Shown: positions 1-64,000 of the stretch, in pieces | Layout: the number at the start of each line of letters is the position of its first letter | Numbering within the stretch: the stretch's first letter is position 1 | Assembly: GCA_041656935.1 (NCBI GenBank) | Contig: JBBACQ010000003.1 | Coordinates: forward strand, 27,358-91,357 | Source: Patescibacteria group bacterium | GTDB taxonomy: Bacteria > Patescibacteriota > Patescibacteriia > Patescibacteriales > UBA12465 | Length of the DNA stretch: 64,000 nt | Direction of reading: 5' to 3' | Notes under the pieces: model-generated | The model's input: the letters and a program-made list of their open reading frames with translations, nothing else | Told to the model about the DNA's origin: nothing | The model's database searches: none | Made by a program: the position numbers and the translations under genes

Positions 1-3000
1 AGTTACACTCGCGCATTTCTAAGCAAATTTTTTCGTTAGTTTCTTGATCAATTGTGTAAGAATAACAAGCTAACCATTTTCCACAAACTCTATCCGGATC
101 AACCTTTAACAAGGTATTAGCGTCACAACTGGCCCCCGAACAAGTAGAATAATTTGTATAATTATAAGCATTAAAATTTAAAGGATTAATAATACCATTA
201 TTATAAGACCGCTCATTAAATAAAACACAACCTTTACTAAAATCGGCTCCTGAGCAAGAATCGGAATTTAAATTTTGTTTTAATTGATAATCAATCACTG
301 CTTCTCTAAGCTCAATTTGAGAATCAGGCTCTCCTATAAGAAATGTCCCGGAAGGTCTTTCATAAATAACCCAACAAGGATTATTATCCCCTGAATAAAA
401 AGACTTTTTATTATACCCACTTACATTTTTGCTAACCTTAACAAAATAACTAGAAGGAGCAACCGGAGATATAAGAGGATCTAAAAAAGTATTAGAAGAA
501 TCCAATTCATATATAGGATTAACACAAAATATTGTGGCATCTTGCTCTCCTTTAGTTTCCAAAATGTAAAGCTTATTATTTTTTATGTTTAAATTTTGTT
601 GATATTTAATATTTTGCGAACAAACAATTTCGTCATCATCAAGAGTGCAAGCACCGGTAATTTCTTCCCAAAAATCAAATATTTGACCATCACCATCTAA
701 ATCAAGGAAACTAGAATTTATAATAATATTAGAACCAAAAGAACTAACCGGATCAATATATTCTGTACAACCAGCTTGTTTTATCGGACAAAGTCCAGCC
801 CACTTAACTTTATTATCATCCTCAGTCGGTTGATCAATCGCCGAGCCTCCCCAACCAATTGTTTTTAAATTATCAACAGCACATAAATGATCAATATTAT
901 CTAAAGAGCAAGAAACATTAACAGCGCAATCACTATCAGTTACACATAAAATTCCTGTTCCTCCGCACCGATTAACCTTTTTCTTATACCAATTTAAAGC
1001 AGTTATTTCAGTTGTTCCCGAAACAATTTTTCCCGAACGCCATTGACAGACATTATCTCCGGGATCCTTAAAATAAATGGTGCCAGACTGACTACTGGAA
1101 TTCCAAGCGTCACAACCAAGCTCATTATTGGTACAGAGAAATCCATTAGTAGTAGTCGCCTTATTAGGATCATATTTCAAATAAGTATCTTGATAAACAT
1201 TTTCCACCAACATTTTTCCGAAAAGACTACAGCCCATATTAGCCGAGGAACAAGCCTTGCCAGTATCATAGACTACCGCCTGAAAAGAATAATTAGTCGG
1301 ATTATAAGAATTATAATTATTAGTTTTGACCATCATTTCACAACCGACGGCACTATCATCACAAATCTTAGAAAAATTAATTAAACTATGATTATTATTA
1401 AGACGATCACTATAATTTTGACAACCTAAATTGTAATTTTCAGTTTGTTGATTACCTAAAACATCAAATTTACAAATAGCGGGAACAGCCCAAGAATCCT
1501 TTATTAAATAATATCTATTACTAATTTCTAATAAAACAATATTAGCGATATAGACATTTCCTGAAGAATCAGAAATTTTGAAAACCAAATCTTCACCACT
1601 AATCACAGAATGATCTAAGTTTTCTAAATTAACCTGATAAAGGGTCCAGTCATCACTATCAGAAATTTGTACCCCCTGAACTTCTTGATCATCTTTATTC
1701 ACCGAACCAAACAAACTTTCCGCTGTTCCATCAGTAAAGTATATTGATAAATTTTCAGCTTGATTGCTTTTGGCTAAAAATTTAATTATATAGGAAGACC
1801 CCGTTTTAGCTAAATTACCAATATTATTTTGCATTTCATCTGTTAACAGAATTGAACTTCCCCCTTGACCTAAGGCTTCGGTGGTGCTAACCGAAACGTC
1901 TCCTGCCCAATCTTCTAAGCCATAATTAAAATCAAAGGAATCAACAATTCTAACACTATTACCGGAATTACCATTATACTCTCGACAACCATTAACACTG
2001 GCTGAGCAACCCTGTCCTTCCCCAGGGATAGATTTATACAAACAAGCTTTTTGAGTATTATCCCACCAACCACCATTTAGACAATGGTAACAAACATTTA
2101 AACCACTATCCCAAGAAGCTACTAACGGTTGTCCAGCTTGATTTAAGCTCAAACAACCAGAAGAGTCAGTATAGGCATAGTTAATATTCTTTTCAGTCAT
2201 CCGATAGGTTTTACAATTTGCTGAGCAAGAAATAGATTTGGAATAAAGAATATAGAAAATCTGACCAGCTTGATTATAGAACTCTCGACAATCAGAATTA
2301 TATCCAGGATCAGAAACTGGTTTATTATAAATATTTTGATCGCAGACAGTGCTTCCATTAATTTCATGTTGCCAAATATTAGCCGAAGAAGAAGTTAAAC
2401 TTCCAACGGTTAATTTAATATTTTTATTGGAACTACTAATGGCCTCTAAGCTATAAGATTTTAATTGATAACCACCACCACTAACACCTTCCCAAGAATA
2501 AAAATTTTCGCAAGTTCCTCCATCGGGCTTAATACAATGTTTTAAACTAGTGTAATATTCTTTACCCTCTCCACCAACAGCTAATTCATCTAAATTAGTA
2601 AATTCGGTACAACCAGATTGGCTAGCATTACAAGAAGTAGCCGAAGAAGGAATTAATTTTTCAATCGCTCTATTTTCAAATAAAGTATTTTTTTGTACAT
2701 AAACATCATAACCGACACATTGATTCGGACAATAATTCTTATCTAAAACCTTACCAGTAATTTTTAAATTATAAATCGAAGTAAAAGTTTCACAACCGAC
2801 TTCATCGTTATTACATAAACGAGCATATTTATAACACTCGCTCGGAGCATTAGTTTTTAACCTAAAATCAGTTGGAGAAACATAACAGATATTTTTTAAA
2901 TACTCCGGAATAATTTTTTCATAAATTAAACCATTGCCACGATACTCCGAATAGAAAGTCCCAACAGCTCCTTTTTCTAATTTTATATCATCGATATAAC

Positions 3001-5332
3001 AACTATTTCCATTAGGATTAATAGTAAAATTAACTTTATTAGAACCATAAATATCGGGGAAAGTATAGGTTAAGCTCTGATATTCAAAACCACCTGAATT
3101 ACTAATATTTTTAGGCAAGCTACCTCCTAAAGAGAAACTAGAAGTAGCCGTTCCCGAACAATAAGAATAAAAAGATAAGGTATAAGTTTCCCCACCGATA
3201 TTATAACTACTACTAGCAACTGTTATGTCCTCGGATAAAGAAGAAGAACTAGGAAGATATAAGGAAAGTTGACCAGTATAAAAATTAGTACTAGTAGAAT
3301 AAGAATCCCAACCACCAATACTCAAATCATCTTCAAAACTTCCATTTAATAAAAAATTATGGCCAACGCCTACGGCTGTTCTAATAAACTCTTGGCAACC
3401 CTCATCGTTAGCTGAACAAGATTGAATTTTATTGTTAAAATAATAAGAGCTGGAAATATCCCAAGTTACTTTTTTATTAAAAGAGTCATAGGTCAAGGGA
3501 ACAACATATTTTTTACAACCAACATTTTCCGCATCACAGCCTTCATAGTCAAGAGTGTTCTTTAATAAAGCTAATTTCTTACCGTTAGAAACACTAGTAA
3601 AATAATCGCAGGTATTATAAACTGGATCACAAGAATCTTCTGAAAAGTTCCAAATTCTTTTCTCTTCTAAACAATAACCATAATATTCACAGGTACCATC
3701 CGACCTCTCTTTAATACAGGATTGTTCGTCAGCACAATAATTATCAGACCGAGAAACAATAATCGGTTTAACACCAGTTTGTTGATAAATATCTTCGGCG
3801 ACATTAACCAATTGTTGACTAGCAATATGACCGCCGTATCCTTGACGTTTGCAATAATTTAAAGGCGCCTTTAGAACCCAATTAGGATCAATTAATCCTC
3901 GGCACCATAATGAATTTGAATCTTCCCCACCATAACCAGATTTAATAAAACCATCACTATAAGTTTCATAATCATCCTCGCTAGAAAAACAAGAAACAAA
4001 ATCCATTAAAGTATAGCGATAACCTTTATCAGTTGTTTTTTCTTCAGCTAAATTAAGAGCCTCTTCCCAACCCAAAGGGATAATACGAAACTTTCGTAAA
4101 ATAATTAAGGAACGATGATTAAACCCAGTGGTGTAATCAGAATATCTTTCTAAAGTCCAATCAGGATTTAAATAACCATTATCAATGGCCTCAATTACAG
4201 TATTTTTATTCTCAACTGCCTGTCGGAATTGATTATCAATAACACAATTATTCGGTCTCGGATTTTTAGGATCTAAACAAACAATTAAATCCGATAAAAT
4301 ATTATAATCAGCTCGAACGTTGAAGCGAGGTTTAATAACTTTTTTTAATGATTCTATTACATATTTCTGACCAGAGAATGAAGAGGGGTCAGAATCCGAA
4401 GAAGTATAATCTGGACCACCGTTGTCTGAAGAAGCATCCGGATCTTTTTTACCTAAATTTTTAACTATATTATTAAAAGCAGTTATTGCTAATTGATTTA
4501 AAAAAATATTAGAAGCGTCCACCAAAGCATTGCCAGTAAACTTTCCTAAATTTTGTACCAAGGCTGAGTCAGCTTGTTGTAATTCTCTCTCGGCCTGTCC
4601 GGGAGGAGTATCAGTTGTTCCACCAATATTTCTCAAATCTAACCAACCATTATTTATTTTTACCTGTTCTTCAATTTTTTCCTGTTCTTCATCCCCAATC
4701 TCGGCTGACCGACCAAAAAGTTCTAGAGCAATGGTAACATCATTGCCAGTTGGCTCAAACATATTGGCTACCTTGCTTAAATAGTCTGGACCGCTCATGC
4801 TAGCCCATTTTTCATATTCGTTCACCCAACTAGATTTTAATTCTTGCCAACCACACCTAGGAGCATAAAATTCTGGCTGGGAAAGAGCCACCAAACCTAA
4901 ACCCATTTTTACTTGAGTATCAAAACTAGGTTGACATAAATCAAATTGCCAATCTTTACTTAAGGTATCAATAAACTTACCAATTGCCGCATCTCTAGTT
5001 TTACTACCCAAATCGGTTAAATATTCTGTAGTAAATAATGGTTTTTGCCCCGCTTCACCACTACCAATCCAAGTAGCAACATCGAAAGCTAGAGTATTTA
5101 AGACCGATTGCAGAGTAGATTGAAAAGCCAAAGACCCAGCTTTTTTTAATTGGTCGGCCAAATCATCTTTGATATAATCAACAACTCCTCTAATAACACC
5201 AGTTGGTCCACCAATAACATCCGGGCCAGCCTGAACTTTGAAAGGATAAGATAGGGTTCCAAAAATAAAAGAGAAAATTAAAAAAAGAATTAAAATTTTC
5301 CCTTTATAAAAATTGAATTTAGGCTTATTCAT
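1..5332 (-). CDS. Giant secreted/cell-surface cysteine-rich protein, N-terminal >1777 aa; the gene continues beyond the window start
   Basis: Open minus-strand frame from ATG at 5332-5330 to position 1. I spot-translated three places: MNKPKFNFYKGKILILFLIFSFIFG at the start, SLEAISSSNKNIKLTVG near 2400, and CYSYTIDQETNEKICLEMRECN at 1-61. It has a hydrophobic N-terminal signal/anchor, is very Cys-rich, and contains NGSFEDD..GGW jelly-roll/CBM-like stretches. It is absent from the ORF track because there is no stop inside the window. Confidence 0.8.
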   Translation of the reverse strand, partial: MNKPKFNFYKGKILILFLIFSFIFGTLSYPFKVQAGPDVIGGPTGVIRGVVDYIKDDLADQLKKAGSLAFQSTLQSVLNTLAFDVATWIGSGEAGQKPLFTTEYLTDLGSKTRDAAIGKFIDTLSKDWQFDLCQPSFDTQVKMGLGLVALSQPEFYAPRCGWQELKSSWVNEYEKWASMSGPDYLSKVANMFEPTGNDVTIALELFGRSAEIGDEEQEKIEEQVKINNGWLDLRNIGGTTDTPPGQAERELQQADSALVQNLGKFTGNALVDASNIFLNQLAITAFNNIVKNLGKKDPDASSDNGGPDYTSSDSDPSSFSGQKYVIESLKKVIKPRFNVRADYNILSDLIVCLDPKNPRPNNCVIDNQFRQAVENKNTVIEAIDNGYLNPDWTLERYSDYTTGFNHRSLIILRKFRIIPLGWEEALNLAEEKTTDKGYRYTLMDFVSCFSSEDDYETYSDGFIKSGYGGEDSNSLWCRGLIDPNWVLKAPLNYCKRQGYGGHIASQQLVNVAEDIYQQTGVKPIIVSRSDNYCADEQSCIKERSDGTCEYYGYCLEEKRIWNFSEDSCDPVYNTCDYFTSVSNGKKLALLKNTLDYEGCDAENVGCKKYVVPLTYDSFNKKVTWDISSSYYFNNKIQSCSANDEGCQEFIRTAVGVGHNFLLNGSFEDDLSIGGWDSYSTSTNFYTGQLSLYLPSSSSLSEDITVASSSYNIGGETYTLSFYSYCSGTATSSFSLGGSLPKNISNSGGFEYQSLTYTFPDIYGSNKVNFTINPNGNSCYIDDIKLEKGAVGTFYSEYRGNGLIYEKIIPEYLKNICYVSPTDFRLKTNAPSECYKYARLCNNDEVGCETFTSIYNLKITGKVLDKNYCPNQCVGYDVYVQKNTLFENRAIEKLIPSSATSCNASQSGCTEFTNLDELAVGGEGKEYYTSLKHCIKPDGGTCENFYSWEGVSGGGYQLKSYSLEAISSSNKNIKLTVGSLTSSSANIWQHEINGSTVCDQNIYNKPVSDPGYNSDCREFYNQAGQIFYILYSKSISCSANCKTYRMTEKNINYAYTDSSGCLSLNQAGQPLVASWDSGLNVCYHCLNGGWWDNTQKACLYKSIPGEGQGCSASVNGCREYNGNSGNSVRIVDSFDFNYGLEDWAGDVSVSTTEALGQGGSSILLTDEMQNNIGNLAKTGSSYIIKFLAKSNQAENLSIYFTDGTAESLFGSVNKDDQEVQGVQISDSDDWTLYQVNLENLDHSVISGEDLVFKISDSSGNVYIANIVLLEISNRYYLIKDSWAVPAICKFDVLGNQQTENYNLGCQNYSDRLNNNHSLINFSKICDDSAVGCEMMVKTNNYNSYNPTNYSFQAVVYDTGKACSSANMGCSLFGKMLVENVYQDTYLKYDPNKATTTNGFLCTNNELGCDAWNSSSQSGTIYFKDPGDNVCQWRSGKIVSGTTEITALNWYKKKVNRCGGTGILCVTDSDCAVNVSCSLDNIDHLCAVDNLKTIGWGGSAIDQPTEDDNKVKWAGLCPIKQAGCTEYIDPVSSFGSNIIINSSFLDLDGDGQIFDFWEEITGACTLDDDEIVCSQNIKYQQNLNIKNNKLYILETKGEQDATIFCVNPIYELDSSNTFLDPLISPVAPSSYFVKVSKNVSGYNKKSFYSGDNNPCWVIYERPSGTFLIGEPDSQIELREAVIDYQLKQNLNSDSCSGADFSKGCVLFNERSYNNGIINPLNFNAYNYTNYSTCSGASCDANTLLKVDPDRVCGKWLACYSYTIDQETNEKICLEMRECN

Positions 5333-5361
5333 ATTTTATTATTTAATTTATTTGATAATTT

Positions 5362-6048
5362 TTAAAAACCCTCTAACGTTTCCTGATAAATTTTCATTAA
5401 ATCATCATCGCTCAATTGATCTAAATCATTTTGTGATAAACCGCCCTGCAATAACATTTCTCTAAGCATTTCTGGATTAATTTTATCGGCCTGAAGATCT
5501 TCTGAAAGATCAGTCTGATTTATTTGAGTTGAAGTGGTTCCTATTTCTGCTAATAAATTATATAAATCATCAGAACTTCCCGAAGAAACATTTTGCGAAT
5601 CTCCTTGATATAGGGAATCGGAACAATTTTGCCCCTCGGGACAAAGTGGATTAGTTCTATAAGTAAAAATTTCTTCGTAATCAGTTAGATCATCACCATC
5701 AGTATCTTCTAAATAAGGCGAGGTTCCATAAATAAATAATTCATCCCAATCTGAAATTCCATCACTATCAGTATCAACTAATTTTAATTCTAAATTACTC
5801 GAATTTAGATTTTCGTCTTTGTAACAACTCCCGTCGGTACAAATTTGCTGTTGGCTATTCCCGGCCAGAAGTCCCTTACTATAATCAAAAGGATTAGCCA
5901 AATTATGTTTAAAATTAAAAACCCAAATGATAACAACAAAAACACTAAAAAAAGACAAAATAATTACAGCCGTTTTTTGATTTTTTTCCATTTTTTTAGA
6001 GATACGGGATTTTCCAGAATCCTCATCTCGCCAACGGTTTTCTTCCAT
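5362..6048 (-). CDS. Membrane-anchored protein with Asp-rich thrombospondin-type-3-like (Ca-binding type) repeats
   Basis: TM helix AVIILSFFSVFVVIIWVF. Repeats DTDSDGISDWDE and DTDGDDLTDYEE. Lies directly upstream of the giant protein gene on the same strand. Confidence 0.6.
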   Translation of the reverse strand: MEENRWRDEDSGKSRISKKMEKNQKTAVIILSFFSVFVVIIWVFNFKHNLANPFDYSKGLLAGNSQQQICTDGSCYKDENLNSSNLELKLVDTDSDGISDWDELFIYGTSPYLEDTDGDDLTDYEEIFTYRTNPLCPEGQNCSDSLYQGDSQNVSSGSSDDLYNLLAEIGTTSTQINQTDLSEDLQADKINPEMLREMLLQGGLSQNDLDQLSDDDLMKIYQETLEGF

Positions 6049-6211
6049 ATAAAAATAGTTATAATCATTCTCCTGATTATTTTTTATTATACTAATATAT
6101 TATAATATTTTTTGTAAAAAAGCAAGGAAAATACCTAATTTTTAGACCCATAAATAAAACTAGCCCTTTGTTCATAAAAAAATATTAATTTTCCTTGAAT
6201 ATCTAAAGAAA

Positions 6212-7063
6212 TTATATAATTTTTTCCTTCTTAAATGACTGAAAAAGGTCGAGCCAATTATCTAAACTTAATTGCTCAGGCCTAATTTTAGGCTCTAAAT
6301 TATTTTTTCGGATAATCTCTTCAATTAAATCCACTTTTTTATTAAATCCAGTTGATAAATTATTTTTAAGCATTTTTCTTTTAGCGCTAAAAGCAACTCT
6401 TAACAACTTAAAAAAATTCTTCTCTGCTTGATAATCAGCTAATAATTTTTTATTAGGAATAATTTTAATAACAGCACTATCAACTTTCGGCGAAGGATAA
6501 AAATTTTCCTTTTTTACTTCAAACAACATTTCTACCTGAGAATAAAATTGGACTGATAAAGATAATAAACTCATTTTAGGTGGACGAGCAATTATTCTAT
6601 CAACAACTTCTTTTTGCAACATTAAAATCATCCGTTCCGGTTTATTAGCCAAGCTTAAAAATTTTCTTAAAAAAATAGAGGTGATATTATAAGGTAAATT
6701 AGAAACAATTTTGTAAGGACTTATTTTAGAAAAATTTTCTCCCTTAGCCTGCAAAATGTCTTTATTAAAAATTTTAATATTTTTAACTAGCTGACTTTTT
6801 ATTAAAATATCTAAAACTTGAACAATTTTGGGATCCACCTCAACAGCCAAAACTTTTTTAACTTTTTTAGCTAACTTAAAAGTTAAGAACCCCAATCCCG
6901 GCCCAACTTCTAAGACGGTATCTTCTGGCTGGAGGTCGGCGAATTGAATTATTTTATCATACACTTCTTCATTAATTAAAAAATTTTGCCCCTTTGTTTT
7001 TTGGGGCTTAATATTATACATTTTACACAAATCTAATGTTTGTTGAATAATATTTTCAGACAT
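6212..7063 (-). CDS. rsmA: 16S rRNA (adenine1518/1519-N6)-dimethyltransferase
   Basis: KGQNFLINEEV...VLEVGPGLGFLT SAM-binding motif; length is typical of KsgA/RsmA. Confidence 0.9.
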   Translation of the reverse strand: MSENIIQQTLDLCKMYNIKPQKTKGQNFLINEEVYDKIIQFADLQPEDTVLEVGPGLGFLTFKLAKKVKKVLAVEVDPKIVQVLDILIKSQLVKNIKIFNKDILQAKGENFSKISPYKIVSNLPYNITSIFLRKFLSLANKPERMILMLQKEVVDRIIARPPKMSLLSLSVQFYSQVEMLFEVKKENFYPSPKVDSAVIKIIPNKKLLADYQAEKNFFKLLRVAFSAKRKMLKNNLSTGFNKKVDLIEEIIRKNNLEPKIRPEQLSLDNWLDLFQSFKKEKII

Positions 7064-7118
7064 AATTATTTAATAAACTACTTTTTATGGCTTAGCATAG
7101 GAAATTAAACTTTTTGTT

Positions 7119-7291
7119 TGCCAGCTTTTCAAAATTTTAGGTTAGACATGAGTGTAAAAAGCGTGTAAAATTTAGCTGTTTGAGGATGAGCGGAGCTCAT
7201 CCGAGTTCTAAATTTTACTAGCTTTTATAACGAATGTTCTAAAATTTTGATCTGCTGGCGATTTTTGGGCCACTTTTTATAAAAAAGTGGC
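7119..7291 (-). repeat. Long palindromic MITE/REP-like element, copy 1 (about 150-nt imperfect hairpin bounded by TGCCAGC...GCTGGCGA, plus a terminal hairpin GCCACTTTTT/AAAAAGTGGC)
   Basis: Homologous in reverse complement to 9930-10109. Shared blocks include aaaaatcgccagc, tcaaaattt, tataaaa.ctag.aaaattt, ctcaaaca, aaattttacacg and gctggca. The apical hairpins differ in sequence but both still pair. Confidence 0.7.
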
Positions 7292-7400
7292 ATTAATAAA
7301 TACTTTCTCCAAATTCTTTTTAATGTCCACGAGAAAAAATAATAACAATTATCCTAAATCTATTAAAAATCCTGAACATCTTACTAATAAAAATATCACC

Positions 7401-7649
7401 TTATTTTTCCCTCTCCATGTCTATTGCTTTAACTGGGCATTCTTCGGCGCATAAACCACAACCCTTACAATAATCATAATTAATCTTAGCTTTTTTCTGA
7501 CCTTTTATTGTTGTTAATTCGGCGGCACTATCGGGACAAATTTTAGCACAAATCCCACAAGCAATACATTTTTCTAAATTTATTTTTGGTCGATGAGATC
7601 TCCATGAACCAGTTTTATTTTTAGAAGAAGTGTTTGGCTTTACATTCAT
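7401..7649 (-). CDS. porD: Pyruvate/2-oxoacid:ferredoxin oxidoreductase delta subunit (2x[4Fe-4S] ferredoxin)
   Basis: Two CxxCxxCxxxCP motifs (CIACGICAKICP, CKGCGLCAEECP). Adjacent to the gamma subunit gene. Confidence 0.85.
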   Translation of the reverse strand: MNVKPNTSSKNKTGSWRSHRPKINLEKCIACGICAKICPDSAAELTTIKGQKKAKINYDYCKGCGLCAEECPVKAIDMEREK

Positions 7650-7677
7650 ATTTTTAGATTTACTATTTATTCAAAAT

Positions 7678-8265
7678 TTAATTAACAGCACTTTTTTTAA
7701 TGGCTAAAATATTTTTAGCAATAATCTCTGGGCCTTTTTCAGAAAACTTTTCTTTAACCGCCTTAATACTACTCTCAACTTTTAATAATCCCGGAACCTT
7801 ACTTAAGGCCCCTAAAACTGAGGTATTCACCATATTTTTCCCAAAAATTTCCAAAGCAATTCGGGTAGCATCTATTAAAAAAATATTTTTTGTTTCTAAG
7901 CCAACTGGTAATTTGGTAACCTTTTTTATTTCTCTAAAAACCTCATCTAATTTGAGATTAGAATTTATAATTATTTGAGTATCGCCCTTAATACCTGAAA
8001 AAATATCAGCTTTTCCTAATAAAGAAAAATCTAAAATTATTAAAATATCAGGGTTATAAACATGTTCTCGGGTTAAAATTTCTTGGCTGGAAATTCTAAC
8101 AAAAGATTGAATCGGAGCTCCGCTTCTCTCTACTCCAAAATGAGGAAAGGCTTGAACAATTTTTCCATCATTAAAAAAAGCAATGGCTAAAATTTCAGCC
8201 ATAGCTACTACTCCTTGGCCTCCACGACCATGAATCCTAATTTCCTTATTGATTATTTTTTTCAT
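7678..8265 (-). CDS. porG: Pyruvate/2-oxoacid:ferredoxin oxidoreductase gamma subunit
   Basis: IRIHGRGGQGVVAMAEILA...HFGVERSGAP signature of the POR gamma family. Confidence 0.85.
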   Translation of the reverse strand: MKKIINKEIRIHGRGGQGVVAMAEILAIAFFNDGKIVQAFPHFGVERSGAPIQSFVRISSQEILTREHVYNPDILIILDFSLLGKADIFSGIKGDTQIIINSNLKLDEVFREIKKVTKLPVGLETKNIFLIDATRIALEIFGKNMVNTSVLGALSKVPGLLKVESSIKAVKEKFSEKGPEIIAKNILAIKKSAVN

Positions 8266-8304
8266 AATTTATTTAATATTTTTACTTTTAATTTTAAAAT
8301 AAAA

Positions 8305-9081
8305 CTAATTACTATTTTTTAAAGCTTTATCTAAAAATTCTGACCAAAAAGTAAAAGGAATAGCCCCTTCTCCTACTTTAACTCCATTTATAAACCAAGT
8401 TGGCGTTCCAGCAATTTGTAAAAAAACACCATCGCTTTTATCTTTGGCAATATTAGAAATATATTTTTTTTCATCTATACAATTATAAAACTCATCGGTT
8501 TCAACTATACCAACTTCTTCCACTAAAGCTCCAATTCCTAAATTATATAATTCATCTTGCCAGGCAAATAGCTTGTAAAACATTGGCCAATATTTATCCT
8601 GCTCTCCGGCACACCGAGCTACTAAAGCTAAATTTTCTGATTCCTCACTAATAACTGGAAAATCTCTAACAATTATTTTCACCTGCTCGCCATATTTAAT
8701 AGCTAAAGAGCTAATGATTGGTAGGCTTTCTTTACAAATCGGACAAGAAAAGTCAGAAAAAACTACAATAGTTAAAACTGGATTTTCAGCTCCTAGGAAA
8801 TAAGAATTAGTTCCTTCAACTATTTTAATATTAGCTGGATTATAATCAGAATAAACACTCTTAACTTCATCAGAAGATTTTAAAGACTTTCTAACCAAGG
8901 CCATCTCCACTGGATTACTAATTAAATGAATAATTAAAAAAATAAAAGAAAGACTCACTAACAAAAGAGAGGCTAATATTACCAATAACAAAACGCCCCA
9001 CCATTTTTTATGCCAACGAGCTGATAGCTTTTTACTCAATCCTTTAGCTCTTAAATATTTTATTCTTTCTTCTAAATTCAT
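8305..9081 (-). CDS. Membrane-anchored DsbA-family thiol:disulfide oxidoreductase
   Basis: N-terminal TM helix. Thioredoxin fold with a CPIC active site (VVFSDFSCPICKE). Confidence 0.8.
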   Translation of the reverse strand: MNLEERIKYLRAKGLSKKLSARWHKKWWGVLLLVILASLLLVSLSFIFLIIHLISNPVEMALVRKSLKSSDEVKSVYSDYNPANIKIVEGTNSYFLGAENPVLTIVVFSDFSCPICKESLPIISSLAIKYGEQVKIIVRDFPVISEESENLALVARCAGEQDKYWPMFYKLFAWQDELYNLGIGALVEEVGIVETDEFYNCIDEKKYISNIAKDKSDGVFLQIAGTPTWFINGVKVGEGAIPFTFWSEFLDKALKNSN

Positions 9082-9157
9082 TGATTAATTGTCTAATATA
9101 TTATATGATAATATTAGCATAAAAAGATGAAATATAAAAATAAAGGTTTAGAATCTT

Positions 9158-9922
9158 ATGAAAATTATATCTTGGAACATTAATGGAATCAGGGCGGTTG
9201 TTAAAAAGGGCTTTAAGGATTTTTTAGAAAAAGAAAGCCCTGATATTTTAGTTTTACAGGAAATTAAAATATCAGATGATAAAAAAAACAAGGAAGAATT
9301 TGATTTTAGTGATTATGAAGAATTTTGGAATTCAGCTCAACGACCTGGTTATAGCGGAACATTAATATTATATAAAAAAGAATTAAAAGTGCTAAAAAAA
9401 GAAAATGGTTTAAAAATTGATAAATTTGATAATGAGGGCCGAGTTCAAACCCTAGAATTAAAGGATTTTTACCTAATTAATACTTATTTCCCCAATTCTA
9501 ATCACGAGTTGAGCCGATTAGGCTACAAATTAGATTTTAATAATGAATTAGAAAAATACTTAAAAAAATTAGACAAAAAGAAACCAGTTATTTTAACTGG
9601 GGATCTAAATGTTGCCCATCAAGAAATTGATTTAGCTCGTCCCAAAGAGAATATTGGCAATCCCGGATTTACTTATGAAGAAAGAAATTGGCTAACTAAT
9701 TTTCTAAAAGATGATTTTATTGACACCTTTAGACATCTACATCCAAAAAAAATAAAATATTCTTGGTGGAGTTTTCGTTCTGGCGCCAGAATTAAAAACA
9801 TTGGCTGGAGAATTGATTATTTTTGTGTCTCAAAAAAATTAATAAAAAAAATAGAGCGGGCTGATATTTTAGACCAAATCACTGGTTCAGACCATGCTCC
9901 AATTGTTTTAGAGATAAAATAA
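9158..9922 (+). CDS. xth: Exodeoxyribonuclease III (AP endonuclease)
   Basis: MKIISWNINGIRA...LQEIK...GDLNVAH...GSDHAP motifs of the ExoIII/APE family. Confidence 0.9.
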   Translation: MKIISWNINGIRAVVKKGFKDFLEKESPDILVLQEIKISDDKKNKEEFDFSDYEEFWNSAQRPGYSGTLILYKKELKVLKKENGLKIDKFDNEGRVQTLELKDFYLINTYFPNSNHELSRLGYKLDFNNELEKYLKKLDKKKPVILTGDLNVAHQEIDLARPKENIGNPGFTYEERNWLTNFLKDDFIDTFRHLHPKKIKYSWWSFRSGARIKNIGWRIDYFCVSKKLIKKIERADILDQITGSDHAPIVLEIK

Positions 9923-9929
9923 TCTTTAT

Positions 9930-10109
9930 GCAACTTTTTTAGAAAAAGTTGCGCAAAAATCGCCAGCTATTCAAAATTTCAGGGCACTCGCTATAAAACC
10001 TAGCAAAATTTTAAACTCGCTCGTCACGCTTAGCGTGACTTCGCTCAAACAATAAAATTTTACACGGTTTTTACGCTCCTACCTATTCTGAAATTTTTCA
10101 AGGCTGGCA
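9930..10109 (+). repeat. Long palindromic MITE/REP-like element, copy 2 (hairpin GCAACTTTTT/AAAAAGTTGC, then CGCCAGC...GCTGGCA palindrome)
   Basis: Reverse-complement homolog of 7119-7291. The terminal hairpin shows a compensatory change (GCCAC/GTGGC versus GCAAC/GTTGC). Confidence 0.7.
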
Positions 10110-10185
10110 AATTAAAGAACCAAAATTCTTAAACGTTCGTAGAAAAAATAAAAAATTAATTTTAAAAATAAAAATAATAAAAAAT

Positions 10186-11319
10186 ATGTCTAAAAATAAT
10201 AAAGCACAAATATTAGAGGGGTCTCGGGCGATTGCCTTAACTATAAAAAACATCCAACCCGATGTTATTTCTGCTTACCCAATTACTCCCCAAACCCATA
10301 TTGTCGAAGATTTAGCTAAATTTAAAGCTGATGGCCTAGCTAATTATGAATATATTCGATCGGAAAGTGAATTTTCAGCAGCTTCTATTGTTCTCGGTGC
10401 CTCCGCCAAAGGAGCTCGCGCTTATAGCGCTACCAGTTCTCAAGGGCTACTCTTAATGACCGAAGTAATCTACAATATTTCCGGAATGCGTTTGCCAATA
10501 GTTATGACTTTAGCTAATCGAGCCATTTCCGCCCCCATTAATATTTGGAATGACCACCAAGACGCCATGGCTATTCGTGACGCCGGTTGGATTATGTTAT
10601 TCGCCGAAAATAATCAAGAGGCTGTTTGGCAACATCTTTTAGCTTTTAAAATCGCTGAAAAATTATCCCTACCGGTCATGGTAAATATTGATGGTTTTAT
10701 TTTAACTCACTGCTATGAACCCGTTTATATCCCTGAAAAAAAACTAATCAAAAAGTTTTTACCAAAATACAAACCACTTAAGGGAAAATATTTAGATTCT
10801 AAAAATCCTATTACTATGGGGGCTTTTATGACCCCTCAACATTATCAAGAATACCGAAAAAAAATAGCTGATGATTTTACTACAGCTATAGAAGAAATTA
10901 AAACTGAACATCAAATTTTACAAAAACTTACCAAAGCAAAAATGATTAAAGGAGTTATTGATAATGGTTTAATAGAATATTCTGGACCCAAAAACCCCCA
11001 GACCATTATAATAGCTATGGGTTCGGTAATTGGAACTATAAAATCAGCCATCGCTTCGATAACGACAACTAAAAATAATAGTGTGGGAGTCTTAAAAATA
11101 AAATCTTACCGTCCTTTTCCAGCCAAGGAAATATATGATATAATAAAAAGAGCTAAAAACTTAATAGTCTTAGAAAAAGCTATTAGCCCAGGAAATTTTA
11201 GCCCCTTATTTTTAGATATAAAATCAATAAGTTCCGACCGCCAAAAGATAAAAAGTTTTATTAGCGGATTAGGCGGACGCGATATCACCGAAAAAGAAAT
11301 TTTAAAGATTATAAAATAA
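10186..11319 (+). CDS. porA: Pyruvate:ferredoxin oxidoreductase alpha subunit
   Basis: AYPITPQT...SESEFSAAS...ATSSQGL motifs of the POR alpha family. Confidence 0.9.
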   Translation: MSKNNKAQILEGSRAIALTIKNIQPDVISAYPITPQTHIVEDLAKFKADGLANYEYIRSESEFSAASIVLGASAKGARAYSATSSQGLLLMTEVIYNISGMRLPIVMTLANRAISAPINIWNDHQDAMAIRDAGWIMLFAENNQEAVWQHLLAFKIAEKLSLPVMVNIDGFILTHCYEPVYIPEKKLIKKFLPKYKPLKGKYLDSKNPITMGAFMTPQHYQEYRKKIADDFTTAIEEIKTEHQILQKLTKAKMIKGVIDNGLIEYSGPKNPQTIIIAMGSVIGTIKSAIASITTTKNNSVGVLKIKSYRPFPAKEIYDIIKRAKNLIVLEKAISPGNFSPLFLDIKSISSDRQKIKSFISGLGGRDITEKEILKIIK

Positions 11320-11336
11320 AAATTAAAAAATAACGT

Positions 11337-11480
11337 ATGTTTAAATTGTTTGATAAAATTATCAGAAAAAAACCTAGTCATAAAATAACTGGTTGGCCCT
11401 TGGTTTTTTTAATAACATTTTTCTTCATTTTTTTAATCCAAATTTTAATTTTAATAATATTAATGAAAATAATAAATTAA
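11337..11480 (+). CDS. Possible 47-aa single-pass membrane peptide
   Basis: My own translation: MFKLFDKIIRKKPSHKITGWPLVFLITFFFIFLIQILILIILMKIIN. It falls below the ORF-track length cutoff and fills the porA-to-pilin-like gap. Confidence 0.25.
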   Translation: MFKLFDKIIRKKPSHKITGWPLVFLITFFFIFLIQILILIILMKIIN

Positions 11481-11484
11481 AAAT

Positions 11485-12348
11485 ATGAAAAATAATAGAA
11501 ACATCACTCTTAAGGCCATTATTCTAATATTTTTTTTATTAATATTTTTTGTTCCCATTAATAAAACTTTAGCCAGTGGAATAGAATTTGTCCCTCAAGT
11601 TACCATCCCGGGATCTAATTTTATTAAAGGACAAAACACTACTATAGAAGGCGGAACCAAGGCCTTGGCTATCTATGTTAAATCTATTTATAATTACTTA
11701 TTAGCCATAGTTGGATTGCTCGCTGCTATTGTTTTAATGGTTTCGGGTGTTATTTGGTTAACCGCTGGAGGAAATACTGAAAAAATCGGCCAAGCTAAAG
11801 GCTGGATGACTGGTAGTTTAACTGGTTTAATTTTAATGCTAACTTCCTACGTAATTTTAAGAACGATAAATCCTTATTTGGTTGATTTTAGAACAAACGA
11901 TGTTGATAATATTGACCGCCGAGAAAAAAACACTGTTTGCGTTAAATATAATGAAGGGGAAAGACAAGGAGAAACAAAAGATGGTAAATTATTTATAACC
12001 AGAACCGCCGCCGAAATAGCCGAGAATGAAAAACTTAAAGAAGAAGGAAAAACTATTCAAAATGTAGCCAAAGAGTGCTTAGAAGATGAAGTTTGTGCTA
12101 AAATTAAATATGAAAATCCTAATGATATTTTTGAATGTACTAAAAAAAATAAAATTAGATGTTGCCAATATGAAAAAATGGATTCACTCGGAATAACTTG
12201 CAAAACAATAACTAACGGAGAAAGTTGCCCTGATCCTAAAGAATCATATCCTGATATTAAATTAAAATATATATACGAAGAAGAGATTTGTGATTTGCAA
12301 TTTAATAATTCTGGAAGAAATGCCTGTGTCCCAGATGGAAAAATGTAA
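11485..12348 (+). CDS. Cys-rich membrane protein with a TrbC/VirB2-like (type IV secretion pilin-like) two-helix domain
   Basis: Signal/anchor, then AIVGLLAAIVLMVSGVIWLTAGGNTEKIGQAKGWMTGSLTGLILMLTSYVIL, then a Cys-rich C-terminal extension. Paralogous core to the ORF at 13236-14618. Confidence 0.6.
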   Translation: MKNNRNITLKAIILIFFLLIFFVPINKTLASGIEFVPQVTIPGSNFIKGQNTTIEGGTKALAIYVKSIYNYLLAIVGLLAAIVLMVSGVIWLTAGGNTEKIGQAKGWMTGSLTGLILMLTSYVILRTINPYLVDFRTNDVDNIDRREKNTVCVKYNEGERQGETKDGKLFITRTAAEIAENEKLKEEGKTIQNVAKECLEDEVCAKIKYENPNDIFECTKKNKIRCCQYEKMDSLGITCKTITNGESCPDPKESYPDIKLKYIYEEEICDLQFNNSGRNACVPDGKM

Positions 12349-12377
12349 AAAAATTAAAAAATATATAAATATTATCC

Positions 12378-13211
12378 ATGAATAAAAAAAAACTAATTTC
12401 ATCCGGTCACAACGCCTGTGCCGGTTGCGGACAATTATCAGCCGTGCAATCGGTAATGCGGGCTCTAGGAGATGATGTTATTATCGCCAATGCTACTGGT
12501 TGTCTAGAAGTAACCACCACTCCCTATCCTCAAAGTGCTTGGGGAGTCCCTTGGATACACTCTCTATTTGAAAATCCTTCGGCTGTAGCTACTGGAATAT
12601 CAGCTACCCTAAAAAAACAAAAAAATCTCAAAACTAAAGTTGTAGTTATGGCTGGCGACGGTGGAACTTTTGATATTGGTTTAGGATTAATCAGCGGAAT
12701 GTGGGAAAGAAAAGAAAATATTTTATATATTTGTTATGATACTGAAAGTTATTCTAATACTGGTTACCAAGCTTCGGGGGCCACTCCTTATGGAGCTTCC
12801 ACCAGTACCTCACCTAAGGGAAGTTGTCCTCCCCAAAAAACACTTTGTAATACTATCGGAAATCAATATCAAAAAAAGGATATGATAAAAATTGCTCTAG
12901 CCCATGATGTCCCTTACGTTGCTCAAACTACAGCTGGCTATCCCGACGATATTTATAATAAAGTGAAAAAAGGTAAAGAAATAAATGGTCCAGCTTATAT
13001 TCAAATTTTATCGCCTTGTGTTCCCGGTTGGGGAATAAAAACTAATGAAGCTGTTAAAATTGGAAAATTAGCCGTTCAAAGTGATTTATATCCTTTATTA
13101 GAATATGAAAATGGAATATTAACAAACAAAAGTGAAAAGCCAAATAACTTTTCCGAAGTAAAAAAAGAATATTTACAAAAACAAAAAAGATTCCAACATT
13201 TAATAAAATAA
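12378..13211 (+). CDS. porB: Pyruvate:ferredoxin oxidoreductase beta subunit (TPP-binding)
   Basis: GHNACAGCGQ...GDGGTFDIG motifs. Confidence 0.9.
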   Translation: MNKKKLISSGHNACAGCGQLSAVQSVMRALGDDVIIANATGCLEVTTTPYPQSAWGVPWIHSLFENPSAVATGISATLKKQKNLKTKVVVMAGDGGTFDIGLGLISGMWERKENILYICYDTESYSNTGYQASGATPYGASTSTSPKGSCPPQKTLCNTIGNQYQKKDMIKIALAHDVPYVAQTTAGYPDDIYNKVKKGKEINGPAYIQILSPCVPGWGIKTNEAVKIGKLAVQSDLYPLLEYENGILTNKSEKPNNFSEVKKEYLQKQKRFQHLIK

Positions 13212-13235
13212 TTTTTGAATTACTCTTCTAAAAAT

Positions 13236-14618
13236 ATGCCTAAATATTTTAATAAAATAATCACTCTATCTTTATTAATATTATTTTTTGTTTTTTTAGT
13301 TCCCACCACACAGGTTCAATCAGCTGAAATTGGAGAAAAATGTACAAGTTTTCAAGATTGCCCTATTAACAATATGTGCGTTTACTCAGGGATGTCTAAA
13401 AGATGTTATCCTAAAATAGGGGGAGGTTGTAATAGTAATAATGATTGTTCTCATATAGAAGAACACTTAGGAATTCCTGGGGCTTTTTGTGATTTATCTA
13501 AACCGGTATTAACATACCCCGGAAGTTGCTTTAGCGCTAGCAGTGCTCCCAAAACAACCACCGATGATGGTTGTTCCTGGCGAGTAGAAAGACTTGTTCC
13601 CGGTGGCACAGTAAGCACTTTTCAAGGAGGATGCTATAGTACCGAAGAAAAATCTAGTAATGATAAATGTAAAACTATTACCCAACCAGAAAAAAATTCT
13701 GGAGACACTATCTACTGTTGTTGCCGAAAAAAAACGGAAGAAAAAGTTAAAACTCCCGATTTAAATCCTTTAGGAAATTTACAAATAAAAATTCCAGGGT
13801 TAGAAGAATTAGCTGAAAAATACCCAGTAATTTGTGAAAAAAAAGACGGTAGTGAGGTTTGTAAAATACCTTGGATTGCCGTTTATATTTATGCTATTTA
13901 TAATTATCTTCTAGGTATTGGTGGAATTTTAGCAGCGCTGGCTTTAATGATTGGTGGAGTTATCTGGCTAATTTCGGCTGGAAACGCTACTCGTGTTACT
14001 CAAGCTAAAAGCTGGATTACCGGTAGTATAACTGGATTAGTTATTCTTTTAACTTCTTATGTTTTACTTTATCAAATAAATCCGAATTTAGTGGGGATGA
14101 AGTATTTAGAACTTGAAAGTGTTCTTCCATTGGCTTGTGCTGGGATAGACGAGACCAACGAAAACCCCTATATAGCCGGATGTGCAGCTTCTAAAAATGG
14201 CGATTTTAGTATTTGTCGGGCTTTTGGAGAAATAGAAGCTAATAGTTTAATTACTGACCCTGTTTCTGGGAAAAAAGTACACACCGACACATTAAATAAA
14301 TTTAATGAAGCCATGAAATGTGTCAAAGCGAAAAATTCCAATAAAGATCTTTTTAAAATATCTTCAGGCTGGAGAAGTGCTTTAGGCCAAATTAAAGCCA
14401 AGGAAGATTGGATAAAAGCAGGAGTTCCCAAAAATGCCGCTAATCCCTGTTGCTCTAATCATGGATCCGGAAAAGCAATGGACTTAATGAGATTAGATGG
14501 ACAAAAAATGTCATGGGACTATAATGAAAGCTCTGGATTAAAAGAATGTATGAATGCTCAAGGACTATACGCAAATCTATCCAGCGAACCTTGGCATTGG
14601 TCACCGACTGGAAAATAG
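13236..14618 (+). CDS. Cys-rich T4SS-pilin-like membrane protein fused to a C-terminal LAS/M15-type (VanY-like) zinc peptidase domain
   Basis: The track ORF starts at a TTG at 13215; the ATG at 13236 (MPKYFNKIITLSLL, signal-like) is more likely. Pilin-like core: ILAALALMIGGVIWLISAGNATRVTQAKSWITGSITGLVILLTSYVLL. C-terminus has SGWRS, HGSGKAMD (H-x6-D) and EPWHW. Confidence 0.6.
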   Translation: MPKYFNKIITLSLLILFFVFLVPTTQVQSAEIGEKCTSFQDCPINNMCVYSGMSKRCYPKIGGGCNSNNDCSHIEEHLGIPGAFCDLSKPVLTYPGSCFSASSAPKTTTDDGCSWRVERLVPGGTVSTFQGGCYSTEEKSSNDKCKTITQPEKNSGDTIYCCCRKKTEEKVKTPDLNPLGNLQIKIPGLEELAEKYPVICEKKDGSEVCKIPWIAVYIYAIYNYLLGIGGILAALALMIGGVIWLISAGNATRVTQAKSWITGSITGLVILLTSYVLLYQINPNLVGMKYLELESVLPLACAGIDETNENPYIAGCAASKNGDFSICRAFGEIEANSLITDPVSGKKVHTDTLNKFNEAMKCVKAKNSNKDLFKISSGWRSALGQIKAKEDWIKAGVPKNAANPCCSNHGSGKAMDLMRLDGQKMSWDYNESSGLKECMNAQGLYANLSSEPWHWSPTGK

Positions 14619-14636
14619 TTTTATTCTTTATTCTTT

Positions 14637-15046
14637 TTATTTCATTTTATCCATTGCCTCATTGGCCAATCTATCCGCTTCTTTATTATCCTCCCGATAA
14701 ACATGTTTAAAGGTTATTTTAGAAAAATTAAGAGATAAATTATATACTTCTAAAAACAAGGGTGCCAATTCCTTGTTTTTTACTTTATATTCACGATTTA
14801 ATTGTTTAACTACTAATTCACTATCTAAAAAAATATCCAGCTCCTTGGAATTTAATTCCTTCGCTTTTTTAAGAGCTTCTATTAGGGCAATATATTCGGC
14901 CTGATTATTAGTTTTCACTCCTAAAAATTTAGAGACTTCGGCCACCTTTTCTTTTTTTTCATTATACAAAACCGCTCCTATTCCAGCCGGACCAGGATTT
15001 CCCCGAGCCCGCCATCGGTGAAGATTATTAGTTTATTGAATGACAT
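14637..15046 (-). pseudogene. rnhA: RNase HI-like gene interrupted by a 1-nt frameshift
   Basis: The track ORF (14637-14969) carries AEYIALIEAL...DSELVV...EDNKEADRLAN. Upstream, the ATG at 15046 gives MSFNKLIIFTDGG and then a stop. A different frame reads RGNPGPAGIGAVLYNE, which is continuous with the ORF. Total length is 410 nt, not a multiple of 3. The shift lies in the G-run GGCGGGCTCGGGG (about 15003-15015). Confidence 0.7.
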
Positions 15047-15052
15047 ATTATT

Positions 15053-16807
15053 TTATTTCTTAATATCAATAATTTTTAATTGAATATCCTTCCGTCCATT
15101 GAACTCATTAAACTCTAAAGTATAAACAACATCAACATTATCACCAATATTCAAATGCCTATATCTTTCACTACCGCCAAAAGAAATTCCCCAAAAACTT
15201 TTCATATCCTTATCATCATGATTTAAAAATTTTATTTTTATATGTTGACTATCAAAACCCATTTTAGAGACATCAATAATTTTAACATTAAAAGTAGCAA
15301 ATTTGGGAATCGGATTACTTTGCCCAAAAGGGCTCATTTTCTCAACTAACTCTACTAACTCATCATCAATATTGCTAAAATTAATCTCACAATCAACTTT
15401 TATTTTTGGCAATAACGAAGTTTGAGCTAATTTATCTTTAGCCATTTTTTCTATACTTTTTGCAAAAAGAGAAAACTCTTCCTCAGATAAAATAGAGAAA
15501 CCTCCAGCCATGGGATGCCCACCATATTTGTACAAAAATTTTTTATTATCTTCTAGAGCCTCGACCAAATTAAATTCTTCAATGCTACGACCACTCCCCT
15601 TATACACCCATTGGGATTGACCCTGATCATCAGTTACCTGTTCTTCTGTCTTCACAACGACTAAAACTGGACGATAATATCTTTCGGTTAATTTTCCGGC
15701 TACCAATCCAATAACCCCTTCATTCCAAGAATTACTAGAAAAATCTTTAACAATAATTATTTCGGGTAAATTTTCTTTATCAATTTGACTTTCAGCCATC
15801 GACATTACTTCTTCAGTTATTTTTTGTCTTTCTAAATTTTTATTATTCAAATCTCGGGCTAATTTTTCGGCCTCTCCTTGGTCCTTGCTAATTAATAAAT
15901 TCAAAGCTGAATTAGCATGTTTAATGCGACTAGCAGCGTTAAGTCGAGGACCAATTTGAAATCCAACATTAAAAGCATTTAATTCTTTAACCGCCCCAGT
16001 CACTTTTATTAATTCCAACAACCCAATTCTTTTAGTATTGTTTAAAATTTTTAAACCCTCTTGAACTACTAAACGATTTTCTCCCACCAAGGGAACCATA
16101 TCAGTCACAGTTCCGATGGCCACTAAATCTAAACTACGAGAAATTAATAAATCTTTATACTCTTCTGGAATTTTTGATTTTTTTACTAAAGCTGAAACTA
16201 ATTTAAAAGCCACTCCCACCCCAGCCAAAAATCGAAAAGGATAGCCAGAAGAAAAATCAGCCGGATTAATAATCAAACAATCTGGTAAATCTTCTTTTTT
16301 CTCTGGATAAGCATGGTGATCGGTGACAATAATATCTAAACCTAAACTTTTAGCATATTCAACCTCTTCTTTCCCTCGGATTCCATTATCAACGGTGACT
16401 ATTAAACTAAAACCTCTATTTTTAATTTCATCAATCGCTGTTCTGTTTAAACCATAACCCTCACTAACTCTATCCGGCAGATAAAAATCAACCTCAGCCT
16501 TAAAAACTTGAAAAGCCTCGTAAAGCAAAGCTGAAGAGGTTACCCCGTCGGCATCATAATCCCCATAAATCATTATTTTATTTTTCTCTTTAATATGTTT
16601 TATTACCAAATCAACCGCTGACTCCATATTATTAAAAAGAAAAGGATCTAAAAATTCAGCCTTGTCATCTAACAAGAACCATCTCAAATCATCCGATAAT
16701 TTTATATCTCGATTATACAAAAGTTGAAGAATAAAAGGATTAAAATCTTTATTCTCCTCTTTAAAATCATTTGGCATCGAAGGATATATTTGCCATATTT
16801 TATCCAT
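15053..16807 (-). CDS. recJ: Single-stranded-DNA-specific exonuclease RecJ
   Basis: DHH family motifs (GDYDADGV, IVTDHH); size and domain order are typical. Confidence 0.9.
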   Translation of the reverse strand: MDKIWQIYPSMPNDFKEENKDFNPFILQLLYNRDIKLSDDLRWFLLDDKAEFLDPFLFNNMESAVDLVIKHIKEKNKIMIYGDYDADGVTSSALLYEAFQVFKAEVDFYLPDRVSEGYGLNRTAIDEIKNRGFSLIVTVDNGIRGKEEVEYAKSLGLDIIVTDHHAYPEKKEDLPDCLIINPADFSSGYPFRFLAGVGVAFKLVSALVKKSKIPEEYKDLLISRSLDLVAIGTVTDMVPLVGENRLVVQEGLKILNNTKRIGLLELIKVTGAVKELNAFNVGFQIGPRLNAASRIKHANSALNLLISKDQGEAEKLARDLNNKNLERQKITEEVMSMAESQIDKENLPEIIIVKDFSSNSWNEGVIGLVAGKLTERYYRPVLVVVKTEEQVTDDQGQSQWVYKGSGRSIEEFNLVEALEDNKKFLYKYGGHPMAGGFSILSEEEFSLFAKSIEKMAKDKLAQTSLLPKIKVDCEINFSNIDDELVELVEKMSPFGQSNPIPKFATFNVKIIDVSKMGFDSQHIKIKFLNHDDKDMKSFWGISFGGSERYRHLNIGDNVDVVYTLEFNEFNGRKDIQLKIIDIKK

Positions 16808-17016
16808 TTTTTTTATATTAATTTAAAAACAATCCATTAAAAACGACCCTTAATATCTTTACAATCAGCAACGATAACAATATTAAAAAATTACATTAGA
16901 GCTAATCCGATTGTCCAAGCAACCATCGAAAAAATAATAAGTATGGCCAAAATTGCCCAAACTATTTTAATGATTTTCTTTTTAGTTCTTCTTCTCATTT
17001 TTTTAATCTTAAAAAT

Positions 17017-18810
17017 TTATTTTTTTAATATTTTAACAAAAGTATCTGGCGGAATATCAACACTACCCTTACCAGCAGCCATCATTTTCTTTTTACCTTT
17101 TTTCTGTTTTTCCAATAATTTTCTTTTACGAGAAACATCACCTCCGTATAATTTAGCCGTTACATCTTTTCTCATAGCCGATAATCTTTCGGCCGCGATT
17201 ACTTTTCCGCCAATAGCGGCCTGCAGTTTTAAAACAAACATTTGTTTAGACAAGGACTCTTTTAAAATATTTACTATTTCTTTACCGCGACGATGAGCCT
17301 CATCCCGATAAACAATAACGGCTAAGGCCTCAATTGGTTCTTCGGCTACTAAGATATCCATTTTAACCACATCGGCCTGACGATAATCTAAATATTCATA
17401 ATTTATTGAAGCATAACCAGCGCTAATGCTTTTTATTTTATCATAGAAATCAGTTAAAATAGCTGACATTGGAATTTCATAATGTAAAATCACTCTTTGC
17501 TCATCGGCTCCCGAAGAAATAAATTGGGTGTTTTTATAAATTCCTCTTTTATCTTGAGCCAACTGCATAATATTTCCTATATAATCTTTAGGCGAAATTA
17601 TATCTAAAGAAACCCACGGCTCTTCTATTTTTATTATTTCTGTCGGATCGGGTAATTTTTGAGGTGTCCGAATAATTATTTCTTCATTATTTTTTTTAAA
17701 AACTCTATAAGCCACACTAGGAATTGTTACTATTAAATCTAAATTATATTCACGACGCAATCTTTCTTGAAAAATTTCCAAATGTAATAATCCTAAAAAT
17801 CCACATCTAAAACCAAATCCTAAGGCATCCGATCTTTCCGGTTCAAAAACCAAAGAACTATCATTTAATTTTAATTTAGCCATAGCTTCACGCAAATCTT
17901 CCAAATCATTTCCCTCTCTAGGAAAAACACCCGCGAAAACCATTGGCTTAACTTCCTTGTATCCGGCCAACGGATCAATGTTAGTTGAAGATAATAAGGA
18001 AACAGTATCTCCCACACGACATTCTCCGACCTCTTTAAATCCAGTAACAATATACCCAATAGACCCAGTCTCTAATAACCCGGTAGAAAAATAATCAGGT
18101 TTAAAAACGCCAATATCTAATATTTCGCTTTCGGCTTTAGTCGCTACCAATTTAATTTTATCGCCTTTTTTCAAATGGCCATCAAAAACTCTAACATAGG
18201 CCACCACTCCTTTATACTCATCGTATTTAGAGTCGAAAATTAAAGCCCGAGAGGTGTCGGTTACCGAACTTTTGGGAGGTCGGCCCTTTTCAATCACCGC
18301 TTGAAGAATTAGTTCTACTCCTTCACCCGTTTTTCCAGAAGAGGCTAAAATTTCATCTTCCGAACAACCCAATAATTTTATAATTTCTCTTTTGGTTTTA
18401 TCGGGGTTGGCAGCGGGTAAATCAATCTTATTTATAACCGGAATAATATTTAAATCTTGTTCTAAAGCTAAATATAAATTAGCTAAAGTCTGGGCCTGAA
18501 TTCCTTGGGTACAATCAACTAAGAGAACCGCCGTTTCAACAGCGGCTAAAGATCGAGAAACCTCATAAGAAAAATCAACATGACCAGGGGTGTCAATTAA
18601 ATTTATTTCATAGCCTTGATAAGACATCGTGACCGGCTGAAGTTTTATAGTAATTCCTCGCTCCCTTTCAATATCCATACCATCTAAAATTTGATCTTTC
18701 ATTTTTCTTTTATCAACGGTATTGGTAATTTCAAGCATGCGATCAGCCAAGGTTGACTTACCGTGATCAATATGCGCGATTATACAAAAATTCCTTATTT
18801 TATCAAACAT
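17017..18810 (-). CDS. lepA: Translation elongation factor 4
   Basis: FCIIAHIDHGKSTLADR, DTPGHVDF, NKIDL G-domain motifs plus the LepA C-terminal region. Confidence 0.95.
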   Translation of the reverse strand: MFDKIRNFCIIAHIDHGKSTLADRMLEITNTVDKRKMKDQILDGMDIERERGITIKLQPVTMSYQGYEINLIDTPGHVDFSYEVSRSLAAVETAVLLVDCTQGIQAQTLANLYLALEQDLNIIPVINKIDLPAANPDKTKREIIKLLGCSEDEILASSGKTGEGVELILQAVIEKGRPPKSSVTDTSRALIFDSKYDEYKGVVAYVRVFDGHLKKGDKIKLVATKAESEILDIGVFKPDYFSTGLLETGSIGYIVTGFKEVGECRVGDTVSLLSSTNIDPLAGYKEVKPMVFAGVFPREGNDLEDLREAMAKLKLNDSSLVFEPERSDALGFGFRCGFLGLLHLEIFQERLRREYNLDLIVTIPSVAYRVFKKNNEEIIIRTPQKLPDPTEIIKIEEPWVSLDIISPKDYIGNIMQLAQDKRGIYKNTQFISSGADEQRVILHYEIPMSAILTDFYDKIKSISAGYASINYEYLDYRQADVVKMDILVAEEPIEALAVIVYRDEAHRRGKEIVNILKESLSKQMFVLKLQAAIGGKVIAAERLSAMRKDVTAKLYGGDVSRKRKLLEKQKKGKKKMMAAGKGSVDIPPDTFVKILKK

Positions 18811-18881
18811 AAATAATTTTATTCCCTTACTAGTTTTAGCTTAGTATTGTAATAGATTATCCGTAATAAAGCAAACAATAA

Positions 18882-20591
18882 CTATAGCCCTCGAACTTCA
18901 CTTTGATCATCTAAATCTTTTTCTTTTTTAACTCGATGACTAAAAGGCAGTTTTCTTTTAATAACTTCCAATAATTCTAAAACTTCTTCGCTCCTCATTA
19001 CATAACAAAGCAAAACATAAACCGCCAGACCAAGTAACCCAGCAAAAAAACCTTGAGCCAATACTCCCCAGAGTTTGCTCATATCAATTACTGGCCAAAT
19101 TAAATATTTTCCTAATTGAATAAAAAAACCAGCCACCACACCAGCCACAGAAAATTTAAAAACTGAATGAATAATTTTTCTTTGATCTAAATCTCCAATT
19201 TCAAAATAGAGCCATAACCACAAAATCATAAAATTCAAAATGCTAGATATAGATAAAGCTAGGGCTAGACCGGCGACCCCCATTCTTTTACCAAAAAATA
19301 ATGATAAAAAGATATTTATCACCACAATAAAAATTCCAATATAAAAAGGTGTCTTAGAATTATAGCGAGCATAAAAAACTCTGGTTAATAATGGAATAGT
19401 CGCCTGAGCAAATAATCCCAAAGCAAAAAAGCCTAGAGTATCAATAGTTAAAACAGTATCTCTCCAAGAAAATTCACCCGTTCCTAAAACAACTCGAATT
19501 ATCTGAGCTCTTAAGGTAATTAATAAAACAGTGGAGGGAATTATAAAAAATAAAATTTGTCTAAAGGCATACGAAAAATTAGAGATTAATTTCTCTTTAT
19601 TAAAAGCAACGGCTGACAAAACCGGAAAGGCCGCCACCGCAAAAGATATTCCAAAAATACCAATAGGAAACGACTGTAAATTATTAGCAAAATTGAAAAC
19701 GGCTAGGGAACCACTAGCCAAAGTTGAAGCGATTATTGTAACCACTAATAAATTTATTTGAACGGTAGCCAAACTTAAGGTTCGGGGTAACATCATTTTA
19801 AAAATTTCTCTTAAATTATATTCTTCTAAATTGACTAAAAGCTTCCACCTAAAACCTAAAATCATAACTGAAGGAAATTGAATCATCATGTGCATAAAAG
19901 CTCCCAGAACTACCCCCCAAGCTAACCCGCTAACACCAATAATAGGGACGAAAAACAAAGCTCCAACTATTATACCTAGATTATAGAAAATAGGAGCTAG
20001 AGAAAAAATTAAAAAATTTTTAAAAGATTGCAAAACTCCACCCAATAAACTAGAAATCCCTAAAAAAATTGGGGAGAGAAACATTATTCTAGAAAGAGTA
20101 ACGGCCGTTTCTTTTAACTCTGGAGAAAATCCTGGGGCAATTATTTTTATAAGTTGCGGAGCTAAAAATAAACCCAAAATCGAAAAGAAGGCTAAAACAA
20201 TTATTAATATATTTAAAAGATTGCTTACTAAATTCCAAGCCTCTTTGTTTTCCGAACTAGAATAACAAAAATAAAAATTTTCATTACATCTCATCTTTTT
20301 TATTAAAGCTGAAAAGACGGGGATAAACCCAGCCGATAAAGCTCCTAGAATGATAAGATTATAAATTAAATCTGGAATACGAAAAGCACTATAATAAGCA
20401 TCCAAAACCTCTCCCGCCCCAAATTCTCCAGCTAAAATTCTATCTCGAAAAATTCCCAAGATTCTGGAAAACAAAGAAAATACCCCCACTAAAATAGCAG
20501 CGGCCGCAATACCAGAAGTTCTTGCTTGAAAAACATTTTTAAAACTAAACATTTTATCTAAATTATTTTTTACCAACCACCCTAACATCAA
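18882..20591 (-). CDS. murJ: Lipid II flippase MurJ/MviN
   Basis: SRILGIFRDRILAGEFGAG..LDAYYSAFRIPD and a polytopic profile. The start is probably the internal Met at 20552, which would remove the 29-nt overlap with the upstream gene. Confidence 0.85.
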   Translation of the reverse strand: MMLGWLVKNNLDKMFSFKNVFQARTSGIAAAAILVGVFSLFSRILGIFRDRILAGEFGAGEVLDAYYSAFRIPDLIYNLIILGALSAGFIPVFSALIKKMRCNENFYFCYSSSENKEAWNLVSNLLNILIIVLAFFSILGLFLAPQLIKIIAPGFSPELKETAVTLSRIMFLSPIFLGISSLLGGVLQSFKNFLIFSLAPIFYNLGIIVGALFFVPIIGVSGLAWGVVLGAFMHMMIQFPSVMILGFRWKLLVNLEEYNLREIFKMMLPRTLSLATVQINLLVVTIIASTLASGSLAVFNFANNLQSFPIGIFGISFAVAAFPVLSAVAFNKEKLISNFSYAFRQILFFIIPSTVLLITLRAQIIRVVLGTGEFSWRDTVLTIDTLGFFALGLFAQATIPLLTRVFYARYNSKTPFYIGIFIVVINIFLSLFFGKRMGVAGLALALSISSILNFMILWLWLYFEIGDLDQRKIIHSVFKFSVAGVVAGFFIQLGKYLIWPVIDMSKLWGVLAQGFFAGLLGLAVYVLLCYVMRSEEVLELLEVIKRKLPFSHRVKKEKDLDDQSEVRGL

Positions 20592-22644
20592 GGGCCATGA
20601 TTTGATCTTCCTTAGCTATTAAAGGATTAACATCAACCTCAAAAATATTTGGTTGATCTTTAATTTTCTTAGAAAAATTTAAAATAATATCAATTAATTT
20701 TTTTATATTTATTCCTTTTTTTCCTCGGGCTCCAACTAAAATCGGGTAACATCTCAGTTTTTTAATCATTTTCAAAACACGATCTCGATCTAAATCAGCT
20801 GTTTCTAGGACAATGTCTTTATAAATTTCTGAATAAATTCCACCTTGACCTAATAAAACAATCGGCCCAAAAACCGGATCTCTTTTAAAACCTAATATTA
20901 ACTCCCAACCATTTTTTACCATCGGCTGAAAAACAACTTTGTTATCAAAGGCTATCTTTTTTTTCATCTTTTGTTCTTGAAAAATATCAAGAACATTTAA
21001 AGCCTCACTTTTATTTTCAATATTTAAGAAAACGGCCTGCTTATCGCTTTTATGAATAAAATCGGGACCGGTAAATTTAATAACAATCGGATATTTTATT
21101 TTATTTAAAATTTTCTTATTTATCTCTTTAGATGAAACCATTTTTAAACCTATTTTTTTCAAAAAATTAAACGATTTTAAATAATCCCAAACCTCTAAAT
21201 CGGAAGCGTAATCAACTGCCTCTTCATTTTTGTCTTTTTTCTCTTCTATGAAATTTTTAATAGTTTTTCTATTATTTAAATAATTAAAAAACTTAGATAA
21301 AATATTAATCGCCTCTTCCAAAGAATCAAAATTTGATATAGCGTATTTATTTAAAATATTTTTACTCTTAGCAACTTCGACTCCGCCAATAAAACAGGTG
21401 CCTACCAACTTATCTGGATATTTTTCTTTTATTTTCCCAATAACCTCGGCGGTTGGGACCACCTTGGTCATGCTCTGCGGAGTTAATAAAATCAAAACTG
21501 AAGAAACCTTAGGATCAGCCAAAATTAAACTCAAAGATTTTTGATATCTTTCGGGATCAGCATCCCCTAAAATATCTAAGGGATTTTTTACATGAGCAAA
21601 GCTAGGTAATGTTTTTTTCAATTTAATAATTGTTTCTTTAGAAAGAACGGCTAACGATAAATTATTTTCATAGGTCGCATCGCTAGCTAAAACCGCTAGG
21701 CCCCCAGCATTAGAAACAATCGCTAATTTACCAGAGGTATCTTTGACCGGCCCCTTAATAAGGTGCATTAAATTATATATTTCATTAATATTTTCTAAAA
21801 TAATTGCTCCGGCTCGCTCTAGAGCTGTTAGGGTAACTTCATAAGAACCAGCCAAACTGCCAGTATGAGATTTAGCCATCTCCCCTCCGCTGACTGTTCG
21901 CCCCGATTTAAGTATAGCTACTGGTTTAGTTTTAGCTAATTTAGAAACTAATTTTAAAAATTTTTGTCCCTGAGAAATTTCTTCTAAATAGGCTACTATT
22001 AAATCAGTTTTTTTATCCTTAGCTAAAAATTCAAAAAAATCATTTTCATTTAAGTTTAATTTATTACCTAAGCTAACGAAATAAGACAAGCCGATATTTT
22101 TGTCTCTAATCCAATCTAAAAGAGCGCTACCAATAGCCCCAGACTGAGATAAAAAAGCAATATTATTAGTTCTTTTTATTTCTGGCACTAATAAATAATT
22201 AGAGAAGGTAACATTCAAAAATTTATCGTTATTAATAAATCCTAAACAATTAGGACCTAAAATATTAATCTTATTTTTATTAGCTAAAATTTTGATTTTC
22301 TCTTCTAACGCCTGACCATCATTGTCAGCCTCTTTAAACCCAGCACTAATAATAACAACACTCTTTATGCCCAAGCGAGCACATTTCTCTATTTCAGCTA
22401 TAACAAATTTTGCTGGTATAACTATCACGACCAAAAGTTCCGCCCATTTTTTTATTGGCAAATCACTAATATCGGCGTAAGCTTTAATTCCGGCTATTTT
22501 TTTCTCTTTAAGATTAACCGGGAAAACCCCCGTTTTTTTTGTCAGACTAATATTATCAAAGACTTTTCGCCCCACTTTTTCAACGTTATTAGAAGCTCCC
22601 ACGACAGCAATAAATTTGGGGTTTAAAAATTTTTCTAATTTCAT
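20563..22644 (-). CDS. ADP-forming acetyl-CoA synthetase (fused alpha/beta; CoA-binding + ATP-grasp)
   Basis: N-terminal CoA-binding region (IAVVGASNN..KVGR), SHTGSLAG phosphohistidine loop, C-terminal ATP-grasp. Confidence 0.85.
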   Translation of the reverse strand: MKLEKFLNPKFIAVVGASNNVEKVGRKVFDNISLTKKTGVFPVNLKEKKIAGIKAYADISDLPIKKWAELLVVIVIPAKFVIAEIEKCARLGIKSVVIISAGFKEADNDGQALEEKIKILANKNKINILGPNCLGFINNDKFLNVTFSNYLLVPEIKRTNNIAFLSQSGAIGSALLDWIRDKNIGLSYFVSLGNKLNLNENDFFEFLAKDKKTDLIVAYLEEISQGQKFLKLVSKLAKTKPVAILKSGRTVSGGEMAKSHTGSLAGSYEVTLTALERAGAIILENINEIYNLMHLIKGPVKDTSGKLAIVSNAGGLAVLASDATYENNLSLAVLSKETIIKLKKTLPSFAHVKNPLDILGDADPERYQKSLSLILADPKVSSVLILLTPQSMTKVVPTAEVIGKIKEKYPDKLVGTCFIGGVEVAKSKNILNKYAISNFDSLEEAINILSKFFNYLNNRKTIKNFIEEKKDKNEEAVDYASDLEVWDYLKSFNFLKKIGLKMVSSKEINKKILNKIKYPIVIKFTGPDFIHKSDKQAVFLNIENKSEALNVLDIFQEQKMKKKIAFDNKVVFQPMVKNGWELILGFKRDPVFGPIVLLGQGGIYSEIYKDIVLETADLDRDRVLKMIKKLRCYPILVGARGKKGINIKKLIDIILNFSKKIKDQPNIFEVDVNPLIAKEDQIMALDVRVVGKK

Positions 22645-22649
22645 AGATG

Positions 22650-22850
22650 TTATTTATTTTTTAAAAAAGGAGAAAATATTATATAAAAAAAGATTACTAA
22701 AAATAAAAAGACTAAAATATTAAGATTAATATAGGCTAAAACAAATCTAGGAAAAATTAATTCTAAAAGAAAAAACAAAAATAAACTTACAGCTAGAAAG
22801 TAAAAAAGCTCCTTTTTATATTTATCAATTTTGCTCTTAAATCTTAACAT
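22650..22850 (-). CDS. Small two-helix membrane protein
   Basis: The ORF is hydrophobic throughout; there is no family signal. Confidence 0.35.
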   Translation of the reverse strand: MLRFKSKIDKYKKELFYFLAVSLFLFFLLELIFPRFVLAYINLNILVFLFLVIFFYIIFSPFLKNK

Positions 22851-22857
22851 AAAAACA

Positions 22858-24291
22858 TCAAAAATTAAAATATTTTTTTAATTTGGCTTTTAAACTCGTG
22901 CCCGTTAAACTTATCTCTATTTTTTCTATTTCTACAAAATTCTCCTCCCTTATTTCCGACAAAAAAGGAATTGAAAAAATAAAATGATAACCATCCTTAT
23001 CCACAAAAGCACCATTTAAATCAACCTTTAAAATAGACTCCCAAGATTCATCTTTAAACTCCGCTTTATTATATTTAGCTACTATAAAATCAAAATTTTC
23101 AATGTTTAAATCTTGATCTAACCTAATTAACCAAGGATCAAAAAAAGATTCTTCCGTGAAAGAAAATAAACCATTATTTTCTATCAATAAACCACTGGAA
23201 TATAATTTTAACCTATTTAATTTATCTACTCTATCCGAGATAGAGCTTACATTAAATTGCTTATAAATTTCATCTACCCAAAAACTTTCATTATTAATCT
23301 CGATTTTGCCTAAATGTTCAGAAGATAAAGCTTTTAGTCTAAAATTATTCTTCAGAGAAAAAATAGTTGTTTCCGAAGTTAATTCATCTAAAAACAATTT
23401 ATTTAAAAAAACCAACTTTGTTAAATTTGCCCTAATTTCATCGGTTATAATATTATCACTACTATTAATTTCTACTTTATAAACACCTTCCTTTAAATCT
23501 GGCAGGTCGAGAACAAAAGCCAAGGTATTATTACTAAAATTATTATCGCTAATGTTTTTTTCAAAAATTAAATCATTTGCTTGATAAACTCTAACTCTAA
23601 AATTTTCTGAGGTGGCTTCAATCTTCCTAAAAATAAAATTAATATTTAAAGCCTCTTCTTTCACATAAGTAAAAAAAGAATATGACCCTCTTATTTTATT
23701 TATTTCTAAAATATTTCTAGTCTGAGGTTCATAATCATCTAAGACAAATTCTCTATCGATGTCATAATTATAAAAAATAGTTTTAGAAAAATCATTATTA
23801 TTTATAAAGTCTGAGTAACTGGCAAAAATATTATTTTTTTGGAAAAATAAAACAGCTTCTTCTTCCTTAACTGACCATTTTTCCGATAAACTGTTCAATT
23901 TATTATTATAAACCGGATATAACCTATAATCCCAATTATTTTTATCAACCAACACCCCAGCCTCAATATTTAAAAAATCAGCTCGGCTTAAATCTTGGCT
24001 AATTTTATACTTTAATTTAATTTCAGCCTCATTGAAATGGCGAGACGTTCTTAAATTAAAATAAACTGGGTCACCAATTATCTTATTCTTATCTAATAAT
24101 CGATCACTAGGGCCGAATTTATGAAAGAAACCCTGACCGCCTAATAGATTAAAACTTTTTTTAGAAAAATCATAACTATAGGTTATTTTCCCTGAAGGAA
24201 CAACATAAAAATAAGCCAAAACCATTAAGCTGACCCCTAAAAAAGAGTATAAAAAAAATCTAACTTTTTTCATCTTTAAATTATGCCACAT
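22858..24291 (-). CDS. Hypothetical membrane-anchored extracytoplasmic protein
   Basis: Long ORF with an N-terminal TM helix (FLYSFLGVSLMVLAYFYVV); no recognisable motif. Confidence 0.5.
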   Translation of the reverse strand: MWHNLKMKKVRFFLYSFLGVSLMVLAYFYVVPSGKITYSYDFSKKSFNLLGGQGFFHKFGPSDRLLDKNKIIGDPVYFNLRTSRHFNEAEIKLKYKISQDLSRADFLNIEAGVLVDKNNWDYRLYPVYNNKLNSLSEKWSVKEEEAVLFFQKNNIFASYSDFINNNDFSKTIFYNYDIDREFVLDDYEPQTRNILEINKIRGSYSFFTYVKEEALNINFIFRKIEATSENFRVRVYQANDLIFEKNISDNNFSNNTLAFVLDLPDLKEGVYKVEINSSDNIITDEIRANLTKLVFLNKLFLDELTSETTIFSLKNNFRLKALSSEHLGKIEINNESFWVDEIYKQFNVSSISDRVDKLNRLKLYSSGLLIENNGLFSFTEESFFDPWLIRLDQDLNIENFDFIVAKYNKAEFKDESWESILKVDLNGAFVDKDGYHFIFSIPFLSEIREENFVEIEKIEISLTGTSLKAKLKKYFNF

Positions 24292-24349
24292 TTAAGGAAA
24301 AAAAACAAAAAAAGGCCTTAATAGACCTTTAGATAACTGCCAGAAAAAA

Positions 24350-24967
24350 CTAGGCTAATCGGAGTTTTTCTAGCTCCTTAACATTGTTAAGAAGCTCAAT
24401 AAACTTATCAAAAACTAATATCTCATTAGAGGCATTAGTTTCTGCTTTTTTCATTTCAGAAAAATAATCCAATAACTTCTTGTACTCCTTATTTTTCAGA
24501 AGACGGAAACACTTGCCTAATCTTTTCAAAGAACCAAAATTGGAATAGATTTGTTCTGCTAAAACCTTATTCCTTATTTTCTCGTTATTAGCGATTTTAA
24601 TGATTTTTTTGTAATCATATTTGTCCAAATTGGACAGCGCTAAAAGCCTTACTTTAAAATCCTTGGCCATGTAAGCAATGATTTTGAAAGATCCCATTTC
24701 TAGCTCATTAATCCGAGCTATCCTATTTTCTTCTTGCTCTTTCCAATGAGGTAAATACAAATCTTTATTATCATCTTGATTGTCCTGATTGGGAGCGATT
24801 ATTGCTCTTTCCTTAGATTTTAAATTATCTACTAAATCATTTGGAAGATAATTTAAAACTTCTTCCTCTGCCTCTCCTTTAACATTAATTACCAAGTTTT
24901 TTTTCTCTTCAATGCTAATTTTTTTCTGATCAGAAAAATTAATTTCTAATTGAGTCCCGTGTCTCAT
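24350..24967 (-). CDS. Hypothetical protein
   Basis: ORF with a strong GGGAGG Shine-Dalgarno and a TTGACA-17-TAGTAT promoter upstream (25000-25040). Confidence 0.5.
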   Translation of the reverse strand: MRHGTQLEINFSDQKKISIEEKKNLVINVKGEAEEEVLNYLPNDLVDNLKSKERAIIAPNQDNQDDNKDLYLPHWKEQEENRIARINELEMGSFKIIAYMAKDFKVRLLALSNLDKYDYKKIIKIANNEKIRNKVLAEQIYSNFGSLKRLGKCFRLLKNKEYKKLLDYFSEMKKAETNASNEILVFDKFIELLNNVKELEKLRLA

Positions 24968-25083
24968 TTTTTCCTCCCTTTTTATTATTAATTTTTTAAT
25001 GTTCTAAATAATTACATCTTATACTATCATATTATACTGTCGATGTCAATATTAAAAAAAGGACTAAAAAGTCCTTTCAAGAG

Positions 25084-25551
25084 TTAAATGTTTAGTAATA
25101 AGTAAACCAGAATAACTATTACTAAACCCGCCAGCATTTCTAATAAATTTTTTATCTTTATTCTTTTTTGGAATAAAGAAACGACTAGAAATAAAGACGG
25201 AATCAAAGAGGGACCAGCTATCACCATTATCCACCAACCAAAGTTGATTAATATAAATAGAGATAGAACCGCTCCGCCCGCTAGATTCAAGCCTAAAATT
25301 AGATACTCCTTTTTATTTTTCAAAAAATAAAACAAATATATAATAAGGAAATTTAAAACAGCTAAAATAAACAGGTAATAAATTAGGCAAGAAATCTTGA
25401 TAGTAGCCGGAATGTTTGGCCAAATTCTTCCGCCATCGGTCTGTCCATCGATAAATAATGGAATAGTTATTTCTCTGCTCTCCCCCTTGAGGAATAACAA
25501 TAAGAAAAACACCGATAAAAAAATTAGTAAAAAAAGAACTATTTTCTTCAT
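25084..25551 (-). CDS. Polytopic membrane protein
   Basis: Several hydrophobic helices. Followed by terminator hairpin AAAGGAC/GTCCTTT at 25056-25076. Confidence 0.45.
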   Translation of the reverse strand: MKKIVLFLLIFLSVFFLLLFLKGESREITIPLFIDGQTDGGRIWPNIPATIKISCLIYYLFILAVLNFLIIYLFYFLKNKKEYLILGLNLAGGAVLSLFILINFGWWIMVIAGPSLIPSLFLVVSLFQKRIKIKNLLEMLAGLVIVILVYLLLNI

Positions 25552-25617
25552 GATAAAAAGAACTATTTAATAATCTATTTAAACATAAAAATTTATAGAA
25601 GTCAACCAGGCAAATTT

Positions 25618-26166
25618 TTATCTTTTATCTTTCTCTGAAAGAAATTTTAAAACAAAAAATGCTAAAATTCCACCAATAATAGCAGTTAAAAATTGAAACC
25701 AACCCATAGTAACTGCTATTTTTCCGGCCAATTCTTTTTTTAATAATAGATTAAACAAAAGAGAACTAGAAATATAGAGGAAAGCAAATTTTAAAAAGCT
25801 GGCCGAAATAATTCCGAACCAATAATTTTTGTTTTTTAAATAATGGAACGATACTACTAATAAAATATTACCTAAAATAATAAAAGGGATAATCGGAGCT
25901 AAAGCCAAAGATAATATCCCGGTTGATAAGGCTATTAAACTAGGTAAAAAACTTAAAAGAATACCAGTTCTAAGGCCTAAGGTTATAACACTAATAAACA
26001 AAATGGCATTAATTATGGGTCCAGTTATTAATTGATGGCCTAAAAGGGGAGCAACTAAAGACAAAGACAAAAAAACAGAGAATTGTACTAAAGGGATAAC
26101 TTTGAAATCAATTAGTGACTGAGCTTTAATATTTTTCATATTTTGAAAATTAATTATTAACAACAC
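25618..26166 (-). CDS. Polytopic membrane protein (family not recognised)
   Basis: 5-6 predicted helices. The start may be the internal MKNIK. Confidence 0.45.
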   Translation of the reverse strand: MLLIINFQNMKNIKAQSLIDFKVIPLVQFSVFLSLSLVAPLLGHQLITGPIINAILFISVITLGLRTGILLSFLPSLIALSTGILSLALAPIIPFIILGNILLVVSFHYLKNKNYWFGIISASFLKFAFLYISSSLLFNLLLKKELAGKIAVTMGWFQFLTAIIGGILAFFVLKFLSEKDKR

Positions 26167-26245
26167 CTGCCGTAATTATACCATTTTAAAAATAAAAAAC
26201 AAAAAAAGGTGATAGTAATCACCTTTGATCTTCATTAGGTATAAA

Positions 26246-26665
26246 TCAAGAGAAAAAAGCTGCCCAATCATCGGGCGTAGGAGGCGATAACTCTTTATTA
26301 TACTTTTTTATTTTTTCTATTAATTCAGGATCATTAGAAAATTCCTTTCTCAGACAGAGATAGGCCTTATATCCCTTTTTTAAAATTTCTTTAGGATAGG
26401 AGTGCCCCCAAACATATTCTCTAAAAGGAATTTTTTCTTTATTTAAACAAAACCTGAGGTAGACCTCAGATAGTTCTTCAGCCAATTTTTCATTGACCTT
26501 TTTTAATCTTTCGTAATTTTTAGCTGAACCGGGTTTGTGGTTATAAAAATTATAAAAAAAATTACAATAAATACAAACGCCAGTAACATCTATAACGAGA
26601 AATTCATTAAAGGTTAACGGTTTTTGACTAAAATTCCGACCAAAATTTCCACGATTTTTACTCAT
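26246..26665 (-). CDS. Hypothetical protein
   Basis: ORF with its own TTGACA-17-TAAGAT promoter (26690-26725) and terminator hairpin AAAGGTGA/TCACCTTT (26205-26226). Confidence 0.5.
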   Translation of the reverse strand: MSKNRGNFGRNFSQKPLTFNEFLVIDVTGVCIYCNFFYNFYNHKPGSAKNYERLKKVNEKLAEELSEVYLRFCLNKEKIPFREYVWGHSYPKEILKKGYKAYLCLRKEFSNDPELIEKIKKYNKELSPPTPDDWAAFFS

Positions 26666-26734
26666 TTTTTAATTTTTAATGAACGATAACAAATAATCTT
26701 AATATACTTTTTACATTTTGTCAAATTAAAAAAG

Positions 26735-26998
26735 CCATCAAGCTAAGTAAAATCGTTAGATCAATCACTCAAGATATTTCTATCGAGTTAATCGATTTCG
26801 ACATAAAGCTGTCTCGACCTCGTTTTACTTTTATTGATGGCTGAAGCGATCCTTTCCGAAGAAAGGATCTTTGAAACCTTTTCTAAATTTTCTTTACCCG
26901 GTACTTTGTGCTATGCACGTACTAGGGCGAACCGTAGACAATCCTTAAATAAGGAAACGAAAAAATCCGGCTAAATCTTCCCTATTGTCAATTATATA
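26735..26998 (-). ncRNA. Candidate stand-alone structured RNA (unknown class)
   Basis: Minus-strand TTGACA (27034-27029)-17 nt-TATTAT (27011-27006) promoter. Transcript contains GAUCCUUUC-UUCG-GAAAGGAUC, a UCCUU/AAGGA hairpin and a CCC-GUAC-GUGC/GCAC-GUAC-GGG hairpin. It ends in a terminal helix of about 115 nt (GCCATCAA..AAGTAAAA / TTTTACTT..TTGATGGC) followed by a T-run. No ORF. Confidence 0.35.
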
Positions 26999-27033
26999 AT
27001 AAGCTAAAATTAGGCTTATGTCAATAAGATAGT

Positions 27034-28473
27034 TTAATATTGTCTTCCCCAAAAAACTAGATGTTTTGCTTTTTTACCACAAACTACACATTTATCAGAA
27101 ATTTCTTCTTGCTCAAAAGGAATGCATCTAGAACTAGCTCCGGTTTTTTCTTTTATCTCTTCTTCACAGTGAGTTTCCCCACACCACATCGCTTTAATAT
27201 ATCCTTGTTTGTCATTAATTTTTTTTATAAATTCCTCTAAATTACTAGCCGAAAAAGTCCTATCGATCATATTTTTCTCGCAAGTATTAAACATTCTTTT
27301 TTGAATATTATTTAAAATTTCTTTCAATTTAAAATTAACATCATTAAGTTGGACGGCTGTTTTATCACCAGTGTCTCTCTCCACTATAATACATTGATTT
27401 TCCAAAATATCCTTAGGCCCAATTTCTATTCTTACCGGCACACCTTTCATTTCCCAATCATTAAATTTATACCCAGGAGTATAATTATCTCTTTTATCAA
27501 TTTCAACTCTAAACTTTTTATTTAAAGTATTTAATAATTCTTCAGCTTTATCAACTACCGCTTCATCTGACAGAGAAATCGGTATAATCATAGCTTGAAT
27601 AGGGGCAATTTCTGGAGGAAGTTTTAATCCTCGATTATCACCATGAGCCATAATAACTGCTCCGATTAATCTAGTACTAATACCCCAGGAAGTTTGATAA
27701 GCATATTCTTCTTTTTCAATTCTATTTCTAAATTTAATTTTAAATGGCTTGCTAAATTTTTGACCAAAATAATGACTAGTCCCAGCTTGTATGGCCTTAC
27801 CATCGTGCATTAAAGTTTCAACCGAATAAGTATTTTCCGCCCCAGCAAATTTTTCGGAAAAACTTTTTTCTCCTTGCAAAACGGGGATAGCTAATCTTTT
27901 TTCAATAATATTTTTATATATATCTAATATTTTCAAAGTTAAAGTTTGGGCTTCTTCGGCTGTTTCATGAACAGTGTGGCCCTCCTGCCATAAAAATTCT
28001 CTAGATCTCAAAAACGGTTTGGTTTCTTTTTCCCATCTAACAACATTGCACCATTGATTAAAAATCATCGGCAAATCCCGCCAAGATTCTGTCCACTTTG
28101 CATATAGGGTAGAAAACATTGTTTCAGATGTTGGTCTAATACAAAATCTGTTTTCTAATTTTTGGCTACCACCATGAGTTACCCAAGCAACTTCTGGGGC
28201 AAAACCTTCAACATGTTCTTTCTCTTTATTTAATAAATCTTCAGGAATTAATAATGGAAGATACAAGTTTTTCACTCCAACTTTTTTGAATTCTTCATTA
28301 GCATATTTCTGAATATTTTCCCAAATAGCAAAACCATAGGGTTTGATGGCCATAAAACCTTTAATATCAACATAATCAGCTAGATCGGCTTTTAAAACTA
28401 TATCGGTATACCATTGGGCAAAGTCATCTTCGATATTAGTTATTTCTTTTACGAAATTTTTATTATCACTCAT
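27034..28473 (-). CDS. proS: Prolyl-tRNA synthetase (archaeal/eukaryote-like class II, C-terminal Zn domain)
   Basis: Class II core, HGTP anticodon-binding domain, and a C-terminal Cys cluster ending ...FWGRQY. Confidence 0.9.
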   Translation of the reverse strand: MSDNKNFVKEITNIEDDFAQWYTDIVLKADLADYVDIKGFMAIKPYGFAIWENIQKYANEEFKKVGVKNLYLPLLIPEDLLNKEKEHVEGFAPEVAWVTHGGSQKLENRFCIRPTSETMFSTLYAKWTESWRDLPMIFNQWCNVVRWEKETKPFLRSREFLWQEGHTVHETAEEAQTLTLKILDIYKNIIEKRLAIPVLQGEKSFSEKFAGAENTYSVETLMHDGKAIQAGTSHYFGQKFSKPFKIKFRNRIEKEEYAYQTSWGISTRLIGAVIMAHGDNRGLKLPPEIAPIQAMIIPISLSDEAVVDKAEELLNTLNKKFRVEIDKRDNYTPGYKFNDWEMKGVPVRIEIGPKDILENQCIIVERDTGDKTAVQLNDVNFKLKEILNNIQKRMFNTCEKNMIDRTFSASNLEEFIKKINDKQGYIKAMWCGETHCEEEIKEKTGASSRCIPFEQEEISDKCVVCGKKAKHLVFWGRQY

Positions 28474-28735
28474 AATATTTTTATTTAGTTAGACAACGAG
28501 GATTTTAAAGGGTTGTCTCTCTTTATAAATCCAATAACGAAATTAATCGTCTCGAAAGCAATGAAATTATAGCATAATTTTAAAAAAATATAAAACAATT
28601 GTATTTTTAATACTTTTTGGGATAAAAAGATTATTAGCTTGATATTATAAAAATTGAGATAACTAGCTTTTGTAACTATTAATTAAAAATAAAAAACCCC
28701 TCAACAATAAAGATTGTAAGGGGTTGGGACTATTA

Positions 28736-31165
28736 TTATTTCTTTTTCCAGTCTTCTCGACTAGTTATCGCCTCAATAATCCGTTTATCATAATTATATT
28801 TCTTAGCAAACCGTAAAGATTTAGCTAAGGAAATAGCTTTCCAGTCCTCCCTTTTGGTAATCAAAAAAAACAATCCGGAAGAAGTCTTTTCTGCGAAGCT
28901 AAAAGCCTCTTCTAGCAATAACTTTTTCCATTCCTTGTTATCTTCAATCGCAAGAAAGATCAAAGCCGAACGGTCTGACTTTTTGAAAACATCCGACAAC
29001 AAATCAAGGGGGCAATCACTTCTCTGAATAAATTCACGGGCTATTACAGTGTTATAATCGTTCTTTTTGAGAATAACAAGCGCCTCTTCCAAAGAAATAG
29101 TCTCTTGACGAACAATCAATCCAAGATATAAAAGTCTACTGTATGAATTTTGACTCAAAAACTCTTTTTCTGCTTCTTCAACAGTAAGAGCTCTCCAATC
29201 ATCTCGCTCAGCCAAAGAATCAATTAAAGCGTCAGCCGAATACTTCTCAATGTAGTAATAAACCTGTGAAAGGGGCAATTCTTTCCAATCCTTTCTTGTG
29301 CTTATTCCTTTAAAAGAGCCAAAATAAGAATTTTTTGCTAATTCTAAGGCGTTTTCTAGGGGATTATCCAGTCTATTGACCACTGGAAGAAGGGCTTTTT
29401 GAATATTCTGATCAGTGGGATCCAATAGACCTAGAAATTTCAGGGCCAACTCCAAGGGACAATCCTTCTTCTCGGTAAGAGACCAGACAACTGGCCAAGG
29501 GTTACGACTCCAATCAATTTTGTTTAAGAAATCCATAGCTTCCTGAAAAGAAAGTTTTCTCCAATCTTCACGCTCAGTAATGACAGATAAAACATTGAGA
29601 TAGGAAACAGGATTTGATAAAAAATCGAAAGCATCCTTCAAAGAAATTATTCTCCAATCATCATGTTTATTAATAATAGACCAAAGATTAATTAATTCAT
29701 AATTTGTTTCTGCCAAAAGATCAACGATCACACGAAGAGGGGTATCTTTTCGTTCTGCAATACTAATCGCTGTAGACATAAAATTATCGCTTTTCTTTAA
29801 AATTTGCAAAGACTCATCTATAGAAGCGATTCCTGACTCTATTATCACATTAGCGAGACTATAATTATAAAGACTGTTATCGCCTCTTCTTAATTCGGCC
29901 AATTCCAGGGCTTTACCAAGCGAACAATTTTTCGTGGTTATAATCCTTTCTAAAACGTAATTTTGGTTTCCAGTTTCAGAAGCGAGCTTAATCGCCTGAG
30001 ATAAAGAAAGGCTCTTCCAATCTTCTCGTTCAAAAACAATCTCTAAAGCACCGTAAAAGCTTCCCGAGTTTTTACAAAAACGAAGAGCATCACCGAGTGG
30101 TAAATTTATCCAATCACCTTTTTCAACAATCTTCTTCGAGTCACCATCATAAAATTCTGGTTCATCTCCACGATCATAAATAATTGGAATTAAACTACTC
30201 ATTAGCCCGAGTAACCGAATCCTTTTTGGAATGTCAAAGTCTCTTCGCTCCTCAAAAGAAGCAAAAGCATCTCTACGACACTCAATTTCTTCCATTAAAG
30301 CAAAAGCTTTATCAAAAGGAAGATCGTTTCTCTTAATCAAACCTGAAACAGCTAAAACTAAATACTCCCGGCCAATTTCTTTACTCTCTTCCCTAACTAT
30401 TTCTAGCAACTCATAAGCCAAATTCAATGAACAATCTGATCGAGCGATTATTTTTTCAAAATTCTGAATGATAATATCATTAAAGGAATAACCCTTAACA
30501 TTATGAACAAATATCTTTCTCAAACCACTCAAAACATCAGAAAGTTTAAAGTCTTTACGCTTTATAACAGCGGAAGAAACATCCATCGGAAAGCTTGAAC
30601 GTCTTAAAATTATTAAGGCCTCTTGAATACTACAATCTTTTCTACTAATAAAAATTTTGGCTAAACAATTATTACAGCAAGAACCAATAGTCGTTTCTTT
30701 TAATATCTCCAAAGCCAAATCTTTTTTCATCTTTGTCCAATAATCTTTACGTCCAAGATTGTTAATTACCGAAGAATTATAACCAAACTCTTTAGAAAAA
30801 TTTAATAATTCTTCTCCAGTAAATTTGTTTAAAAATTTCTTCTCGGCCAAAATTTCCAGGGCTTCACTAGCATACTCCGAATAATCAGATCTTTGTTTTT
30901 TAGCCGTTACGAATAATGACAAAAATTGATTATAAGAAATTTTCCTAAAATTATCATTTTGGACAGCCGATTTTATAACCCATAAAATATCCTCTGTTTT
31001 TCCCAATAATTCCCACAAATAATGAAAAGAACAGTCTTTTCTTTCAATAACAACCTTAACGACTTCTGGGTCATAACCACTTTCTTCAACTAAGGACATC
31101 GCTCTTCTGATTGAGCAAGCTTTTTCTCTGCGACATAATGCAACAAAAAAGTCATTTTTTTTCAT
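28736..31165 (-). CDS. 809-aa all-helical tandem-repeat (solenoid-type) protein, unknown family
   Basis: Roughly 25 degenerate units of roughly 26-34 aa, in two flavours: R[ED]DW[KR]x[LI]SLxEA and RKDC[SP]Lxx[AL]L. Has an AGGAGG SD, a TTGACA-18-TATTAT promoter and terminator hairpin CCCAACCCC.../GGGGTTGGG at 28694-28730. Visibly more G+C-rich than neighbouring genes. Confidence 0.7.
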   Translation of the reverse strand: MKKNDFFVALCRREKACSIRRAMSLVEESGYDPEVVKVVIERKDCSFHYLWELLGKTEDILWVIKSAVQNDNFRKISYNQFLSLFVTAKKQRSDYSEYASEALEILAEKKFLNKFTGEELLNFSKEFGYNSSVINNLGRKDYWTKMKKDLALEILKETTIGSCCNNCLAKIFISRKDCSIQEALIILRRSSFPMDVSSAVIKRKDFKLSDVLSGLRKIFVHNVKGYSFNDIIIQNFEKIIARSDCSLNLAYELLEIVREESKEIGREYLVLAVSGLIKRNDLPFDKAFALMEEIECRRDAFASFEERRDFDIPKRIRLLGLMSSLIPIIYDRGDEPEFYDGDSKKIVEKGDWINLPLGDALRFCKNSGSFYGALEIVFEREDWKSLSLSQAIKLASETGNQNYVLERIITTKNCSLGKALELAELRRGDNSLYNYSLANVIIESGIASIDESLQILKKSDNFMSTAISIAERKDTPLRVIVDLLAETNYELINLWSIINKHDDWRIISLKDAFDFLSNPVSYLNVLSVITEREDWRKLSFQEAMDFLNKIDWSRNPWPVVWSLTEKKDCPLELALKFLGLLDPTDQNIQKALLPVVNRLDNPLENALELAKNSYFGSFKGISTRKDWKELPLSQVYYYIEKYSADALIDSLAERDDWRALTVEEAEKEFLSQNSYSRLLYLGLIVRQETISLEEALVILKKNDYNTVIAREFIQRSDCPLDLLSDVFKKSDRSALIFLAIEDNKEWKKLLLEEAFSFAEKTSSGLFFLITKREDWKAISLAKSLRFAKKYNYDKRIIEAITSREDWKKK

Positions 31166-31489
31166 TTTATACCTCCTGTTTTAATTATTTAATTATCAAT
31201 GTTTTTTACTAATTTTATTTTATTTTTAAAGATCTTTGATAGGGAATAATACCATAATAATATCTTTTTTGTCAACGGTTGGCCCAAATTCTAACCTAGA
31301 TCTTAATTATCTGAAAAAGGCTTTAACTTCCACCCAGGGATAAGGAAAGGAAAGCTTCCATCAGCCGATAGATAAACCCCTTGTCTCAGCTCTATAGATT
31401 AAATAATTTTATAATTATTCCGCCGGCTCACTATTATTAAGATTGATTTAAAAAAATAAAAAACCCGATTATTAAACCGGGTATAATTT

Positions 31490-32173
31490 TTACAAATTGC
31501 AAATAATTTTATTAGCGGCCATCTTAACGGCCGTTGGTAGCATCATCCATTCATACGGCAAAACCTCTTTCTGCAAAAGCTCCGCTGACTCTTCTAAAGA
31601 AACCTTCTTATGAAAAGCATTGTAAATTATGGATTTTGGTATTTCTACACTCCCAACGAGTAACGGCTCTCCTGAATCATATTCTAAATCGGAAATAACC
31701 TCGTGAACTGTTGGATAAGTAAAAAACCGATCATCTATGGATTTTCTGCCACGATGAATTAAATCCAAAATTTGCAATAAAACTCTTTTATGAACCGTTA
31801 AGCCATACATGCCATCGCCACCAAAATTTTTGATTTCAGCTGGATGAATATTATAAATGGTTACTCTAACAATAGGGGCAACTCTTACAATACACCCAAC
31901 TAAAAAAACCAATTTGCAATCCAGCTTTATTCTTTCGGCTAATAAAAGGCGATTAAAACCACCTAACCCGCACTCTTTCCGATCAATAACTAGAGTTTCA
32001 ATATTATGTTTATCAGCCTTTTCCAGGCATCCAGCACCATACTTGGTACTTATTAATTTTTTTAGGGATATATTTGGAATAAATCCACCGGAATAAGCCT
32101 CCATTATAGCGTTAGCATCAGTTCCGCCACCTGAAGCAATCAACATGGTGTTTACTTTATGATTTGAGTCCAT
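31490..32173 (-). CDS. PurN-like formyltransferase-family protein
   Basis: LIASGGGTDANAI (compare LISGNGSNLQAI), NIHPA (Asn/His catalytic pair), SDLEYDSGEP (Asp loop). Has its own TTGACA-18-TATATT promoter. Confidence 0.65.
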   Translation of the reverse strand: MDSNHKVNTMLIASGGGTDANAIMEAYSGGFIPNISLKKLISTKYGAGCLEKADKHNIETLVIDRKECGLGGFNRLLLAERIKLDCKLVFLVGCIVRVAPIVRVTIYNIHPAEIKNFGGDGMYGLTVHKRVLLQILDLIHRGRKSIDDRFFTYPTVHEVISDLEYDSGEPLLVGSVEIPKSIIYNAFHKKVSLEESAELLQKEVLPYEWMMLPTAVKMAANKIICNL

Positions 32174-32530
32174 AAAACCTCCTGTTTTTATCTATTTTAT
32201 ATTTTAAAGATCAATAGAAAAATATAGCATGGTTTTGGTTTTTGTGTCAAGCACTATTTATTAATAATTATGAACGTTTTCTGCTAAAATTAAATCTCAA
32301 ATTGCATTTTTCTAATACAAAGAATAACTTGATAAACATAAGATTTCCATAGTTCTATAAGATGATAAACAAAAGGACAAAATAACCCATTTATTAGAAA
32401 AATATTCCCCCATATTATATTAAATTTACTTCTATAATTGTGACTATACAAGGTATTGACTAAATAATAAAAATTATGTTATTATACAAGGTTAAAAGTT
32501 CATTAAAAATTAAATAAAAAAATAGATGTC

Positions 32531-33841
32531 ATGAAAAAGAAAAAATATCTTATTTTAAAAGATGGAAAAAAAATAATCACCGAAGAAGACCCCTTTATTT
32601 TTTTAAGATTAAAAAGGGTAAATTTAAATTTGAACTCAAAACTAAAAGAGATGGAAATACTTGAACAAGAAATCTCTAGCGGAAAGGGTTTTTTTTCAAT
32701 TCTACCTAACGGAAAAATTATTTCTAGCTTAATTCAAGAATTTATTACTAATCATCTTGAAAATGATTTTGAAGCCTCTCAGATAAAAACTCCTTTTATT
32801 TATAAAATTAAAGGGGATGAAAGCCTAACAAAATTATTTGAAGAAAGAGTTTATCTGCTAAAATCAGAGGATGAAATAAAAATGATTCTGAAACCAAATG
32901 CTGACTTAGGATTATTTCATTTAGCATCAAATATAATGATAAATAAAAAATGTTTACCATTAAGAATCTACGAAAACTCGACTTGCCTTCGCTATTTATT
33001 AAGCGGAGAAATTAATGGGATTAAAAAGGCTAGAGGTTTTTTCTTATTTGATTGCCATTCTTTTTGTGAGAATGAAGAATCTGCTATTCAAGAGTATTTT
33101 AGCGTCTTAAATAAACAGAAATCCATGCACAGTATTTTTTCTAAGAAAATTATTATTTGGTTTAAATTGCCAGAAAAATTTTTAAATAAATACCAAAAAA
33201 TAATTGAGCTGTATGCCTCCGCAAAAGATTTAATTATAGTAGAGATTCTATCAGAAAAAAAATCTTATTGGGAAATAAAATCTTTCACAATGGACGAAGA
33301 CGGAGACAGACTATTCCATGTCCAATTTGACTTATTAAACCCAATTGAATATGGAATAAAATATCTTGATGGTGAAAAAACAAAACCTTGTATTATAATC
33401 CATAATTCTTTAGGGACTGTTGAACGTTGGATTTTCTTTTTTATTAAAAATGCTCTTAAAAAAGAAACTCCGGTTCTCCCCTTGTGGCTATCACCAACTC
33501 AAGTAAGAATACTCCCAATAAAAGATACTAATATTCTTGACACTATTAAGTTAGCAGAGAAAATAAGATCTTTTAAAATAAGAGTTGATGTTGATGACCG
33601 CAGTGACACTCTTGGTGCAAAAATAAGAAATGCTGAAAAAGAATGGATTCCTTATATTATCGTTTTCGGTGACAAGGAAGCATCTGACCAAAGTGTTTTA
33701 CCAATAAGAAAAAGAGGTTATGGACAAATATCGCTATCAGCAGAATCCTTAATTGAAAAAATTAAAGAAGAAGTTGAAGATATGCCTTACAGATCATTGC
33801 CAAATTGGTTATTATCAAAAAGACCAATCTTTTATGGTTAA
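32531..33841 (+). CDS. thrS: Threonyl-tRNA-synthetase-like class II aaRS lacking the TGS/editing N-terminal domains
   Basis: Aligns by eye to the E. coli ThrRS catalytic and anticodon domains: CLRYLLSGEINGIKKARGFFLFDCHSFC (motif 2 region, Zn ligands C and H kept), IIHNSLGTVERW, and LPLWLSPTQVRILPI...DDRSDTLGAKIRNAEKEWIPYIIVFGDKE. Confidence 0.7.
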   Translation: MKKKKYLILKDGKKIITEEDPFIFLRLKRVNLNLNSKLKEMEILEQEISSGKGFFSILPNGKIISSLIQEFITNHLENDFEASQIKTPFIYKIKGDESLTKLFEERVYLLKSEDEIKMILKPNADLGLFHLASNIMINKKCLPLRIYENSTCLRYLLSGEINGIKKARGFFLFDCHSFCENEESAIQEYFSVLNKQKSMHSIFSKKIIIWFKLPEKFLNKYQKIIELYASAKDLIIVEILSEKKSYWEIKSFTMDEDGDRLFHVQFDLLNPIEYGIKYLDGEKTKPCIIIHNSLGTVERWIFFFIKNALKKETPVLPLWLSPTQVRILPIKDTNILDTIKLAEKIRSFKIRVDVDDRSDTLGAKIRNAEKEWIPYIIVFGDKEASDQSVLPIRKRGYGQISLSAESLIEKIKEEVEDMPYRSLPNWLLSKRPIFYG

Positions 33842-33852
33842 AAAATACCATA

Positions 33853-33882
33853 AAAAAAGCCACTTTTAAAAGTGGCTTTTTT
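33853..33882. terminator. Bidirectional intrinsic terminator between convergent genes
   Basis: AAAAAAAGCCACTTTT/AAAAGTGGCTTTTTT, flanked by an A-run and a T-run. Confidence 0.7.
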
Positions 33883-33896
33883 AATAATAAAAACTG

Positions 33897-34685
33897 TTAA
33901 TCCTTGTTACCCCAGAAAAAAAAGTATTTTTTCTCTAGCAAGTTTAGAATGAATATAAAAGAACAACTAACAATTGCAACAAGCAATAAAGAACCATAGA
34001 GCAAACCAGGTTTAAGTTGATAAAAAGAAGCTATCATTAATCTTCCGATTCCACTATTAGCGCCAAGCCACTCTCCTATAACTGCCCCCATAATACTAGC
34101 CGGAAGAGATAGTTTAGCAGAAATAAAAAAATAAGGAATAGAATTAGGAATAATTATTTTTTGTAAAATCTGAAAACGAGTAGCATTTAAAATTTTCATT
34201 AATTCCATAACACTTTGACTTCTAATTTCTCTTGAAGCCGTCTCTAGCGAAACTAGGGCTGGAAAATAAGCTATTAAAGCAGACACAAAAATAATAGATA
34301 AAGACGATCCTTGACCGAAAATCATAATAATTAAAGGAGAAAATCCTATTATAGGAAAGGAGTTTATAGCAAAAGCAATTGGCATCACAATAGATCTCAA
34401 TAAGGGAGAAAAATACATTAAAAAAACAAATAAAATAGCCAAGGCAGACCCAAATAAAAAACCAACAAAAGCTCTATATAAAGTTACGAATAACTCTGGA
34501 AATATTATATTAGCATCAAAAATAATAGTTTTTAAAATAGTCTTTGGAGTCGGTACAAAAACCTCTATACTAGTTTTACCATGAGAAACCATTTCCGAAC
34601 TAAAAAAACCTTCCCCAATCTGCCATAAAAACAAAAATAACAACAAAAAAATAATTAATCCTAAGTATTTGCTTTTAGTTTTCAT
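33897..34685 (-). CDS. ABC transporter permease (NitT/TauT-type)
   Basis: BPD-transporter-type polytopic protein. Overlaps the ATPase gene stop. Confidence 0.8.
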
Positions 34686-35419
34686 AAAAAATTAAATTCA
34701 TTTCTAATATTTTTTATATTCTCATAAAAATAATCACGATATCTTAATCTGGATAGATCATCTTTTTTAATTCCAGGAATAACTTTAAAAATATTACCGT
34801 TTCTAGTCATTAAAATAATATAGTCCGATAAAAAAACAGCTTCTTCTATACTATGAGTAACAAAAAATGTTATGGTTTTACTTTTTTTAATAATGTTTAA
34901 TAGATCTAGCTGTATTGATTCTCTGGTTATCTCATCTAAAGCGCTAAAAGGCTCATCCATTAAAAGCAATTGGGGGGACAAAGCTAGGGACTGAGCAAGG
35001 GCAACTCTTTGTTTCATTCCACCTGACAATTCAAAAGGGTAAAGCTTTTCTTTATTTTTTAATCCAACCAAATCTATCAAATTATAAATGTCTACCCCCT
35101 CTTTTTTGGCTATCTCAATTGGAAGATTAATATTATCAAAAACATTTCTATTTTTTAAAAGAGTTGGAAATTGTGGAACCCAGCCTATACTACTTTTTTT
35201 TCTTAAGAAAGGAATATCTTTATCATTAAATAAAACAGAGCCAGAACTTGGCTCTAAAATATTTCCTAAAATTTTTAACAAAGTTGATTTACCACATCCA
35301 GATGGACCAATAATAGAAACAAAATCACCTTCAGAACAAGAAAAACTAAAATTATCAATAACCAAATCATTAGGATTTTTATAATATTTAGATAAATTAA
35401 TTATTTCTATCTTGTTCAT
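34682..35419 (-). CDS. ABC transporter ATP-binding protein (NitT/TauT-type)
   Basis: Walker [10 protein letters not shown], signature LSGGMKQR, Walker B LLLMDEP. Confidence 0.9.
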
Positions 35420-35436
35420 TCTATCTAAAATTATTA

Positions 35437-36513
35437 TTAATCCTTAGAATTTATTTTATTTAGAACACTCAAGTCAATAATATCATTTTCGGAGGGGATT
35501 GATGGAATTTGACCTAAATCATAATATGCTTTAGAAAAATTTAAAATTTGTTCAATATCTACACTGCCTATATTATCATCACCAAAAAGCGGAATAGACT
35601 TCTTCATCATCCATAATTCTTGATCTATATCTAATATTTTTCCACCACAAACATCAGATAAAACATACTCTGCTGCCTTTTCTGGATTACTAATAGAAAA
35701 TTTGCTACCTTTAATGGTCGCTCTTAACCATTTTTCTAACATTTCTGGTTTTTCTCTTATTGTTTCATCTCTAGCAATGGCAACCATCGAAGGTTGGCTG
35801 AAACCAGGAATATCTCCAAAACTTAAAAAATTATAATCTATGCCAGCCTTTTCAACCTCATAAGCCTGGGTTGTCCAATAAGAAGCTAGGGCGTCAACCT
35901 GATTAAGCAAAAATGGCGAGGCGTCAAAGCCTACGGTTGAAAGATTAAGGTCGTCAACAGGAACTCCAACATGATTTGCTATTGCAAACTGAGCTACGCT
36001 ATCAGCGGTGACTCCTATTTTATATTTAGATCCATCGTTTTTTCTATTATTGACAAGATCATAAAAATTATTTATACCAGAGTCCTTTCTAACTATAAAA
36101 CCAAAGGGATTTTCTCTCCAAAAAACAGAAAATATTTTTGCCCTAATCTTCTCTTCTTCTCTCTCATTAGTGACACCTCTTAATAAGGGAATTATATCTC
36201 CATCAATAGCAATATCAATATTTTTATCTTGAACTAAAGCATTTGTAGCAATAACAAAGGATGCTCCCGTTGGACCGCCGGGAATTAACTCAACATCAAG
36301 ACCCTCTTCTTCGTAATAACCCTCTTTAATTGCAGAACAAATATTAGCGAATTCTGCATTCAAAATCCATCCGGCTTGAACTCGAACTTTTTCCAACTGC
36401 TCATCTTCAACATTATTTTTTTCCTTGTTTTTAAAAATAAAAGATACCACTATCAAAATAACTAAAATAATGGTTAAAAAAAAAGCTAGCCTAATTACTT
36501 TCTTGTTTTTCAT
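35437..36513 (-). CDS. NMT1/THI5-like ABC substrate-binding protein
   Basis: N-terminal anchor and a periplasmic-binding-protein fold pattern. Operonic with the ABC genes. Confidence 0.65.
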
Positions 36514-37315
36514 ATTTTTCTAAATTGATTTTAAAAATATTTTTAATATTAGCAGAAACCCTATTAAAATAAAGTAGTAAAACATCTTTTTTGTCTATTG
36601 GTTTTCGTGACCAATATAGAGCTTTTTTAAGATCTTCTTCCATTAAAGGATACTCATTAGAAACAATTTTATAACAATCACTGAGATCATTTGAATATTT
36701 TTTATGAACGGGAATAGAAGAATATAAAGAGAATCTCAAAACAATTCTCGACATCCATACACATAAAAAGTTAATATCCCTCTTTACGTTATTATAAAGA
36801 AAATCCTTATTAAAAGCAAGGGATTGTTTAATAAACAAAAACTCATTATCCATTTCTTTTAATAAGTTTTTAGACAATTCTATACCTAATTTATATTTTT
36901 CTAAATTACTCAAAAAATCAATACCAGACAAAAGAACTGATTGAGTCTTTAAATAAATTCTTAACTTATTAAGCTTTGGGGATTTTAATAAATCATTTTT
37001 ACTAACTAAAAATAAATCGAAACCCTTTACCCATTTATATTTATTGTCTAAAAATAAAGAATACTCTAAGAAATTAGAGAAATTATCTTTTTTGGGTCTT
37101 GTTTTTGTGATAATAACAAAGTCAATATCAGAAATATTTTCAACAAATCTTCCAACTGACACGCTCCCCCTTATATACGCACTCAAAAAATTATTTTTCA
37201 ATTCTCTTTTAGAAAAATAGGCTATTCTCTTTAAAATAAATAACAGTTTTGTGGAAATGTTTTTAATATTTCCATCATTAATTAAAAACCCATCTTTATC
37301 AACTCTCAAAATCAT
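36491..37315 (-). CDS. Nucleotidyltransferase-domain protein
   Basis: GSVSVGRF...SDIDFVII minimal NTase (Pol beta-like) motif. 23-nt overlap with the downstream gene. Confidence 0.6.
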   Translation of the reverse strand: MILRVDKDGFLINDGNIKNISTKLLFILKRIAYFSKRELKNNFLSAYIRGSVSVGRFVENISDIDFVIITKTRPKKDNFSNFLEYSLFLDNKYKWVKGFDLFLVSKNDLLKSPKLNKLRIYLKTQSVLLSGIDFLSNLEKYKLGIELSKNLLKEMDNEFLFIKQSLAFNKDFLYNNVKRDINFLCVWMSRIVLRFSLYSSIPVHKKYSNDLSDCYKIVSNEYPLMEEDLKKALYWSRKPIDKKDVLLLYFNRVSANIKNIFKINLEKYEKQESN

Positions 37316-37324
37316 ATATTATAA

Positions 37325-38233
37325 TTAATGCCACCAATTAATTAAGGGCAAATCTTTGGTTAATATATTAAAATTATTACTTATCATTGGAAGCACATCA
37401 TTTTTAATAACCAGAAATTCGGATGCAGCATGAGAAACGCCAAAAAAAGACATATTACTACTATTAATATATTCTAAAGATTCTTTCATTTTATTTTTGC
37501 CTCTCTCGTTATCTATATGAGAATGAATTTCCCCTGTTATATAAGCATCAATATTATTTTCTTCGGCCTCTTTAAAAAATTCAACCTTATCACCACTCCC
37601 AGCAACAATAGCAATTTTTGTTATTTTATCTTTAATTTTACCACCAAAATCAACATATGGAACATCAAAAATATCTTTTAATTTACTTTCTAAATCAGTA
37701 CTACTAATAGGATCAATATCCCCAAATAAACCAATAAAACCACCCGCAATATTAATAAAATAATTTTTATTTTTCACATTCAATTCTTTGGCTATTGATA
37801 AATTTGTATTGATTTCATTATGGCAATCAAGAGGGTGATGGCAAGAATAAATAGATAATTTTTTTTGAATTATTTTATCTAATTGTCCTTTCTTAATTGG
37901 TAAAAAAGCTCTACCTGGTAATCCCTGAGGATCACCACATTCCATGTCAATAGGATGATGCAAAAATAAAAAATCTCCTTCTTTAGATTCTTTTATAAAT
38001 TTTTTCAAAACCTCTTCAGTCGGGAAAACAGATCCAAAAACGGTACTGATGTTTTCACCACCTTCAATCATTAAACCATTAAAATACTTAGAAAAATTTT
38101 GAGTAAAATATTTATTCCACTCAAAATTTTCATATACCATAGGAACCATTCTACTCATAGAAGGATCCGGCCCATATTTTTCTATAGAAAAATAATTATT
38201 TAAAAAATTAACTAAATCGTTTCTTTTTATCAC
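37325..38233 (-). CDS. NIF3-family dinuclear metal centre protein
   Basis: HHPI..., CHHPLD and GEIHSH histidine clusters typical of NIF3/YbgI. Confidence 0.75.
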   Translation of the reverse strand: MIKRNDLVNFLNNYFSIEKYGPDPSMSRMVPMVYENFEWNKYFTQNFSKYFNGLMIEGGENISTVFGSVFPTEEVLKKFIKESKEGDFLFLHHPIDMECGDPQGLPGRAFLPIKKGQLDKIIQKKLSIYSCHHPLDCHNEINTNLSIAKELNVKNKNYFINIAGGFIGLFGDIDPISSTDLESKLKDIFDVPYVDFGGKIKDKITKIAIVAGSGDKVEFFKEAEENNIDAYITGEIHSHIDNERGKNKMKESLEYINSSNMSFFGVSHAASEFLVIKNDVLPMISNNFNILTKDLPLINWWH

Positions 38234-38543
38234 ACTTTTATGATTAATTTTAATTAATTTTATTTATCGTTTTATATAATCAATATAACATATTTTTAGA
38301 AAATAAAAAACAAATTTTTTATAAAATTTATCTAAAATTTTAAAAATATAACATTAATTAAGATTTGGGCCTCTTCTACCCCCCCCCTTATTTTCAATCC
38401 TTTTCTAATTTTTGACTAAAAAAATAAAATCTGGCCTCTACAAAATCTTCTTTTTACCCCCATAAAACAAAAGGATGTAAGTCGGTCTCTCACAAAAAAG
38501 AAGCATCTACTCAGGGTCGCAAACGATGTTCGAACTAAATTAG

Positions 38544-39052
38544 CTAATTTGCTTTATAATCTTTTCTGAATAAAGCCATGGTTAAAAAATTATAAAACTT
38601 ATTATTATAAACCTCATCTATCATTTTACCTTCAATTTTAAATCCTAACTTCTTGTATAGCTTTACTGCTATTTTGTTATCTTCAATTACCCCTAAATTA
38701 ATTTTATGAAGTCTTAATTTTTTGAATCCATATTCTATTATCCATTCCATTGCCTGTTTACCAATTCCTTTTCCTCTGTAACGGTCTTCTCCAATCATAA
38801 TAAACAGATCAGCCTTTCTATTCTGTTTAGAAATATTTGATAAGCCGACCACCCCACGGGCTTGTTATCAAAAAAAATAGTGAAGAATTTTTTATTTTTA
38901 TCTTTTTGATAATTTTTAAACCATTTTTCCTGCTCCTTTAAGGTTGTTTTTTCTCCCAATTTATCACCTATATATCTATTTACTTTGGGGTTGTTTAACC
39001 ATCTTAATCTATATGGTATATCTATTTTTTTGTGAATTCTAATTTTTATCAT
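38544..39052 (-). pseudogene. GNAT N-acetyltransferase split by a 1-nt frameshift
   Basis: Two overlapping ORFs (38795-39052 and 38544-38852). Restoring one G in the run GTGGGGTGG (about 38851-38859) reads ...FDNKPVGVVGLSNISKQNRKADLFIMIGE...RGKGIGK..., a continuous GNAT. Confidence 0.75.
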
Positions 39053-39158
39053 ATTTATATTATACCATAAGTTTATCTATGTCCCAAAAGGGATTAAGTC
39101 TAAAATATACAAAAAAAAGCGGATACAAAGTGTCCACTTTCCAAGGTACATATCAATT

Positions 39159-39294
39159 GCTCGGGGGCAGGGATTCGGCCACACGTCGCTAAGTCTCGCT
39201 TGTCTCACTTCGTTCGACCGCGCTCACTAAGCGCTCTGGCCTGGCCTCGCGGTGTTCGCTACGCTCACACATCGCTCCGGCTTTCTCATCCCTG
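39159..39294 (-). repeat. tRNA-linked G+C-rich structured module, Gln copy, ending in a 19-nt copy of the tRNA-Gln 3' end
   Basis: Minus-strand reading: CAGGGAT-GA-GAAAGCCGGAGCGATGTGTGA-GCGTAGC-GAACACCGCGAGGC-...CTTAGTGAGCG...ACTTAG...GTGGC-CGAATCCCTGCCCCCGAGC. The last 19 nt (39177-39159) are identical to native tRNA positions C56-C74 (39388-39370). Followed by minus-specific terminator GUGGA/UCCGC+U8 (39137-39111). Confidence 0.6.
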
Positions 39295-39370
39295 ACGCGA
39301 AGCACTCAAGTGCTTCGATCCCCCTCACTCATTCAAAAAATCCAGCTTAAGCTGGATTTTTTTTCATTCG

Positions 39371-39441
39371 CTCGGGGGCAGGGATTCGAACCCCGATAGC
39401 CAGGACCAAAACCTGGAGTCCTACCATTAGACGACCCCCGA
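39371..39441 (-). tRNA. tRNA-Gln (anticodon UUG)
   Basis: Hand-folded cloverleaf: acceptor TCGGGGG/CCCCCGA, D arm GTCT/GGAC, anticodon stem CCAGG/CCTGG with loop TTTTGGT, T arm CGGGG-TTCGAAT-CCCTG. No encoded CCA. Terminator TCCAGC-TTAA-GCTGGA at 39335-39364. Confidence 0.9.
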
Positions 39442-39497
39442 AAAAAATATTTTATCTAAACTATCTTAATAAAAGAAACAAAATAAGTCAAACCAAG

Positions 39498-40409
39498 CTA
39501 AACCCTAGAATATTTCCTAACAGCCAAATAACTAGCAACAATATTAACCACCGAAATAGCCAAAAACTGAACACCAAAAATCAATATAAAATTATCAACA
39601 AAATAAAGAACAACATTCACATTATAATCAACAAAAAATAACTCTAAATACGGCTGTAAAACTCCCAATAAAGGCAAAGTTAACATTATAATAATCACAG
39701 TAGCTAATAAGGTGTAAATAACTGATGACAATAAAAAAGGTGCATAAATAAAAGCATTAGAAGCTCCCACCAATCGCATTATTTCAATCTCTTTCTTATG
39801 AGTATAAATAGCAACTTTAATAGAATTATAAATAACCAATAAACTAGTGAGAATAAAAATAGCAATTATAAAAATACCAATATCATCAATTCTTTTAGTT
39901 ATATTATTAATCTTATCTAAAATCATACTGTTATCAGAAAAATCTCTTGATTCAATAATACTGCTTTCCAGAGCTCTCAGCTCTTCTATCAAATTACCTA
40001 AATTATTAACATCATACGGAGTAATAATTAAACTAGGCGATAAAGGATTCTTCCCTAGTTCTAATAAAGCTTGCAATATTTCTGGATTATTTTCATTTTT
40101 CTCCCTAAAAGAATCTAAGGCCTCTTGTTTAGAAACATATTGCGTTGACTTTACCCCAGAAAAAGAATTTATTTTAAATTTTAATTCAAAAATTTCACTT
40201 TCCAAGGAATCAGGTTTCAAATACAAACTTAGATTAACTTTCTCCTTAACTGCCTCCACAGCTCCAGAGCTAACAACCCGAACCAATATCAAAGTATTAA
40301 TAGAAAACATCGCCAATATTAAAATAGTGATGGTGATAACCGACAACCAAACATTTCGACTAATGTCTTGCAGACTAAATTTAAGCGCTCTAAAAAAAGA
40401 TACTAACAT
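39498..40409 (-). CDS. ftsX: Cell division ABC transporter permease FtsX
   Basis: Four-TM FtsX topology with a large first extracytoplasmic loop. Directly downstream of ftsE. Confidence 0.85.
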   Translation of the reverse strand: MLVSFFRALKFSLQDISRNVWLSVITITILILAMFSINTLILVRVVSSGAVEAVKEKVNLSLYLKPDSLESEIFELKFKINSFSGVKSTQYVSKQEALDSFREKNENNPEILQALLELGKNPLSPSLIITPYDVNNLGNLIEELRALESSIIESRDFSDNSMILDKINNITKRIDDIGIFIIAIFILTSLLVIYNSIKVAIYTHKKEIEIMRLVGASNAFIYAPFLLSSVIYTLLATVIIIMLTLPLLGVLQPYLELFFVDYNVNVVLYFVDNFILIFGVQFLAISVVNIVASYLAVRKYSRV

Positions 40410-40419
40410 ATTTTAAAAA

Positions 40420-41100
40420 TTAAATAATATATTTACCATGTTTTTGATCACTAACAACTTTCCCAGCATCAACACTCACCACTCTTCTATTTAAACGATT
40501 TACAATTTCTCGATTATGAGTTACTAAAATCACAGTGGTACCAAAATTGTTTATTTTTAAAAGCAAATCAACAATATCATTAGCATTAATAGCATCTAAA
40601 TTACCCGTTGGCTCATCGGCTAATAAAATTTTAGGTTGATGAACCAAAGCTCGAGCAATCGCCGCTCTTTGTTTTTCACCACCAGAAACCTCATTAGGAT
40701 ACCGATCCATTTTATTTTGTAAACCAACAATCTTCATAACGCTAGAAACAACTCTGTCTATTTTAGCTTGATTTTTGCCACAAACCTCTAAAGCAAAAGC
40801 CACGTTCTCCTTTAATGTTTTCTTCGGTAATAACTTAAAGTCTTGAAAAATAACCCCTACTTGTCTTCTTAAAAAAGGAACCTCATATTTACTAATTTTA
40901 CTGATATCCCAATCACCAACCAAAACCTGTCCCGAACTGGCCAAGTCCTCACCAATCAAAATTTTTACCAAAGTTGTCTTTCCAGCTCCAGATTGACCAA
41001 CAATCGAAACAAATTCTCCCGCTTCAATGCTTAGATTTATTCCATCTAAAACTTTTATTTTATTTTTATAAGCTTTGCTGACATTAATAAATTTTATCAT
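40420..41100 (-). CDS. ftsE: Cell division ATP-binding protein FtsE
   Basis: Walker A GQSGAGKTT, signature VSGGEKQR, Walker B LLADEPTGNLD. Confidence 0.9.
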   Translation of the reverse strand: MIKFINVSKAYKNKIKVLDGINLSIEAGEFVSIVGQSGAGKTTLVKILIGEDLASSGQVLVGDWDISKISKYEVPFLRRQVGVIFQDFKLLPKKTLKENVAFALEVCGKNQAKIDRVVSSVMKIVGLQNKMDRYPNEVSGGEKQRAAIARALVHQPKILLADEPTGNLDAINANDIVDLLLKINNFGTTVILVTHNREIVNRLNRRVVSVDAGKVVSDQKHGKYII

Positions 41101-41140
41101 AAAAAATATTATTTTTATTTTTAAAAAATAAAACCACTAA

Positions 41141-42760
41141 TTACTTACTAAATTCTTGATAGTAAACGTAATTTAATAAATCAATGGTTTCCTTAAAACT
41201 CCCAGCTCGAGAAGAAGAATTTAAAATTACTACTATAAATTTTTCTCCTCTAATTTCCGCTCGAGTTATTAAGCAATAACCAGCTTCGTCTAAGTAGCCA
41301 GTTTTAGATCCTATTATTTTAAAATTTTTGTAATTATTATTTAAAACCAAATCACTACTATTATAACGCAATTTTAAAGAATTGTCATTTCTGGTGACAA
41401 AACGATATTCTTTAGTAACGCTAGCATTACTAATTATCGGGTCAGAAAAAACTTTGGCAGATAATAAAGCTAAATCCAAAGAAGAGGCAACGTTGTTTTT
41501 ATCTAAACCAGTTGGCTCTTTTATCGAAAAAGAATTTGCTCCATTTTCTTTCGCCCAATTATTTGTTTTCTCAATGAATAAATCTCTATCTAAGCCACTA
41601 ACCCGAACTAAAGTCTCCACCATATTATTAGCCGACCTTACTAGAGCTGAATAAATAACATCCTTAATCGATAATTGGTCGCCTGATTTTAAATTAATAA
41701 GAGCAATTTCCCATTTCTTAAAATACCTTAAATTATATTCTTCATCTTTAATATCATATTTTACTATTTCTTCTAAACGATTACGATTATTAGATTCTTT
41801 TAAGAAAGTAAAAACCGAAAATATTTTTGTTAAGCTAGCGATAGGTAAGGTCTTATCTATTTCTTTCCCAAAAACAACACTAGAATCTTTTTCCCTAAAT
41901 ACTATCGCCGAGGCTGATTTTATTTCTGGGATATTTCTCACTAGAGAATCAACATTTAGCTGACGATTAAAATTATCTACTGAAATATTTAACGGCTCAA
42001 TCGACACATTAATTAAACCATCATTACTGCTAGCTATCTCTTTAAAAGCAACATAGTCTAAGTCTAATATTCTATTGGGGAAAACTGATTTATCTGGACC
42101 AAAATCATTCACTATCACATCAACAAATTTTTTATTACTAGTGTTATAGACCCTAAGCAAAGATCCTTTAGGAAAGTCTGGCGAAGCGGCGAATTTTCCG
42201 CCTTTAAATTTATACCAACTAGCTTCACCTTCTACTAAAACTTCTGGATAAGAAAAAACAGCTATTCGGGCAAATGGTAAATGAATTAAAGATCTAACAA
42301 AATTTTCTTCCGGAAAATCCCAGGTTGGTAGTGGTCGCCAAGCATTAAAGTTTTTATCATAAAAAAATACCTGTTTAAAATTAGAATTACTGGAATCATA
42401 GGAAAATTGGATATAGAAAGGTTTATGATTGTCGTAGGCCTGTTTATTTAAAAATTCAAATTGCAAAATAGAACTCTCTTTTTTTAAATTCCAAGGGAGC
42501 CCCATTTCTTCTTCTCTTATTTCCTCTATGAAAACATTTGTATCTTCACTTAAAATTCCCGGTACCAAAGATAATTTCAAATAATCACTAAAAGCCGAAA
42601 CCGTATAGCCCTTAGAAATCGTGGTTTTATCTAAAAATATAGAAAAAGAGTTTTTAGTTTTGCCACTAATAAGATCTTCTTCTTTTCTTTCTTCCGCCGA
42701 AACACTTTGCCAAGAAAATAAAAGAATAAAGACTGAAAATAAAAAAAGTTTTTTGAACAT
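41141..42760 (-). CDS. Secreted fusion: RlpA-like double-psi beta-barrel domain + serine-type D-Ala-D-Ala carboxypeptidase (S11/PBP5-like)
   Basis: Signal peptide. GEASWYKFKGGKFAASPDFPKGSLLRVYN...VIVNDFGPD (RlpA/DPBB-like). SxxK (ASLTK), SxN (RSANN) and KTG (SKTGY). Confidence 0.7.
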   Translation of the reverse strand: MFKKLFLFSVFILLFSWQSVSAEERKEEDLISGKTKNSFSIFLDKTTISKGYTVSAFSDYLKLSLVPGILSEDTNVFIEEIREEEMGLPWNLKKESSILQFEFLNKQAYDNHKPFYIQFSYDSSNSNFKQVFFYDKNFNAWRPLPTWDFPEENFVRSLIHLPFARIAVFSYPEVLVEGEASWYKFKGGKFAASPDFPKGSLLRVYNTSNKKFVDVIVNDFGPDKSVFPNRILDLDYVAFKEIASSNDGLINVSIEPLNISVDNFNRQLNVDSLVRNIPEIKSASAIVFREKDSSVVFGKEIDKTLPIASLTKIFSVFTFLKESNNRNRLEEIVKYDIKDEEYNLRYFKKWEIALINLKSGDQLSIKDVIYSALVRSANNMVETLVRVSGLDRDLFIEKTNNWAKENGANSFSIKEPTGLDKNNVASSLDLALLSAKVFSDPIISNASVTKEYRFVTRNDNSLKLRYNSSDLVLNNNYKNFKIIGSKTGYLDEAGYCLITRAEIRGEKFIVVILNSSSRAGSFKETIDLLNYVYYQEFSK

Positions 42761-42779
42761 ATATTTAAAATTTTATAAA

Positions 42780-43223
42780 TTAATCTTTAAAAATATAATT
42801 TAACCATTTCTTAAAATTTCCTTCTTCCTCCCCCGAATCAAGCACGTAATTATTTTTAACATTGGGTTCCTCTATTTTTCTTCTAATAATTAAAACCGAT
42901 TCCCCTTCTTTTTGTAAGCCCAAATTAATTCTGGCTCGATCCTCAACCGCCTGATCTGACTCTAAATAATTTAAAATTTCTTTTAGCTCCTCATTCTGAT
43001 TTTCATATTTATCTATCTCCTCTTTAATCTTGGCTATTTCATTCTCTAAATCTTTATTCTTCTGATACTTATTAAGATAAGGGACAAACATTAAAACTAA
43101 TAATCCTAGTATTAAAAAAGATACTAGAAATTTCTTAAAATTCTTTTTTCCTTGCCCTTTAATTTTACCCTTCTGAACATAATTTAATTTTTCAGCGGGG
43201 CTTAAATTGTATTTTTTTGACAT
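42780..43223 (-). CDS. Septum formation initiator (FtsB/DivIC-like)
   Basis: Single TM helix plus a coiled coil, then ...EDRARINLGLQKEGESVLII. Confidence 0.7.
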   Translation of the reverse strand: MSKKYNLSPAEKLNYVQKGKIKGQGKKNFKKFLVSFLILGLLVLMFVPYLNKYQKNKDLENEIAKIKEEIDKYENQNEELKEILNYLESDQAVEDRARINLGLQKEGESVLIIRRKIEEPNVKNNYVLDSGEEEGNFKKWLNYIFKD

Positions 43224-43235
43224 AGCTCCGAAAAA

Positions 43236-44798
43236 TTAACGAGATTTAGGTGTAACCCAAAAACCCATATAGCGACCAAACATTAATCTAATTTGAGCAT
43301 CTAAACAGGGGATAGCACCAAAAAATATAATAGAAACTGGAACAAAAATCCATTCAATAAATAATCTGGTGTTTTTTAGAAAACCATAGCCAGCTGGTCT
43401 TTTAGGTAATAGCAAAGAAGAAACAACGGCTGAAATTAAAAGCCCCAACATCGCAATTGTCATCAAACCCTGAGTAATAGTTGGTAAATTCAAAGCCATT
43501 ACATTTTCATTAAATCTATTGCCACCTAAAAGCATCGGCATCCAACCAACAACGGCAATTATTAAGGCACTAGTAGCCCAAGAATGAAAGCCATAAATCT
43601 GAATCCAAATATGACGTAATGATTTTCTTTTTTTCATTTGTTTTCTCTTTTTTAAAAAATTGAAAACTAAATAAGGAACATTTTCGCTTCCCCAAGCCCA
43701 ACGTCGCTGTTGCTTATACAAACTTTTAGCGGTCTCCCAAAAATTTTTATCACAAGTAGCGTCCATAGAAACAGGAAAGTACAAAGGTTCAACCCGATAA
43801 TCGCCATTATAATGTAAAAAACAATGCCAGAAAATACGAGAATCTTCACTAACCATATTAGTCGCCCAAAAATCTATATCTACTAAAGCTTTGAAAGTCA
43901 TGGAATGAGACGAATAGGTGGCTAACTTTTCCGGCCTAATCTGTTGCATCATTTGCCAAAAAGTATTAGAGGCTGAAGCAATCCTAGCAAAAAACGGAGC
44001 CCGCCAAACATTATTATGATAAACTGGAATTGGTTGATAACTAGCTCGATATGGATTCTCAACAGTTAAAAATTTATAAGTTAAACAGAAAAAATAATTA
44101 TAAGAAGCTACGGTGTCAATATCAAAAACACTAACCACTATTTTATCATAATCAATATTTTCTAAATCAACAATTTCTTTTTTTACTAATTTACCAGCGA
44201 AAGCTTGATTGGCCCCTTTGCCTTTTAATTCTCCCTCAATATCAGGATGGAAAGATAATAAAAATCTTTTAAAATAATGACCAAACTCTCTCTTAATAAT
44301 TTCTCCTTTCTCTCTGGCTTCTGGCCCAACTCTTTCTTCCATGGCCAAAACAACAATCATTTTATCGCTAGGATAACCGTTATTTATCAGCCCGTTAAAA
44401 CTAGTTCTAATAACTTCTAAACTTTCATTATAAGTTGGTAAAACAACTAAGTGAACAACCTCCTCCCACGACCAACCCTTCACAGCTAAACATCCAGCTA
44501 ATAGTTTTTCCTCCTTCTTTAGATTTTCACATTTTTTAAACCAATCTATTTTTTTATTTTCCTTTAACTTTTTAAAAGCACTAATTAAATAAATAGCTAA
44601 AAAAATAACTAAAAGTAGCCAATAGACATTAAAGGCAATAACAAAATAAGCCACCCAAACTGGCTTAAAATAAGAAAAAATTATTAATATTAAAAGGGTC
44701 CCTAAAGATAAAAAGCCAGGTAAAATTTCTAATAAACGATAAACAATTCTATCCCGACCAAATAACTCGGTAGCCTTAGCGACTTTCAAATAATTCAT
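43236..44798 (-). CDS. Membrane-embedded family-2 glycosyltransferase (processive synthase-like)
   Basis: N- and C-terminal TM bundles flank a cytoplasmic GT-A domain. QQRRWAWG (QxxRW) motif. Confidence 0.7.
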   Translation of the reverse strand: MNYLKVAKATELFGRDRIVYRLLEILPGFLSLGTLLILIIFSYFKPVWVAYFVIAFNVYWLLLVIFLAIYLISAFKKLKENKKIDWFKKCENLKKEEKLLAGCLAVKGWSWEEVVHLVVLPTYNESLEVIRTSFNGLINNGYPSDKMIVVLAMEERVGPEAREKGEIIKREFGHYFKRFLLSFHPDIEGELKGKGANQAFAGKLVKKEIVDLENIDYDKIVVSVFDIDTVASYNYFFCLTYKFLTVENPYRASYQPIPVYHNNVWRAPFFARIASASNTFWQMMQQIRPEKLATYSSHSMTFKALVDIDFWATNMVSEDSRIFWHCFLHYNGDYRVEPLYFPVSMDATCDKNFWETAKSLYKQQRRWAWGSENVPYLVFNFLKKRKQMKKRKSLRHIWIQIYGFHSWATSALIIAVVGWMPMLLGGNRFNENVMALNLPTITQGLMTIAMLGLLISAVVSSLLLPKRPAGYGFLKNTRLFIEWIFVPVSIIFFGAIPCLDAQIRLMFGRYMGFWVTPKSR

Positions 44799-44801
44799 AA
44801 A

Positions 44802-46532
44802 TCAATTTTCTAAAATGACATCTTCGCCTTCTTTTATTTCTTGCTCTTCCTTTTTTTTATTGTCTCTATCTTCCTTTTTATTATAAAAACTAACTGGTTT
44901 AACCATTTTTAATTCTTCTAAACTCAAGCTCTTTTGATTTTTCTCTACTTTGTCCTCAACTGGCTTATAATTATTTTTTTCTAAACCATTTTTAACCGCA
45001 AAATTATTATTATTTTTAGGAAAATCTTTTTTTATACTTTTAACCGGAGGATTACTCTTAACCGCCGGACGATTAATCAAACATTCTCTACAATAAACTG
45101 GTCTAACCCCATCTGGTTCAAAGGGCAGGCTAACCTCAACTCCGCAAGAGGAACATTTACTCTGAAACCCCTTATTAGAAAAATCCTTTTTATCTTTCTT
45201 ATAATCTTCTTTTTTATTATCTGGAGCTCCTTTATCTTTTTTTTCTTCTGAATAATCTTGATGCCAGCGCATAATTTTTTCTTCTACCAACTCTCTCTCA
45301 CTAGCATATTTCTGTCTAGAATAAGAAATAACCTTTTCAACGTTATCGGTTTTTTCTTCAGTTAATAATGGTGGCAGACCACGAGCTGAAAAAGGATCCG
45401 AAGAAATTCCATCAATCATTAATTTTAAATACATTTCATATTTAGGTAAATTAACAATATCTTCCTCGGTAAAAACAGGAGTAAATTCTTTAACTAATTC
45501 TTCCGCATCAGCTGCTCCAACACGAAAAACAATAATCGTTCCAACGTTTCCAAAAACTGCTGGCTTAACTCGCTCATCTAACTGTTCAATGTATTGATGA
45601 GCCATAACTAGATTTAAACGATATTTTCTGGCCTCTGATAAAATATTAGCGAAACTTTCGGTAGAGAAGTTCTGAAATTCGTCAATGTATAAATAAAAAT
45701 CTTTTCGATCTTCTTCGTTAATATTAACCCGGCTCATAGCGGCTAATTGAATTTTAGTAATCATCATAGCACCCAATAGAGCCGAATTGTCTTCACCAAT
45801 TCTTCCCTTACTTAAATTCATGATAAGAATTTTACCTTCATCCATTATTTTTCTCATATCAATTGAAGATTTAACCTGACCAACAATATTTCTCATAAAA
45901 GAACTAGATAAAAATTGACCAACCTTATTTTGGATCGGAGAAACTGCCTCGGAAGCAAATTTGTCCGCATAAGAAGCAAACTCTTTCTCCCAAAAGGATT
46001 TAACCACTGGATCTTTAATGTTGGCGACCACCTTTTTACGATATTCCTTATCAGACAACATTCTAACTACTCCTAAAAGAGTAGACCCGGGGAAATCTAA
46101 AATAGCTAAAATGGAATTTCTCAAAATATATTCTAAACGAGGGCCCCAAGAATCAGCCCATAATTTTTGAAAGACGCCAATCAAACCCGAGGCAACTAAA
46201 TGTCTAAGGTGAGGTTCAACCTGTTCTACTAAATTAAAAGCAATTGGGTAATCAATATCTGAGGGGTTAAAATAAACGACGTCATTTATTCTATTATTAG
46301 GAATATATTGAATAATTTTTTCAGCTAAATCTCCGTGCGGATCAACTACCGCCACTCCTTTACCAGCTCTAATATCTTCAACTATCATATTTTCTAAAAT
46401 AGTTGATTTACCCATACCAGTTTTTCCAATTAAATACATGTGCCGACGACGATCGTCAGTTTTAATACCAAAACGTCGCATTTGATTGCGAAAATTGGTT
46501 TTAGCGAAAAATATTATATCATTATCAATCAT
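44802..46532 (-). CDS. VirD4/TraG/HerA-superfamily P-loop ATPase with a C-terminal Zn-ribbon
   Basis: Walker A GKTGMGKST, Walker B YLYIDEFQNF, RKYRLNLVMAHQ. The tail has CSSCG...YCRECL after a Lys/Asp-rich linker. Confidence 0.6.
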   Translation of the reverse strand: MIDNDIIFFAKTNFRNQMRRFGIKTDDRRRHMYLIGKTGMGKSTILENMIVEDIRAGKGVAVVDPHGDLAEKIIQYIPNNRINDVVYFNPSDIDYPIAFNLVEQVEPHLRHLVASGLIGVFQKLWADSWGPRLEYILRNSILAILDFPGSTLLGVVRMLSDKEYRKKVVANIKDPVVKSFWEKEFASYADKFASEAVSPIQNKVGQFLSSSFMRNIVGQVKSSIDMRKIMDEGKILIMNLSKGRIGEDNSALLGAMMITKIQLAAMSRVNINEEDRKDFYLYIDEFQNFSTESFANILSEARKYRLNLVMAHQYIEQLDERVKPAVFGNVGTIIVFRVGAADAEELVKEFTPVFTEEDIVNLPKYEMYLKLMIDGISSDPFSARGLPPLLTEEKTDNVEKVISYSRQKYASERELVEEKIMRWHQDYSEEKKDKGAPDNKKEDYKKDKKDFSNKGFQSKCSSCGVEVSLPFEPDGVRPVYCRECLINRPAVKSNPPVKSIKKDFPKNNNNFAVKNGLEKNNYKPVEDKVEKNQKSLSLEELKMVKPVSFYNKKEDRDNKKKEEQEIKEGEDVILEN

Positions 46533-46555
46533 AAAAATATATTTTTACCCAAAAA

Positions 46556-46873
46556 TTACTGAGGGAGTTGAGAATATGCCCCTAATGTCTCGATTAAATC
46601 TTGGAAAGAAGATGAAAACCCACTTAGAAATGGCGGTAAATATGTTAAAGCTAAAATAAGGGGCACTATAATTAAAAAAAGTTTAATCCAAGAAAGAATC
46701 TTCTGCCAAACAATATATTTTCTTATATACTTGGTTAGTTTCAAAATTTCTTGACTAACCTTTAAATTCTCTTCGACTAAATCATGTAGTTCTAGCCCAC
46801 TTTTAAATACTTCTTTTAAACCACCAGCTGAAAGAGTTTCCTCTTTATTGTTATTATCTTCAATGTTTTTCAT
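46556..46873 (-). CDS. Small membrane protein
   Basis: ORF with one or two C-terminal hydrophobic helices. Confidence 0.4.
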   Translation of the reverse strand: MKNIEDNNNKEETLSAGGLKEVFKSGLELHDLVEENLKVSQEILKLTKYIRKYIVWQKILSWIKLFLIIVPLILALTYLPPFLSGFSSSFQDLIETLGAYSQLPQ

Positions 46874-46973
46874 ATTTTTTTATTATAAAGAAATTATAAC
46901 AAAAAATAATACAAAAATCAACCAGCAACCCAACTGGAATTATCTTTTAGATAAAGTGTTTTTTCTCGAAAAA

Positions 46974-47696
46974 TTATTCTCTTATTTGACAATTAGGAAC
47001 ATTTTTCTTAATTTCTCCAAGAATTGAATCAATATCCTGAGAAGAGAAAAAATCTTGATTACGAAAGTCGTTATTAACTAAATTTGTATCTGATTTAAAT
47101 TTTTGTAGAAACCATTTTTTAGCTCCAGCAATTTCAACTGATATCTTTATAATATCTTCTAAACTGTGCAAACTTGGAACTAAGGTAGTCCGAAATTCAT
47201 ATGGTAAATCACCAGCCATTAATAACTCCACTGACTTTTTAATATTTTCAATATTAACTTTAACTCCAACAATTTTTTCATATTTAGACAATGGAGCTTT
47301 AATATCCATAGCTACATAGTCAAGAATTTTTTTATCTAATAATTTCTTTAATATCTCAGGGTTTGTTCCGTTAGTATCCAATTTAATTTTAAAACCCAAT
47401 TTCCTTATTTTGATTATAAACTCCTCTAAGTCAGCTTGGAGGGTCGGTTCTCCTCCTGAAATAACAACTCCATCAATTTTACCAATCCGACTTTCTAAAA
47501 AAAGAAAAAAGTCATCCTCACTAATTAGAGAATGACCCTCTTCTTTATATTCAACTTTGTTCTCACCCGCGGTCAGAACAAGCATGGGATTATAACAAAA
47601 ATGACAACGGAAATTACAAGAATTAGTAAAAACAATTGTTGCTATACATCCAGGAAAATCAATTAAACTAAGTTTTTCTAATCCGCCTATTATCAT
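46974..47696 (-). CDS. nrdG: Anaerobic ribonucleotide reductase activating protein (radical SAM)
   Basis: CNFRCHFCYN CxxxCxxC cluster motif, GGEPT. Adjacent to nrdD. Confidence 0.9.
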   Translation of the reverse strand: MIIGGLEKLSLIDFPGCIATIVFTNSCNFRCHFCYNPMLVLTAGENKVEYKEEGHSLISEDDFFLFLESRIGKIDGVVISGGEPTLQADLEEFIIKIRKLGFKIKLDTNGTNPEILKKLLDKKILDYVAMDIKAPLSKYEKIVGVKVNIENIKKSVELLMAGDLPYEFRTTLVPSLHSLEDIIKISVEIAGAKKWFLQKFKSDTNLVNNDFRNQDFFSSQDIDSILGEIKKNVPNCQIRE

Positions 47697-47735
47697 TTTA
47701 AAAATAAAAAAGTACTAGAAACCAGAAAGTAGAAA

Positions 47736-47891
47736 CTATTGATTAACGCTTTCCGATTTAATCTTATAGGTCTTACGATCATTGTATTCAGATACTTTTC
47801 CCTTATTATAGCATTTAGTTGGGGTAAGCCATCCGACTACCCGGCTATAAATAATACACTCGGTTCTCTTGTCACTTTGAATTGGACTCAT
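47736..47891 (-). CDS. Stand-alone 51-aa ORF carrying the NrdD C-terminal glycyl-radical motif
   Basis: My own translation: MSPIQSDKRTECIIYSRVVGWLTPTKCYNKGKVSEYNDRKTYKIKSESVNQ. RVVGW..YNKGK..E..DR matches the class III RNR RVxGY..WNxGK..E..R C-terminus. Below the ORF-track cutoff, and antisense to track ORF 47739-47930. Confidence 0.65.
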   Translation of the reverse strand: MSPIQSDKRTECIIYSRVVGWLTPTKCYNKGKVSEYNDRKTYKIKSESVNQ

Positions 47892-47971
47892 ATTCGTGTA
47901 TTAAGCTCTATATTTCGATTTAAAATATAGAAACTTATTATTAATTATTAATTATTTTAATATTTAAAATT

Positions 47972-50032
47972 TTAAACGGCTTCACTAACGGGATTAATAT
48001 TTTCAACAATAACAGCAGATGCTTGAGCATTTTCCTCGTCACATTTAGGACAATACTTATGTTCACCTGATAGATAGCCATGGATTGGGCAAATAGAAAA
48101 AGTCGGGGTTATGGTAAAGTATGGTAGCTTATATTTTTCTACTATAGTCTTAACTAATTTTTTGGTCAATTCGGGATCACTTATTCTTTCACCTAAAAAT
48201 CCATGCAAAACTGTTCCTCCGGTATATTTAATTTGTAATTCATCTTGCAAATCTAAGGCTGTAAATAAATCATCAGTAAAATTTACTGGTAAATGAGTAG
48301 AATTTGTATAATAAGGGTCAGCTCCTTTTTCATTAACCAATTCATTATTAGCGCAAATAATATCCGGATACATTTCCTTATCTTTCTTAGCAAAACGATA
48401 AGTACAACCTTCCGCTGGAGTAGCTTCTAAATTATAAAGGTCGCCCGATTCTTCTTGAAAATTAGAAATCATATCTCGCATAAAATCCATTATCTCTAAA
48501 GCAAATTTATAACCCCTAGCGCTAGCAATATTTTCCCCTAATAAATTTAAAACGCCCTCGTTCATACCATTTAAACCAATGGTATTAAAATGATTTTTCC
48601 AATAAGAACCGAATTGATCTTTAATGCTTTGTAAATAATATTTAGAATACGGATAAAGATTTTCTCCAGTTAATTTTTCGATAACTTTTCTTTTTATTTC
48701 TAAACTCTCTTTGGCTAGATTCATTAATCTTGTTAAACGATCTTTAAAATCTTTTTCATCTTTAGCTAAATAACCTAATCGGGCCATATTAATAGTTACC
48801 ACTCCTAAACTACCAGTTAAAGGATTAGCCCCGAATAGACCACCACCTCTTTTTCTAAGCTCTCTATTATCTAATCTCAAACGACAACACATACTACGAG
48901 CATCATCTCTATCCATATCAGAATTAACAAAGTTAGAAAAATAAGGAACTCCATATTTAGAAGTCATTTCCCACATTGGTTTTAAGCTTTCTCTGTTCCA
49001 ATCAAATTCTTTATCAATATTATAGGTAGGGATAGGAAAAGCGAAAACTCTACCAGTAGCGTCACCTTCAATCATAACCTCAGCAAAAGCTTTATTAAAG
49101 AGATCCATTTCCGTTTGGAAATCACCATATTTCTCATCCATTATTTTTCCTCCAATAATAACATTTTCTTCCTTCATGGCTTTGGATGGAATAACGTCAA
49201 GAGTTACATTGGTAAAAGGGGTTTGAAAACCAACTCTGGTAGGAACATTAACATTGAAAACAAACTCTTGGAGAGCCTGCTTTATCTCTTTGAAAGATAA
49301 ATCATCATATCTAATAAAAGGAGCTAAATAAGTATCAAAATTAGAAAAAGCTTGAGCTCCAGCTGCCTCACCTTGCATGGTATAAAAAAAGTTTATTATT
49401 TGTCCTAAAGCGGTTCTAAAATGTTTTGGTGGTTTACTCTGTATTTTAGTATCAACTCCACCAAAACCCCTTAATAAAAGATCCTTGATATCCCAACCGC
49501 AACAATAAGGAGCTAATAAGCCTAAATCATGAATATGAAAATCAGCTTCAGCATGAGCCTTTCTAATATCTTCAGGATAAAGTTTATTCAACCAATATTT
49601 AGCTGAAATTGAAGAAGCAATATAATTATTCAAACCCTGAACCGAAAAACTCATATTACTATTTTCTTTCAACCTCCAATCAGAACCACCTAAATAATCT
49701 TCCATTAATTTTTCTTCATTACTCTGACTGATCTCTCTAATCTGACGTCGTTGGTCACGATACAAAATAAAATTTTTAGCAGTTTGGATAAGTTTATTCT
49801 CTATTAAAGTTTCCTCTACTAAGTCCTGAACCTCTTCCACAGCTGGAATAGTTTTATAATGAAATTTTTTACCAATTTTTTCTAAAACTTGTAAACTTAA
49901 TTTATCAGCTGTCTCTTCATTACCCTCTTCAGCAACCTTCATTGCTTTAAAGATGGCCGAACTTATTTTTTTAATATCAAAATCAGCAATATCACCCGAG
50001 CGTTTTAAAATTTTAGAAATATTATTTGGCAT
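47972..50032 (-). CDS. nrdD: Anaerobic ribonucleoside-triphosphate reductase (class III), lacking its own glycyl-radical motif
   Basis: N-terminal ATP-cone and an NrdD core. The Zn-site region CPIHGY...CPKC is followed by a non-conserved tail (AQASAVIVENINPVSEAV) and a stop. Confidence 0.9.
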   Translation of the reverse strand: MPNNISKILKRSGDIADFDIKKISSAIFKAMKVAEEGNEETADKLSLQVLEKIGKKFHYKTIPAVEEVQDLVEETLIENKLIQTAKNFILYRDQRRQIREISQSNEEKLMEDYLGGSDWRLKENSNMSFSVQGLNNYIASSISAKYWLNKLYPEDIRKAHAEADFHIHDLGLLAPYCCGWDIKDLLLRGFGGVDTKIQSKPPKHFRTALGQIINFFYTMQGEAAGAQAFSNFDTYLAPFIRYDDLSFKEIKQALQEFVFNVNVPTRVGFQTPFTNVTLDVIPSKAMKEENVIIGGKIMDEKYGDFQTEMDLFNKAFAEVMIEGDATGRVFAFPIPTYNIDKEFDWNRESLKPMWEMTSKYGVPYFSNFVNSDMDRDDARSMCCRLRLDNRELRKRGGGLFGANPLTGSLGVVTINMARLGYLAKDEKDFKDRLTRLMNLAKESLEIKRKVIEKLTGENLYPYSKYYLQSIKDQFGSYWKNHFNTIGLNGMNEGVLNLLGENIASARGYKFALEIMDFMRDMISNFQEESGDLYNLEATPAEGCTYRFAKKDKEMYPDIICANNELVNEKGADPYYTNSTHLPVNFTDDLFTALDLQDELQIKYTGGTVLHGFLGERISDPELTKKLVKTIVEKYKLPYFTITPTFSICPIHGYLSGEHKYCPKCDEENAQASAVIVENINPVSEAV

Positions 50033-50096
50033 AATTTAAATTTATAAATTACATATTGAAAATTAATAGAGAAAATTTTAATTTTTAATATATAAT

Positions 50097-50570
50097 TTAT
50101 TTTTTATTAATATTTTTTTTATTTTTTAATAATTTATCTAATTCTTCACTGAACTCTTCTAAATCTTCAAAAGATTGATAAACCGAAGCGTATCTAATAT
50201 AGGCTACCTTGTCTAATTTTTTTAAATTCTTCATGGCGATTTCTCCTACCTCAGTAGATTCAATTTCATTTTTATTAGTAATTTGTAAATCTTTTTCAAT
50301 ACAATAAATAAGTTTCTGAAATTTTTCCTCATCTACCCCTCTTTTTTCTAAAGCCTTCTTTAAACCAGAACTCAACTTATCACGATTATAGGCTTCTCGA
50401 CGACCATCTTTTTTTAAAACAACTAAATCAAGAATTTCCATCTCTTCATGAGTAGAAAAACGAAATTCACATTTTAAACACTCTCTACGACGACGAATAA
50501 GAAAACCATCTCCCGACATTCTAGAGTCTATTACCTTAGTGTCCTCAAAGTTGCAAACTGGGCATTTCAT
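50097..50570 (-). CDS. nrdR: Transcriptional repressor NrdR
   Basis: MKCPVCNFEDTKVIDSR...CLKCEFRFSTHE Zn ribbon plus ATP-cone. The track ORF is extended 13 codons upstream of the likely start. Confidence 0.9.
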   Translation of the reverse strand: MKCPVCNFEDTKVIDSRMSGDGFLIRRRRECLKCEFRFSTHEEMEILDLVVLKKDGRREAYNRDKLSSGLKKALEKRGVDEEKFQKLIYCIEKDLQITNKNEIESTEVGEIAMKNLKKLDKVAYIRYASVYQSFEDLEEFSEELDKLLKNKKNINKK

Positions 50571-50603
50571 TGGTTTTTTTATGATTTTATAAAAAATAAG
50601 TAA

Positions 50604-50687
50604 ACACAATATATAGTATAATAATTATTAAGTTAACCACTATATATTGTTATTATAAATTATAGCAGAAATTTTAGATTAAGCCAA
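50604..50687 (-). promoter_or_regulatory. nrdR-nrdD-nrdG promoter with two NrdR-box-like palindromes
   Basis: Boxes ACACAATATATAGTAT (50604-50619) and CCACTATATATTGTTA (50637-50652) sit about three helical turns apart. They lie downstream of minus-strand TTGGCT (50687-50682)-17 nt-TATAAT (50664-50659). Confidence 0.65.
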
Positions 50688-50804
50688 ATATTCAAAAAAA
50701 TAGCTAAAATTAAACAAATTATAATAGTAAAAGAGGATAAACCTCTAAAAAAACAAAAAGTTATCCACAGGATAACTTTATTAAAAAAGATATTTAAAAA
50801 AAAT

Positions 50805-51527
50805 TTAGATTAAATTATTGTAATAATCACTAACATCTTCTAACTCCTCTAACTCTTCTGTAAATTTATCAATTTTTTCTCTTTCTTCACCACTTATTTG
50901 TTGTTTATCTTTGGCTAGATATTCAATCTCAGCTGAGTCCAAAACAATCCCCTTTTCTTCTAATAATATTTTAGTCTTTTGCAATCCTTCTACTCTAGTA
51001 TAAATTATAATAACCCCATCATCTATCTCTAAATCATTAATCCCAGCGTCTATTAGTTCTAATTGTAATTCTTCAACATTAATCTTTTGTTTTCCAATTT
51101 CTTCTTTTAAAATAGTAATCACTCCGGACTGCTCAAAATTCCACAATACTGCTCCTAAACTTCCACCATATTTAGATAAGGCATGTCTGACCACTGAGGC
51201 GCTTCTATTTCTATTATCGGTTAAACATTTTATTACGAATTGAATATTATTAGGAAAAATACCCTCATAATAAAGCTCTTCTACTACCGCTCCGGCTAAT
51301 TCTCCGGTTCCTCTCTTTATAGCTCTCTCTATATTATCTTTTGGCATATTAACTGAACGAGCCTTATCTACCGCCATACGCAAAGACGGGTTGGAATTAG
51401 GATCTCCACCTTTTTCTCGAGAGGCCACCGTAATGATATTACCTAACTTGGTAAAAATTGCTCCTCTCTTAGCATCAGTTACTGACTTAGCTCTTTTAAT
51501 TGTCGCCCACTTAGAATGTCCAGACAT
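50805..51527 (-). CDS. yebC: YebC/PmpR-family transcriptional regulator
   Basis: MSGHSKWATIKRAK... The track ORF is extended 29 codons upstream. Terminator GTTATCC-ACA-GGATAAC at 50760-50776. Confidence 0.9.
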   Translation of the reverse strand: MSGHSKWATIKRAKSVTDAKRGAIFTKLGNIITVASREKGGDPNSNPSLRMAVDKARSVNMPKDNIERAIKRGTGELAGAVVEELYYEGIFPNNIQFVIKCLTDNRNRSASVVRHALSKYGGSLGAVLWNFEQSGVITILKEEIGKQKINVEELQLELIDAGINDLEIDDGVIIIYTRVEGLQKTKILLEEKGIVLDSAEIEYLAKDKQQISGEEREKIDKFTEELEELEDVSDYYNNLI

Positions 51528-51664
51528 ATTATTAAGATTATTAGCCCCAGACTGCGCTGGGGGATCATTGGGATAATAACAAAAGATGAACCCCAAAGAT
51601 CTCAAAACTCCCAAAGATCTTAAAGATCTTATTCTTATTGCTTTATATAAAGACTAATTTTTAA

Positions 51665-52585
51665 TTAGTTTCCGGAAACTATTAAATCAAATTTTTTCTT
51701 ATTGCCGTAAGCCTTAGGGCCATAATCTTGGCAATACTTTTCAATATTATTTTTGAAATAAGCTGGCTTACTGGTTTGAATTTTTCCTACTAAATAATAA
51801 GTTAAACACAAAATAAAAGCAAAATCAACCTTGTCGGGCAAATTTATTGACCAACGACTTCTAGGATCACCAAAATATAAGTTTTTCTCTTTCCCTAAAG
51901 AGATAACTAATTCCTTTTTATCACGCACGACAAATTTAGCATGACGAGCTTGACCAAGACTAAAAGCTCGTAGAGATACTTTAGGTCCAAACAATTCACT
52001 TCTCTTAATCTCAATCATCGGAGAGATAAAAGCAAAGTCATCTGGTAAAATAAAAGAAAAAGCCTCATATTTTTTAAAGCCAGAATTTATTTTTATTTTT
52101 TTAATAAAATTAAAAATATCTTTAGGGTTCTCTCCGGTAGCTGACAATATCATTCCCAAATAAGTGGAAATATTATAAGTATAGGGCTCACTGATCTTAG
52201 GAAAAAGAAAAACTTTGTCCGCCATTTTACTAGCGCTAGAATTAGGCGAACAGGTTAATAAAGTTGTTTTTAATTTATATTTTTTAGCTAATTTAATTTC
52301 CCAAATTGAATCTTTTTCACCAGAAGCTGATATTACCACTACTTCCTTGATTGTTTTTTTATTTATTAGCTTTTTATAATTTTGAATAGTCTTTTTAAAA
52401 GTGCTCTCATCAGCAATAACAGCCGGGTAGGCAGAAAATAAAATCTGAGCGGTATTATAAGCATTACCGCTACCAACCACTATAGGAAAATCAAAATTAT
52501 TTAAATTTAACCGTGGTATTTTGTTTTGAATAAAAAATTCCAAAGCCCTAACTACTCCTTCATCTAAATTTATTATTTTTTTCAT
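51665..52585 (-). CDS. Hypothetical protein, possibly a SIS-domain sugar-phosphate isomerase-like protein
   Basis: VVGSGNAY and VVVISASGEKDS segments resemble SIS nucleotide/sugar-phosphate-binding loops. Weak. Confidence 0.35.
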   Translation of the reverse strand: MKKIINLDEGVVRALEFFIQNKIPRLNLNNFDFPIVVGSGNAYNTAQILFSAYPAVIADESTFKKTIQNYKKLINKKTIKEVVVISASGEKDSIWEIKLAKKYKLKTTLLTCSPNSSASKMADKVFLFPKISEPYTYNISTYLGMILSATGENPKDIFNFIKKIKINSGFKKYEAFSFILPDDFAFISPMIEIKRSELFGPKVSLRAFSLGQARHAKFVVRDKKELVISLGKEKNLYFGDPRSRWSINLPDKVDFAFILCLTYYLVGKIQTSKPAYFKNNIEKYCQDYGPKAYGNKKKFDLIVSGN

Positions 52586-52604
52586 AACATTATAAATTTA
52601 AAAA

Positions 52605-53345
52605 TTAATTAATTTTACCTTGATCCTTAATTTCCGCCACTAATTTATCAATCTTTTTTTTGTCACCTAAATAATACCATTTAATAACTTTTAAATTTCT
52701 GTCCAACTCATAAACTATCGGGACACTATAAGGAATATCTAAGTTAACAATATCTTCATCTGAAATACAATTTAAACCTTTAACAATTGCCCGTAAACTA
52801 TTACCACTAGCCGAAATCAATATTTTTTTCCCGGCCTTTATTTCTGAGGTAATAACCTTGTTCCAGAAAAACATCGTTCGCTTAACCACATCTTCAAGCG
52901 ATTCTGCTAATACTGGTTTCTTTAAAAAACTATAACAAGCACTATTTGTTTGATTATAAGGATTACTCTTTTTAATTTCTGGCGGGCGAACATTATAAGA
53001 ACGACGCCACAAAAGAACCTGCTCTTCACCAAATTTTTTGGCCATCTCTTTTTTGTTTAATCCTTGCAAGTCTCCATAATGTTTTTCGTTCAAACGCCAA
53101 TCCTTAACAACCGGAAGCCATACTAAATTCATTTCTTCCAAAATAATATCTAAGGTTTTTATAGCCCGCTTTAAAAAAGAGGTATAACACAAATCAAAAT
53201 AATAATTATTCTTCTTTAAAATTTGGCCAGCTTCTTTAGCCTGTTTAACCCCCAGAGGAGTTAAATCAACATCAGTCCAACCGGTAAAAAGGCCCTTTTT
53301 ATTCCATTCACTTTGACCATGACGAATTAATACAATTTTATACAT
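52605..53345 (-). CDS. gpmA: 2,3-bisphosphoglycerate-dependent phosphoglycerate mutase
   Basis: LIRHGQSEWN...GWTDVDL...SGNSLRA motifs. Confidence 0.9.
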   Translation of the reverse strand: MYKIVLIRHGQSEWNKKGLFTGWTDVDLTPLGVKQAKEAGQILKKNNYYFDLCYTSFLKRAIKTLDIILEEMNLVWLPVVKDWRLNEKHYGDLQGLNKKEMAKKFGEEQVLLWRRSYNVRPPEIKKSNPYNQTNSACYSFLKKPVLAESLEDVVKRTMFFWNKVITSEIKAGKKILISASGNSLRAIVKGLNCISDEDIVNLDIPYSVPIVYELDRNLKVIKWYYLGDKKKIDKLVAEIKDQGKIN

Positions 53346-53631
53346 ATTTTTTATTTACATTGACTCAAGCATTTAAAAATGCTAAGCTTTTATAGTTAAT
53401 TTTAAATATATCTGGCTAAAAAAAACAACAACTAGAATAGTAATAATATCGATAAAAATATTGTTCTTAATAAGAAAAATAGTCTTTTTTATTGTAAAAT
53501 TATTAAAAACTATAATAATAGAGACTTTAAACTTCCTGTTTTTTAAAACTATAATAAAGCTATATTATAATTATATCTTAATTTACAAAAAAATAAAAGA
53601 AATTAACCAAAAAAACAATTCTAAGCTTTAT

Positions 53632-54759
53632 ATGTTAAAAAGAAATTTCTCTATTTTTTTGATAATTTTTCTAGTTTTTGTTATAGTTTTAACCAATAAT
53701 ACCAAAAAATCTAAGGCCCAAGAGCTACCAAACAAAATAAAACAGACAACCTTGGCTAAAACTATAAAGTCGGATTTTGAAGAATTAGAGGAAGAAGAGC
53801 TAATAGTAGAAAGTGCTACTAATGAAAATCTAGAAGCGATTAGTTCTCCTCTATATTTAGATCTGATTGGAACAATAAGCAATAAAAATAAAATCAATAC
53901 CGAATCAGAAGAAAATGATTTTTTTGTCATCTCTGAACATGGGGATGTTTTATCGAAAACTGGAGTAAATCTAAATGAGGAAGGAAGTAGTAGAAATAAA
54001 ATTTTAGAATATTCGGTACAAACTGGAGATACTGTTAGTAGTATTGCTGAGGACTTCGGACTAAGTGTTAATACTATTTTATGGGAAAATAATTTAACCG
54101 CCAGAACTTTAATTAAACCAGGAAGTAAATTAATTATATTGCCTCAGGATGGAATCAGACATATAGTCGCCAAAAATGAAAATATCAGCAAGATAGCTAG
54201 CAAATACGGAGTAACAATTGAAAGTATTGCCGAAGGAAATGATATTGATTTAGATGACTCTTTAAAAATAGGGGAAAAAATATTCATTCCTGGAGGTAAA
54301 AAAATTATACAAACCACTACCGTAACCAACCGAACTTATTCTGGAACTAGTATAACTCAAAATACTGGAAATACCGCTAATCAACAACCAGCTTATACAG
54401 GAGGAAAATTATTATGGCCGACAGTTGGTGCTAGAATAACTCAATATTATTCTTGGCGTCATCAAGGGCTTGATATCGCTAATAAAACTGGGACTCCGCT
54501 ATACGCAGCCGAAGCTGGAACGGTCTTAAGCTCTGGCTGGAGTAATGGTTATGGTTATAATGTTGTAATTAGTCATGGAGGCGGATTAAAAACATTATAC
54601 GCCCATGCTTCCAAGCTACATGTTAAAGCTGGCGATCAAGTTGGTCGAGGTGATATTATTGCTGATATGGGTTCAACTGGTTGGTCAACTGGACCTCATA
54701 TTCATTTTGAGGTAATCTTAAATGGAGTAAAACAAAATCCTTTAAATTATATTAAATAA
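53632..54759 (+). CDS. LysM-domain M23 metallopeptidase (murein endopeptidase)
   Basis: Two LysM repeats (YSVQTGDTVSSIAEDFG, HIVAKNENISKIASKYG). M23 motifs HQGLDIA and GSTGWSTGPHIHFEV. The track ORF starts at a TTG at 53461; the ATG at 53632 precedes the signal anchor. Confidence 0.85.
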   Translation: MLKRNFSIFLIIFLVFVIVLTNNTKKSKAQELPNKIKQTTLAKTIKSDFEELEEEELIVESATNENLEAISSPLYLDLIGTISNKNKINTESEENDFFVISEHGDVLSKTGVNLNEEGSSRNKILEYSVQTGDTVSSIAEDFGLSVNTILWENNLTARTLIKPGSKLIILPQDGIRHIVAKNENISKIASKYGVTIESIAEGNDIDLDDSLKIGEKIFIPGGKKIIQTTTVTNRTYSGTSITQNTGNTANQQPAYTGGKLLWPTVGARITQYYSWRHQGLDIANKTGTPLYAAEAGTVLSSGWSNGYGYNVVISHGGGLKTLYAHASKLHVKAGDQVGRGDIIADMGSTGWSTGPHIHFEVILNGVKQNPLNYIK

Positions 54760-54765
54760 AAAAAT

Positions 54766-55005
54766 ATGAAAATAATATTAGGCTTAATTTTAATGACTGC
54801 CGGGACATTGATTGTTATTAAATCAGAATCATTATTTAGATTCTTCGGCCGAATAGCTTGGTTTGAAAAACATTTAGGAGTTGAGGGAGGATCGAGATTA
54901 GGTTATAAACTTATTGGGATAATAATAATCTTTTTTGGGCTATTAATAACAACCGGGACTTTTGACGGCTTTATTAATGCTCTCTTATCTCCTCTCATTA
55001 AATAG
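54766..55005 (+). CDS. Small two-helix membrane protein
   Basis: Hydrophobic ORF immediately after the M23 gene. Confidence 0.45.
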   Translation: MKIILGLILMTAGTLIVIKSESLFRFFGRIAWFEKHLGVEGGSRLGYKLIGIIIIFFGLLITTGTFDGFINALLSPLIK

Positions 55006-55052
55006 AAGTTGACTTTATATTTTTTATTAACTAAGATATTTATGTTAATTAT

Positions 55053-55126
55053 GGGCCTTTAGCTCAGTTGGCTAGAGCACCTGCTTTGCAAGCAGGGGGT
55101 CAAGGGTTCGAGTCCCTTAAGGTCCA
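55053..55126 (+). tRNA. tRNA-Ala (anticodon UGC)
   Basis: Acceptor GGGCCTT/AAGGTCC with G3:U70, anticodon loop TTTGCAA, T arm AAGGG-TTCGAGT-CCCTT. Terminator ACCAACCCAAA-CTGC-TTTGGGTTGGT+T6 at 55135-55166. Confidence 0.92.
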
Positions 55127-55180
55127 CTGAAAAAACCAACCCAAACTGCTTTGGGTTGGTTTTTTTATTATGACAAAATT

Positions 55181-55338
55181 AAGGGACTCGAAAGCCGGAG
55201 CGATGTGTGAATTGCCGAAGGCAATGAACACCGCGAGGCGGGGTCGCGAGTTCTTAGTGAGCGTAGTCGCGTTAGCGCGAAGCGCTTTTACGCGACAAAC
55301 GAACTTAGAAACTCGTGACCGAGTCCCTTAAGGTCCAC
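55181..55338 (+). repeat. tRNA-linked G+C-rich structured module, Ala copy, ending in a 19-nt copy of the tRNA-Ala 3' end
   Basis: AAGGGAC-TC-GAAAGCCGGAGCGATGTGTGA-ATTGCCGAAGGCAAT-GAACACCGCGAGGC-...CTTAGTGAGCG...ACTTAG...GTGAC-CGAGTCCCTTAAGGTCCAC. The last 19 nt (55320-55338) equal native 55109-55127. Followed by terminator AACAGAC-GAAA-GTCTGTT+T (55349-55370). Confidence 0.6.
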
Positions 55339-55613
55339 AGACTAAAAGAACAGACGAAAGTCTGTTTTTTGCTTTATTTATAAATAGCTGGCGACTTTAT
55401 CAGTAATGGGTATACTATATAGTGGCAGTCAGAAAACTAGATGAGGGCGGGAGATAACTTGTAAGGCTCGGCTTTTCTAAATTCTAATCCCATACAGCAG
55501 AATAATAAAAACAAAAAACAGGCATAAAACCTGTCTCTTTATATCGTCTCCGAGGGTGGGAGAACATTAAAGCCCGTTTAGTTTACCCCACCGCATAGCT
55601 CATTAACAACTTT

Positions 55614-56450
55614 CTAAACTCCAGCCTTTTTCCGTAATTCAATTTGTAATTTCAAAGCTTTTTGATGTATTTTATTATATCTATCAGCAGTGCTATCTTC
55701 TAGATCCAGATAATCTTGGTATTTATTATTATAATGGGCCTTATCAGAAAAATCATCCAACGCATTATAAACGATAGATGCTGAGCGACTTTCATTCTTT
55801 TTATTTAGAGGGCTCAAACCCAATCTAGCAGAGTCTAATTGATTATAAAGAATATGATAAGGATCACTTTTTTCTTTATCAAAACTATTTACTTCAGCTT
55901 CTAATTGTTTTAATTTACTTTCAACATTTTCAAAAATATCATCTATTAACTTATTTATTGTTTCTTTATCTTTTTCAAAAACATCACCTTCATTAATTCC
56001 CTTTTTTAAATTATCTATTTTCTCGGCTGATTTTTCCTGATCTTCCTTTTTTAATTCGTCCAAACTTTTATCATATTTTTCTAAATCTAAGGTTGTCTCT
56101 TTTAGCTTTTGCGATAATTCATTTTTTTTTATTCTTAAAGTATTTAACTTATTAGCAAGATCAGAAATAATATTGTTATATTCACCTTTAAAATCATCAT
56201 CCTTTTCTAAACCCGCCTCCTTCATTGAATCCCTTGTTTCGTGTGCTTCATTTTTTAATATTTCAATTTGAGAGTCAATGTCTGAAATTTTATTTTCTAA
56301 ATTATTTTTATTATCAATTAACTCCTGTTTTTCTTCTGTTTTTCTTAATTCTTTTTCAGTTTCACGAGATTTTTTTTCTTCTATTAATCTCTTAGCTTTC
56401 TCAGCTGGCGATTCTTGTTTTTCTTCATTTTGTTTTTTTTCAAAATCCAT
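55614..56450 (-). CDS. Acidic/lysine-rich coiled-coil protein
   Basis: 278-aa ORF with heptad-like E/K/L-rich sequence throughout. Its promoter TTGACA-17-CATAAT overlaps an ATTGA inverted repeat. Confidence 0.55.
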   Translation of the reverse strand: MDFEKKQNEEKQESPAEKAKRLIEEKKSRETEKELRKTEEKQELIDNKNNLENKISDIDSQIEILKNEAHETRDSMKEAGLEKDDDFKGEYNNIISDLANKLNTLRIKKNELSQKLKETTLDLEKYDKSLDELKKEDQEKSAEKIDNLKKGINEGDVFEKDKETINKLIDDIFENVESKLKQLEAEVNSFDKEKSDPYHILYNQLDSARLGLSPLNKKNESRSASIVYNALDDFSDKAHYNNKYQDYLDLEDSTADRYNKIHQKALKLQIELRKKAGV

Positions 56451-56720
56451 ATTTTTTAAATTAATTTATAAATAGTCTTAATAAAATTAATAATATTATG
56501 CCCCCTCCCATTGATTTTGTCAATAGCTAAAAATTTTTATTTAAACTCATTTACTCATATCTCCTCACTATCTCAAGCCTAAAGATTAGAGGTTTTTGTC
56601 CACAACTTAAAGAGGTTGGGAGCAATAAACCCTCAAAAAATATCATTACTTGATTAATAAACAATCTTACCAATTTCCCCATACTACCCGTAGCAAAATG
56701 GGCCCATGTGGTGCCAGAAA

Positions 56721-56770
56721 ATTGATTAAGATTGAGTACATTTGAGTACAATTGATAACGATTGAGAAAG
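56721..56770. repeat. Five tandem 10-bp iteron-like repeats with an ATTGA core
   Basis: attgattaag/attgagtaca/tttgagtaca/attgataacg/attgagaaag, at exact 10-bp phasing. The related inverted pair ATTGA-ttttg-TCAAT lies at 56510-56524. Confidence 0.7.
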
Positions 56771-56844
56771 CGCTTCGTCTTATATTCATTGCCTTTCAAC
56801 CACATTTACCCCATATTCATTAATCTATCTAAAATAGCCAAAAT

Positions 56845-56869
56845 AGGGTTCGAGTCCCTTAAGGTCCAC
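56845..56869 (+). repeat. 25-nt direct copy of the tRNA-Ala 3' end (att-like)
   Basis: AGGGTTCGAGTCCCTTAAGGTCCAC is identical to 55103-55127. Followed by terminator GAGATTTGG/CCAAGTCTC+T-run (56875-56909). Confidence 0.85.
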
Positions 56870-56993
56870 ATTACGAGATTTGGCATTAACCAAGTCTCTT
56901 TTTGTTTTTAAGATTGGCGATAATTTCGAAGTTTGAAATAAAAAAAGAGGGTTCTTTAATAGCAACCCTCAAAATACTTTACGATTATTTTAA

Positions 56994-57983
56994 CTACATT
57001 ACGGAAACATTTTTGTCCAGCACAAAACCGGCACGGCACTCTGGTTTTTCATTCCACATTTTAATCACATTCTTAACAAGATTACGGAGTTGAGGCAAAG
57101 TACCATTCATTCCTAAGACATACATCATTTTAGCTTCGGGGCGAAGTTGAAAGCTAATCCAACTCACAGCATCTTCAAGCATAACTCGATCATATCCGCA
57201 CATTTCAGCACAAAGAACTTTAACCGAACCAAATTGTCCAGATGCACCACGGCTATTACCTTGATCCAGAATATCTTTCATGCCGTTAAAATATACATCT
57301 TCCTGGAATAGCCGGCCAAGCTCGTCTAACCGACCACCAATAATCATGATATCACGATTATTGTCAAAGGACGCTTGCATAAATGTTTTACTCTCCAAGC
57401 AAAGGTTCTCTTGAATACAAGATTTATTGCTAAGTTCCTTGAATCCACAATCTGGTTTGAGATAAATAATAATGTGCACTAAACGATCACATAGTTCTCC
57501 AAATCTTTCAAACATGTTGTCGTTTTTGGTGTCTTTGTGCCACGCTTCAACTGTAGCCCAGACTAAATACTCGACTTCATCCCAAATAGGATTGGAATAA
57601 ATAGTTTTATCTCTAGTTTTCCAGAGTACTGCATTGCCATAAATATCACCGCCAATCGCATTTCTCTCATGGTGATTCCGTGGCCAATCTACACGATTAA
57701 TAATTTTGCCTTTCCCATCAATGGCAAAAAGGTATTCGCCCTGTCGCATAACTTGATCTTTGCGATTCCCTTTCATCTGAAAAATACAGGAACCATCTCC
57801 AAGCCCAGAATTTTTAGCCTGGCGATACATTAAATCTCCATCAGCTTTTTCAACACGAATAGTTAAATCATCAACATTTACGCCACCATTACCGTCAAGT
57901 GGTTCCATTTGAGATGATAACACATCAGACACAAAAGGATACTGCTTCAGTAATCCTTGATTCTTAGATGAATTTGCTTTCAT
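56994..57983 (-). CDS. Hypothetical 329-aa protein (orphan; atypically G+C-rich)
   Basis: Long ORF, terminator GAGGGTT/AACCCTC at 56947-56970. No motif recognised. Sits between two tRNA-Ala 3'-end copies. Confidence 0.6.
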   Translation of the reverse strand: MKANSSKNQGLLKQYPFVSDVLSSQMEPLDGNGGVNVDDLTIRVEKADGDLMYRQAKNSGLGDGSCIFQMKGNRKDQVMRQGEYLFAIDGKGKIINRVDWPRNHHERNAIGGDIYGNAVLWKTRDKTIYSNPIWDEVEYLVWATVEAWHKDTKNDNMFERFGELCDRLVHIIIYLKPDCGFKELSNKSCIQENLCLESKTFMQASFDNNRDIMIIGGRLDELGRLFQEDVYFNGMKDILDQGNSRGASGQFGSVKVLCAEMCGYDRVMLEDAVSWISFQLRPEAKMMYVLGMNGTLPQLRNLVKNVIKMWNEKPECRAGFVLDKNVSVM

Positions 57984-58229
57984 TTTTTATTTTTCCTATG
58001 TTCTATAGTTTTTAAAGAACCAGCGTTCCGCTAGCCCGCAAGCACCTTACTTACGTTAAAAACGTTATCATGCTTCGATCTTTATGTCAAGATTTGTGGC
58101 ATTGTAGCAAAATGCTTAAACATTTGGGTGCTATTAGAAAAATTGACATAAGTTTAAATAAGGTCTAAAATACAGACGGGAAAACCCCGTGACGGCGTGC
58201 CAAAGGCTAAGCAGTTTTACGAGGAAATA

Positions 58230-58242
58230 CCTTAAGGTCCAC
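58230..58242 (+). repeat. 13-nt direct copy of the tRNA-Ala 3' terminus (distal att-like remnant)
   Basis: CCTTAAGGTCCAC is identical to 55115-55127. Followed by hairpin AAATTGC-GTTA-GCAATTT. Confidence 0.6.
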
Positions 58243-58308
58243 AAAACAAATTGCGTTAGCAATTTTTAAAAATTAAAAAGTTTTATAAGTTTTTTAAAAA
58301 GTAAAGTC

Positions 58309-58689
58309 ATGAGTAATTATTTTGAAGAAGCTGTAAGAAAAGGGCACTTTGGAGAAGCACAAAAGATAGCTGAACAGCTAGGTCTAATTATGGACTTTAA
58401 AACTCTTAAAATTATATTCTGTTCTTGCTTTGACCGAGGCTGGATAGATGAAGCCAGAGAGGTAGCTCTAAAAATGAAAGAGCCACATCGATCGGACTAT
58501 CTACAGAAAATAATTGAAGGAGATGAAGAGAAACAAAAAGGTTCTGACGATTGCATATTTGTTAAAAAATATCGCAAAGGCTATATAGAGCTTGATTTAT
58601 TAGACGAAGCTATAGAAACCTATAACCTGTTATCCGAAGAAAAGAAAGAAAACATGCTTATTTTTAGAAATAAATTAAGAGGCTGTTGA
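58309..58689 (+). CDS. Hypothetical helical protein
   Basis: 126-aa ORF. Upstream TTGACA (58143-58148)-17 nt-TAAAAT (58166-58171) promoter and a downstream terminator (58697-58722). Confidence 0.5.
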   Translation: MSNYFEEAVRKGHFGEAQKIAEQLGLIMDFKTLKIIFCSCFDRGWIDEAREVALKMKEPHRSDYLQKIIEGDEEKQKGSDDCIFVKKYRKGYIELDLLDEAIETYNLLSEEKKENMLIFRNKLRGC

Positions 58690-58778
58690 AAATCAAAAAG
58701 ATCTTAACCGGTCTTTTTTTATTTCCTAAAAACTAAAATTTTGCTATAATAACATTAATAAATTACTAATCACAAAAT

Positions 58779-59720
58779 ATGTTTATAAAAATAATTGCCT
58801 TAATTATTTTATTAATACTATTTTTTATTTTAAGTAAATCAGCCGATCTAATAGTTGTAAATGTTAGAAATATTGGAGAAAAATTAGGAATTAAAATATT
58901 TTTTCTAGGAATAATATTAGGCATCATGACTAGCCTCCCAGAAATAGCTATCGGTATAAATTCAACTATTAACAATATTGCTGAAATATCTTTTGGTAAT
59001 TTAATGGGAGGAATAATTGTCTTATTCGGCTTAATACTACCAATTAGTATTATACTAAATCGAAGGATCCACACTGAAAAACAGTCTTGGCCATTTTTAG
59101 CTGTTTTAATCTTCCTATTTTTACCTTTAATTTTAGCTTTTAAAGGTCAATTAAATTATATTGATGGACTCTTTTTGATTATTAGTTATATCTTTTTAAT
59201 TTACTACTTATACAGAAAGAACCGAGAACTTTCTAGAATAAAAATTGAAATAGTCAATCGAAAAAAAATATCAAAACATTTTTTCTTTATTATCGCTGGA
59301 ATGATTGGATTAATAATATCATCAGAATTAATTATTAAAACAACCATCTTTATATTAAAAGATTACCATATTTCAGCTTTTATAGTAGGACTATTATTTT
59401 ATTCTATCGGAACTAATTTGCCAGAATTAATAATCGCCATTAGATCTTTTAAAAGAAAAATTGGAGAATTGTCTTTTAGTAATTTAATCGGGTCATCTCT
59501 CGGCAACGTTTTGGTTTTAGGAATTTTAAGTTTTACAAAAACAATCAATCTCCAGATAGGCCCCTCTTATATTATTTTAATAATTTTTTCTCTACTATTT
59601 TTTAGTATTCTCTATATATTTTATAGGACTGAAAGACTATTAAGCCGAAAAGAAGGAATCGCTCTGCTAATTATGTATTTAATTTTTATTTCTAGCCAAA
59701 TATTTATTCAAATAAGATAA
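58779..59720 (+). CDS. Ca2+/cation antiporter (CaCA/YrbG-like sodium-calcium exchanger family)
   Basis: Two internally repeated halves with alpha-repeat motifs GNLMGGIIV and SNLIGSSLGNVLV. About 10 TM helices. Confidence 0.75.
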   Translation: MFIKIIALIILLILFFILSKSADLIVVNVRNIGEKLGIKIFFLGIILGIMTSLPEIAIGINSTINNIAEISFGNLMGGIIVLFGLILPISIILNRRIHTEKQSWPFLAVLIFLFLPLILAFKGQLNYIDGLFLIISYIFLIYYLYRKNRELSRIKIEIVNRKKISKHFFFIIAGMIGLIISSELIIKTTIFILKDYHISAFIVGLLFYSIGTNLPELIIAIRSFKRKIGELSFSNLIGSSLGNVLVLGILSFTKTINLQIGPSYIILIIFSLLFFSILYIFYRTERLLSRKEGIALLIMYLIFISSQIFIQIR

Positions 59721-59776
59721 ACCAACAAAAAAAGAGCTTTAATTTTAGAGCTCTTTTTTATTTATAAATTTTTCTT

Positions 59777-60502
59777 TTATTGAATTCTTTGTCCGGGATT
59801 TTCACAACTTCCTTTCAAGCATTCATCTATTTTAGTTTCCATCTCAGCTCCAAGTGAATCAGCAAAACCAACCCAATATTTATCACCAATAAAGGTCATG
59901 GGGACGCCTTGAAAAGTAGTTCCATAAGCGGTGGCCATTTTCTCTAAAATTTGGCGGTTAGCATCATTATTCCAGACTTCATAAGCCTTAATTTCAGCAT
60001 TAGGAAATTTTTCCGCCCACTGACTCATAGCGGTTTTTTGACTAGCACAATAGCCACAACCGTCTCCCCAGAAGAAATAAATTGCTAATTCTTTATCTGT
60101 ATCAAAATCAGTTGATTCTTCTAAGGAAATCTCCTCTTGGGTGTCAGAAGAAGAATTTTCTTCTATAGTACTAGTGCTGGTCTCATCACCTCCTAAGGTT
60201 GCTTCTAATTCGGCTATATCATAAGCTTGAGGGAAAAACATTTTACCATCTTTACTAATATAAGAATCAACTAATTCTCCGCCACCTAAATCTATAGAAA
60301 ATTTGTATAGACCAGTTTGTGGATCACTCACAATAGAAGAAATTTCAATTGGAGCACTTGGGTCCATAAAATTATCATTAACAAACTGTTGGGCCTTCAC
60401 TTTAGCTTCTTCTAAACTTAATTCTTTTTCTTTTTTTAAGCTACAAGCTGATAAAAAAAATAGAGAAAAAATGGCTAACACTAAAAATGATTTTTTAAAC
60501 AT
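59777..60502 (-). CDS. Thioredoxin-fold lipoprotein (CGYC active site)
   Basis: Likely start MFKKSFLVLAIFSLFFLSAC (lipobox LSAC) at 60502. FFWGDGCGYCASQ thioredoxin-like motif. Confidence 0.7.
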   Translation of the reverse strand: MFKKSFLVLAIFSLFFLSACSLKKEKELSLEEAKVKAQQFVNDNFMDPSAPIEISSIVSDPQTGLYKFSIDLGGGELVDSYISKDGKMFFPQAYDIAELEATLGGDETSTSTIEENSSSDTQEEISLEESTDFDTDKELAIYFFWGDGCGYCASQKTAMSQWAEKFPNAEIKAYEVWNNDANRQILEKMATAYGTTFQGVPMTFIGDKYWVGFADSLGAEMETKIDECLKGSCENPGQRIQ

Positions 60503-60589
60503 AATTTTAAAAATTAATTTTATAAAAAGTTTTATAATTAATAAACTGCTCTGGAGTATAGCACAAAATAAATAAAATAACAATAAACC

Positions 60590-61996
60590 TTAAGCTGATT
60601 CCTGTTGACCGTGAATCTTCTTATTCTTTTTAATAGAAACTCTTATCGGGGTACCAAAAAAACCAAAATTTTCTCTAATTCTATTCTCTAAAAAACGAAG
60701 ATAGGATTTATGTAAGTCTTCTTGGGCTCCTATTTTAATCTCAAACTTAGGCGGATTAACCCAATACTGTTTTAAACTATAAACTCGAGGATGTTTAACA
60801 CCCTTGCCCTTAGATGGTTTATGTATTTTAACCATTTTATTTAAAAATCTATCTAAAGCCGTTTCATTTATCTTCATCTTTCTAGATTCATCTATTTTTA
60901 GAGCTACATCAAATATTTTTTTAGTTTTCTCTCCAGTCAAAGCCGAAATAAATAATATTGGCGCCCACAAAATAAATGGAAAATGAGAATTAATGTTTTT
61001 GGTCCATTTTTTTGTATCTCGATCTTTAACTAAATCCCACTTATTAGCTACAACAATAAAGCTCTTTCCTAAATCCACAATTTCTTCCACTAACTTAGCG
61101 TCTTGTCTGGTTATTTCTTCATTAATATCAATAATTAAAAGAACAATATCGGCCTTTCTTAGGGTCTGTTTAGATTTAATAATCCCATACTTTTCTAAAT
61201 TCTTTGTTTTTTGTCCTCGCTTACTAATACCAGCAGTATCAATTAAATTTATAATCTTATTTTTATAAATTATCTCGGTGTTCTGTGGCTCTCTAGTCGT
61301 ATGCGGAAGATCACTAACAATAACTCTCTCATATCCTAATAATGAATTTAATAATGAAGATTTGCCAACATTAGGTTTACCAAGAATACAGATATTTATT
61401 TTATCTAATGAATCTTCCGGAGTATTTTTAGGGGCTTTAATTTTATTTTTTTTAAAAAAGTTAATCGCTTCATCTAATAAATCACCAGTTCCCGATCCAG
61501 TTCCAGCTGAAATTAATAATGGTTCTCCCAAAGCTAATTTATTAAACTCACTAGAGTCACCTCTCTGTTTAAAACTATCAACTTTATTTACAATTAAAAG
61601 AGTCTTTTTTTGATAGTCTCTTTTTTTTATAAAATTAACGATATTTCTATCTTCGGTTAACAAACCAGCCTTATTATCAACAACAAAAAAAAGCAAATCA
61701 GCTTTATTTATAAAATCATAAACTTGTTTTTGAGTTTTTTCTTCTACTCTCTCAAGCCCCGCCGATGCCTGATTTATTTTTCTTTTTAAATCATAAGTAT
61801 CAATAACTCCGGCGGTGTCGATTAATTGAAAATCAACTCCTCGCCAATTCAAAGTATTCATATTAAAATCTCGAGTAGTATTTTCAATTGGAGAAACAAT
61901 AGCTTGATTTTTTTCCAATAAACGATTAAAAAGAGTTGATTTCCCAACATTAGTTCGGCCAATTATCACTACTAACGGCAATCCTGTTTTTGTCAT
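60590..61996 (-). CDS. der: Ribosome-associated GTPase Der/EngA
   Basis: Two tandem G domains (GRTNVGKSTLFN; GKPNVGKSSLLN) plus a KH-like C-terminus. Confidence 0.92.
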   Translation of the reverse strand: MTKTGLPLVVIIGRTNVGKSTLFNRLLEKNQAIVSPIENTTRDFNMNTLNWRGVDFQLIDTAGVIDTYDLKRKINQASAGLERVEEKTQKQVYDFINKADLLFFVVDNKAGLLTEDRNIVNFIKKRDYQKKTLLIVNKVDSFKQRGDSSEFNKLALGEPLLISAGTGSGTGDLLDEAINFFKKNKIKAPKNTPEDSLDKINICILGKPNVGKSSLLNSLLGYERVIVSDLPHTTREPQNTEIIYKNKIINLIDTAGISKRGQKTKNLEKYGIIKSKQTLRKADIVLLIIDINEEITRQDAKLVEEIVDLGKSFIVVANKWDLVKDRDTKKWTKNINSHFPFILWAPILFISALTGEKTKKIFDVALKIDESRKMKINETALDRFLNKMVKIHKPSKGKGVKHPRVYSLKQYWVNPPKFEIKIGAQEDLHKSYLRFLENRIRENFGFFGTPIRVSIKKNKKIHGQQESA

Positions 61997-62005
61997 ATTT
62001 GATTT

Positions 62006-63457
62006 TTAAAAATTAATCTTACTAGCACTTTCTCCTAGAATAATTAAAAAATCTGGGACAGCACTCTCTTGTGACCCAACACTATTTTTAATCTCTTCCG
62101 CTAACCATGAAGGAACGTTGAAGGAAACCTCAGCTTGCAAAAAATCTTTTAAATATTTTAAGGCTTCTTTTTTTTGACCATAAGTTAAATCATAAATAAT
62201 AGAATCCTTAAAATCTCTTTGACTAGAATTACTAATTTTTAAAACTTCGAAGTTTTCCTTCTCTAAATATATCGCTGTTTTATTACCTAAACCATTAATC
62301 CAAGTACCATTTTTTATTTCAATTTTAGCCTCTTGTTCATTTTCTAATTCTTCTACTTTTGTCTTTAGAGTACTAGGGAAGAAACTATTAACTAAATATT
62401 TAATCTCAGTAAAGTCTCCACCTTTAGGATATAAAACATAAGCCCCCGCTTCAGTCCGACCAGCTACTAACAGTCCATTAGGAGCATCGTCTAAAACATA
62501 ATTATAAATATCATCATTCCCAATGTTTTTAAACATTTGCCAAAGCTTTATTGCTTCCCAAATCTTTAAATTAAAAGAGACGTGTTCATTCAACTCGGAA
62601 ACAATTGATGACAGCATGGCGGGTTTTAGTAAATTTTCACTCACTAATAGTTTGTCTTTAACGGCCTGAATAAGTTTTTGTTGTCTTCGAGCCCGAGCAA
62701 AGTCAGATCCCTCAATTCCGCCAGCATGTCTAGATCGAACATATTTTAAAGCTAAATCTCCATCCATTTTTTGCCAACCCTCTTCAATATAAAGATGTTC
62801 AAACCGAGCAAAATAATCTTCGTAATCTTCTCGACCAGAAATAGGATAGCTATAATCAGATAAAGTATTCTCAACATAAATATCAAGTCCGTCTAGATGA
62901 TCAATAATATTAGAGAATCCCTCAAAATCAATTCTAAAATAGTAATGAATGGGCATATCTAGAACATCACTTAAAGCTTGCGAAATGGCCTCTCCACCAC
63001 TATCCCTTTTTTTTCTTTCCGCCAAAGCGTTAACAGCATTTATTTTTTGCCAACCCAGACCTTCAACCGCAATCATCATGTCTCTAGGAATTGATAATAG
63101 GGCTACCTTTTTAGTAGACGGTTGAAAACTAGCTAAAATTATAGTATCAGTTAAATAGCCCCCTTCATGTTTTTTACCTCCCATTCCTAAAAGTAATATA
63201 TTTATTCTATCTTGTTTTTCTCCTTGTAATTTTTTATCGGCGCTCTCCACTAAACCAACTAATTTATTTAAAACCGGAACCTTACCGGCCCAAGATTCTG
63301 AAGCATCATCCGAAATAAGAACCGTGGCGGTAAAAACAATAAAAAAGGCAATAATAAAACCAAGGATTTTTACTCCTGTCTTTTTTTTCAAACCCTGATC
63401 ATATTTCGGGGAAGATTTTCTAAACTCTTCCTCCATTTTTTCTTTAAAATCTATCAT
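62006..63457 (-). CDS. LytR-CpsA-Psr (LCP) family cell-envelope polymer ligase
   Basis: TM anchor, then INILLLGMGGKKHEGGYLTDTIILASF...LSIPRD LCP core. Confidence 0.8.
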   Translation of the reverse strand: MIDFKEKMEEEFRKSSPKYDQGLKKKTGVKILGFIIAFFIVFTATVLISDDASESWAGKVPVLNKLVGLVESADKKLQGEKQDRINILLLGMGGKKHEGGYLTDTIILASFQPSTKKVALLSIPRDMMIAVEGLGWQKINAVNALAERKKRDSGGEAISQALSDVLDMPIHYYFRIDFEGFSNIIDHLDGLDIYVENTLSDYSYPISGREDYEDYFARFEHLYIEEGWQKMDGDLALKYVRSRHAGGIEGSDFARARRQQKLIQAVKDKLLVSENLLKPAMLSSIVSELNEHVSFNLKIWEAIKLWQMFKNIGNDDIYNYVLDDAPNGLLVAGRTEAGAYVLYPKGGDFTEIKYLVNSFFPSTLKTKVEELENEQEAKIEIKNGTWINGLGNKTAIYLEKENFEVLKISNSSQRDFKDSIIYDLTYGQKKEALKYLKDFLQAEVSFNVPSWLAEEIKNSVGSQESAVPDFLIILGESASKINF

Positions 63458-63554
63458 ATTTAAACAATAAAAACTCCAATTAAATTGGCTTAATCTTATT
63501 ATAATTTAAATTTTGCCTTTTGGCAAATTGGTTTAATTGTGCTATAATGAAATT

Positions 63555-63770
63555 GAGGAAGCCTTGCTTTTTATCAAGTTTTGGAACGTTAATTTTATGC
63601 TTTTACCTGTTTATGGCTGAGGCTGTAAATATCAAAAGCTGAGGCAAATTCGTTTGAAAATTTATAAAATGGAATTTCTGTTTTAATAGTTTTTAGTCGA
63701 CTCTATGTAGATAGAGACTCGTTGTAGGAGTTTGCCAAAATCTTGATAAATTTAAGCAAGGTTTTCTTTT
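63555..63770 (+). ncRNA. Candidate small RNA with a long closing helix (6S-like architecture; class uncertain)
   Basis: TTGGCA (63520-63525)-17 nt-TGcTATAAT (63540-63548) promoter. The 5' GCCTTGCTTTTTATCAAGTTTTGG pairs with the 3' CCAAAATCTTGATAAATTTAAGCAAGG, followed by TTTTCTTTT. The interior carries GCUGAGGC twice and several GGA motifs. No ORF. Confidence 0.3.
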
Positions 63771-64000
63771 ACAAATTAAAAGCTAAAGATAAAAAAGCAA
63801 CTACGGCCGTTTCACTTCTTAAAATATTACCATTAAGGCAAACTACTCTGGCCTTATTTTTTTTAGCCATTTCTAATTCTTCTTTTGTCCAGCCACCTTC
63901 AGGCCCAATAAAAATATTTATTTTTTCTCCTAACTGACAAAGTTTAAATTCGGTTTTAAAATCAACTCCCGAAGAATCACCTAAAAAAGAAAGACCATCT
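63769..64000 (-). CDS. rsmE: 16S rRNA (uracil1498-N3)-methyltransferase RsmE, C-terminal part (5' end outside window)
   Basis: My own translation: ...KINIFIGPEGGWTKEELEMAKKNKARVVCLNGNILRSETAVVAFLSLAFNL*. The IGPEGG...ILR.ETA signature is present. Not in the ORF track, and antisense to track ORF 63743-63937. Confidence 0.75.
   Translation of the reverse strand, partial: DGLSFLGDSSGVDFKTEFKLCQLGEKINIFIGPEGGWTKEELEMAKKNKARVVCLNGNILRSETAVVAFLSLAFNL

Follow-up and report, generated by a model that had tools for sequence, protein, structure and literature searches.

Dispersed imperfect palindromes of roughly 100-190 nt are found in the transcribed intergenic DNA of enterobacteria (ERIC, or IRU) and of Neisseria (Correia elements, CREE or NEMIS), where they occur in both orientations. 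Another type of repeat, REP/BIME, consists of 20-40-nt palindromes that usually form clusters and are associated with a RAYT transposase. Patescibacteria (CPR) have small, tightly packed genomes, and very little is known of their non-coding and mobile DNA; no element of the kind analyzed here was described for them in the literature searched. We analyzed a 64,000-nt stretch of a Patescibacteria genome (hereafter the window), in which two inverted copies of a long palindromic repeat bracket four genes next to porA.

The sequence-only reading had placed these copies at 7119-7291 and 9930-10109. Their presence was confirmed with a repeat finder and BLASTN, which extended them slightly, to 7112-7296 and 9925-10116 (75-85% identity). 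The repeat finder returned inverted arms of 95 nt at 7202-7296/9925-10019 (82%) and of 73 nt at 7112-7184/10044-10116 (78%), and a BLASTN search of the window with one copy matched solely the other (E=6e-31). The overall identity between the left and the right copy is 77%, the longest identical run common to both being 14 nt. Their folding energies reach -73.8 kcal/mol (z -10 relative to shuffles) for the left copy and -74.6 kcal/mol (z -8) for the right one. The compensatory changes of the short hairpin (GCCAC/GTGGC versus GCAAC/GTTGC) and the differing apical stems, also pointed out by the first reading, were recovered in the folds, with perfect pairing in both GATGAGC/GCTCATC (left) and GTCACGC/GCGTGAC (right). 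A covariance-model search gave a density of 2 copies per 64 kb in the window, both at the inversion breakpoints described below; one copy in ~40 kb was found in the L133 genome. The 12-nt match to the repeat terminus that had been noticed near a tRNA at 55383-55394 is explained by chance, ~0.26 matches being expected with at most one mismatch, and the covariance-model search with filters off detected no element there, its best other match in the window scoring 19 bits (E=0.04). The features of the locus are as follows, by position in the window:

6212-7063, minus strand: ksgA/rsmA, rRNA adenine dimethylase (Pfam RrnaAD, E=6.5e-56), downstream of the left copy
7112-7296, plus strand (the better-folding one): element, left copy (covariance-model match of 205-208 bits)
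7120-7259, plus strand: long imperfect hairpin of the left copy, with a GCCAGC...GCTGGC base
7269-7291, no strand assigned: short hairpin of the left copy, GCCAC-T5-ATA-A6-GTGGC (helices 8 and 9, which covary)
7297-9924, no strand assigned: segment porD-porG-dsbA (minus strand) and xth (plus strand), inverted relative to the canonical order of genomes L177 and L178
7401-7649, minus strand: porD, delta subunit, 2x[4Fe-4S] ferredoxin (Pfam)
7678-8265, minus strand: porG, gamma subunit (Pfam POR, E=3e-38)
8305-9081, minus strand: DsbA-like thioredoxin-fold protein (Pfam)
9158-9922, plus strand: xth, exonuclease III family (Pfam)
9925-10116, minus strand (the better-folding one): element, right copy (covariance-model match of 196-231 bits)
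9930-9952, no strand assigned: short hairpin of the right copy, GCAAC...GTTGC, starting 7 nt past the xth stop codon
9962-10108, minus strand: long hairpin of the right copy, with a GCCAGC...GCTGGC base
10186-11319, plus strand: porA, alpha subunit (Pfam POR_N, E=1.6e-71), downstream of the right copy
11485-12348, between porA and porB: T4SS_pilin-like gene (Pfam)
12378-13211, plus strand: porB, beta subunit, TPP-binding (Pfam), parted from porA by the T4SS_pilin-like gene

The left copy is thus flanked by porD and ksgA, both on the minus strand, and the right copy by xth and porA, both on the plus strand. On the left, GATTTTTG at 7260-7267 directly follows the long hairpin; on the right, CAAAAA at 9954-9959 (plus strand) precedes it, which corresponds to U5 after the hairpin on the minus strand.

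The first reading had proposed that flipping the bracketed segment would bring porG-porD upstream of porA on the same strand. This geometry is correct, a simulated flip giving the order xth(-), dsbA, porG, porD, repeat, porA. The two more distant relatives L177 (GCA_900089805.1) and L178 (Falkowbacteria CG11) display the uninverted order leuS(-) xth(-) | dsbA porG porD porA X porB(+), with breakpoints identical to those of the window, and the split order is common to six genomes. In a tree of six proteins, a branch with 500/500 bootstrap support parts L177 and L178 from these six. Since L177 and L178 keep the unsplit order, it is exactly the bracketed segment that was inverted in an ancestor; these comparisons show that this four-gene segment inverted once, in the ancestor of the window's clade, splitting the por cluster.

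The part of the proposal that attributed the inversion to the repeats did not stand. Four of the six split-order genomes (L002, L166, L168 and L170) lack the repeat at both junctions, which is the very situation that the first reading had named as refuting its proposal. Their junction spacers measure 22/271, 6/9, 16/10 and 166/104 nt, respectively, as short as 6-22 nt in several cases, and the covariance model found no match in any of them. A fifth, L007, carries the right copy and lacks the left one. Relic inverted repeats were sought at the L170 breakpoints and none was found, and the uninverted L177 and L178 are devoid of the element. On the tree, a late gain requires ~3 events, versus ~8 losses if the copies were ancestral. 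It is consequently very unlikely that the inversion came about through homologous recombination or intramolecular replicative transposition of the window copies or of elements directly ancestral to them, with a later loss in most descendants, although the inversion is real, its breakpoints coincide with both copies, these are inverted relative to each other, and no others occur in the 64 kb. Homologous recombination needs about 20-30 bp or more of uninterrupted identity, and the 14 nt uninterrupted between the window copies falls below this need, a figure that describes today's state and not that of the time of the event. Moreover, this divergence between the two copies, compared with the 95% identity of the right copy to that of L007, indicates that the pair is older than the inversion or unrelated to it.

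The repeats look like later arrivals at the inversion junctions rather than its cause. Occupancy varies at the orthologous sites xth|porA and porD|ksgA, and at the prfB|pilin site the element is present in L172 and absent in L176. The right copy of the window and the L007 copy (9770-9961) are 95.3% identical, amid flanking genes only 65-78% identical, whose third codon positions are 54% identical (~46% differ). In L001, the closest relative, nucleotide identity to the window is 97.0-97.7% over porA, the gene that follows it and the intervening spacer; the visible part of its right copy is 90% identical, with deletions of ~32 nt and the basal arm gone. The high identity amid diverged L007 genes, together with the erosion in L001, points to a recent spread of the element rather than an ancient inheritance, as judged from sequence comparison. 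The left copy is a gain of the window's own lineage, after the inversion. The right copy also arrived after the inversion, either in two separate insertions or, possibly, once in an ancestor shared with L002 and L007. The naive chance that both copies fall exactly on both breakpoints is ~0.001, given 44 co-directional junctions in the window, and under late, unrelated insertion this coincidence can be accommodated only if the element hops locally or the junctions are unusually permissive. Similarly, for one site to be filled in both the window and L007, the element must either be specific in its targets or have been inherited and then lost from L002.

The two copies belong to a family of which nine full copies were found, at six or more distinct sites in five or more genomes or contigs, two additional copies being cut off by contig ends. 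The sites are porD>ksgA, xth>porA (in two genomes), rubrerythrin>tRNA-Trp in HGW-Falkowbacteria-1 (PHAI01), prfB>pilin-like, pth>pilin-like and three more leaders of pilin-like genes. A scan of genome contigs for the pattern GCCAGC-N(115-145)-GCTGGCGATTTTTG gave mostly chance matches in GC-rich genomes, the L067 copy being the sole true one among the matches listed. Read in the sense of the host genes, the element comprises a 10-bp hairpin (23 nt in total) whose inner pairs are A/T-rich, a CAAAAA linker and a ~60-bp imperfect hairpin of ~140 nt. The middle helix of the latter is invariant, its internal loop UGUUUGAG/CGAGUU is conserved, and its tip varies freely while being always paired; the largest internal loop (8x5 nt) lies beside the 8-bp tip. 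In the alignment of the copies, 96.3% of cells pair and 28 of the 61 pairs display changes on both sides, values matched by none of 500 shuffles, whereas slid-partner controls pair in just 36-52% of cells.

On these grounds, our best reading is that the family is new and, as sampled, confined to Falkowbacteria-like Patescibacteria, and that the element is a mobile structured repeat resembling MITEs, ERIC and Correia elements. We give a probability of roughly 0.55 to the window copies being independent insertions of such a small non-coding mobile repeat. The alternative mentioned by the sequence-only reading, a MITE or a REP-like element, is supported in this broad sense. Neither a transposase, nor clear terminal inverted repeats apart from the hairpin, nor a target-site duplication could be defined. 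The GCCAGC/GCTGGC bases of the long hairpin are candidate terminal repeats, although they leave the short hairpin outside; the junctions are rich in A and T, and comparison of filled and empty sites revealed no consistent target-site duplication.

Several known identities were considered and dropped. No Rfam family overlaps the element, either at gathering thresholds or at E<=10, which dismissed 6S RNA, riboswitches and ribozymes. Phage and plasmid BLAST searches gave no match, and a scan of viral contigs gave one chance match and no true copy. A REP/BIME assignment does not agree with a unit of 185-205 nt occurring singly. A kink-turn at the UGUUUGAG/CGAGUU loop was discarded by reasoning alone, the flanking helices being unsuitable, and an integron attC site was rejected for its missing R-box consensus, integrase and cassette context.

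All nine copies lie between co-directional genes and have the same polarity relative to their neighbors. This could fit a host cis-acting leader RNA, that is, a 5'-UTR or intercistronic module stabilizing or regulating highly expressed mRNAs (pilin-like, porA, tRNA) and spread together with its target genes, mainly by duplication or gene conversion. Five of the nine copies are located in leaders of type IV pilin-like genes, 16-64 nt upstream of the start codons, and at the prfB|pilin site L172 and L176 have a conserved promoter in common (TTGTTA-16-TGcTATAAT), immediately behind which the element starts in L172 only; the sense strand is therefore presumed, from this conserved upstream promoter, to be transcribed in L172. 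The strong covariation, with its invariant middle helix and internal loop, would also be expected of such a module. We nevertheless consider it unlikely: the downstream genes (ksgA, porA, tRNA-Trp, pilin-like) are unrelated, the element is dispensable at orthologous sites, the L001 copy is eroding, and both G-U pairs and folding energy favor the strand that is not that of the mRNA. As a separate observation, the frequent placement in pilin leaders is a hint that the element may serve the host and not be purely selfish.

The favored strand itself suggests another possibility, an independent small RNA gene antisense to its neighbors, whose long hairpin would be ended by its own U5 and whose short hairpin would protect it against convergent transcription. 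On the antisense strand, U5 directly follows the long hairpin in all nine copies (on the host-gene strand it appears as an A-run before the hairpin), 23 cells are G-U versus 6 A-C, the fold is better by 2.4-18 kcal/mol in every copy, and TAAAAT is invariant in the 5' arm. We regard this reading as less probable still, since that strand has no conserved promoter upstream, the flanks there differing from site to site, and the copies in pilin leaders lie just 16-25 nt from the start codon; patchy occurrence and the eroding L001 copy also speak against it. Sigma-70-like promoters were sought inside the element by eye and with a scanner. Candidates appeared on both strands, as the element is palindromic and A/T-rich; none was accepted, their -35 positions covarying as base pairs instead of being conserved, and among the promoters examined only the external one of L172 and L176 is conserved. 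A mutational bias behind the G-U asymmetry was rejected by reasoning alone, a transcription- or replication-linked C>T bias predicting the opposite strand. The better folding of the antisense strand was unexpected, and it sits awkwardly beside the signs of sense-strand transcription.

The same strand bias, which favors the template strand of the host genes, could reflect an element acting as DNA, one strand of which would form a single-stranded hairpin used as substrate in recombination or transposition, like attC bottom strands, IS200/IS605 or REP/RAYT. The compensatory changes could then stem from templated correction of quasi-palindromes rather than from selection on RNA, the variable yet perfectly paired tip recalls the variable terminal structure of attC, and the patchy occurrence would fit as well. 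This appears the least probable of the readings considered: no integrase, HUH transposase or RAYT gene, nor any other transposase gene, was seen in the neighborhoods of the copies, the flanks are conserved housekeeping genes in fixed synteny and not cassettes, and the window copies, within 3 kb of each other, point in opposite absolute directions, which implies that orientation follows transcription and not replication.

Returning to the mobile repeat, a simple scenario may account for its orientation. The antisense long hairpin with its U5 resembles an intrinsic terminator, and this strand also tolerates G-U pairs. Insertions in the opposite orientation would cut the transcripts of host genes short and be lost; we propose that this loss leaves surviving copies all in one orientation between co-directional genes. 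In that orientation the element would be read through as a stable hairpin in leader or intercistronic RNA and, in the one case where it directly follows the conserved promoter of a pilin-like gene, may act on the processing or the stability of the mRNA in the manner of ERIC and Correia elements. A more ambitious and doubtful view is that of a new self-contained structured RNA of Patescibacteria, with the antisense strand functional, a conserved internal loop rich in G and A, and its own U5 terminator, moving between genomes and homing to operon junctions and pilin leaders; in its boldest version an earlier generation would have made the por inversion, whose junctions were later re-colonized.

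The analysis provides a repeat family supported by covariation and locked in orientation, with a working covariance model, which neither Rfam nor the literature searched contains, as well as a clean and datable operon-splitting inversion in the gene cluster of pyruvate:ferredoxin oxidoreductase, a central enzyme of these organisms. Should a real RNA lie behind the antisense bias, or should the elements be targeted to new operon junctions, the family would help to trace how reduced genomes rewire their transcription after rearrangement; otherwise, it would be an ordinary selfish repeat beside an ordinary old inversion.

Compared with known systems, the locus resembles inversions between IS or repeat pairs in having inverted homologous copies at the exact ends of a segment inverted relative to outgroups, but the repeats are missing from most genomes that share the inversion, and the divergence between the copies is too large. 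With 6S RNA the element shares a size of ~180 nt and a long irregular hairpin; it lacks the large central bubble, its occupancy is variable with one eroding copy, and it has no match to RF00013 or related models. The antisense strand has, like intrinsic terminators, a hairpin with a G+C-rich base immediately followed by U5 in 9/9 copies, whereas its stem of ~60 bp exceeds the 5-15 bp of terminators and no terminator is formed for the host-gene strand. As bacterial MITEs, the element is small, non-coding, hairpin-forming and patchy, has multiple dispersed copies in unrelated contexts, and is far more similar between genomes than its surroundings; it differs in being palindromic over its whole length and not at its termini alone, with no TSD or parent IS identified. 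From ERIC and Correia elements it is distinguished by its host phylum, Patescibacteria, the absence of sequence similarity to them and of any Rfam match, an extra short hairpin on one side that makes it asymmetrical, a single orientation in 9/9 copies and a much lower density. Like them, it is a long imperfect palindrome of transcribed intergenic DNA (the L172 leader) that folds as a long RNA hairpin, is present or absent at orthologous sites, and folds unequally in its two orientations through G-U pairs.

The two repeats bracketing the por segment, noted in the sequence-only reading, are real. They are collinear and homologous across about 190 nt by pairwise alignment, and a repeat finder recovered them as two pairs of inverted arms, at 7202-7296/9925-10019 (95 nt, 82% complementary) and 7112-7184/10044-10116 (73 nt, 78%). 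With either copy as BLASTN query against the 64-kb window the partner is the sole match (E=6e-31), and a filter-free covariance-model search of the window returned no copy beyond the two, nor anything at 55383, where a 12-mer had been linked to the element and chance alone predicts about 0.26 such matches. Pfam confirmed ksgA, porD, porG, DsbA-like, xth, porA, T4SS-pilin-like and porB as called, and the nearest PorA homologues carry the annotation Patescibacteria or Candidatus Falkowbacteria. The hairpins of the two copies are as follows.

7120-7259, long hairpin of the left copy, about 140 nt, base GCCAGC/GCTGGC
7269-7291, short hairpin of the left copy, 23 nt
9930-9952, short hairpin of the right copy, 23 nt
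9962-10108, long hairpin of the right copy, about 140 nt, base GCCAGC/GCTGGC

The copies fold at -73.8 and -74.6 kcal/mol, 8-10 SD below shuffled controls. As previously read from the sequence, their short hairpins differ by a compensated change of C-G to A-T and their apical stems are unrelated in sequence, yet paired in both.

Three copies served to build a covariance model, which was run over every fetched locus. The structure-based scan of species-representative genomes gave mostly chance matches and, among the matches listed, at least one true copy, located between the rubrerythrin gene and tRNA-Trp of HGW-Falkowbacteria-1; a scan with an invariant 19-mer yielded five more copies on four metagenome contigs. 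In all, nine copies are complete, and contig ends truncate two more, on the short-read contigs L001 (1-62) and L008 (1-51) of relatives. Both contigs open within the right-hand element, shortly beyond the tip of its hairpin, and the element appears to break assemblies, as a repeat or via fold-back. Another contig, L130, has two copies separated by 1.5 kb ahead of tandem paralogous pilin-like genes, and the copy named L130b (7858-8047, upstream to ~7790) displays a ~60-nt insertion in the short-hairpin loop and an extra G+C-rich hairpin.

In the nine-copy alignment, standard pairs occupy 96.3% of cells and 28 of 61 pairs show two-sided changes; all five measures exceeded every one of 500 column shuffles, and sliding the partners by 1-3 columns lowered pairing to 36-52%. 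Variation is unevenly distributed: the middle helix (GUAAAA-SC-GUGUAAAAUUU and its partner) has none or hardly any, all seven pairs of the tip helix vary, as do 9 of the 10 pairs of the short hairpin, and the tip itself can be as simple as a 7-bp stem or, in L133, carry a two-tier insertion.

All nine copies lie between co-directional genes in a fixed arrangement, running from upstream stop codon through short hairpin, CAAAAA and long hairpin to downstream start. Since the window copies keep this rule on opposite strands, their orientation tracks transcription rather than replication. Five copies precede, at 16-64 nt, type IV pilin-like genes with an N-terminal methylation motif. At L172, which is the same locus as L133, a good promoter, TTGTTA-16-TGcTATAAT, is kept in the related genome L176; the element begins a few bases past it in L172, and L176 has unrelated sequence at that position. 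From this placement we infer that the host-sense strand is probably transcribed as a leader. The strand opposite the host genes folds 2.4-18 kcal/mol more stably in every copy, with 23 G-U versus 6 A-C cells (14 versus 6 columns), and presents U5 immediately after the long hairpin. As a source of this asymmetry, a C-to-T bias tied to transcription or replication would be expected to act in the other direction. To reconcile the two strands we prefer to infer that the element's own strand would end in a terminator-like hairpin, that insertions showing this hairpin to host RNA polymerase would be purged, and that surviving copies would be passengers read from the other strand.

The claim that an inversion split the por operon proved correct. 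Among the por loci of eight relatives, retrieved via PorA proteins, L002, L007, L166, L168 and L170 (HGW-Falkowbacteria-1) share the window's split order, in which xth-porA-pilin-porB lies on the strand opposite to porD-porG-dsbA. The more distant L177 (GCA_900089805.1) and L178 (Falkowbacteria CG11) read leuS(-) xth(-) followed by dsbA porG porD porA X porB(+), the canonical gamma-delta-alpha order, in which exactly the four-gene block is oppositely oriented relative to the window. In a neighbour-joining tree built on six concatenated proteins (1337 ungapped columns), all 500 bootstraps separated these two from the six inverted genomes, which the tree arranges as (((window,(L002,L007)),L166),L168),L170; a single inversion on a single branch therefore accounts for the data. 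Judged from these comparisons, the inversion is a real evolutionary event of an ordinary sort, with breakpoints at the two junctions holding the window's repeats.

The left junction varies otherwise: in L170 (4676-7087) and L177 (3234-5660) the por block is parted from ksgA by leuS, a radical-SAM gene and a hypothetical gene are inserted there in L002 (5084-7233), and no gene intervenes in the window, L007, L166 and L168. A T4SS_pilin-like gene separates porA from porB in the window (11485-12348), L002, L007, L166, L168, L170 and L178; L177 also has a gene there, but without Pfam match. This interruption is an unusual and conserved break of the alpha-beta pair.

The further proposal that the repeats mediated the inversion is not supported. 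The covariance model found no element in the por loci of L002, L166, L168 and L170, which nevertheless have the split order, the very outcome that the sequence-only reading had named as refuting its proposal; their spacers at xth|porA and porD|next gene are 22/271, 6/9, 16/10 and 166/104 nt, respectively. L007 has the right copy only; its left spacer is called as 51 nt, but judging by alignment with the start of ksgA in the window, only ~8 nt seem truly intergenic. An ancestral element at both breakpoints would require about 8 losses on the tree, versus about 3 events for late gain. The window copies are 77% identical in a structure-guided alignment, with a longest identical run of 14 nt, and a pair similar enough to recombine when the inversion took place should not now be 4-5 times more diverged than orthologues separated soon afterwards (the right copies of the window and L007, 95%). 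No relic inverted repeats were found at the L170 breakpoints and no element in the uninverted L177 and L178. The only two copies in 64 kb nonetheless occupy both breakpoints; the window offers 44 co-directional junctions, which puts the naive chance at ~0.001. Local hopping could account for it, as could an unusual permissiveness of inversion-made junctions. This coincidence and the antisense-strand folding bias are the two points left unexplained.

The right copies of the window and L007 are 95.3% identical, while xth, porA, porG, porD and dsbA are 65-78% identical (third codon positions 43-56%). Purifying selection, if responsible, would predict a stable copy in closer relatives. L001 matches the window at 97.0-97.7% across porA, the following gene and the intervening spacer, yet the visible part of its element reaches just 90% identity and ~32 nt are gone, including the basal arm, with the caveat that the contig starts inside the element. 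Taken with presence/absence differences at three orthologous sites, this pattern makes recent spread and turnover of a putatively mobile element likelier than its ancient inheritance. No transposase adjoins any copy, and site comparisons defined no target duplication. The spacers around the window elements (7064-7111 plus 7297-7400; 10117-10185) exceed the elements in length by 50-105 nt. A promoter-like site with extended -10 (TTAATA-16-TGtTATTAT, 7366-7339, minus strand) lies upstream of the left copy, and near it a ~20-nt stretch (AGTATT...) is common to L133 and pilin-leader copies, so that the mobile unit may reach past the hairpins.

Other repeats occur in these A/T-rich genomes. A G+C-rich palindrome, GTCGCGT...ACGCGAC, often beside GTCATTCC...GGAATGAC-like arms, is found repeatedly between genes (window 55266-55296, L130 7651-7681, L132 2637-2668), including just upstream of two long-hairpin elements, and similar G+C-rich hairpins lie at L178 7750-7900. 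A TTAGGAT(C/A) motif is repeated in leaders ahead of pilin-like genes, fusA and other genes (L176 9790-9840 and 15580-15630, there as five tandem 9-mers (GGATCATTA); L132 2570-2610; as reverse complement, window ~7330-7345 and L172 ~9940-9955). Directly 3' of the window's tRNA-Ala (55053-55126), a perfect terminator-like hairpin (~55128-55167) is followed by a ~150-nt segment, G+C-rich against the window's 31%, whose end directly repeats the tRNA 3' end (GAGTCCCTTAAGGTCCAC, 55110-55127 and 55321-55338). Region 55127-55345 folds at -106 kcal/mol (z -9.9) and resembles a small element integrated or duplicated at the tRNA.

The long-hairpin element matched nothing in Rfam, phage genomes or plasmids, and no description was found in the literature searched. 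It forms a new family within an already familiar category, that of structured palindromic repeats in intergenic DNA.

Follow-up and report, generated by a model that had tools for sequence, protein, structure and literature searches.

Paralogous VirB2-like pilin-domain proteins, one with a predicted M15-type zinc peptidase, are interleaved with POR genes in a patescibacterial genome

The essential type IV secretion system (T4SS) cluster of Ca. Southlakia epibionticum encodes small PF18895 pilins (SEML1_0014-0019; 103-185 aa), and these essential pilins are located in the virB4 cluster (Wang et al. 2023, PMC10633639). In the same cluster, wall hydrolases are encoded separately; among them are a lysozyme/cysteine-peptidase protein and a protein that resembles M15B/M23 proteins (PMC10633639; Quinonero-Coronel et al. 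2025, PMC12102498). Most Patescibacteria with VirB2 homologues have no VirB1, and VirB4, TrsD, VirB3, and coupling-protein homologues have been listed for Falkowbacteria genomes (PMC12102498). VirB1-type hydrolases of monoderm T4SS, such as PrgK of pCF10 and TraG of pIP501, are dedicated to the secretion apparatus and are often multidomain, with interchangeable lytic domains (PMC12102498). Modular type IV pilins occur in many architectures, several in candidate-phyla bacteria and one with peptidase activity (Raynaud et al. 2021, PMC8179133). A literature search found no paper on pilin-hydrolase fusions or on interleaving with por genes.

The DNA analyzed here (the window) was a 64,000-nt stretch from a Patescibacteria group bacterium (GCA_041656935.1, contig JBBACQ010000003.1, positions 27,358-91,357, forward strand); all coordinates are window positions. 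It contains a conserved operon-like block in which all four subunit genes for pyruvate:ferredoxin oxidoreductase (POR), namely porG, porD, porA, and porB, are mixed with a three-gene envelope module. The module consists of a membrane DsbA and a pair of paralogous VirB2-like (PF18895) pilin-domain proteins of "modular" design. The latter are termed slot-1 (between porA and porB) and slot-2 (after porB). Residues of slot-2 are numbered from an alternative TTG start at 13215, which gives a 467-aa protein. The features were as follows:

7401-7649, minus strand: porD, POR delta, an 82-aa ferredoxin with two 4Fe-4S motifs (CxxCxxCxxxCP)
7678-8265, minus strand: porG, POR gamma (Pfam POR, E=3.1e-38; NCBIfam PorC_KorC, 176 bits, cut-off 81)
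8305-9081, minus strand: membrane-anchored DsbA-like thiol-disulfide oxidoreductase, CPIC (Thioredoxin_4, E=5.8e-20; DSBA, E=2e-12)
9158-9922, plus strand: ExoIII-like endonuclease/exonuclease/phosphatase (Exo_endo_phos, E=1.8e-24)
10186-11319, plus strand: porA, POR alpha, 377 aa (POR_N, E=1.6e-71; PFOR_II, E=1.1e-22; PorA_Arch, E=3.6e-128)
11485-12348, plus strand: slot-1 modular pilin-like protein, 287 aa (PF18895, 31.8 bits, gathering score 26.6)
within slot-1, aa 1-30, plus strand: Sec-type signal peptide (hydropathy)
11659-11886, plus strand: slot-1 PF18895 two-helix hairpin, aa 59-134
11932-12345, plus strand: slot-1 C-terminal Cys-rich domain with 10 Cys, aa about 150-287 (Cys map)
12378-13211, plus strand: porB, POR beta, TPP and Fe-S binding, 277 aa (TPP_enzyme_C, E=6.9e-17; PorB NF008819, E=3.7e-99)
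13236-14618, plus strand: slot-2 modular pilin-like protein, ATG start, 460 aa (PF18895, 33.7 bits)
within slot-2, aa about 38-210, plus strand: N-terminal Cys-rich region
13860-14102, plus strand: slot-2 PF18895 hairpin, aa 216-296
14202-14615, plus strand: slot-2 C-terminal predicted M15B/VanY-type zinc peptidase, aa about 330-467
14460-14462, 14481-14483, and 14595-14597: slot-2 putative zinc ligands H416, D423, and H461
14586-14588: slot-2 putative catalytic residue E458

The order porA, 287-aa gene, porB, 460-aa gene, proposed in a first-pass annotation, was recovered with all four ORFs in place. The 460-aa length of slot-2 was also that of a 95% identical protein (P0001), and a protein identical to slot-1 (P0121) is already called "pilin" in NCBI. 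The porD equivalent in relatives was an 81-82-aa Fer4 gene adjoining porG. Together with the ADP-forming acetyl-CoA synthetase near the POR genes (20563-22644), the four POR subunits point to the usual route from pyruvate to acetate and ATP.

The porA-pilin-porB-pilin order was found on one strand in 63 of 82 non-redundant related loci. These represent 63 species-level genomes, most of them carrying the label Ca. Falkowbacteria, and the median intergenic gaps were 4, 4, and -4 nt. An additional 16 loci were cut by contig ends and agreed with the four-gene order as far as present. Over all related loci, PorA identity was 50-77%. The upstream Exo-DsbA-porG block was inverted in 10 of 59 loci, leaving the four-gene unit undisturbed. 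The ExoIII-like gene kept its position in relatives, and a functional tie to the pilin module was not evident. Judged from these sequence comparisons, the interleaved layout is real and old and not a recent insertion; the first-pass annotation had allowed for an insertion absent from close relatives, and the 63 genomes with near-zero gaps speak against it. The surrounding RNase H, RecJ, LepA, MurJ, and ACD genes were also syntenic across these genomes, so conservation of order alone is no proof of functional coupling. An ordinary cell-wall enzyme, too, could be expected as a single-copy gene in this kind of fixed housekeeping setting.

Slot-1 and slot-2 share a core (BLASTP E=6e-29), as first noted, but the core was 57% identical over 76 aa and not near-identical. 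Outside the core, BLAST found no similarity between the Cys-rich regions of the two proteins. The placement of these regions, C-terminal in one protein and N-terminal in the other, was borne out by Cys counts before and after the core of 0 and 10 in slot-1, and 16 and 7 in slot-2. A likeness to TrbC/VirB2-type pilins had also been suggested. It held through PF18895 (T4SS_pilin), which both full-length proteins matched above the gathering score, which the isolated core matched at 38.1 bits, and which was found in 75 of 75 cores. It did not hold through the classical TrbC/VirB2 model PF04956, which did not match the core (E=1.5 only) and counts against the pilin reading. Classical VirB2/TrbC and CagC pilin models were among the recurrent weak second matches of the cores. 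Across the 64 kb, a core HMM found slot-1 and slot-2 as the only pilin-module genes. Among slot-1 orthologues, 71 of 72 matched PF18895 and none of the 72 contained an enzyme domain.

Structure prediction for the core, which had been suggested at the outset, gave a two-helix hairpin in the slot-1 AF2 model (helices 59-93 and 98-128; pLDDT 85-96); pLDDT in the C-terminal domain was <60. The best match in a fold search with the hairpin, which is too simple to discriminate, was 8dfu (E=4.8), and no solved conjugative pilin was found. A sequence search of the PDB with the hairpin likewise returned nothing relevant and no tie to a solved conjugative pilin.

The C-terminus of slot-2 is predicted to be a VanY/LdcB-type M15 zinc peptidase, in agreement with the LAS/VanY-like enzyme first proposed there. 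The SGWRS, H-x6-D, and EPWHW motifs all fell on invariant alignment columns, and R387, Q392, C413, H416, D423, E458, W460, and H461 were invariant among 47 slot-2 homologues. The single-sequence Pfam VanY score was below threshold (15.7 vs 25); a profile of the peptidase searched against PDB sequences matched VanXYc (E=3e-8), and also LdcB and VanY. AF2 modelled residues 320-467 with pLDDT >90, and Foldseek returned VanXYc, LdcB, and VanY at E=1e-5 with a probability of 1.0. Significant matches were found, in all, to both a pilin family and M15. Candidate substrate bonds are D-Ala-D-Ala, L,D-carboxypeptidase, or L-Ala-D-Glu.

The catalytic domain of slot-2 varied. Pfam matches among 84 orthologues were: VanY (16), NlpC/P60 (10), Peptidase_M15 (8), 3D (4), C39_2 (3), C39 (2), Amidase_5 (2), M15_4 (1), and SLT (1). 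Wider homologues added GH24 lysozyme, Amidase_2, and M23. The pilin-hydrolase fusion had been regarded as an unusual architecture; these domain matches indicate instead that it is common in this lineage, with exchangeable catalytic domains. Because the lytic chemistries are interchangeable, the job of breaching the wall fits slot-2 better than one specific housekeeping step.

The VirD4-like ATPase noted previously at 44802-46532 was confirmed (TrwB_AAD_bind, E=1.5e-11; TraG-D_C). Patescibacteria usually have such an orphan coupling-protein homologue (PMC12102498), and it says little about the pilin-por locus. VirB4 and VirB6, already reported as missing from the window, were not found in Pfam scans of the other checked ORFs of at least 90 aa, nor was VirB3. 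The absence of a T4SS core gene from the 64-kb window counts against a T4SS reading of slot-1 and slot-2, as does their size against a pilin reading, being 2-4 times that of the essential pilins of S. epibionticum. The occurrence of pilins and hydrolases as separate proteins in that T4SS cluster provides a gene-fusion ("Rosetta-stone") argument for the T4SS reading of pilin-hydrolase fusions.

From the observed gene identities, domain architecture, gene-order conservation, and exchange of catalytic domains among orthologues, we infer a function for the layout. The favored reading, to which we give a probability of about 50%, is that DsbA serves an envelope module in which modular VirB2-like pilins carry a wall-cutting (VirB1-like) function. 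Sec signal peptides, present at the N-terminus of slot-2 as well, would export both proteins and the hairpin of two hydrophobic helices would seat each in the membrane, which would place both flanking regions outside the cell. DsbA, with its hydrophobic N-terminal segment at residues 25-63, would form disulfides in the Cys-rich domains of both proteins. Its persistence next to pilin-module genes at three por-less loci (below) favors this reading. Slot-1 would display a fast-evolving Cys-rich domain. The part displayed by slot-2 would comprise another Cys-rich domain together with a peptidoglycan hydrolase, which in this genome would be a stem-peptide-cutting zinc peptidase of the M15B/VanY/LdcB type. 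The pilin module would serve as a carrier that delivers both the wall-cutting enzyme and the Cys-rich domains, whose role is probably binding, to where the patescibacterial T4SS is located or to its filament. Such a fusion could supply there the VirB1-like wall breaching for which most such genomes have no separate gene, and the wall attacked could be that of the cell itself or of a host to which it is attached. Interleaving with por most likely represents a common transcript and coupled translation in a streamlined genome; the envelope module probably shares a transcript with POR, not biochemistry, co-transcription being proposed from gene spacing alone. A promoter/terminator consensus scan of this AT-rich DNA, at 45 sites vs 35 expected, was uninformative.

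It is also possible, if somewhat doubtful, that the PF18895 hairpin is a mere two-pass anchor and that these are ordinary envelope proteins with no link to a pilus or T4SS: slot-2 a membrane-tethered autolysin or carboxypeptidase remodelling the cell's own wall, and slot-1 a surface protein. Each is present as a single-copy orthologue, and the surrounding housekeeping genes, MurJ, LepA, and RecJ among them, are fixed. Neither adjoins a T4SS core gene in the window, and relatives of LdcB and VanY normally act in wall maturation. Additionally, large globular domains on both sides of the hairpin are hard to fit into the dense packing of a VirB2-type filament. However, replacement of one lytic chemistry by another, unrelated one in the catalytic domain of orthologues would be unusual for an enzyme with one defined step in wall maturation and is typical of wall-breaching modules, and the window has separate wall enzymes, namely an S11 carboxypeptidase with DPBB (41141-42760) and an M23-LysM protein (53461-54759). 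The hairpin is also a specific conserved family, as the match in every core indicates, and not a generic transmembrane segment, and in S. epibionticum the essential pilins of the T4SS cluster are small members of that family.

Functional coupling between POR and the pilin-module proteins is very improbable. It could take the form of a cytoplasmic hairpin loop tethering POR to the membrane, or of a DsbA/Cys-rich set tied to the redox flow of pyruvate oxidation. The extremely tight interleaving kept in 63 species would fit, and DsbA and porG were co-stranded with porA, pilin, porB, pilin in 49 of 59 loci, suggesting one co-directional block. DsbA showed the most persistent link to the pilin-module genes, being found in 59 of 59 relatives having upstream sequence, and the linkage persisted without por. 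In three loci without por, DsbA lay directly upstream of a slot-1-type pilin, with a slot-2-type pilin 3 nt beyond it (L067), of two pilins with C39_2 and 3D genes (L088), or of a pilin-lysozyme fusion (L086). L088 was nested among por-containing loci in a rough Exo+DsbA neighbor-joining tree, so the pilin pair does not need POR; another locus (L085) kept porA-pilin-porB with the slot-2 gene absent. POR is soluble and cytoplasmic in characterized systems, and the short cytoplasmic loop gave no hint of a docking site. DsbA requires an electron acceptor, whereas POR yields reduced ferredoxin.

A remnant phage or mobile lysis cassette (holin-like hairpin plus endolysin) inserted in the por operon would account for M15 and other slot-2 domains being common endolysin modules, for a weak likeness between the peptidase region and a segment of phrog_16823, a phage tape-measure family (E=0.0017), and for the superficial resemblance of a membrane hairpin beside a lysin to a holin, but it is effectively refuted by the synteny vertically conserved across the species-level genomes. 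In addition, neither hairpin had a match among PHROG families of holins or endolysins, the flanks of slot-1 and slot-2 contained no integrase, repeats, or further genes of mobile elements, and the GC content of the genes matched that of their surroundings.

Overall, the locus resembles several known systems in part. The hairpin is the same module as in the patescibacterial PF18895 pilins, above the family threshold and again after a Sec signal peptide; here it forms part of larger proteins (287 and 460 aa) that also contain Cys-rich domains and, in slot-2, a hydrolase. The genes are inside a POR operon, and no T4SS core gene was found in the window. Slot-2 is, like PrgK and TraG, a membrane-held wall-cutting enzyme by prediction. 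Those proteins have lytic transglycosylase and CHAP domains and a single anchor and are encoded in the T4SS locus, whereas here an M15B zinc peptidase (other classes in orthologues) is fused to a pilin module and the T4SS link is inferred only. With VanY, VanXY, and LdcB (MEROPS M15B, LAS), slot-2 shares the SxHxxGxAxD and ExxH motifs, the conserved Arg and Gln, and the predicted fold, at a sequence identity of only 15-23%; it differs in extra conserved Cys (C412 and C413 before the first His, C369, and C445) and in its fusion to a membrane hairpin and Cys-rich domain. Modular type IV pilins such as PilB of Streptococcus sanguinis follow the same principle of an effector grafted on a small pilin carrier. 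They belong to an unrelated filament system, whose pilins have a class III signal peptide and only one helix, at the N-terminus, in contrast to the Sec signal peptide, VirB2-like two-helix hairpin, and modules on both sides seen here. Classical porGDAB operons (archaea, Thermotoga, Helicobacter) are contiguous. All four POR subunits are present here too, with strong family matches, but a non-POR gene splits porA and porB, and porG and porD are encoded on the other strand, on the far side of the DsbA and ExoIII-like genes.

The alpha, beta, gamma and delta subunits of pyruvate:ferredoxin oxidoreductase (POR) were all encoded in the window. Their genes were not contiguous: a gene for a 287-aa pilin-like protein (slot 1) split porA from porB, a second pilin-like gene (slot 2) followed porB, and porG and porD here lay on the other strand. 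The first-pass annotation had placed porA, the 287-aa gene, porB and the last gene correctly; its finding proved real and its interpretation largely right. The features of the locus were:

7401-7649, strand opposite to porA and porB: porD, an 82-aa ferredoxin with two 4Fe-4S motifs
7678-8265, strand opposite to porA and porB: porG
8305-9081, minus strand: DsbA-like thiol-disulfide oxidoreductase (DsbA), membrane-anchored, with a CPIC motif, a neighbour of the pilin genes
9158-9922: ExoIII-like gene (Exo)
10186-11319, strand opposite to porG and porD: porA, 377 aa (POR_N, E=1.6e-71; PFOR_II; NCBIfam PorA)
11485-12348: slot-1 gene, 287 aa, between porA and porB
12378-13211, strand opposite to porG and porD: porB, 277 aa (TPP_enzyme_C; NCBIfam PorB, E=3.7e-99)
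13236-14618: slot-2 gene, 460 aa from the ATG at 13236, or 467 aa from an upstream TTG (the version used for residue numbers)
20563-22644: ADP-forming acetyl-CoA synthetase, near the por genes

A database homologue 95% identical to the slot-2 protein (P0001) was 460 aa long. Given the por subunits and the nearby ADP-forming acetyl-CoA synthetase, the region makes up the core module for fermentative energy metabolism in a low-GC genome (about 31% GC). Relatives of the locus were nearly all Patescibacteria, most of them labelled Candidatus Falkowbacteria, which is placed within GTDB class ABY1 (PMC12102498 supplement). An Rfam scan returned two tRNAs only and no regulatory RNA in the por/pilin operon. 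At 31% GC, where such scans are uninformative, 45 promoter-like sites were found against 35 expected, and nothing convincing as a terminator was seen between the por and pilin genes.

The slot-1 and slot-2 proteins were clearly paralogous by sequence. They aligned by BLAST at E=6e-29, and their two-helix cores shared 57% identity over 76 aa, so that the shared core described at first pass held while its near-identity did not. A core HMM scan of the 64 kb found two copies only, in these two genes. Both proteins exceeded the gathering score (26.6) of PF18895 (T4SS_pilin), with 31.8 and 33.7 bits; the isolated core reached 38.1 bits, and a match was seen in all 75 related cores. The suspected pilin likeness was thereby borne out at family level, but not in its TrbC/VirB2-type form: the classical model PF04956 was unmatched (E=1.5; 9.5 bits vs 27.9). 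Among related cores PF04956 was the commonest secondary match (18/75, weak, best E=0.0012), with DUF6112 and CagC also among the weak matches. The database protein identical to the slot-1 protein (P0121) was already named 'pilin' by NCBI. By hydropathy, both proteins opened with a signal peptide, after which came a pair of hydrophobic helices with a short polar loop between. No type IV pilin family was among the Pfam matches at E<=0.1, and the N-termini were ordinary Sec-type signal peptides.

The two slots differed in domain content. In the 72 slot-1 proteins examined, the pilin core preceded a Cys-rich domain at the C-terminus, and none carried an enzyme domain. The 84 slot-2 proteins examined had an N-terminal Cys-rich region, the pilin core, and a C-terminal domain that varied among orthologues: VanY (16/84), NlpC/P60 (10/84), Peptidase_M15 (8/84), 3D (4/84), C39_2 (3/84), C39 (2/84), Amidase_5 (2/84), M15_4 (1/84) and SLT (1/84). 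In the other orthologues the C-terminal domain was not recognised by Pfam. Wider slot-2 homologues added GH24 lysozyme, Amidase_2 and M23. Slot-specific HMMs told the paralogues apart, which makes the duplication older than this radiation.

The slot-2 C-terminal domain of the window is a predicted M15B (VanY/LdcB) zinc peptidase, which would cut a bond of the peptidoglycan stem peptide. The Pfam VanY score of the single sequence was sub-threshold (15.7 bits vs gathering 25, E=0.013), and the LAS/VanY-like assignment made at first pass was upheld instead by its motifs and by profile and fold matches. The zinc ligands His-x6-Asp ... His (H416, D423, H461), the catalytic Glu (E458) and the substrate-binding Arg (R387) were all present, SNHGSGKAMD fitted SxHxxGxAxD and ExxH likewise fitted the VanY/LdcB-type LAS zinc peptidases. 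R387, Q392, C413, H416, D423, E458, W460 and H461 were invariant across an alignment of 47 homologues. Orthologues matched VanY at E<0.001 in 16/84 cases (best 2.4e-13) and Peptidase_M15 in 8/84. Against PDB sequences the family profile matched VanXYc (E=3e-8), LdcB (4e-6) and Ply500, an L-Ala-D-Glu peptidase (4.4e-5), as well as DacB and VanY. The domain model (pLDDT above 90) matched VanXYc, LdcB and VanY with a Foldseek probability of 1.0 (E=1e-5).

The slot-1 protein had 10 Cys, all downstream of the core, while the slot-2 protein had 16 upstream and seven downstream. Homology between the two Cys-rich regions was considered and rejected, as BLAST similarity was confined to the core. Beyond the Sec-type signal peptide, the two hairpin helices were the only further hydrophobic segments in both proteins. 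After signal peptide cleavage the topology would be N-out, loop-in, C-out, since no other arrangement would leave both the hydrolase and the Cys-rich regions extracellular. DsbA would be a natural partner of such disulfide-rich exported domains. Within the slot-2 N-terminal Cys-rich region (13326-13844, aa about 38-210) a small beta domain was modelled at aa about 110-175 (pLDDT 80-94) and a CCC motif was conserved; a near-invariant Cys pair (C207, C216) immediately preceded the first hairpin helix. This region gave no fold or family assignment, the only hints being weak Dickkopf-like matches (E about 1) and sporadic Cys-rich Pfam families in orthologues. Far from DsbA, a second thioredoxin-fold protein (59777-60583, minus strand; Thioredoxin_2 and Glutaredoxin matches all below threshold) may be another envelope redox component.

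The interleaving was widely conserved. The protein index led to three close relatives, all with the same gene order. A scan of one genome per species gave 80 loci encoding slot-2 relatives; the scanned loci annotated here and two from the protein index made up 82 non-redundant loci. Retrieved through the slot-2 protein, these loci show the sites of its orthologues, not of all PF18895 genes: 63/82 had porA, pilin, porB and pilin on a single strand, and a further 16/82 were interrupted by contig ends and consistent as far as the sequence reached. Three of the 82 deviated: HGW-Falkowbacteria-1 (L085) lacked the second pilin gene, L082 had two pilins followed by porB, and L067 had no por genes. 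Tandem two-copy slots occurred between porA and porB (slot 1) in L022, L025 and L070, and after porB (slot 2) in L036, L046, L055 and L076.

Median gaps were 4 nt (porA/slot 1), 4 nt (slot 1/porB) and -4 nt (porB/slot 2). Gaps of such size are typical of translationally coupled operons. The porA/slot-1 gap of the window (165 nt) was at the long end of the range. It was occupied by a hydrophobic 47-aa ORF (11337-11480, plus strand; MFKLFDKIIRKKPSHKITGWPLVFLITFFFIFLIQILILIILMKIIN), for which the identical Logan contig (L001) carries a gene call; this ORF is probably spurious or strain-specific, because the median gap in relatives leaves no room for it. Identity across related loci was 50-77% for PorA and 54-86% for PorB and fell to 26% for the slot-2 protein; in a PorB homologue search it was 66% or above among the matches listed. 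The flanking RNase H, RecJ, LepA, MurJ and ACD genes were also syntenic across relatives, so gene order alone is no proof of coupling. DsbA and porG were co-directional with the four-gene unit in 49/59 loci, and the Exo-DsbA-porG block was inverted in 10/59. The inversion defined the sub-clade of the window in a rough Exo+DsbA tree (relatives L007-L084, compared with 7401-9922), and its breakpoints spared the porA-pilin-porB-pilin unit.

Many contigs had this gene order, typical of Patescibacteria, under other taxon titles, namely L086 (GCA_023228295.1), L053, L054, L075 and many 'uncultured Gammaproteobacteria' records. The titles included Methanoregula sp., Planctomycetota, Bacillota, Saccharimonadales and Gammaproteobacteria, which suggests mis-binning or automated mislabelling in public records.

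Elsewhere in the window, a giant ORF (2-5335, minus strand; at least 1,778 aa, N-terminal signal peptide) extended past the window start and is probably a huge surface protein; relatives had 2,700-2,800-aa proteins with faint CBM_4_9 matches at this position, which adjoins a TSP3-repeat protein (5362-6048) and KsgA. ORFs of 809, 477 and 329 aa (28736-31165, 22858-24291 and 56994-57983, all minus strand) had no Pfam match, and the first two had no PHROG match either. The 809-aa protein had 13 Cys and no hydrophobic segment.

The window ORFs scanned included no virB4, trsD, virB3 or virB6, in agreement with the earlier report of a VirD4-like ATPase unaccompanied by VirB4 or VirB6:

44802-46532, minus strand: VirD4/TrwB-like ATPase with a treble-clef zinc finger (PF23477) and no predicted transmembrane segment

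The ATPase matched a phage family of unknown function (phrog_5156, E=9.7e-72), and its neighbours were not T4SS genes but nrdD/nrdG, a GT2 glycosyltransferase, DivIC and a PBP. Falkowbacteria genomes carry VirB4, TrsD, VirB3 and two T4CPs (PMC12102498 tables); their virB4 sits elsewhere in the genome, with many VirB2 homologues away from it (PMC12102498). Coupling-protein homologues numbered 5,713 in 2,918 genomes, 148 of them near virB4 (PMC12102498). Such orphans are reported from nearly all Patescibacteria and may have been exapted, and their abundance, almost never near virB4, explains the lone VirD4-like gene. VirB2-like (PF18895) pilins are widespread in Patescibacteria according to the literature. 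Epibiotic growth of Ca. Southlakia epibionticum requires the pilin array encoded in its T4SS cluster (PMC10633639). Hydrolases encoded separately adjoin these pilins; one is lysozyme/cysteine-peptidase-like and the other resembles M15B/M23 proteins (PMC10633639 supplement). In a survey of 3,035 genomes, the VirB1 wall hydrolase was absent from most genomes with VirB2-like pilins (PMC12102498).

On the best-supported reading, the locus encodes a putative envelope module in which DsbA would serve two modular VirB2-like pilin-domain proteins, the second of them carrying an exchangeable wall hydrolase. In this lineage the module would be fixed within the POR operon. Its most likely mechanism would be a T4SS-associated wall-breaching role (probability about 0.5), because one lineage has pilin and hydrolase as separate adjacent genes while another has them fused (a Rosetta-stone pattern), and because VirB1 is missing. 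The main rival, rather unlikely in our judgement, is that the hairpin merely anchors ordinary autolysins, in which case the finding shrinks to a lineage-specific family of membrane-tethered autolysins. AF2 models gave a confident helical hairpin (helices 59-93/98-128 in slot 1 and 220-253/258-288 in slot 2), which was not distinguished from other helical hairpins. Searched against PDB folds, the slot-1 model gave nothing significant, the hairpin fold being too simple and the Cys-rich domain below pLDDT 60; the sole pilin match was the Aeropyrum pernix conjugation pilus (8dfu, E=4.8, target TM 0.61), and generic helical hairpins were similar. When 75 hairpin cores were built into a profile and searched against PDB sequences, only chance matches to FXYD transmembrane segments came back. 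Since searches of solved structures cannot discriminate the hairpin, its assignment as a pilin rests on sequence family, not structure.

Loci without por genes bear on whether POR and the pilins are linked biochemically. In L067 (labelled Falkowbacteria), DsbA was followed by slot-1-type and slot-2-type pilins 3 nt apart. In L088, DsbA overlapped the first of two pilin genes, and C39_2 and 3D genes came next. A more distant contig (L086) had DsbA, a pilin-GH24 lysozyme fusion and RadA in succession, close to type IV pilus and ComEC genes. The pilin pair is thus independent of POR, yet keeps DsbA. L088 nested within the por-containing group in the Exo+DsbA neighbour-joining tree (rough, no support values), a tentative hint that por may have been lost there. 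A real biochemical link between POR and the pilins is very improbable because the pilin pair is retained without por. A phage or mobile-cassette origin of the pilin genes is effectively excluded by the conserved synteny.

A wider form of the wall-breaching reading is doubtful as a whole. It holds that in this lineage a VirB2-like pilin may serve as a modular carrier that displays exchangeable peptidoglycan hydrolases, together with disulfide-rich binding domains, either on a T4S pilus or at its base, that it may supply the missing VirB1 and possibly the opener of the host wall as the epibiont attaches, and that its production may be coupled translationally to the operon of POR, the chief energy-yielding enzyme. 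If true, the cell would express host attack together with pyruvate fermentation, as a single unit. Type IV pili aside, the T4SS is the only patescibacterial machine with a demonstrated, essential part in growth on a host, and pilin modules fused to exchangeable hydrolases would be a concrete, testable answer to the missing VirB1. The fusions are candidates for the wall-breaching enzyme, whether the wall is the cell's own or the host's. Kept in at least 63 species-level genomes, the operon-level fusion of POR and pilin genes gives an unusually clean example of a central-metabolism operon into which surface-organelle genes are locked.

The families themselves are known, while the fused architecture and the operon context appear undescribed: full-text literature searches, of incomplete coverage, found no description of PF18895-hydrolase fusions or of por interleaving. 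Conceptually closest are the 'modular pilins' of type IV pili, pilin carriers that bear a grafted effector module (PMC8179133). Those pilins have a class III signal peptide/N-methylation motif and a single N-terminal helix, and both features are absent here. The essential pilins of S. epibionticum (SEML1_0014-0019) are 103-185 aa and essentially hairpin only, whereas the proteins here are 287 and 460 aa. VirB1-type T4SS hydrolases are lytic transglycosylases and/or CHAP enzymes encoded in the T4SS locus; the slot-2 protein has an M15 domain, and the likeness is one of functional analogy only.

Follow-up and report, generated by a model that had tools for sequence, protein, structure and literature searches.

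An 809-aa protein encoded by a member of the Patescibacteria consists over almost its whole length of about 23–27 degenerate helical units, which most likely represent a previously uncatalogued repeat family, referred to here as the RxD[W/C] repeat and absent from the copies of Pfam, NCBIfam, PHROGs and PADLOC that were searched. The gene lies in a 64,000-nucleotide stretch of contig JBBACQ010000003.1, which is called the window below. We tentatively read the protein as an alpha-solenoid of the cytoplasm that would serve as a protein-binding scaffold, at slightly less than even confidence.

Two types of unit can be distinguished. The C-type comprises 28 aa with the pattern hhxxIhxRxD-C-[S/P]-h-E-x-A-h-x-h-h-x-K-x-x-Y, and the 31-aa W-type equals the C-type with a three-residue insertion (WKx) after the Asp, such that the Cys of the C-type lines up with the Leu of the W-type WKxL in the unit alignment (A2). 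The motif [RK]xD[WC] occurs 13 times in the protein, compared with 0.29 ± 0.55 and a maximum of 3 in 5000 residue shuffles; Trp is preceded by Asp in nine of 16 cases and Cys by Asp or Asn in seven of 13. A unit HMM built from the units of the C-terminal half alone gives the N-terminal half 42 bits, where shuffles reach at most 6.7. A second HMM, derived solely from unrelated short proteins and excluding the full-length family (P0001–P0010), recovers 23 units between residues 3 and 805; their scores sum to 149.8 bits, whereas the highest value among 500 shuffles is 6.7. The initial annotation had described a whole-length array of about 25 helical repeats of roughly 30 aa in alternating W- and C-type units; the motif excess and the half-versus-half and independent unit HMMs bear out the array, the count agrees with the 23–27 units obtained depending on the criterion, and the difference of 31 versus 28 aa with the WKx insertion confirms two unit types. 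Strict alternation did not hold, as the regular part of the array follows an order of the W W C C C kind (table 1), and similarity between units peaks at lags of about 4–5 and 8. The count varies because the N-terminal third is far more degenerate than the remainder. Units share about 13–52% identity with a reference unit and are about 20–30% identical to one another, and the last unit is reduced to helix B and a REDWKKK cap. The repeats are ancient; no tandem repeat is present in the gene at the DNA level.

Table 1. Features of the repeat gene and its surroundings, in window coordinates.
Feature	Position	Strand	Remarks
Repeat-protein CDS	28736..31165	-	809 aa; NCBI name MAG hypothetical protein WC928_01705, Patescibacteria group bacterium
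Candidate sigma-70-like promoter	31246..31275	-	TTGACA, 18-nt spacer, TG-extended TATTAT
Shine-Dalgarno AGGAGG	31172..31177	-	6 nt before the ATG at 31165, read from the sequence
Intrinsic-terminator-like hairpin, then U-run	28689..28725	-	11 nt past the stop codon of the repeat gene
Residues 5–341	30143..31153	-	N-terminal third to 40%; ~11 degenerate units of 20–42 aa; approximate boundaries
Clear C-type units in residues 5–341			RKDC42–45, RKDC175–178, RSDC242–245
Residues 342–809	28739..30142	-	16 regular units of 26–34 aa; W W C C C / W W C C / W W C C / W W W (end)
Example W-type unit, residues 525–558	29492..29593	-	VLSVITEREDWRKLSFQEAMDFLNKIDWSRNPWP
Example C-type unit, residues 559–590	29396..29491	-	VVWSLTEKKDCPLELALKFLGLLDPTDQNIQK

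The reading frame opens at its first ATG, with an in-frame stop five codons earlier. The gene is monocistronic, with its own candidate promoter (11 of 12 hexamer matches and a TG ahead of the −10 element, a consensus match alone, about 80 nt upstream of the ATG), Shine-Dalgarno sequence and terminator-like hairpin (−14.4 kcal/mol, z = −3.3 versus shuffles), which a pattern scan had not picked up. Its G+C content had been taken as visibly above that of the surroundings and as a sign of acquisition. The difference is weak (0.344 for the gene, where the ORFs of the window average 0.311 with an sd of 0.031; z = 1.07, rank 8 of 46; GC3 z = 1.5); since it amounts to only about one standard deviation, acquisition is not supported and was rejected, and the collinear orthologs that were found sit in ordinary chromosomal contexts in MAGs.

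The family is rare. When 1.84 billion representative proteins were searched exhaustively with a profile, about 20 genuine relatives (clusters) emerged, from a handful of tiny uncultured bacteria, and a set of representative genomes covering 185,579 species gave a single match; word-indexed homolog searches with the double-unit alignment (A3) and with a protein of regular repeats (P0011) retrieved nothing new. The long-form orthologs are 789–818 aa in length and collinear at 26–61% identity, and those that are named belong to the Patescibacteria. Their conservation is uniform along the length, showing no obvious binding hot spot, and almost all invariant residues are motif or core positions. 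The other relatives are short proteins of 117–430 aa with very regular repeats, and those of 117, 226 and 295 aa represent differing repeat numbers at one syntenic slot, between topA and relA/spoT. None of the relatives carries a functional domain fused to the repeat; two large proteins returned by the profile search, P0013 (5241 aa) and P0014 (3856 aa), at first resembled fusions to Ig-like He_PIG domains but were rejected as repeat-amplified false positives, because they consist of beta-rich Thr/Asp/Val repeats with zero unit-HMM matches. No further repeat-bearing ORF was found in the window or in 17 other loci examined, and the literature contained no paper pairing "helical repeat" with Patescibacteria.

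Across six long-form loci no operon partner is conserved. The sole gene common to the vicinity of the long form, in three of the six, encodes a 227-aa formyltransferase-like protein, which does not qualify as an operon partner because the two genes are neighbours in the window alone and are about 3–3.6 kb apart elsewhere. The window flanks consist of housekeeping genes, including those for ProRS and a ThrRS-like protein. A phage context was looked for around one short member (P0015), and PHROGs matched none of its nine neighbours.

Structure prediction agrees with the repeat analysis. The AlphaFold2 model of the whole protein, drawing on six sequences, is all-alpha with about 60 short helices (pLDDT 86.6, pTM 0.52), and that of the C-terminal 322 aa (residues 488–809) reaches a pLDDT of 88.8 and a pTM of 0.76; DSSP assigned no strands of three or more residues to either model. 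For the W-type example it placed helices at residues 519–530 and 540–547 and a one-turn helix at 533–536 (DWRK), and for the C-type example helices at 557–565 and 571–578. The Foldseek matches were all of a generic HEAT/ARM/TPR/PPR/ankyrin-like kind, and their TM-scores were low: for the full model and the C-terminal fragment these comprised weak alpha-solenoid matches to CAND1, Ski3, importins and exportins, ARM proteins and PP2A, the HEAT/ARM-type matches, which lead the list for both, having TM-scores of 0.1–0.3 and rmsd values of 15–37 Å, and the assembly factors or adaptors CAND1, Hsm3 and RRP12 were among them. The best TM-score of the C-terminal model was to the plant mitoribosome chain 9evs_1v (TMq 0.44, probability 0.97). 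In BFVD the top matches were poxvirus ankyrin-like proteins (TM 0.26) and a phage LRV protein (TMt 0.42), all at E ≥ 0.047. The predicted structure is thus a confident array of short helices, in line with the helical repeats of the initial annotation; as all fold matches are alpha-solenoids, the protein would belong to that generic class, which is structural and not a homologous family.

Placement in a known repeat family was not obtained. The 809-aa protein has no match at E ≤ 10 in Pfam or NCBIfam and nothing in PHROGs, PADLOC or the PDB sequences, and a Pfam search at E ≤ 1 with 40 double units and five short relatives gave scattered chance matches, each in at most two members. The earlier view that the repeat is not of the TPR, PPR, HEAT, ankyrin, Sel1 or TALE type is upheld, as no curated model matches. 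The HEAT/ARM solenoids (importins, CAND1, PP2A-A, designed armadillo) resemble the RxD[W/C] array in being elongated and composed entirely of helical repeats, and PBS-lyase HEAT-like repeats have a similar period of about 31 aa and an Asp-containing turn; however, the HEAT unit measures 37–47 aa and the three-helix ARM unit 42 aa, whereas the RxD[W/C] unit has 28 or 31 aa and a distinct motif, the HEAT and ARM Pfam models have no match in the 809-aa protein, and hhalign gave a probability of ≤1% against an approximate HEAT-like consensus. The TPR unit of 34 aa (Sel1 36–44 aa) is characterised by the pattern W4-L7-G8-Y11-A20-F24-A27-P32, a description that the RxD[W/C] unit does not fit; neither the protein nor the double units match the TPR and Sel1 Pfam models, and the hhalign probability against the corresponding consensuses, likewise approximate, is ≤1.5%. 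Ankyrin and LRV repeats share very short helices (8–10 aa) and a period of about 24–33 aa with the RxD[W/C] repeat, but the 33-aa ankyrin unit has a TPLH motif and a beta-hairpin loop, neither of which is present here, and the Ank and LRV Pfam models have no match.

The initial annotation regarded a sequence-reading role as conceivable, since modular helical arrays of this period (mTERF- or PUF-like) often bind nucleic acids. According to this alternative the protein would bind nucleic acid modularly, in the manner of PPR, TALE, PUF or mTERF proteins, with each repeat touching one or a few nucleotides, which a long array of fixed unit number and order might favour. PPR proteins are likewise tandem two-helix hairpin repeats in a solenoid, helix A of the RxD[W/C] unit (sLEeAleLlek) resembles PPR helix B (LEEALELFEEMKE), and no family scores better than PPR in sequence profile or TM-score, weak as these matches are, the mitoribosome chain above being counted in its favour. 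The A3 double-unit profile found designed consensus PPR proteins as its best matches in the PDB with a full-sequence E of 3e-10 at about 4 bits per stretch, but this value arises because 8–10 identical designed repeats are summed, a single stretch having an independent E of about 360; hhalign likewise ranked the consensus PPR first of nine repeat consensuses, with a probability of only 10–16%. The PPR period is 35 aa and not 28 or 31, the RxD[W/C] helices are shorter (8–12 aa), PPR units possess nothing equivalent to the invariant R-x-D-[W/C] turn, and the PPR Pfam models (PF01535, PF13041, PF12854, PF13812 and PF17177) are absent from the protein, the double units and the short relatives. TALE proteins also form long uninterrupted arrays of two-helix units of about 30–34 aa, but their repeats (33–35 aa) are near-identical save for a hypervariable di-residue, whereas the RxD[W/C] units are divergent and have no such di-residue, and TALE matched in neither sequence nor fold. 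The likeness to mTERF (about 30 aa, two helices and a 3-10 helix, the W-type also having an extra one-turn helix) is superficial: PF02536 has no match, and none of the top 50 Foldseek PDB matches of either model is described as mTERF. PUF was matched in neither sequence nor fold. Against nucleic acid as the ligand are also the acidic to neutral character of most family members (pI 4.3–6.8), the 41–62% Asp/Glu at the exposed positions 9, 17 and 21, and the absence of any linkage of the long form to RNA or DNA genes. The positions of highest between-repeat entropy (3, 9, 13, 17, 21 and 24) have the lowest ortholog identity, 0.23–0.40 versus a mean of 0.50; because the exposed positions that differ from one repeat to the next are also those that orthologs conserve least, there is no code position of the PPR, TALE or PUF kind. 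One helix that is weakly and sub-significantly like the consensus PPR is the sole hint at an RNA-binding family; a sequence-reading role has no positive support, and we regard a modular nucleic-acid binder as quite unlikely. A new class of distantly PPR-like programmable reader, in which the 27 units of the long form, fixed in number, would track a specific RNA or DNA or a long unfolded polypeptide and the short forms between topA and relA/spoT a shorter target, is more improbable still.

As a scaffold, the protein would consist of about 25 two-helix units stacked as an alpha-solenoid, the packing being suggested by the model. Within each unit, helix A ([S/P]-h-x-x-A-h-x-h-h) is joined by a short K-x-x-aromatic loop to helix B (h-h-x-x-I-h-x-R), and a tight turn with the invariant Arg-x-Asp completes the unit; in this turn the W-type has an additional one-turn helix (W-K-x). 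The conserved residues are probably structural, forming the hydrophobic core and a Ser/Pro helix N-cap, with the Arg/Asp pair probably tying adjacent turns, and the remaining, presumably exposed positions differ from repeat to repeat and would provide a long non-repetitive surface. The N-terminus already forms a repeat unit, no signal peptide or transmembrane segment is visible by eye, and the protein is presumably cytoplasmic. As unit number and order are kept down to 26% identity, it would most likely be a fixed scaffold or adaptor holding one or more specific partners, probably proteins, rather than a fast-evolving effector or a modular nucleic-acid reader. It should be noted that such a reading is weakly informative, because it is the default for any alpha-solenoid.

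Two further roles were weighed against this scaffold. Patescibacteria are largely episymbionts, and ankyrin, TPR and Sel1 repeat proteins are common effectors in symbionts; together with the confinement of the family to very few lineages and the differing repeat numbers of the short relatives at their syntenic slot, this would suit an effector that is exported non-classically and binds components of the host cell. Unlike typical fast-evolving effectors, however, the long form strictly keeps its length and unit order over deep divergence, no secretion-system linkage or signal peptide was seen, the G+C content is not anomalous and the flanks are housekeeping genes; an effector role seems rather unlikely. 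A large, conserved, single-copy gene in a reduced genome of roughly the 1-Mb class argues for an important housekeeping-type role, such as a structural, cytoskeleton-like self-assembler or a chaperone or assembly factor for a large complex (ribosome, pili) whose solenoid would wrap a client, and the uniform conservation and the fold matches to CAND1, Hsm3 and RRP12 are consistent with this; yet the distribution described above is too narrow for core housekeeping and no linkage to large complexes was seen, leaving such a role unlikely.

The practical yield is modest today: a newly defined family that structural genomics could take up, and not a new mechanism. The 28/31-aa module is clean and easily recognised, and defining it would let the few other carriers be annotated; being compact, with two helices of unusual shortness, it would also add to the natural solenoid scaffolds available to protein designers. 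Patescibacteria genomes are very small and a large share of their genes is without assigned function. For such a genome, an 809-aa protein kept collinear over deep divergence is a sizeable investment and is likely to be important to the biology of the clade.

The helical repeat in the 809-aa protein is real. We counted 13 [RK]xD[WC] motifs where 0.29 would be expected (shuffle maximum 3, n = 5000), and 9 of the 16 Trp residues follow Asp and 7 of the 13 Cys residues follow Asp or Asn. A unit HMM built from the C-terminal half only gives 42 bits on the N-terminal half (shuffle maximum 6.7); another, trained on unrelated short proteins with the whole full-length family (P0001–P0010) left out, finds 23 units between residues 3 and 805, with a total of 149.8 bits, whereas 500 shuffles reach at most 6.7. 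The array along the entire protein, as proposed in the initial annotation, is borne out by the motif shuffles and both HMM tests. Delimited by hand, the units number 27, those of the first ~340 residues being far more degenerate than the remainder. No tandem repetition was found in the gene at the DNA level, indicating that the array is old.

When 64 units of the 809-aa protein and related proteins are aligned, one unit of two lengths emerges, which supports the W-type and C-type described initially. The C-type (28 aa) reads h-h-x-x-I-[VI]-x-R-x-D-C-[S/P]-[L/F/I]-[E/D]-x-A-h-x-[L/F]-h-x-K-x-x-[Y/W]-x-x-x; the W-type (31 aa) has three more residues, 'W-K-x', following the Asp and is otherwise the same. 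Arg8 and Asp10 are conserved in at least 90% of units. In the alignment the Leu of 'WKxL' is matched by the C-type Cys, so this position is hydrophobic and not, for example, a metal ligand. In the AlphaFold2 models (DSSP), the R-x-D turn has helix B (h-h-x-x-I-h-x-R) before it and helix A ([S/P]-h-x-x-A-h-x-h-h) after it, each of just 8–12 residues; in W-type units D-W-K-x forms an additional one-turn helix. Many family members, the 809-aa protein included, end exactly at 'R-x-D-W-[K/Q/E]-x', which suggests that this turn closes the natural unit and acts as a C-terminal cap. Both types exist, but they do not simply alternate: the series starting at residue 342 reads W W C C C / W W C C / W W C C / W W W(end). 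Similarity between units is highest at lags 4–5 and 8, possibly the trace of an older super-repeat of four units (~120 aa). In all family members the 28-aa unit also resembles two 14-aa half-units, basic-x-(D)-aromatic/Cys and then a 9-residue amphipathic helix (e.g., 'RKDC-SIEQALDLV' and 'KKTDY-DTCVVVRII'; in the 809-aa protein, 'KKNDYNTVIAREFI / QRSDCPLDLLSDVF / KKSDRSALIFLAI'); one helix-turn module, duplicated, may have given rise to it.

Pfam, NCBIfam, PHROGs and PADLOC assign no family to the protein, in line with the reported mismatch to known repeat consensuses. PDB sequences gave chance-level matches alone (E about 2), and when 40 double units were scanned singly against Pfam no family was matched by more than two. 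By sequence, PPR is the nearest named family, as it tops a local hhalign comparison with nine hand-typed repeat consensuses, though at a probability of 10–16% (the others at most 1.5%). The double-unit profile also matched designed consensus PPR proteins among PDB sequences with a full-sequence E = 3e-10, which is the sum of 8–10 identical ~4-bit stretches (independent E about 360) covering 'LEEALELFEEMKE-KGIV' only. The resemblance is weak and of doubtful significance, and the period of PPR differs from the 28/31 aa found here; membership was rejected on period, curated models and significance.

The AlphaFold2 models of the whole protein (mean pLDDT 86.6, pTM 0.52, six-sequence alignment) and of residues 488–809 (pLDDT 88.8, pTM 0.76) are all-alpha, in keeping with the helical array of the initial annotation, and their helices are short. 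Foldseek matched the full model only to generic alpha-solenoids in the PDB (CAND1, Ski3, exportins/importins, IFT-A; TM about 0.1–0.23, rmsd > 20 Å). For residues 488–809 no PDB match fell under E = 0.047; the best TM-score (0.44) was to chain 1v of a flowering-plant mitoribosome, with ARM and HEAT proteins next. The best matches among predicted viral structures were weak, ankyrin-like and LRV. Judged from the models, the protein very probably belongs to the alpha-solenoid fold class.

We searched 1.84 billion representative proteins exhaustively with a profile and obtained 22 hits. Two are giant Ig-domain proteins, discarded as false positives because they are beta-rich, carry He_PIG domains and contain nothing matched by the unit HMM. 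The genuine relatives, about 20 clusters, are either collinear orthologs of ~790–820 aa (26–61% identity) or short proteins of 117–430 aa with very regular repeats. Among 185,579 species, each with one representative genome, one Patescibacteria MAG only has a detectable relative. Collinear orthologs with a source name come from Patescibacteria, except P0009, a partial ortholog (587 aa) on a 2.6-kb contig of a 'Candidatus Aquicultor sp.' MAG at NCBI; since all other named relatives belong to Patescibacteria, this label may be a binning error and not a second phylum. The RxD[W/C] repeat is a very rare, genuine, uncatalogued helical-repeat family inside the well-known alpha-solenoid class.

NCBI holds an identical protein, 'MAG: hypothetical protein WC928_01705 [Patescibacteria group bacterium]'. 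The ORF begins at the first ATG, five codons past an in-frame stop, with a Shine-Dalgarno AGGAGG 6 nt before it. A strong sigma-70-like promoter candidate lies ~80 nt before the ATG (TTGACA, 18-nt spacer, TG-extended TATTAT; 11 of 12 hexamer positions match the consensus), and a hairpin followed by a U-run lies 11 nt past the stop (−14.4 kcal/mol, z = −3.3). The upstream gene is likewise closed by a terminator-like hairpin, and with all these signals together the repeat gene looks monocistronic. Its G+C content (0.344) is above the ORF mean (0.311 ± 0.031, 46 ORFs), but the enrichment, initially called visible, is marginal (z = 1.07, rank 8 of 46) and does not indicate the acquisition proposed from it.

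The repeat gene sits among housekeeping genes. Downstream is an archaeal-type ProRS; upstream are a formyltransferase-like gene and a ThrRS-like aminoacyl-tRNA synthetase of class II. Across six loci no conserved operon surrounds the long form; the formyltransferase-like gene is the sole shared neighbor (three of six loci, non-adjacent in two). This gene, slightly G+C-rich (0.365) and without a Pfam match at E <= 0.001, is homologous to Formyl_trans_N-called genes in locus L009 and to one gene in L012, which lie 3–3.6 kb from the repeat gene. A defence-type cluster in L009, upstream of the ortholog P0008, is absent from the other loci and hence probably coincidental. Three divergent short members occupy one chromosomal slot, bounded by topA and relA/spoT and with dprA and parB as flanking genes; the L013 member is co-oriented with topA and relA, and those of L006 and L011 are on the opposite strand. 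Repeat number in this slot is clearly variable, versus the fixed ~800-aa form. Elsewhere in the window, the very long ORF at the left end lacks the repeat; in a run of five ORFs, two of the four without a Pfam family look membrane-embedded by eye, and the fifth has a weak ECF-transporter S-component match.

Coordinates of the repeat gene, its relatives and other features discussed (window positions unless a locus is named)
Feature	Position	Strand	Remark
CDS, 809-aa repeat protein	28736..31165	-	ORF call
Formyltransferase-like gene, 227 aa	31490..32173	-	directly upstream of repeat gene
Very long ORF, >1770 codons	2..5335	-	continues past left window end
Run of five ORFs	22858..26665	-	four without Pfam family: 477, 205, 155, 139 aa
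Short member, 226 aa	L006:2875-3555
Short member, 295 aa	L011:7001-7888
Short member, 117 aa	L013:8001-8354
Defence-type cluster	L009:169-5396		AAA_15/AAA_21 ATPase, Imm_superinfect, NERD, GmrSD

The conserved residues of the unit, as aligned, look structural, and the variable positions change freely between repeats and also between orthologs. Specificity positions of PPR, TALE and PUF proteins vary among repeats and are conserved among orthologs; no position of the present unit behaves in this way, which argues against a nucleic-acid reader. The weak PPR-like resemblance is the one positive point for that role, raised in the initial annotation, and we consider it unlikely. Most family members are acidic to neutral, and the presumably exposed positions 9, 17, and 21 are 41–62% Asp/Glu. 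No signal peptide or membrane segment is visible in the 809-aa protein; an exported host-interaction protein seems improbable, and an assembly factor or structural protein similarly so. Even between deeply diverged orthologs the long form keeps its length and unit order, and its chain is conserved evenly throughout. We tentatively favor, at a probability slightly short of even, a scaffold or adaptor role: a cytoplasmic alpha-solenoid that would bind one or more protein partners. Nothing suggests a new mechanism, and the RxD[W/C] family merits a family definition and a structure.

Follow-up and report, generated by a model that had tools for sequence, protein, structure and literature searches.

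Both tRNA genes in the window, by which we mean the whole 64,000-nucleotide stretch of Patescibacteria DNA analysed here, carry a structured insert at their 3′ end, and pattern scans together with a covariance model revealed about 60 distinct relatives of these inserts, mostly in Patescibacteria. The inserts are about 150–230 bp long and contain no ORF. They share a direct repeat, are present at some sites and absent from others, occur in tandem arrays, have a covarying and strand-specific fold, track the tRNA and have no linked gene. Our best reading, for which we judge the chances to be evenly balanced, is a family of small, protein-less, non-autonomous insertion elements that are addressed by base pairing to tRNA 3′ ends and restore the tRNA. 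Comparison of the sequences suggests that the element is, or recently was, mobile, and in our best reading the duplex between an internal antisense and the duplicated tRNA segment (X) forms the "address" linking each element to its tRNA.

Read in the tRNA sense, the proposed layout is tRNA positions 1–55, X1 (56–74), a spacer (as a rule with a terminator of its own), a split antisense, the sequence GAAAG, a conserved hairpin P2, a variable hairpin P3 and X2, after which the original downstream DNA of the tRNA would resume. The split antisense would run from a block for positions 66–74 through a hairpin, P0, to a block for positions 56–65. With a copy of the tRNA 3′ segment at either boundary and, usually, a terminator of its own, the insert leaves the tRNA gene intact. 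We suggest that the active form is one folded strand of tRNA sense, most likely a read-through RNA, in which the antisense would pair with one X copy and the insert would collapse into a compact branched structure whose ends meet at T-loop positions 55/56. The address helix and the conserved three-way junction would serve as a cis-acting substrate for insertion or excision, and the mobilising machinery would act in trans; candidates are some recombinase or nuclease, or host recombination or replication slippage between the repeats, aided by DNA uptake.

If this is true, a class of structured inserts that encode no protein has so far gone unnoticed at many tRNA genes of Patescibacteria, whose genomes are very small and have little spare DNA. 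The resulting partial tRNA copies and pseudo-tRNAs mislead tRNA and genomic-island finders. An element that keeps the host gene intact and is tied to it by an internal antisense would stand between integrase-type islands, introns and guide-addressed transposons, and the three-way junction, with about 60 members of diverse sequence, would be a new candidate for a structured RNA.

The Gln and Ala units of the window

The first-pass annotation had described a terminator, a hairpin, the 7-mer CAGGGAT, a G+C-rich module, a 19-nt tRNA copy and a second terminator behind tRNA-Gln, and each of these was found in its place. The parts of this unit and of the unit behind tRNA-Ala are as follows.

39370–39441, minus strand: tRNA-Gln(UUG) gene (ARAGORN; Rfam tRNA, 58 bits)
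39388–39370, minus strand: X1 of the Gln unit, the last 19 nt of tRNA-Gln (C56–C74)
39335–39364, minus strand: element-borne terminator of the Gln unit, an A-run, TCCAGC-TTAA-GCTGGA and a T-run (fold −14.9 kcal/mol, z = −5.4)
39320–39324, minus strand: second antisense block (acc5′), GGGGG, complementary to CCCCC at positions 66–70 of the acceptor 3′ strand (minimum-energy folds)
39298–39317, minus strand: hairpin P0, CGAAGCAC-TTGA-GTGCTTCG (fold −11.4 kcal/mol)
39285–39294, minus strand: first antisense block ("guide"), CAGGGAT plus GAG, complementary to tRNA positions 65–59
39281–39178, minus strand: G+C-rich module of the Gln unit
39244–39281, minus strand: hairpin P2 of the Gln unit, right after the junction GAAAG
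39177–39241, minus strand: long hairpin P3, "type A", with CUUAGUGAGCG ... GCGAGACUUAGCGAC
39159–39177, minus strand: X2 of the Gln unit, an exact 19-nt copy of tRNA C56–C74 (CGAATCCCTGCCCCCGAGC)
39111–39142, minus strand: second terminator of the Gln unit (−16.4 kcal/mol on the minus strand versus −10.4 on the plus strand)
55053–55127, plus strand: tRNA-Ala(UGC) gene (ARAGORN; Rfam)
55109–55127, plus strand: X1 of the Ala unit
55130–55166, plus strand: terminator of the Ala unit, doubling as a P0-type hairpin, with loop AACUGCUU (−22.7 kcal/mol)
55179–55190, plus strand: Ala antisense block TTAAGGGACTCG, complementary to tRNA-Ala positions 67–56
55194–55320, plus strand: P2 (55194–55239) and P3 (55240–55320) of the Ala unit (fold −83.1 kcal/mol, z = −8.0; covariance-model match 101 bits)
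55320–55338, plus strand: X2 of the Ala unit, an exact copy of tRNA-Ala C56–C74
55344–55370, plus strand: terminator after the Ala X2

The whole Ala unit thus spans 55109–55338 on the plus strand. In the Gln unit, the motif GAATGA is repeated on both sides of the first terminator and is kept in orthologous elements; the spacer motif persists in L001 and L068 (L numbers denote individual loci) despite replaced sequence in the terminator hairpin. P2 of the Gln unit is laid out as GCC / GGA loop / GCG / AU bulge / GUGU / tandem GA / GC-GUA-GC cap / ACAC-CGC / GA / GGC, and the final base pair of P3 uses C56 of X2. X2 is followed by the DNA that directly follows the tRNA in relatives. The second terminator is probably the original one of the tRNA, and a native-type homologue stands after the downstream copy in L064 and after the tRNA itself in the empty L073 locus. 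Within the window, a shared core of a 21-mer and a 14-mer occurs only at the Gln and Ala units (shuffles expect 0.00), and a covariance-model search with filters off found no third copy.

The 7-mer CAGGGAT itself (39294–39288, minus strand) is the Watson–Crick complement of ATCCCTG in the copied tRNA segment, and the native T-stem 5′ strand is CGGGG, as first described. It is indeed more than a copied half of the T arm: it is Watson–Crick where the native stem has a G-U pair, a difference seen both in the window (CGGGG to CAGGG) and in L001 (CTGGG to CTAGG), and the antisense also pairs into T-loop nucleotides 56–60. The Ala unit does compensate both positions at which it differs from the Gln unit (TTAAGGGACTCG opposite CGAGTCCCTTAA). 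The first-pass annotation had described the 7-mer as one strand of a helix closing the module; the complement is real, but it is part of a 17–19-nt split antisense to the whole duplicated segment. The helix reaches up to 10–12 bp, with a tandem G-A variant ("GAG" opposite "CGA"), and in the Gln guide positions 58–56 face a tandem G-A mismatch plus a G-C pair. Beyond this, the Gln-unit helix extends as GGGGG (39324–39320) with CCCCC of the acceptor strand, a pairing that is GGGGA/TCCCC in L064, and P0 projects from the T-stem/acceptor junction, with one antisense block on either side. Closure of the module by the downstream copy, as had been proposed, is a possible pairing, but it is not the sole one and may not be the main one, since the antisense usually fits X1 where the two copies differ.

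A family at tRNA 3′ ends

Pattern scanning for the P2 motif found 23 genome loci and 40 metagenome loci, and part of the apparent invariance of the P2 core comes from the scans, which demanded it. Five pattern hits (L020, L040, L043, L052, and L058) were rejected as chance matches in coding or high-G+C DNA, with the rest of the module absent. A tRNA on the same strand ends 35–103 nt upstream in 49 of 65 instances. Partners in the pattern scans include tRNAs for Gln, Ala, Ser, Leu, His, Arg, Gly, and Met; the covariance model adds Asp and Pro, bringing the total to ten amino acids, and one core is associated with tRNAs of at least 19 anticodons. In 28 instances the repeat begins exactly at C56, and in 12 more at most 3 nt away; it reaches at least position 73 in every instance and measures 18–24 nt, longer in some lineages, with junctions at GGTT/CGAAT and GTGAC/CGAAT. 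The tRNA genes are intact despite the insert (ARAGORN, Rfam).

The module is also carried by a protein-gene end (L044 and L033), where about 14 nt of local sequence are repeated and an 8-nt antisense matches the local sequence. This site resembles a target-site duplication. In one genome, Arg- and Asp-addressed modules share the same lineage-specific P3 base.

Rfam searches of the window at the gathering score returned tRNAs only, and searches of both loci at E up to 10 found nothing over the module body; the sole weak, sub-threshold match was to L20_leader (16.3 bits, E = 1.3), which touches X2 and the second terminator. Cargo elements of other kinds, in 16 loci, matched no Rfam family. Full-text literature searches returned no description of such an element, and the group I intron reported in Patescibacteria tRNAs lies at position 35/36 and is unrelated. 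BLASTP and phmmer clustering within 3.5 kb of about 55 loci found no common protein family beyond local synteny, and no TnpA was seen in the locus neighbourhoods.

Integration at tRNA 3′ ends is a classic phenomenon, and it typically leaves displaced tRNA 3′ fragments as scars. The units might be such passive scars, attR-side remnants of deleted integrase-encoding elements (prophages, plasmids) whose complementarity is functionless; consistent with this, X2 is decayed in about a quarter of copies, and in L066 the same tRNA-Gln holds another integrated element with a large serine recombinase and Rep. We consider this explanation highly improbable and already largely refuted. The same boundaries recur in more than 60 copies spread over several phyla, together with a fold that has undergone compensatory changes; antisense and tRNA covary; and no ORF or integrase remnant lies within 3.5 kb of the loci. 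Neither BLAST searches of phage and plasmid collections nor scans of viral contigs gave a match, and no autonomous relative with the same ends was found in these collections.

Fold, strand and antisense

The fold consists of a closing helix and two hairpins that form a three-way junction. Cells of the alignment are paired in 87–90% of cases, compared with 36–47% when the partner is slid. Double changes occur at 23 of 43 pairs in the MAFFT alignment and at 39 of 43 in the model-fitted alignment, which leans to its own founding structure; none of 500 shuffles reached the observed values. RNAalifold on the raw MAFFT alignment gave P2 only, with P1 and P3 misaligned, and a manual structure was used. 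Double changes affect all nine pairs of the closing helix; the pair opposite position 59 is U-A in 24, C-G in 17, and A-U in 5 cases, and for position 57 the counts are 15 U-A and 13 C-G. The three basal pairs of P2 covary (GC, CG, AU / CG, UA, AU), its GGA/GA loop is retained in the diverged copies L068, L046, and L008, and the P3 base has conserved G-U wobbles. Most homologs have a hairpin at the place of P0, often with the loop CAA-CTGC-TTG. The earlier proposal of a selected helix in a single strand is supported by these relatives: across about 60 distinct homologs, whose tRNAs serve ten amino acids, the segment ahead of GAAAG varies along with the tRNA, and a failure of the 7-mer to covary with the tRNA-derived segment, which would have refuted the interpretation, was not seen.

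G-U pairs outnumber A-C pairs by 145 to 18 in the homologs, which identifies the tRNA-sense strand as the folding one, and the whole insert is predicted to self-fold within a read-through transcript. Several known structures were considered by reading and rejected. Loop sizes do not fit a K-turn; the conserved junction strands of a hammerhead or HDV-like core are absent; the boundaries lack the complementarity of an archaeal bulge-helix-bulge intron; and ARAGORN was negative for a two-piece tmRNA. A TnpB-type right-end RNA with a 3′ guide would bring neither an antisense nor a duplication, and kissing between the P0 and P3 loops was dismissed, as P0 loops vary without a matching P3 change. Nor is the upstream block a copy of the tRNA 5′ acceptor strand: pairing passes position 73, and in L007 an A rather than a G stands opposite T70.

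The first antisense block (7–12 nt) is complementary to tRNA positions 56–65, and a second, often present, covers 66–74; both change along with the tRNA, and the duplex often extends past position 74. An acceptor helix of at least 5 bp, anchored by the hairpin, forms in 65% of homologs with their own tRNA versus 6.7% with another tRNA, and about 35% of units lack the acceptor block. Two observations point to ongoing constraint: in the lineage of the window, X2 and the antisense block changed together with the acceptor pair of the tRNA, and between orthologs the module is 72–81% identical, compared with 39–62% for the flanks. Where X1 and X2 differ, the antisense fits X1 at least as well in 12 of 14 hand-tabulated cases; the X1 fit is better in 11, with two ties and one reverse case, a decayed pseudo-tRNA. 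The element may carry X1, as L068, L050, L036, and L021 suggest, although in L056 the acceptor antisense pairs with X2 only and the protein-gene site resembles a target-site duplication.

One specific version of the mobile-element reading, which we regard as quite unlikely, is that the unit is a folded single-stranded DNA recombination site similar to integron attC or the forked hairpin of CTX phage. The antisense–X duplex would rebuild the double-stranded tRNA gene from C56 on within one strand, and a host Xer-like tyrosine recombinase or HUH nuclease would exchange strands at T-loop positions 55/56. Such a site would account for an antisense that is perfectly Watson–Crick exactly at the native G-U pair and covers T-loop bases like a bottom DNA strand, for the one fixed repeat start at 55/56, for the A in the L007 acceptor block where the tRNA has G3, and for an antisense that follows X1, the copy expected in an excised circle. 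A further fit is the similarity of the GCGNAGC-type caps to stable DNA mini-hairpins. Like attC and the XerCD-used attP of CTX phage, the element keeps structure over sequence, has a single folding strand, and forms a duplex that could imitate the target. However, no attC-type boxes (R″/L″–L′/R′, with GTTRRRY at the crossover) were seen by reading, dif-like sites and a nearby integrase are missing, the ORFs scanned near both window loci are housekeeping genes with no recombinase, and none is linked to the family. Conserved G-T pairs are frequent and, like the tandem G-A motifs, speak more for RNA. Abundant G-U-type pairs and a conserved three-way junction with specific internal loops set the element apart from attC and CTX attP, and the protein-gene copy duplicates local sequence, unlike conservative recombination.

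Spread, expression and known systems

The orthologous site between ftsX and tRNA-Gln is filled in the window, L064, and L068; it is clean and empty in L073, holds only a remnant in L071, is occupied by another integrated element in L066, and in L072 carries two tandem units with different cargo in the same layout. An exact-protein look-up with the FtsX of the window gave no match, and homologs were used for this locus comparison. L012 holds filled and empty paralogs, tandem arrays occur in L059, L032, and L036, and three of five tRNAs in a short stretch of L046 carry units. Bodies at four tRNA-Ser loci from one sample group are 91–98% identical. Across species, element sub-lineages go with the type of tRNA, and the Gln unit has kept to one locus over FtsX divergence down to 69% identity; movement must therefore be rare, and a stable host function fits these two patterns equally well.

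The module may instead be a resident, host-useful small RNA gene that is read through from the tRNA promoter and is not mobile, an alternative that we consider possible though somewhat unlikely. Its closing duplex, made of the T-stem/acceptor 3′ copy and the complement, would act as a built-in external guide sequence or minihelix, and trimming by RNase P, RNase Z, and the CCA-adding enzyme would yield a stable RNA of about 150–190 nt whose conserved P2 loop (GGA/GA, tandem GA) would bind some partner. A terminator usually separates tRNA and module and no promoter-like site was found ahead of the module, so expression must rely on read-through, in the preferred reading as well as in this one; co-transcription is expected in L009, L012, and L017, where that terminator is absent. 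A small RNA would also fit the persistence of the module above its flanks over long divergence at one locus, the excess of G-U over A-C pairs, and RNA-typical motifs such as tandem G-A pairs and the UUCG cap in L023. Six of nine single-base X2 changes keep a wobble pair with the antisense, and the acceptor-type helix of L056 has diverged from the tRNA yet still has 9 bp. The fold is likewise intact beside decayed tRNAs in L057 and at the second locus of L073.

Plant mitochondrial t-elements, mascRNA, and RNase P external guides similarly place the 3′ strand of an acceptor/T-stem duplex beside a non-tRNA RNA, and by analogy the unit could in principle recruit RNase P or RNase Z. Unlike in t-elements and mascRNA, no T-loop is formed here and the duplex is continuous, often over-long, and an exact copy of the neighbouring tRNA; with T-loop nucleotides 56–60 paired and the helix often running past 74, it is a plain duplex rather than a tRNA mimic. 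About a third of units, the Ala unit of the window among them, have no acceptor block. The small-RNA explanation also leaves unexplained why the 3′ strand must copy the adjacent tRNA, and why there are tandem arrays, empty orthologous sites, the L072 cargo, and a protein-gene copy.

Within the preferred reading of base-pair-addressed insertion elements, an unlikely but more far-reaching form is a programmable insertion system, in which the 17–19-nt split antisense beside the three-way junction selects the DNA (or RNA) segment to occupy and duplicate. Insertion would be carried out by a trans-acting enzyme or by the RNA itself. A rewritable address would explain the association with at least 19 anticodons and a protein-gene end, the Arg and Asp modules, and the 8-nt local antisense, and if the address directs insertion, the element would be a compact natural device for base-pair-programmed targeting. 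Group II intron EBS–IBS pairing, the IS200/IS605 guide at the foot of its hairpin, and IS110 bridge RNA also use a short target-complementary segment that changes with the target, and the likeness extends to two blocks flanking a hairpin and an address apparently rewritten at a non-tRNA site. In contrast to these systems, the element has no reverse transcriptase, TnpA, or DEDD recombinase gene, its address is the duplicated segment, and it makes a long direct repeat, which none of them does; Rfam detected none of their RNA cores here. It further differs from IS110/IS1111 bridge or seek RNA in having no ORF and an antisense that is paired in the same molecule rather than exposed in internal loops, and from IS200/IS605 palindrome-associated elements, which make no target duplication, in its long direct repeat. 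Compared with a MITE, it has no terminal inverted repeats of its own, the only inverted repeat being the target-specific antisense, and its direct repeat is at least 18 nt rather than 2–10 bp.

Integrase-type tRNA elements and their integrase-less, cis-mobilizable derivatives resemble the units in their T-loop-to-3′-end direct repeat, restored tRNA, decaying displaced copy, tandem arrays, and presence or absence among relatives. The units described here differ in being about 200 bp long with no integrase in or near them, and in combining one core with at least 19 anticodons, ten amino acids, and a protein-gene site instead of one attachment specificity. They also have an internal antisense to the repeat, a strand-specific RNA-like fold, and a local duplication at the protein gene. 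REP/BIME, Rickettsia palindromic, and Correia elements and rRNA intervening sequences are likewise small, non-coding, G+C-rich for their genome, hairpin-forming, and sporadic, and are tolerated since the host gene is not destroyed. Against these, the present elements lack both terminal inverted repeats of their own and a short target duplication, lie strictly at tRNA 3′ ends, and carry a spare gene end together with a target-specific antisense.

Two tRNA-linked units in the window and their anatomy

The first-pass annotation had proposed an order of elements at the tRNA-Gln locus, and we found every listed part in place on the minus strand. The features of this unit, a protein-free folded insert of about 200 bases at the tRNA 3' end, and of its counterpart behind tRNA-Ala are as follows.

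39441-39370, minus: tRNA-Gln(UUG)
39364-39335, minus: terminator of the Gln unit (A-run, hairpin, T-run)
39324-39320, minus: GGGGG of the Gln unit
39317-39298, minus: hairpin of the Gln unit, CGAAGCAC-TTGA-GTGCTTCG
39294-39285, minus: CAGGGAT, then GAG (Gln unit)
39281-39178, minus: G+C-rich module of the Gln unit
39177-39159, minus: exact 19-nt copy of tRNA-Gln C56-C74
39142-39111, minus: second terminator of the Gln unit
55053-55127, plus: tRNA-Ala, followed by the homologous unit, which ends at 55338

The Gln and Ala units have a 21-mer and a 14-mer in common that are absent elsewhere in the window (shuffle expectation 0.00), and their loci are its only non-coding G+C-rich islands (the window is about 31% G+C). 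A covariance-model search with filters off detected no third copy in the window. The same promoter-like site, TTGACT-17 nt-TAAGAT, lies upstream of both tRNAs (39463-39491, minus; 55009-55037, plus), and no such site was found ahead of the Gln or Ala module.

Across the family, a unit read in the tRNA sense runs from X1 (the tRNA's own positions 56-74) through a spacer, usually an A-run/hairpin/T-run terminator, to a short antisense block for 66-74, hairpin P0, an antisense block for 56-65, the junction GAAAG, hairpins P2 and P3, X2 (the downstream copy of X1) and the native trailer. P2 comprises 3 bp, a GGA/GA internal loop, 3 bp, an AU bulge, 4 bp, tandem G-A and a variable cap, and P3 comes in two length types. 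The direct repeat starts exactly at C56 in 28 instances and at most 3 nt away in 12 more, and in every instance it reaches at least the discriminator base. Two homologs, L056 and L060, carry an extra hairpin, GCC(C/T)xCCTGCCGGTAGGCAGG, within P2 between the basal stem and the GGA loop, with the remaining fold undisturbed.

The window comes from a patescibacterium whose FtsX shares 69% identity with the Candidatus Falkowbacteria HGW-1 protein. Two adjoining ORFs, of 85 aa (38795-39052) and 102 aa (38544-38852), lie immediately past the downstream end of the Gln unit (38544-39052, minus) and match the N-terminal (profile positions 15-65) and C-terminal (63-151) parts of one GNAT/PseH-type acetyltransferase model; together they look like a frameshifted or split acetyltransferase gene. 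A 576-aa protein (44802-46532, minus) that combines a DNA-binding domain of TrwB type (type IV secretion coupling protein) with a treble-clef zinc finger has cell-division genes as neighbours: DivIC, D-Ala-D-Ala peptidase, FtsE and FtsX.

Fold, hosts and tRNA linkage of the family

Comparison of homologs indicates that the unit fold is backed by covariation and strand-specific. With a hand-drawn structure on a MAFFT alignment, 87% of cells were paired, versus 36-47% with partners slid, and both-side changes occurred in 23 of 43 pairs; none of 500 shuffles reached the observed values. An alignment of 60 distinct sequences fitted to the covariance model, and biased towards that model's own structure, gave 90% paired cells and both-side changes in 39 of 43 pairs. 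The P2 core was imposed by the search pattern and is therefore uninformative for covariation; copies found without that constraint, in L068, L046 and L008, preserve both the GGA/GA loop and, by compensatory changes, the helix. Across the family, G-U pairs number 145 versus 18 A-C pairs, so the structure is impossible on the complementary strand.

We detected the motif GGAGCGATGTGTGA...GAACACC(GC) at no fewer than 23 loci in a species-representative genome collection and at least 40 metagenome loci, both lower bounds from large-collection scans that demanded the P2 core. Five pattern matches were discarded as chance. Among the matches listed, a same-strand tRNA ends 35-103 nt upstream in 49 of 65 instances, and most of the remainder are cut by contig ends. 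The covariance model, trained on 24 non-redundant units, returned 74 matches (60 distinct), including diverged copies behind further tRNAs of the same stretches: L046 has units behind its Arg, Asp and Ala-CGC tRNAs, three of its five, and L008 behind Arg and Pro. In the family as a whole, the tRNAs represent ten amino acids, with 19 anticodons or more.

Hosts, assigned by bin with some bins possibly mis-assigned, are mostly Patescibacteria (Paceibacteria/Parcubacteria, Kaiserbacteria, Saccharibacteria). Outside that group there are two bins of Elusimicrobiaceae, a single Zixibacteria bin and some with a Gammaproteobacteria label. For one bin with the last label the assignment is doubtful because its sequence is identical to one in a Parcubacteria genome. 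No like element was found in Rfam 15 or the searchable literature, which is not proof that the unit is undescribed.

Antisense blocks and their tRNA partner

The complementarity between CAGGGAT and ATCCCTG of the copied tRNA segment, on which the first-pass annotation had built its closing helix, is real, though the 7-mer is only part of a longer block complementary to positions 56-65. Its predicted covariation with the tRNA-derived segment was confirmed, as pairs of the closing helix shift with the tRNA across homologs: in the model-fitted alignment, the position-59 pair is U-A in 24, C-G in 17 and A-U in 5 sequences, and the position-63 pair is G-C in 27, A-U in 8, G-U in 4 and U-A in 2. In agreement with the first-pass annotation, the block is a true complement rather than a copied strand of the T-stem: it is Watson-Crick against a native G-U in the window and in the homolog L001.

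Its pairing extends into T-loop bases 56-60, complete in some units (TCG opposite CGA) and in others made of G-C plus tandem G-A (GAG opposite CGA). A second block, immediately 5' of P0, carries the helix on into the acceptor strand, with at least 5 bp in 65% of units against their own tRNA versus 6.7% against another tRNA. The window Ala unit has no second block, and its first block is 12 nt instead. In the window lineage, acceptor pair A7-U66 became G7-C66, and X2 and the acceptor antisense changed in step, from GGGGA/TCCCC to GGGGG/CCCCC.

Pairing of the antisense with X1 and with X2 are both possible, and the two states are near-equivalent where X1 and X2 are identical. In 14 hand-tabulated cases where they differ, the antisense fits X1 at least as well as X2 in 12 and strictly better in 11; there are two ties, and the decayed pseudo-tRNA of L039 is the sole opposite case. 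At L068, a compensated position-59 change is present in X1 and the antisense and absent from X2. Of nine single-base changes in X2 across the family, six retain a wobble pair with the antisense. The acceptor block of L056 forms a 9-bp helix with a diverged X2, not with X1. In minimum-energy folds of full read-through transcripts, X1 is the partner of the antisense and X2 that of the tRNA body at both window loci; the insert from X1 to P3 folds on itself and exits the T-loop between positions 55 and 56.

Insertion behaviour and possible mechanism

The unit behaves as an insertion. The orthologous ftsX-tRNA-Gln site is filled in the window, L064 (FtsX 73% identical) and L068 (69%). In L073 (59%), a terminator homologous to that after X2 in L064 directly follows the tRNA, and in L071 (72%) a mere fragment resembling the antisense and junction region is left. 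In L072 (63%), the site holds two tandem units (2565-3010) that keep the layout, with X, terminator, hairpin GCCTC-GCA-GAGGC, antisense GGATTCG, cargo and X in that order, around an unrelated G+C-rich cargo some 170 nt long. These two units differ in one hairpin, by compensated changes, and their cargo matched neither the covariance model nor Rfam. The closest relative, L066 (76%), has no module at tRNA-Gln; what follows that tRNA instead (3512-5912) is another kind of integrated element, with a Rep (G2P-type) gene and a large serine recombinase, the ORF called for the latter overlapping tRNA-Gln in antisense.

Elsewhere, L012 has filled and unfilled tRNA-Gly paralogs, and there are tandem and partial second units at L059, L032 and L036 and in the tRNA-Gly lineage. 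Four tRNA-Ser loci from a single sample group have module bodies 91-98% identical to one another, against 76% for the closest match anywhere else. In L046, the units behind tRNA-Arg and tRNA-Asp are among mutual closest relatives (P2-P3 body identity 71%), share a P3 base that looks lineage-specific by eye, and have different addresses. At L044 (576-760) and L033 (1711-1900), both minus, the module sits at a protein gene 3' end (C-terminus ...EEGI) with no tRNA nearby; its repeat is about 14 nt of local sequence (TTAAGCGTTnAAA), and an 8-nt block, GCTTAAAT, is complementary to ATTTAAGC at the upstream copy. Several inferences each rest on one locus (L068, L056, L044). No protein family is common to the unit neighbourhoods.

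Among orthologs, identity is 72-81% in the module versus 39-62% in the flanks (tRNA 78-97%), and the unit is also under constraint where it sits. The strand that folds is probably read-through RNA. A resident small RNA, trimmed by tRNA-processing enzymes, is the main rival account, possible but on balance unlikely.

The observations comprise a fold that is conserved and specific to one strand, an address helix tracking the tRNA, a repeat keeping the tRNA intact, presence/absence with tandem arrays, and no linked gene. We give roughly even chances to the unit being a non-autonomous insertion element, in which the address helix and three-way junction would be the cis-acting part and mobilisation would be rare, either by a factor encoded in trans or through recombination of the repeats by the host. 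A specific sub-version of this mobile element, a folded single-stranded DNA recombination site, seems improbable, and passive integration scars are largely excluded. In working, tRNA-integrating islands come closest (repeat, gene restoration, array formation), and the unit also resembles base-pair-addressed elements (group II introns, IS200/IS605, IS110), but it fails the defining tests of each.

Other elements are stacked or nested at these loci. In L013 (2010-2410), about 330 nt of inserted sequence separates the junction from P2 in a second tandem unit; because its two ends are perfect 14-bp inverted repeats (GGGTTGGCAAGCGG ... CCGCTTGCCAACCC), we regard it as a nested MITE-like element. 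In L068 (3800-4030), the unit adjoins some 220 nt of unrelated G+C-rich sequence in which CACGTGGC recurs, and GGAGG...CCTCC-rich elements, two of which truncate a second unit, lie downstream of units at the Paceibacteria loci L009, L017, L032 and L059; neither kind matched an Rfam family. Decayed tRNA-Gln pseudogenes with a D-loop insertion lie upstream of intact tRNA-Gln in L039 (1020-1720) and L071 (2460-2560). In L039, the last 18 nt of the intact tRNA-Gln recur 23 nt beyond its end, an arrangement that resembles a minimal footprint. In L061 (340-520) and L015 (minus, just past the unit), X2 is itself split by additional small G+C-rich inserts, with one more partial tRNA 3' copy after each; these loci are stacks of several element kinds.
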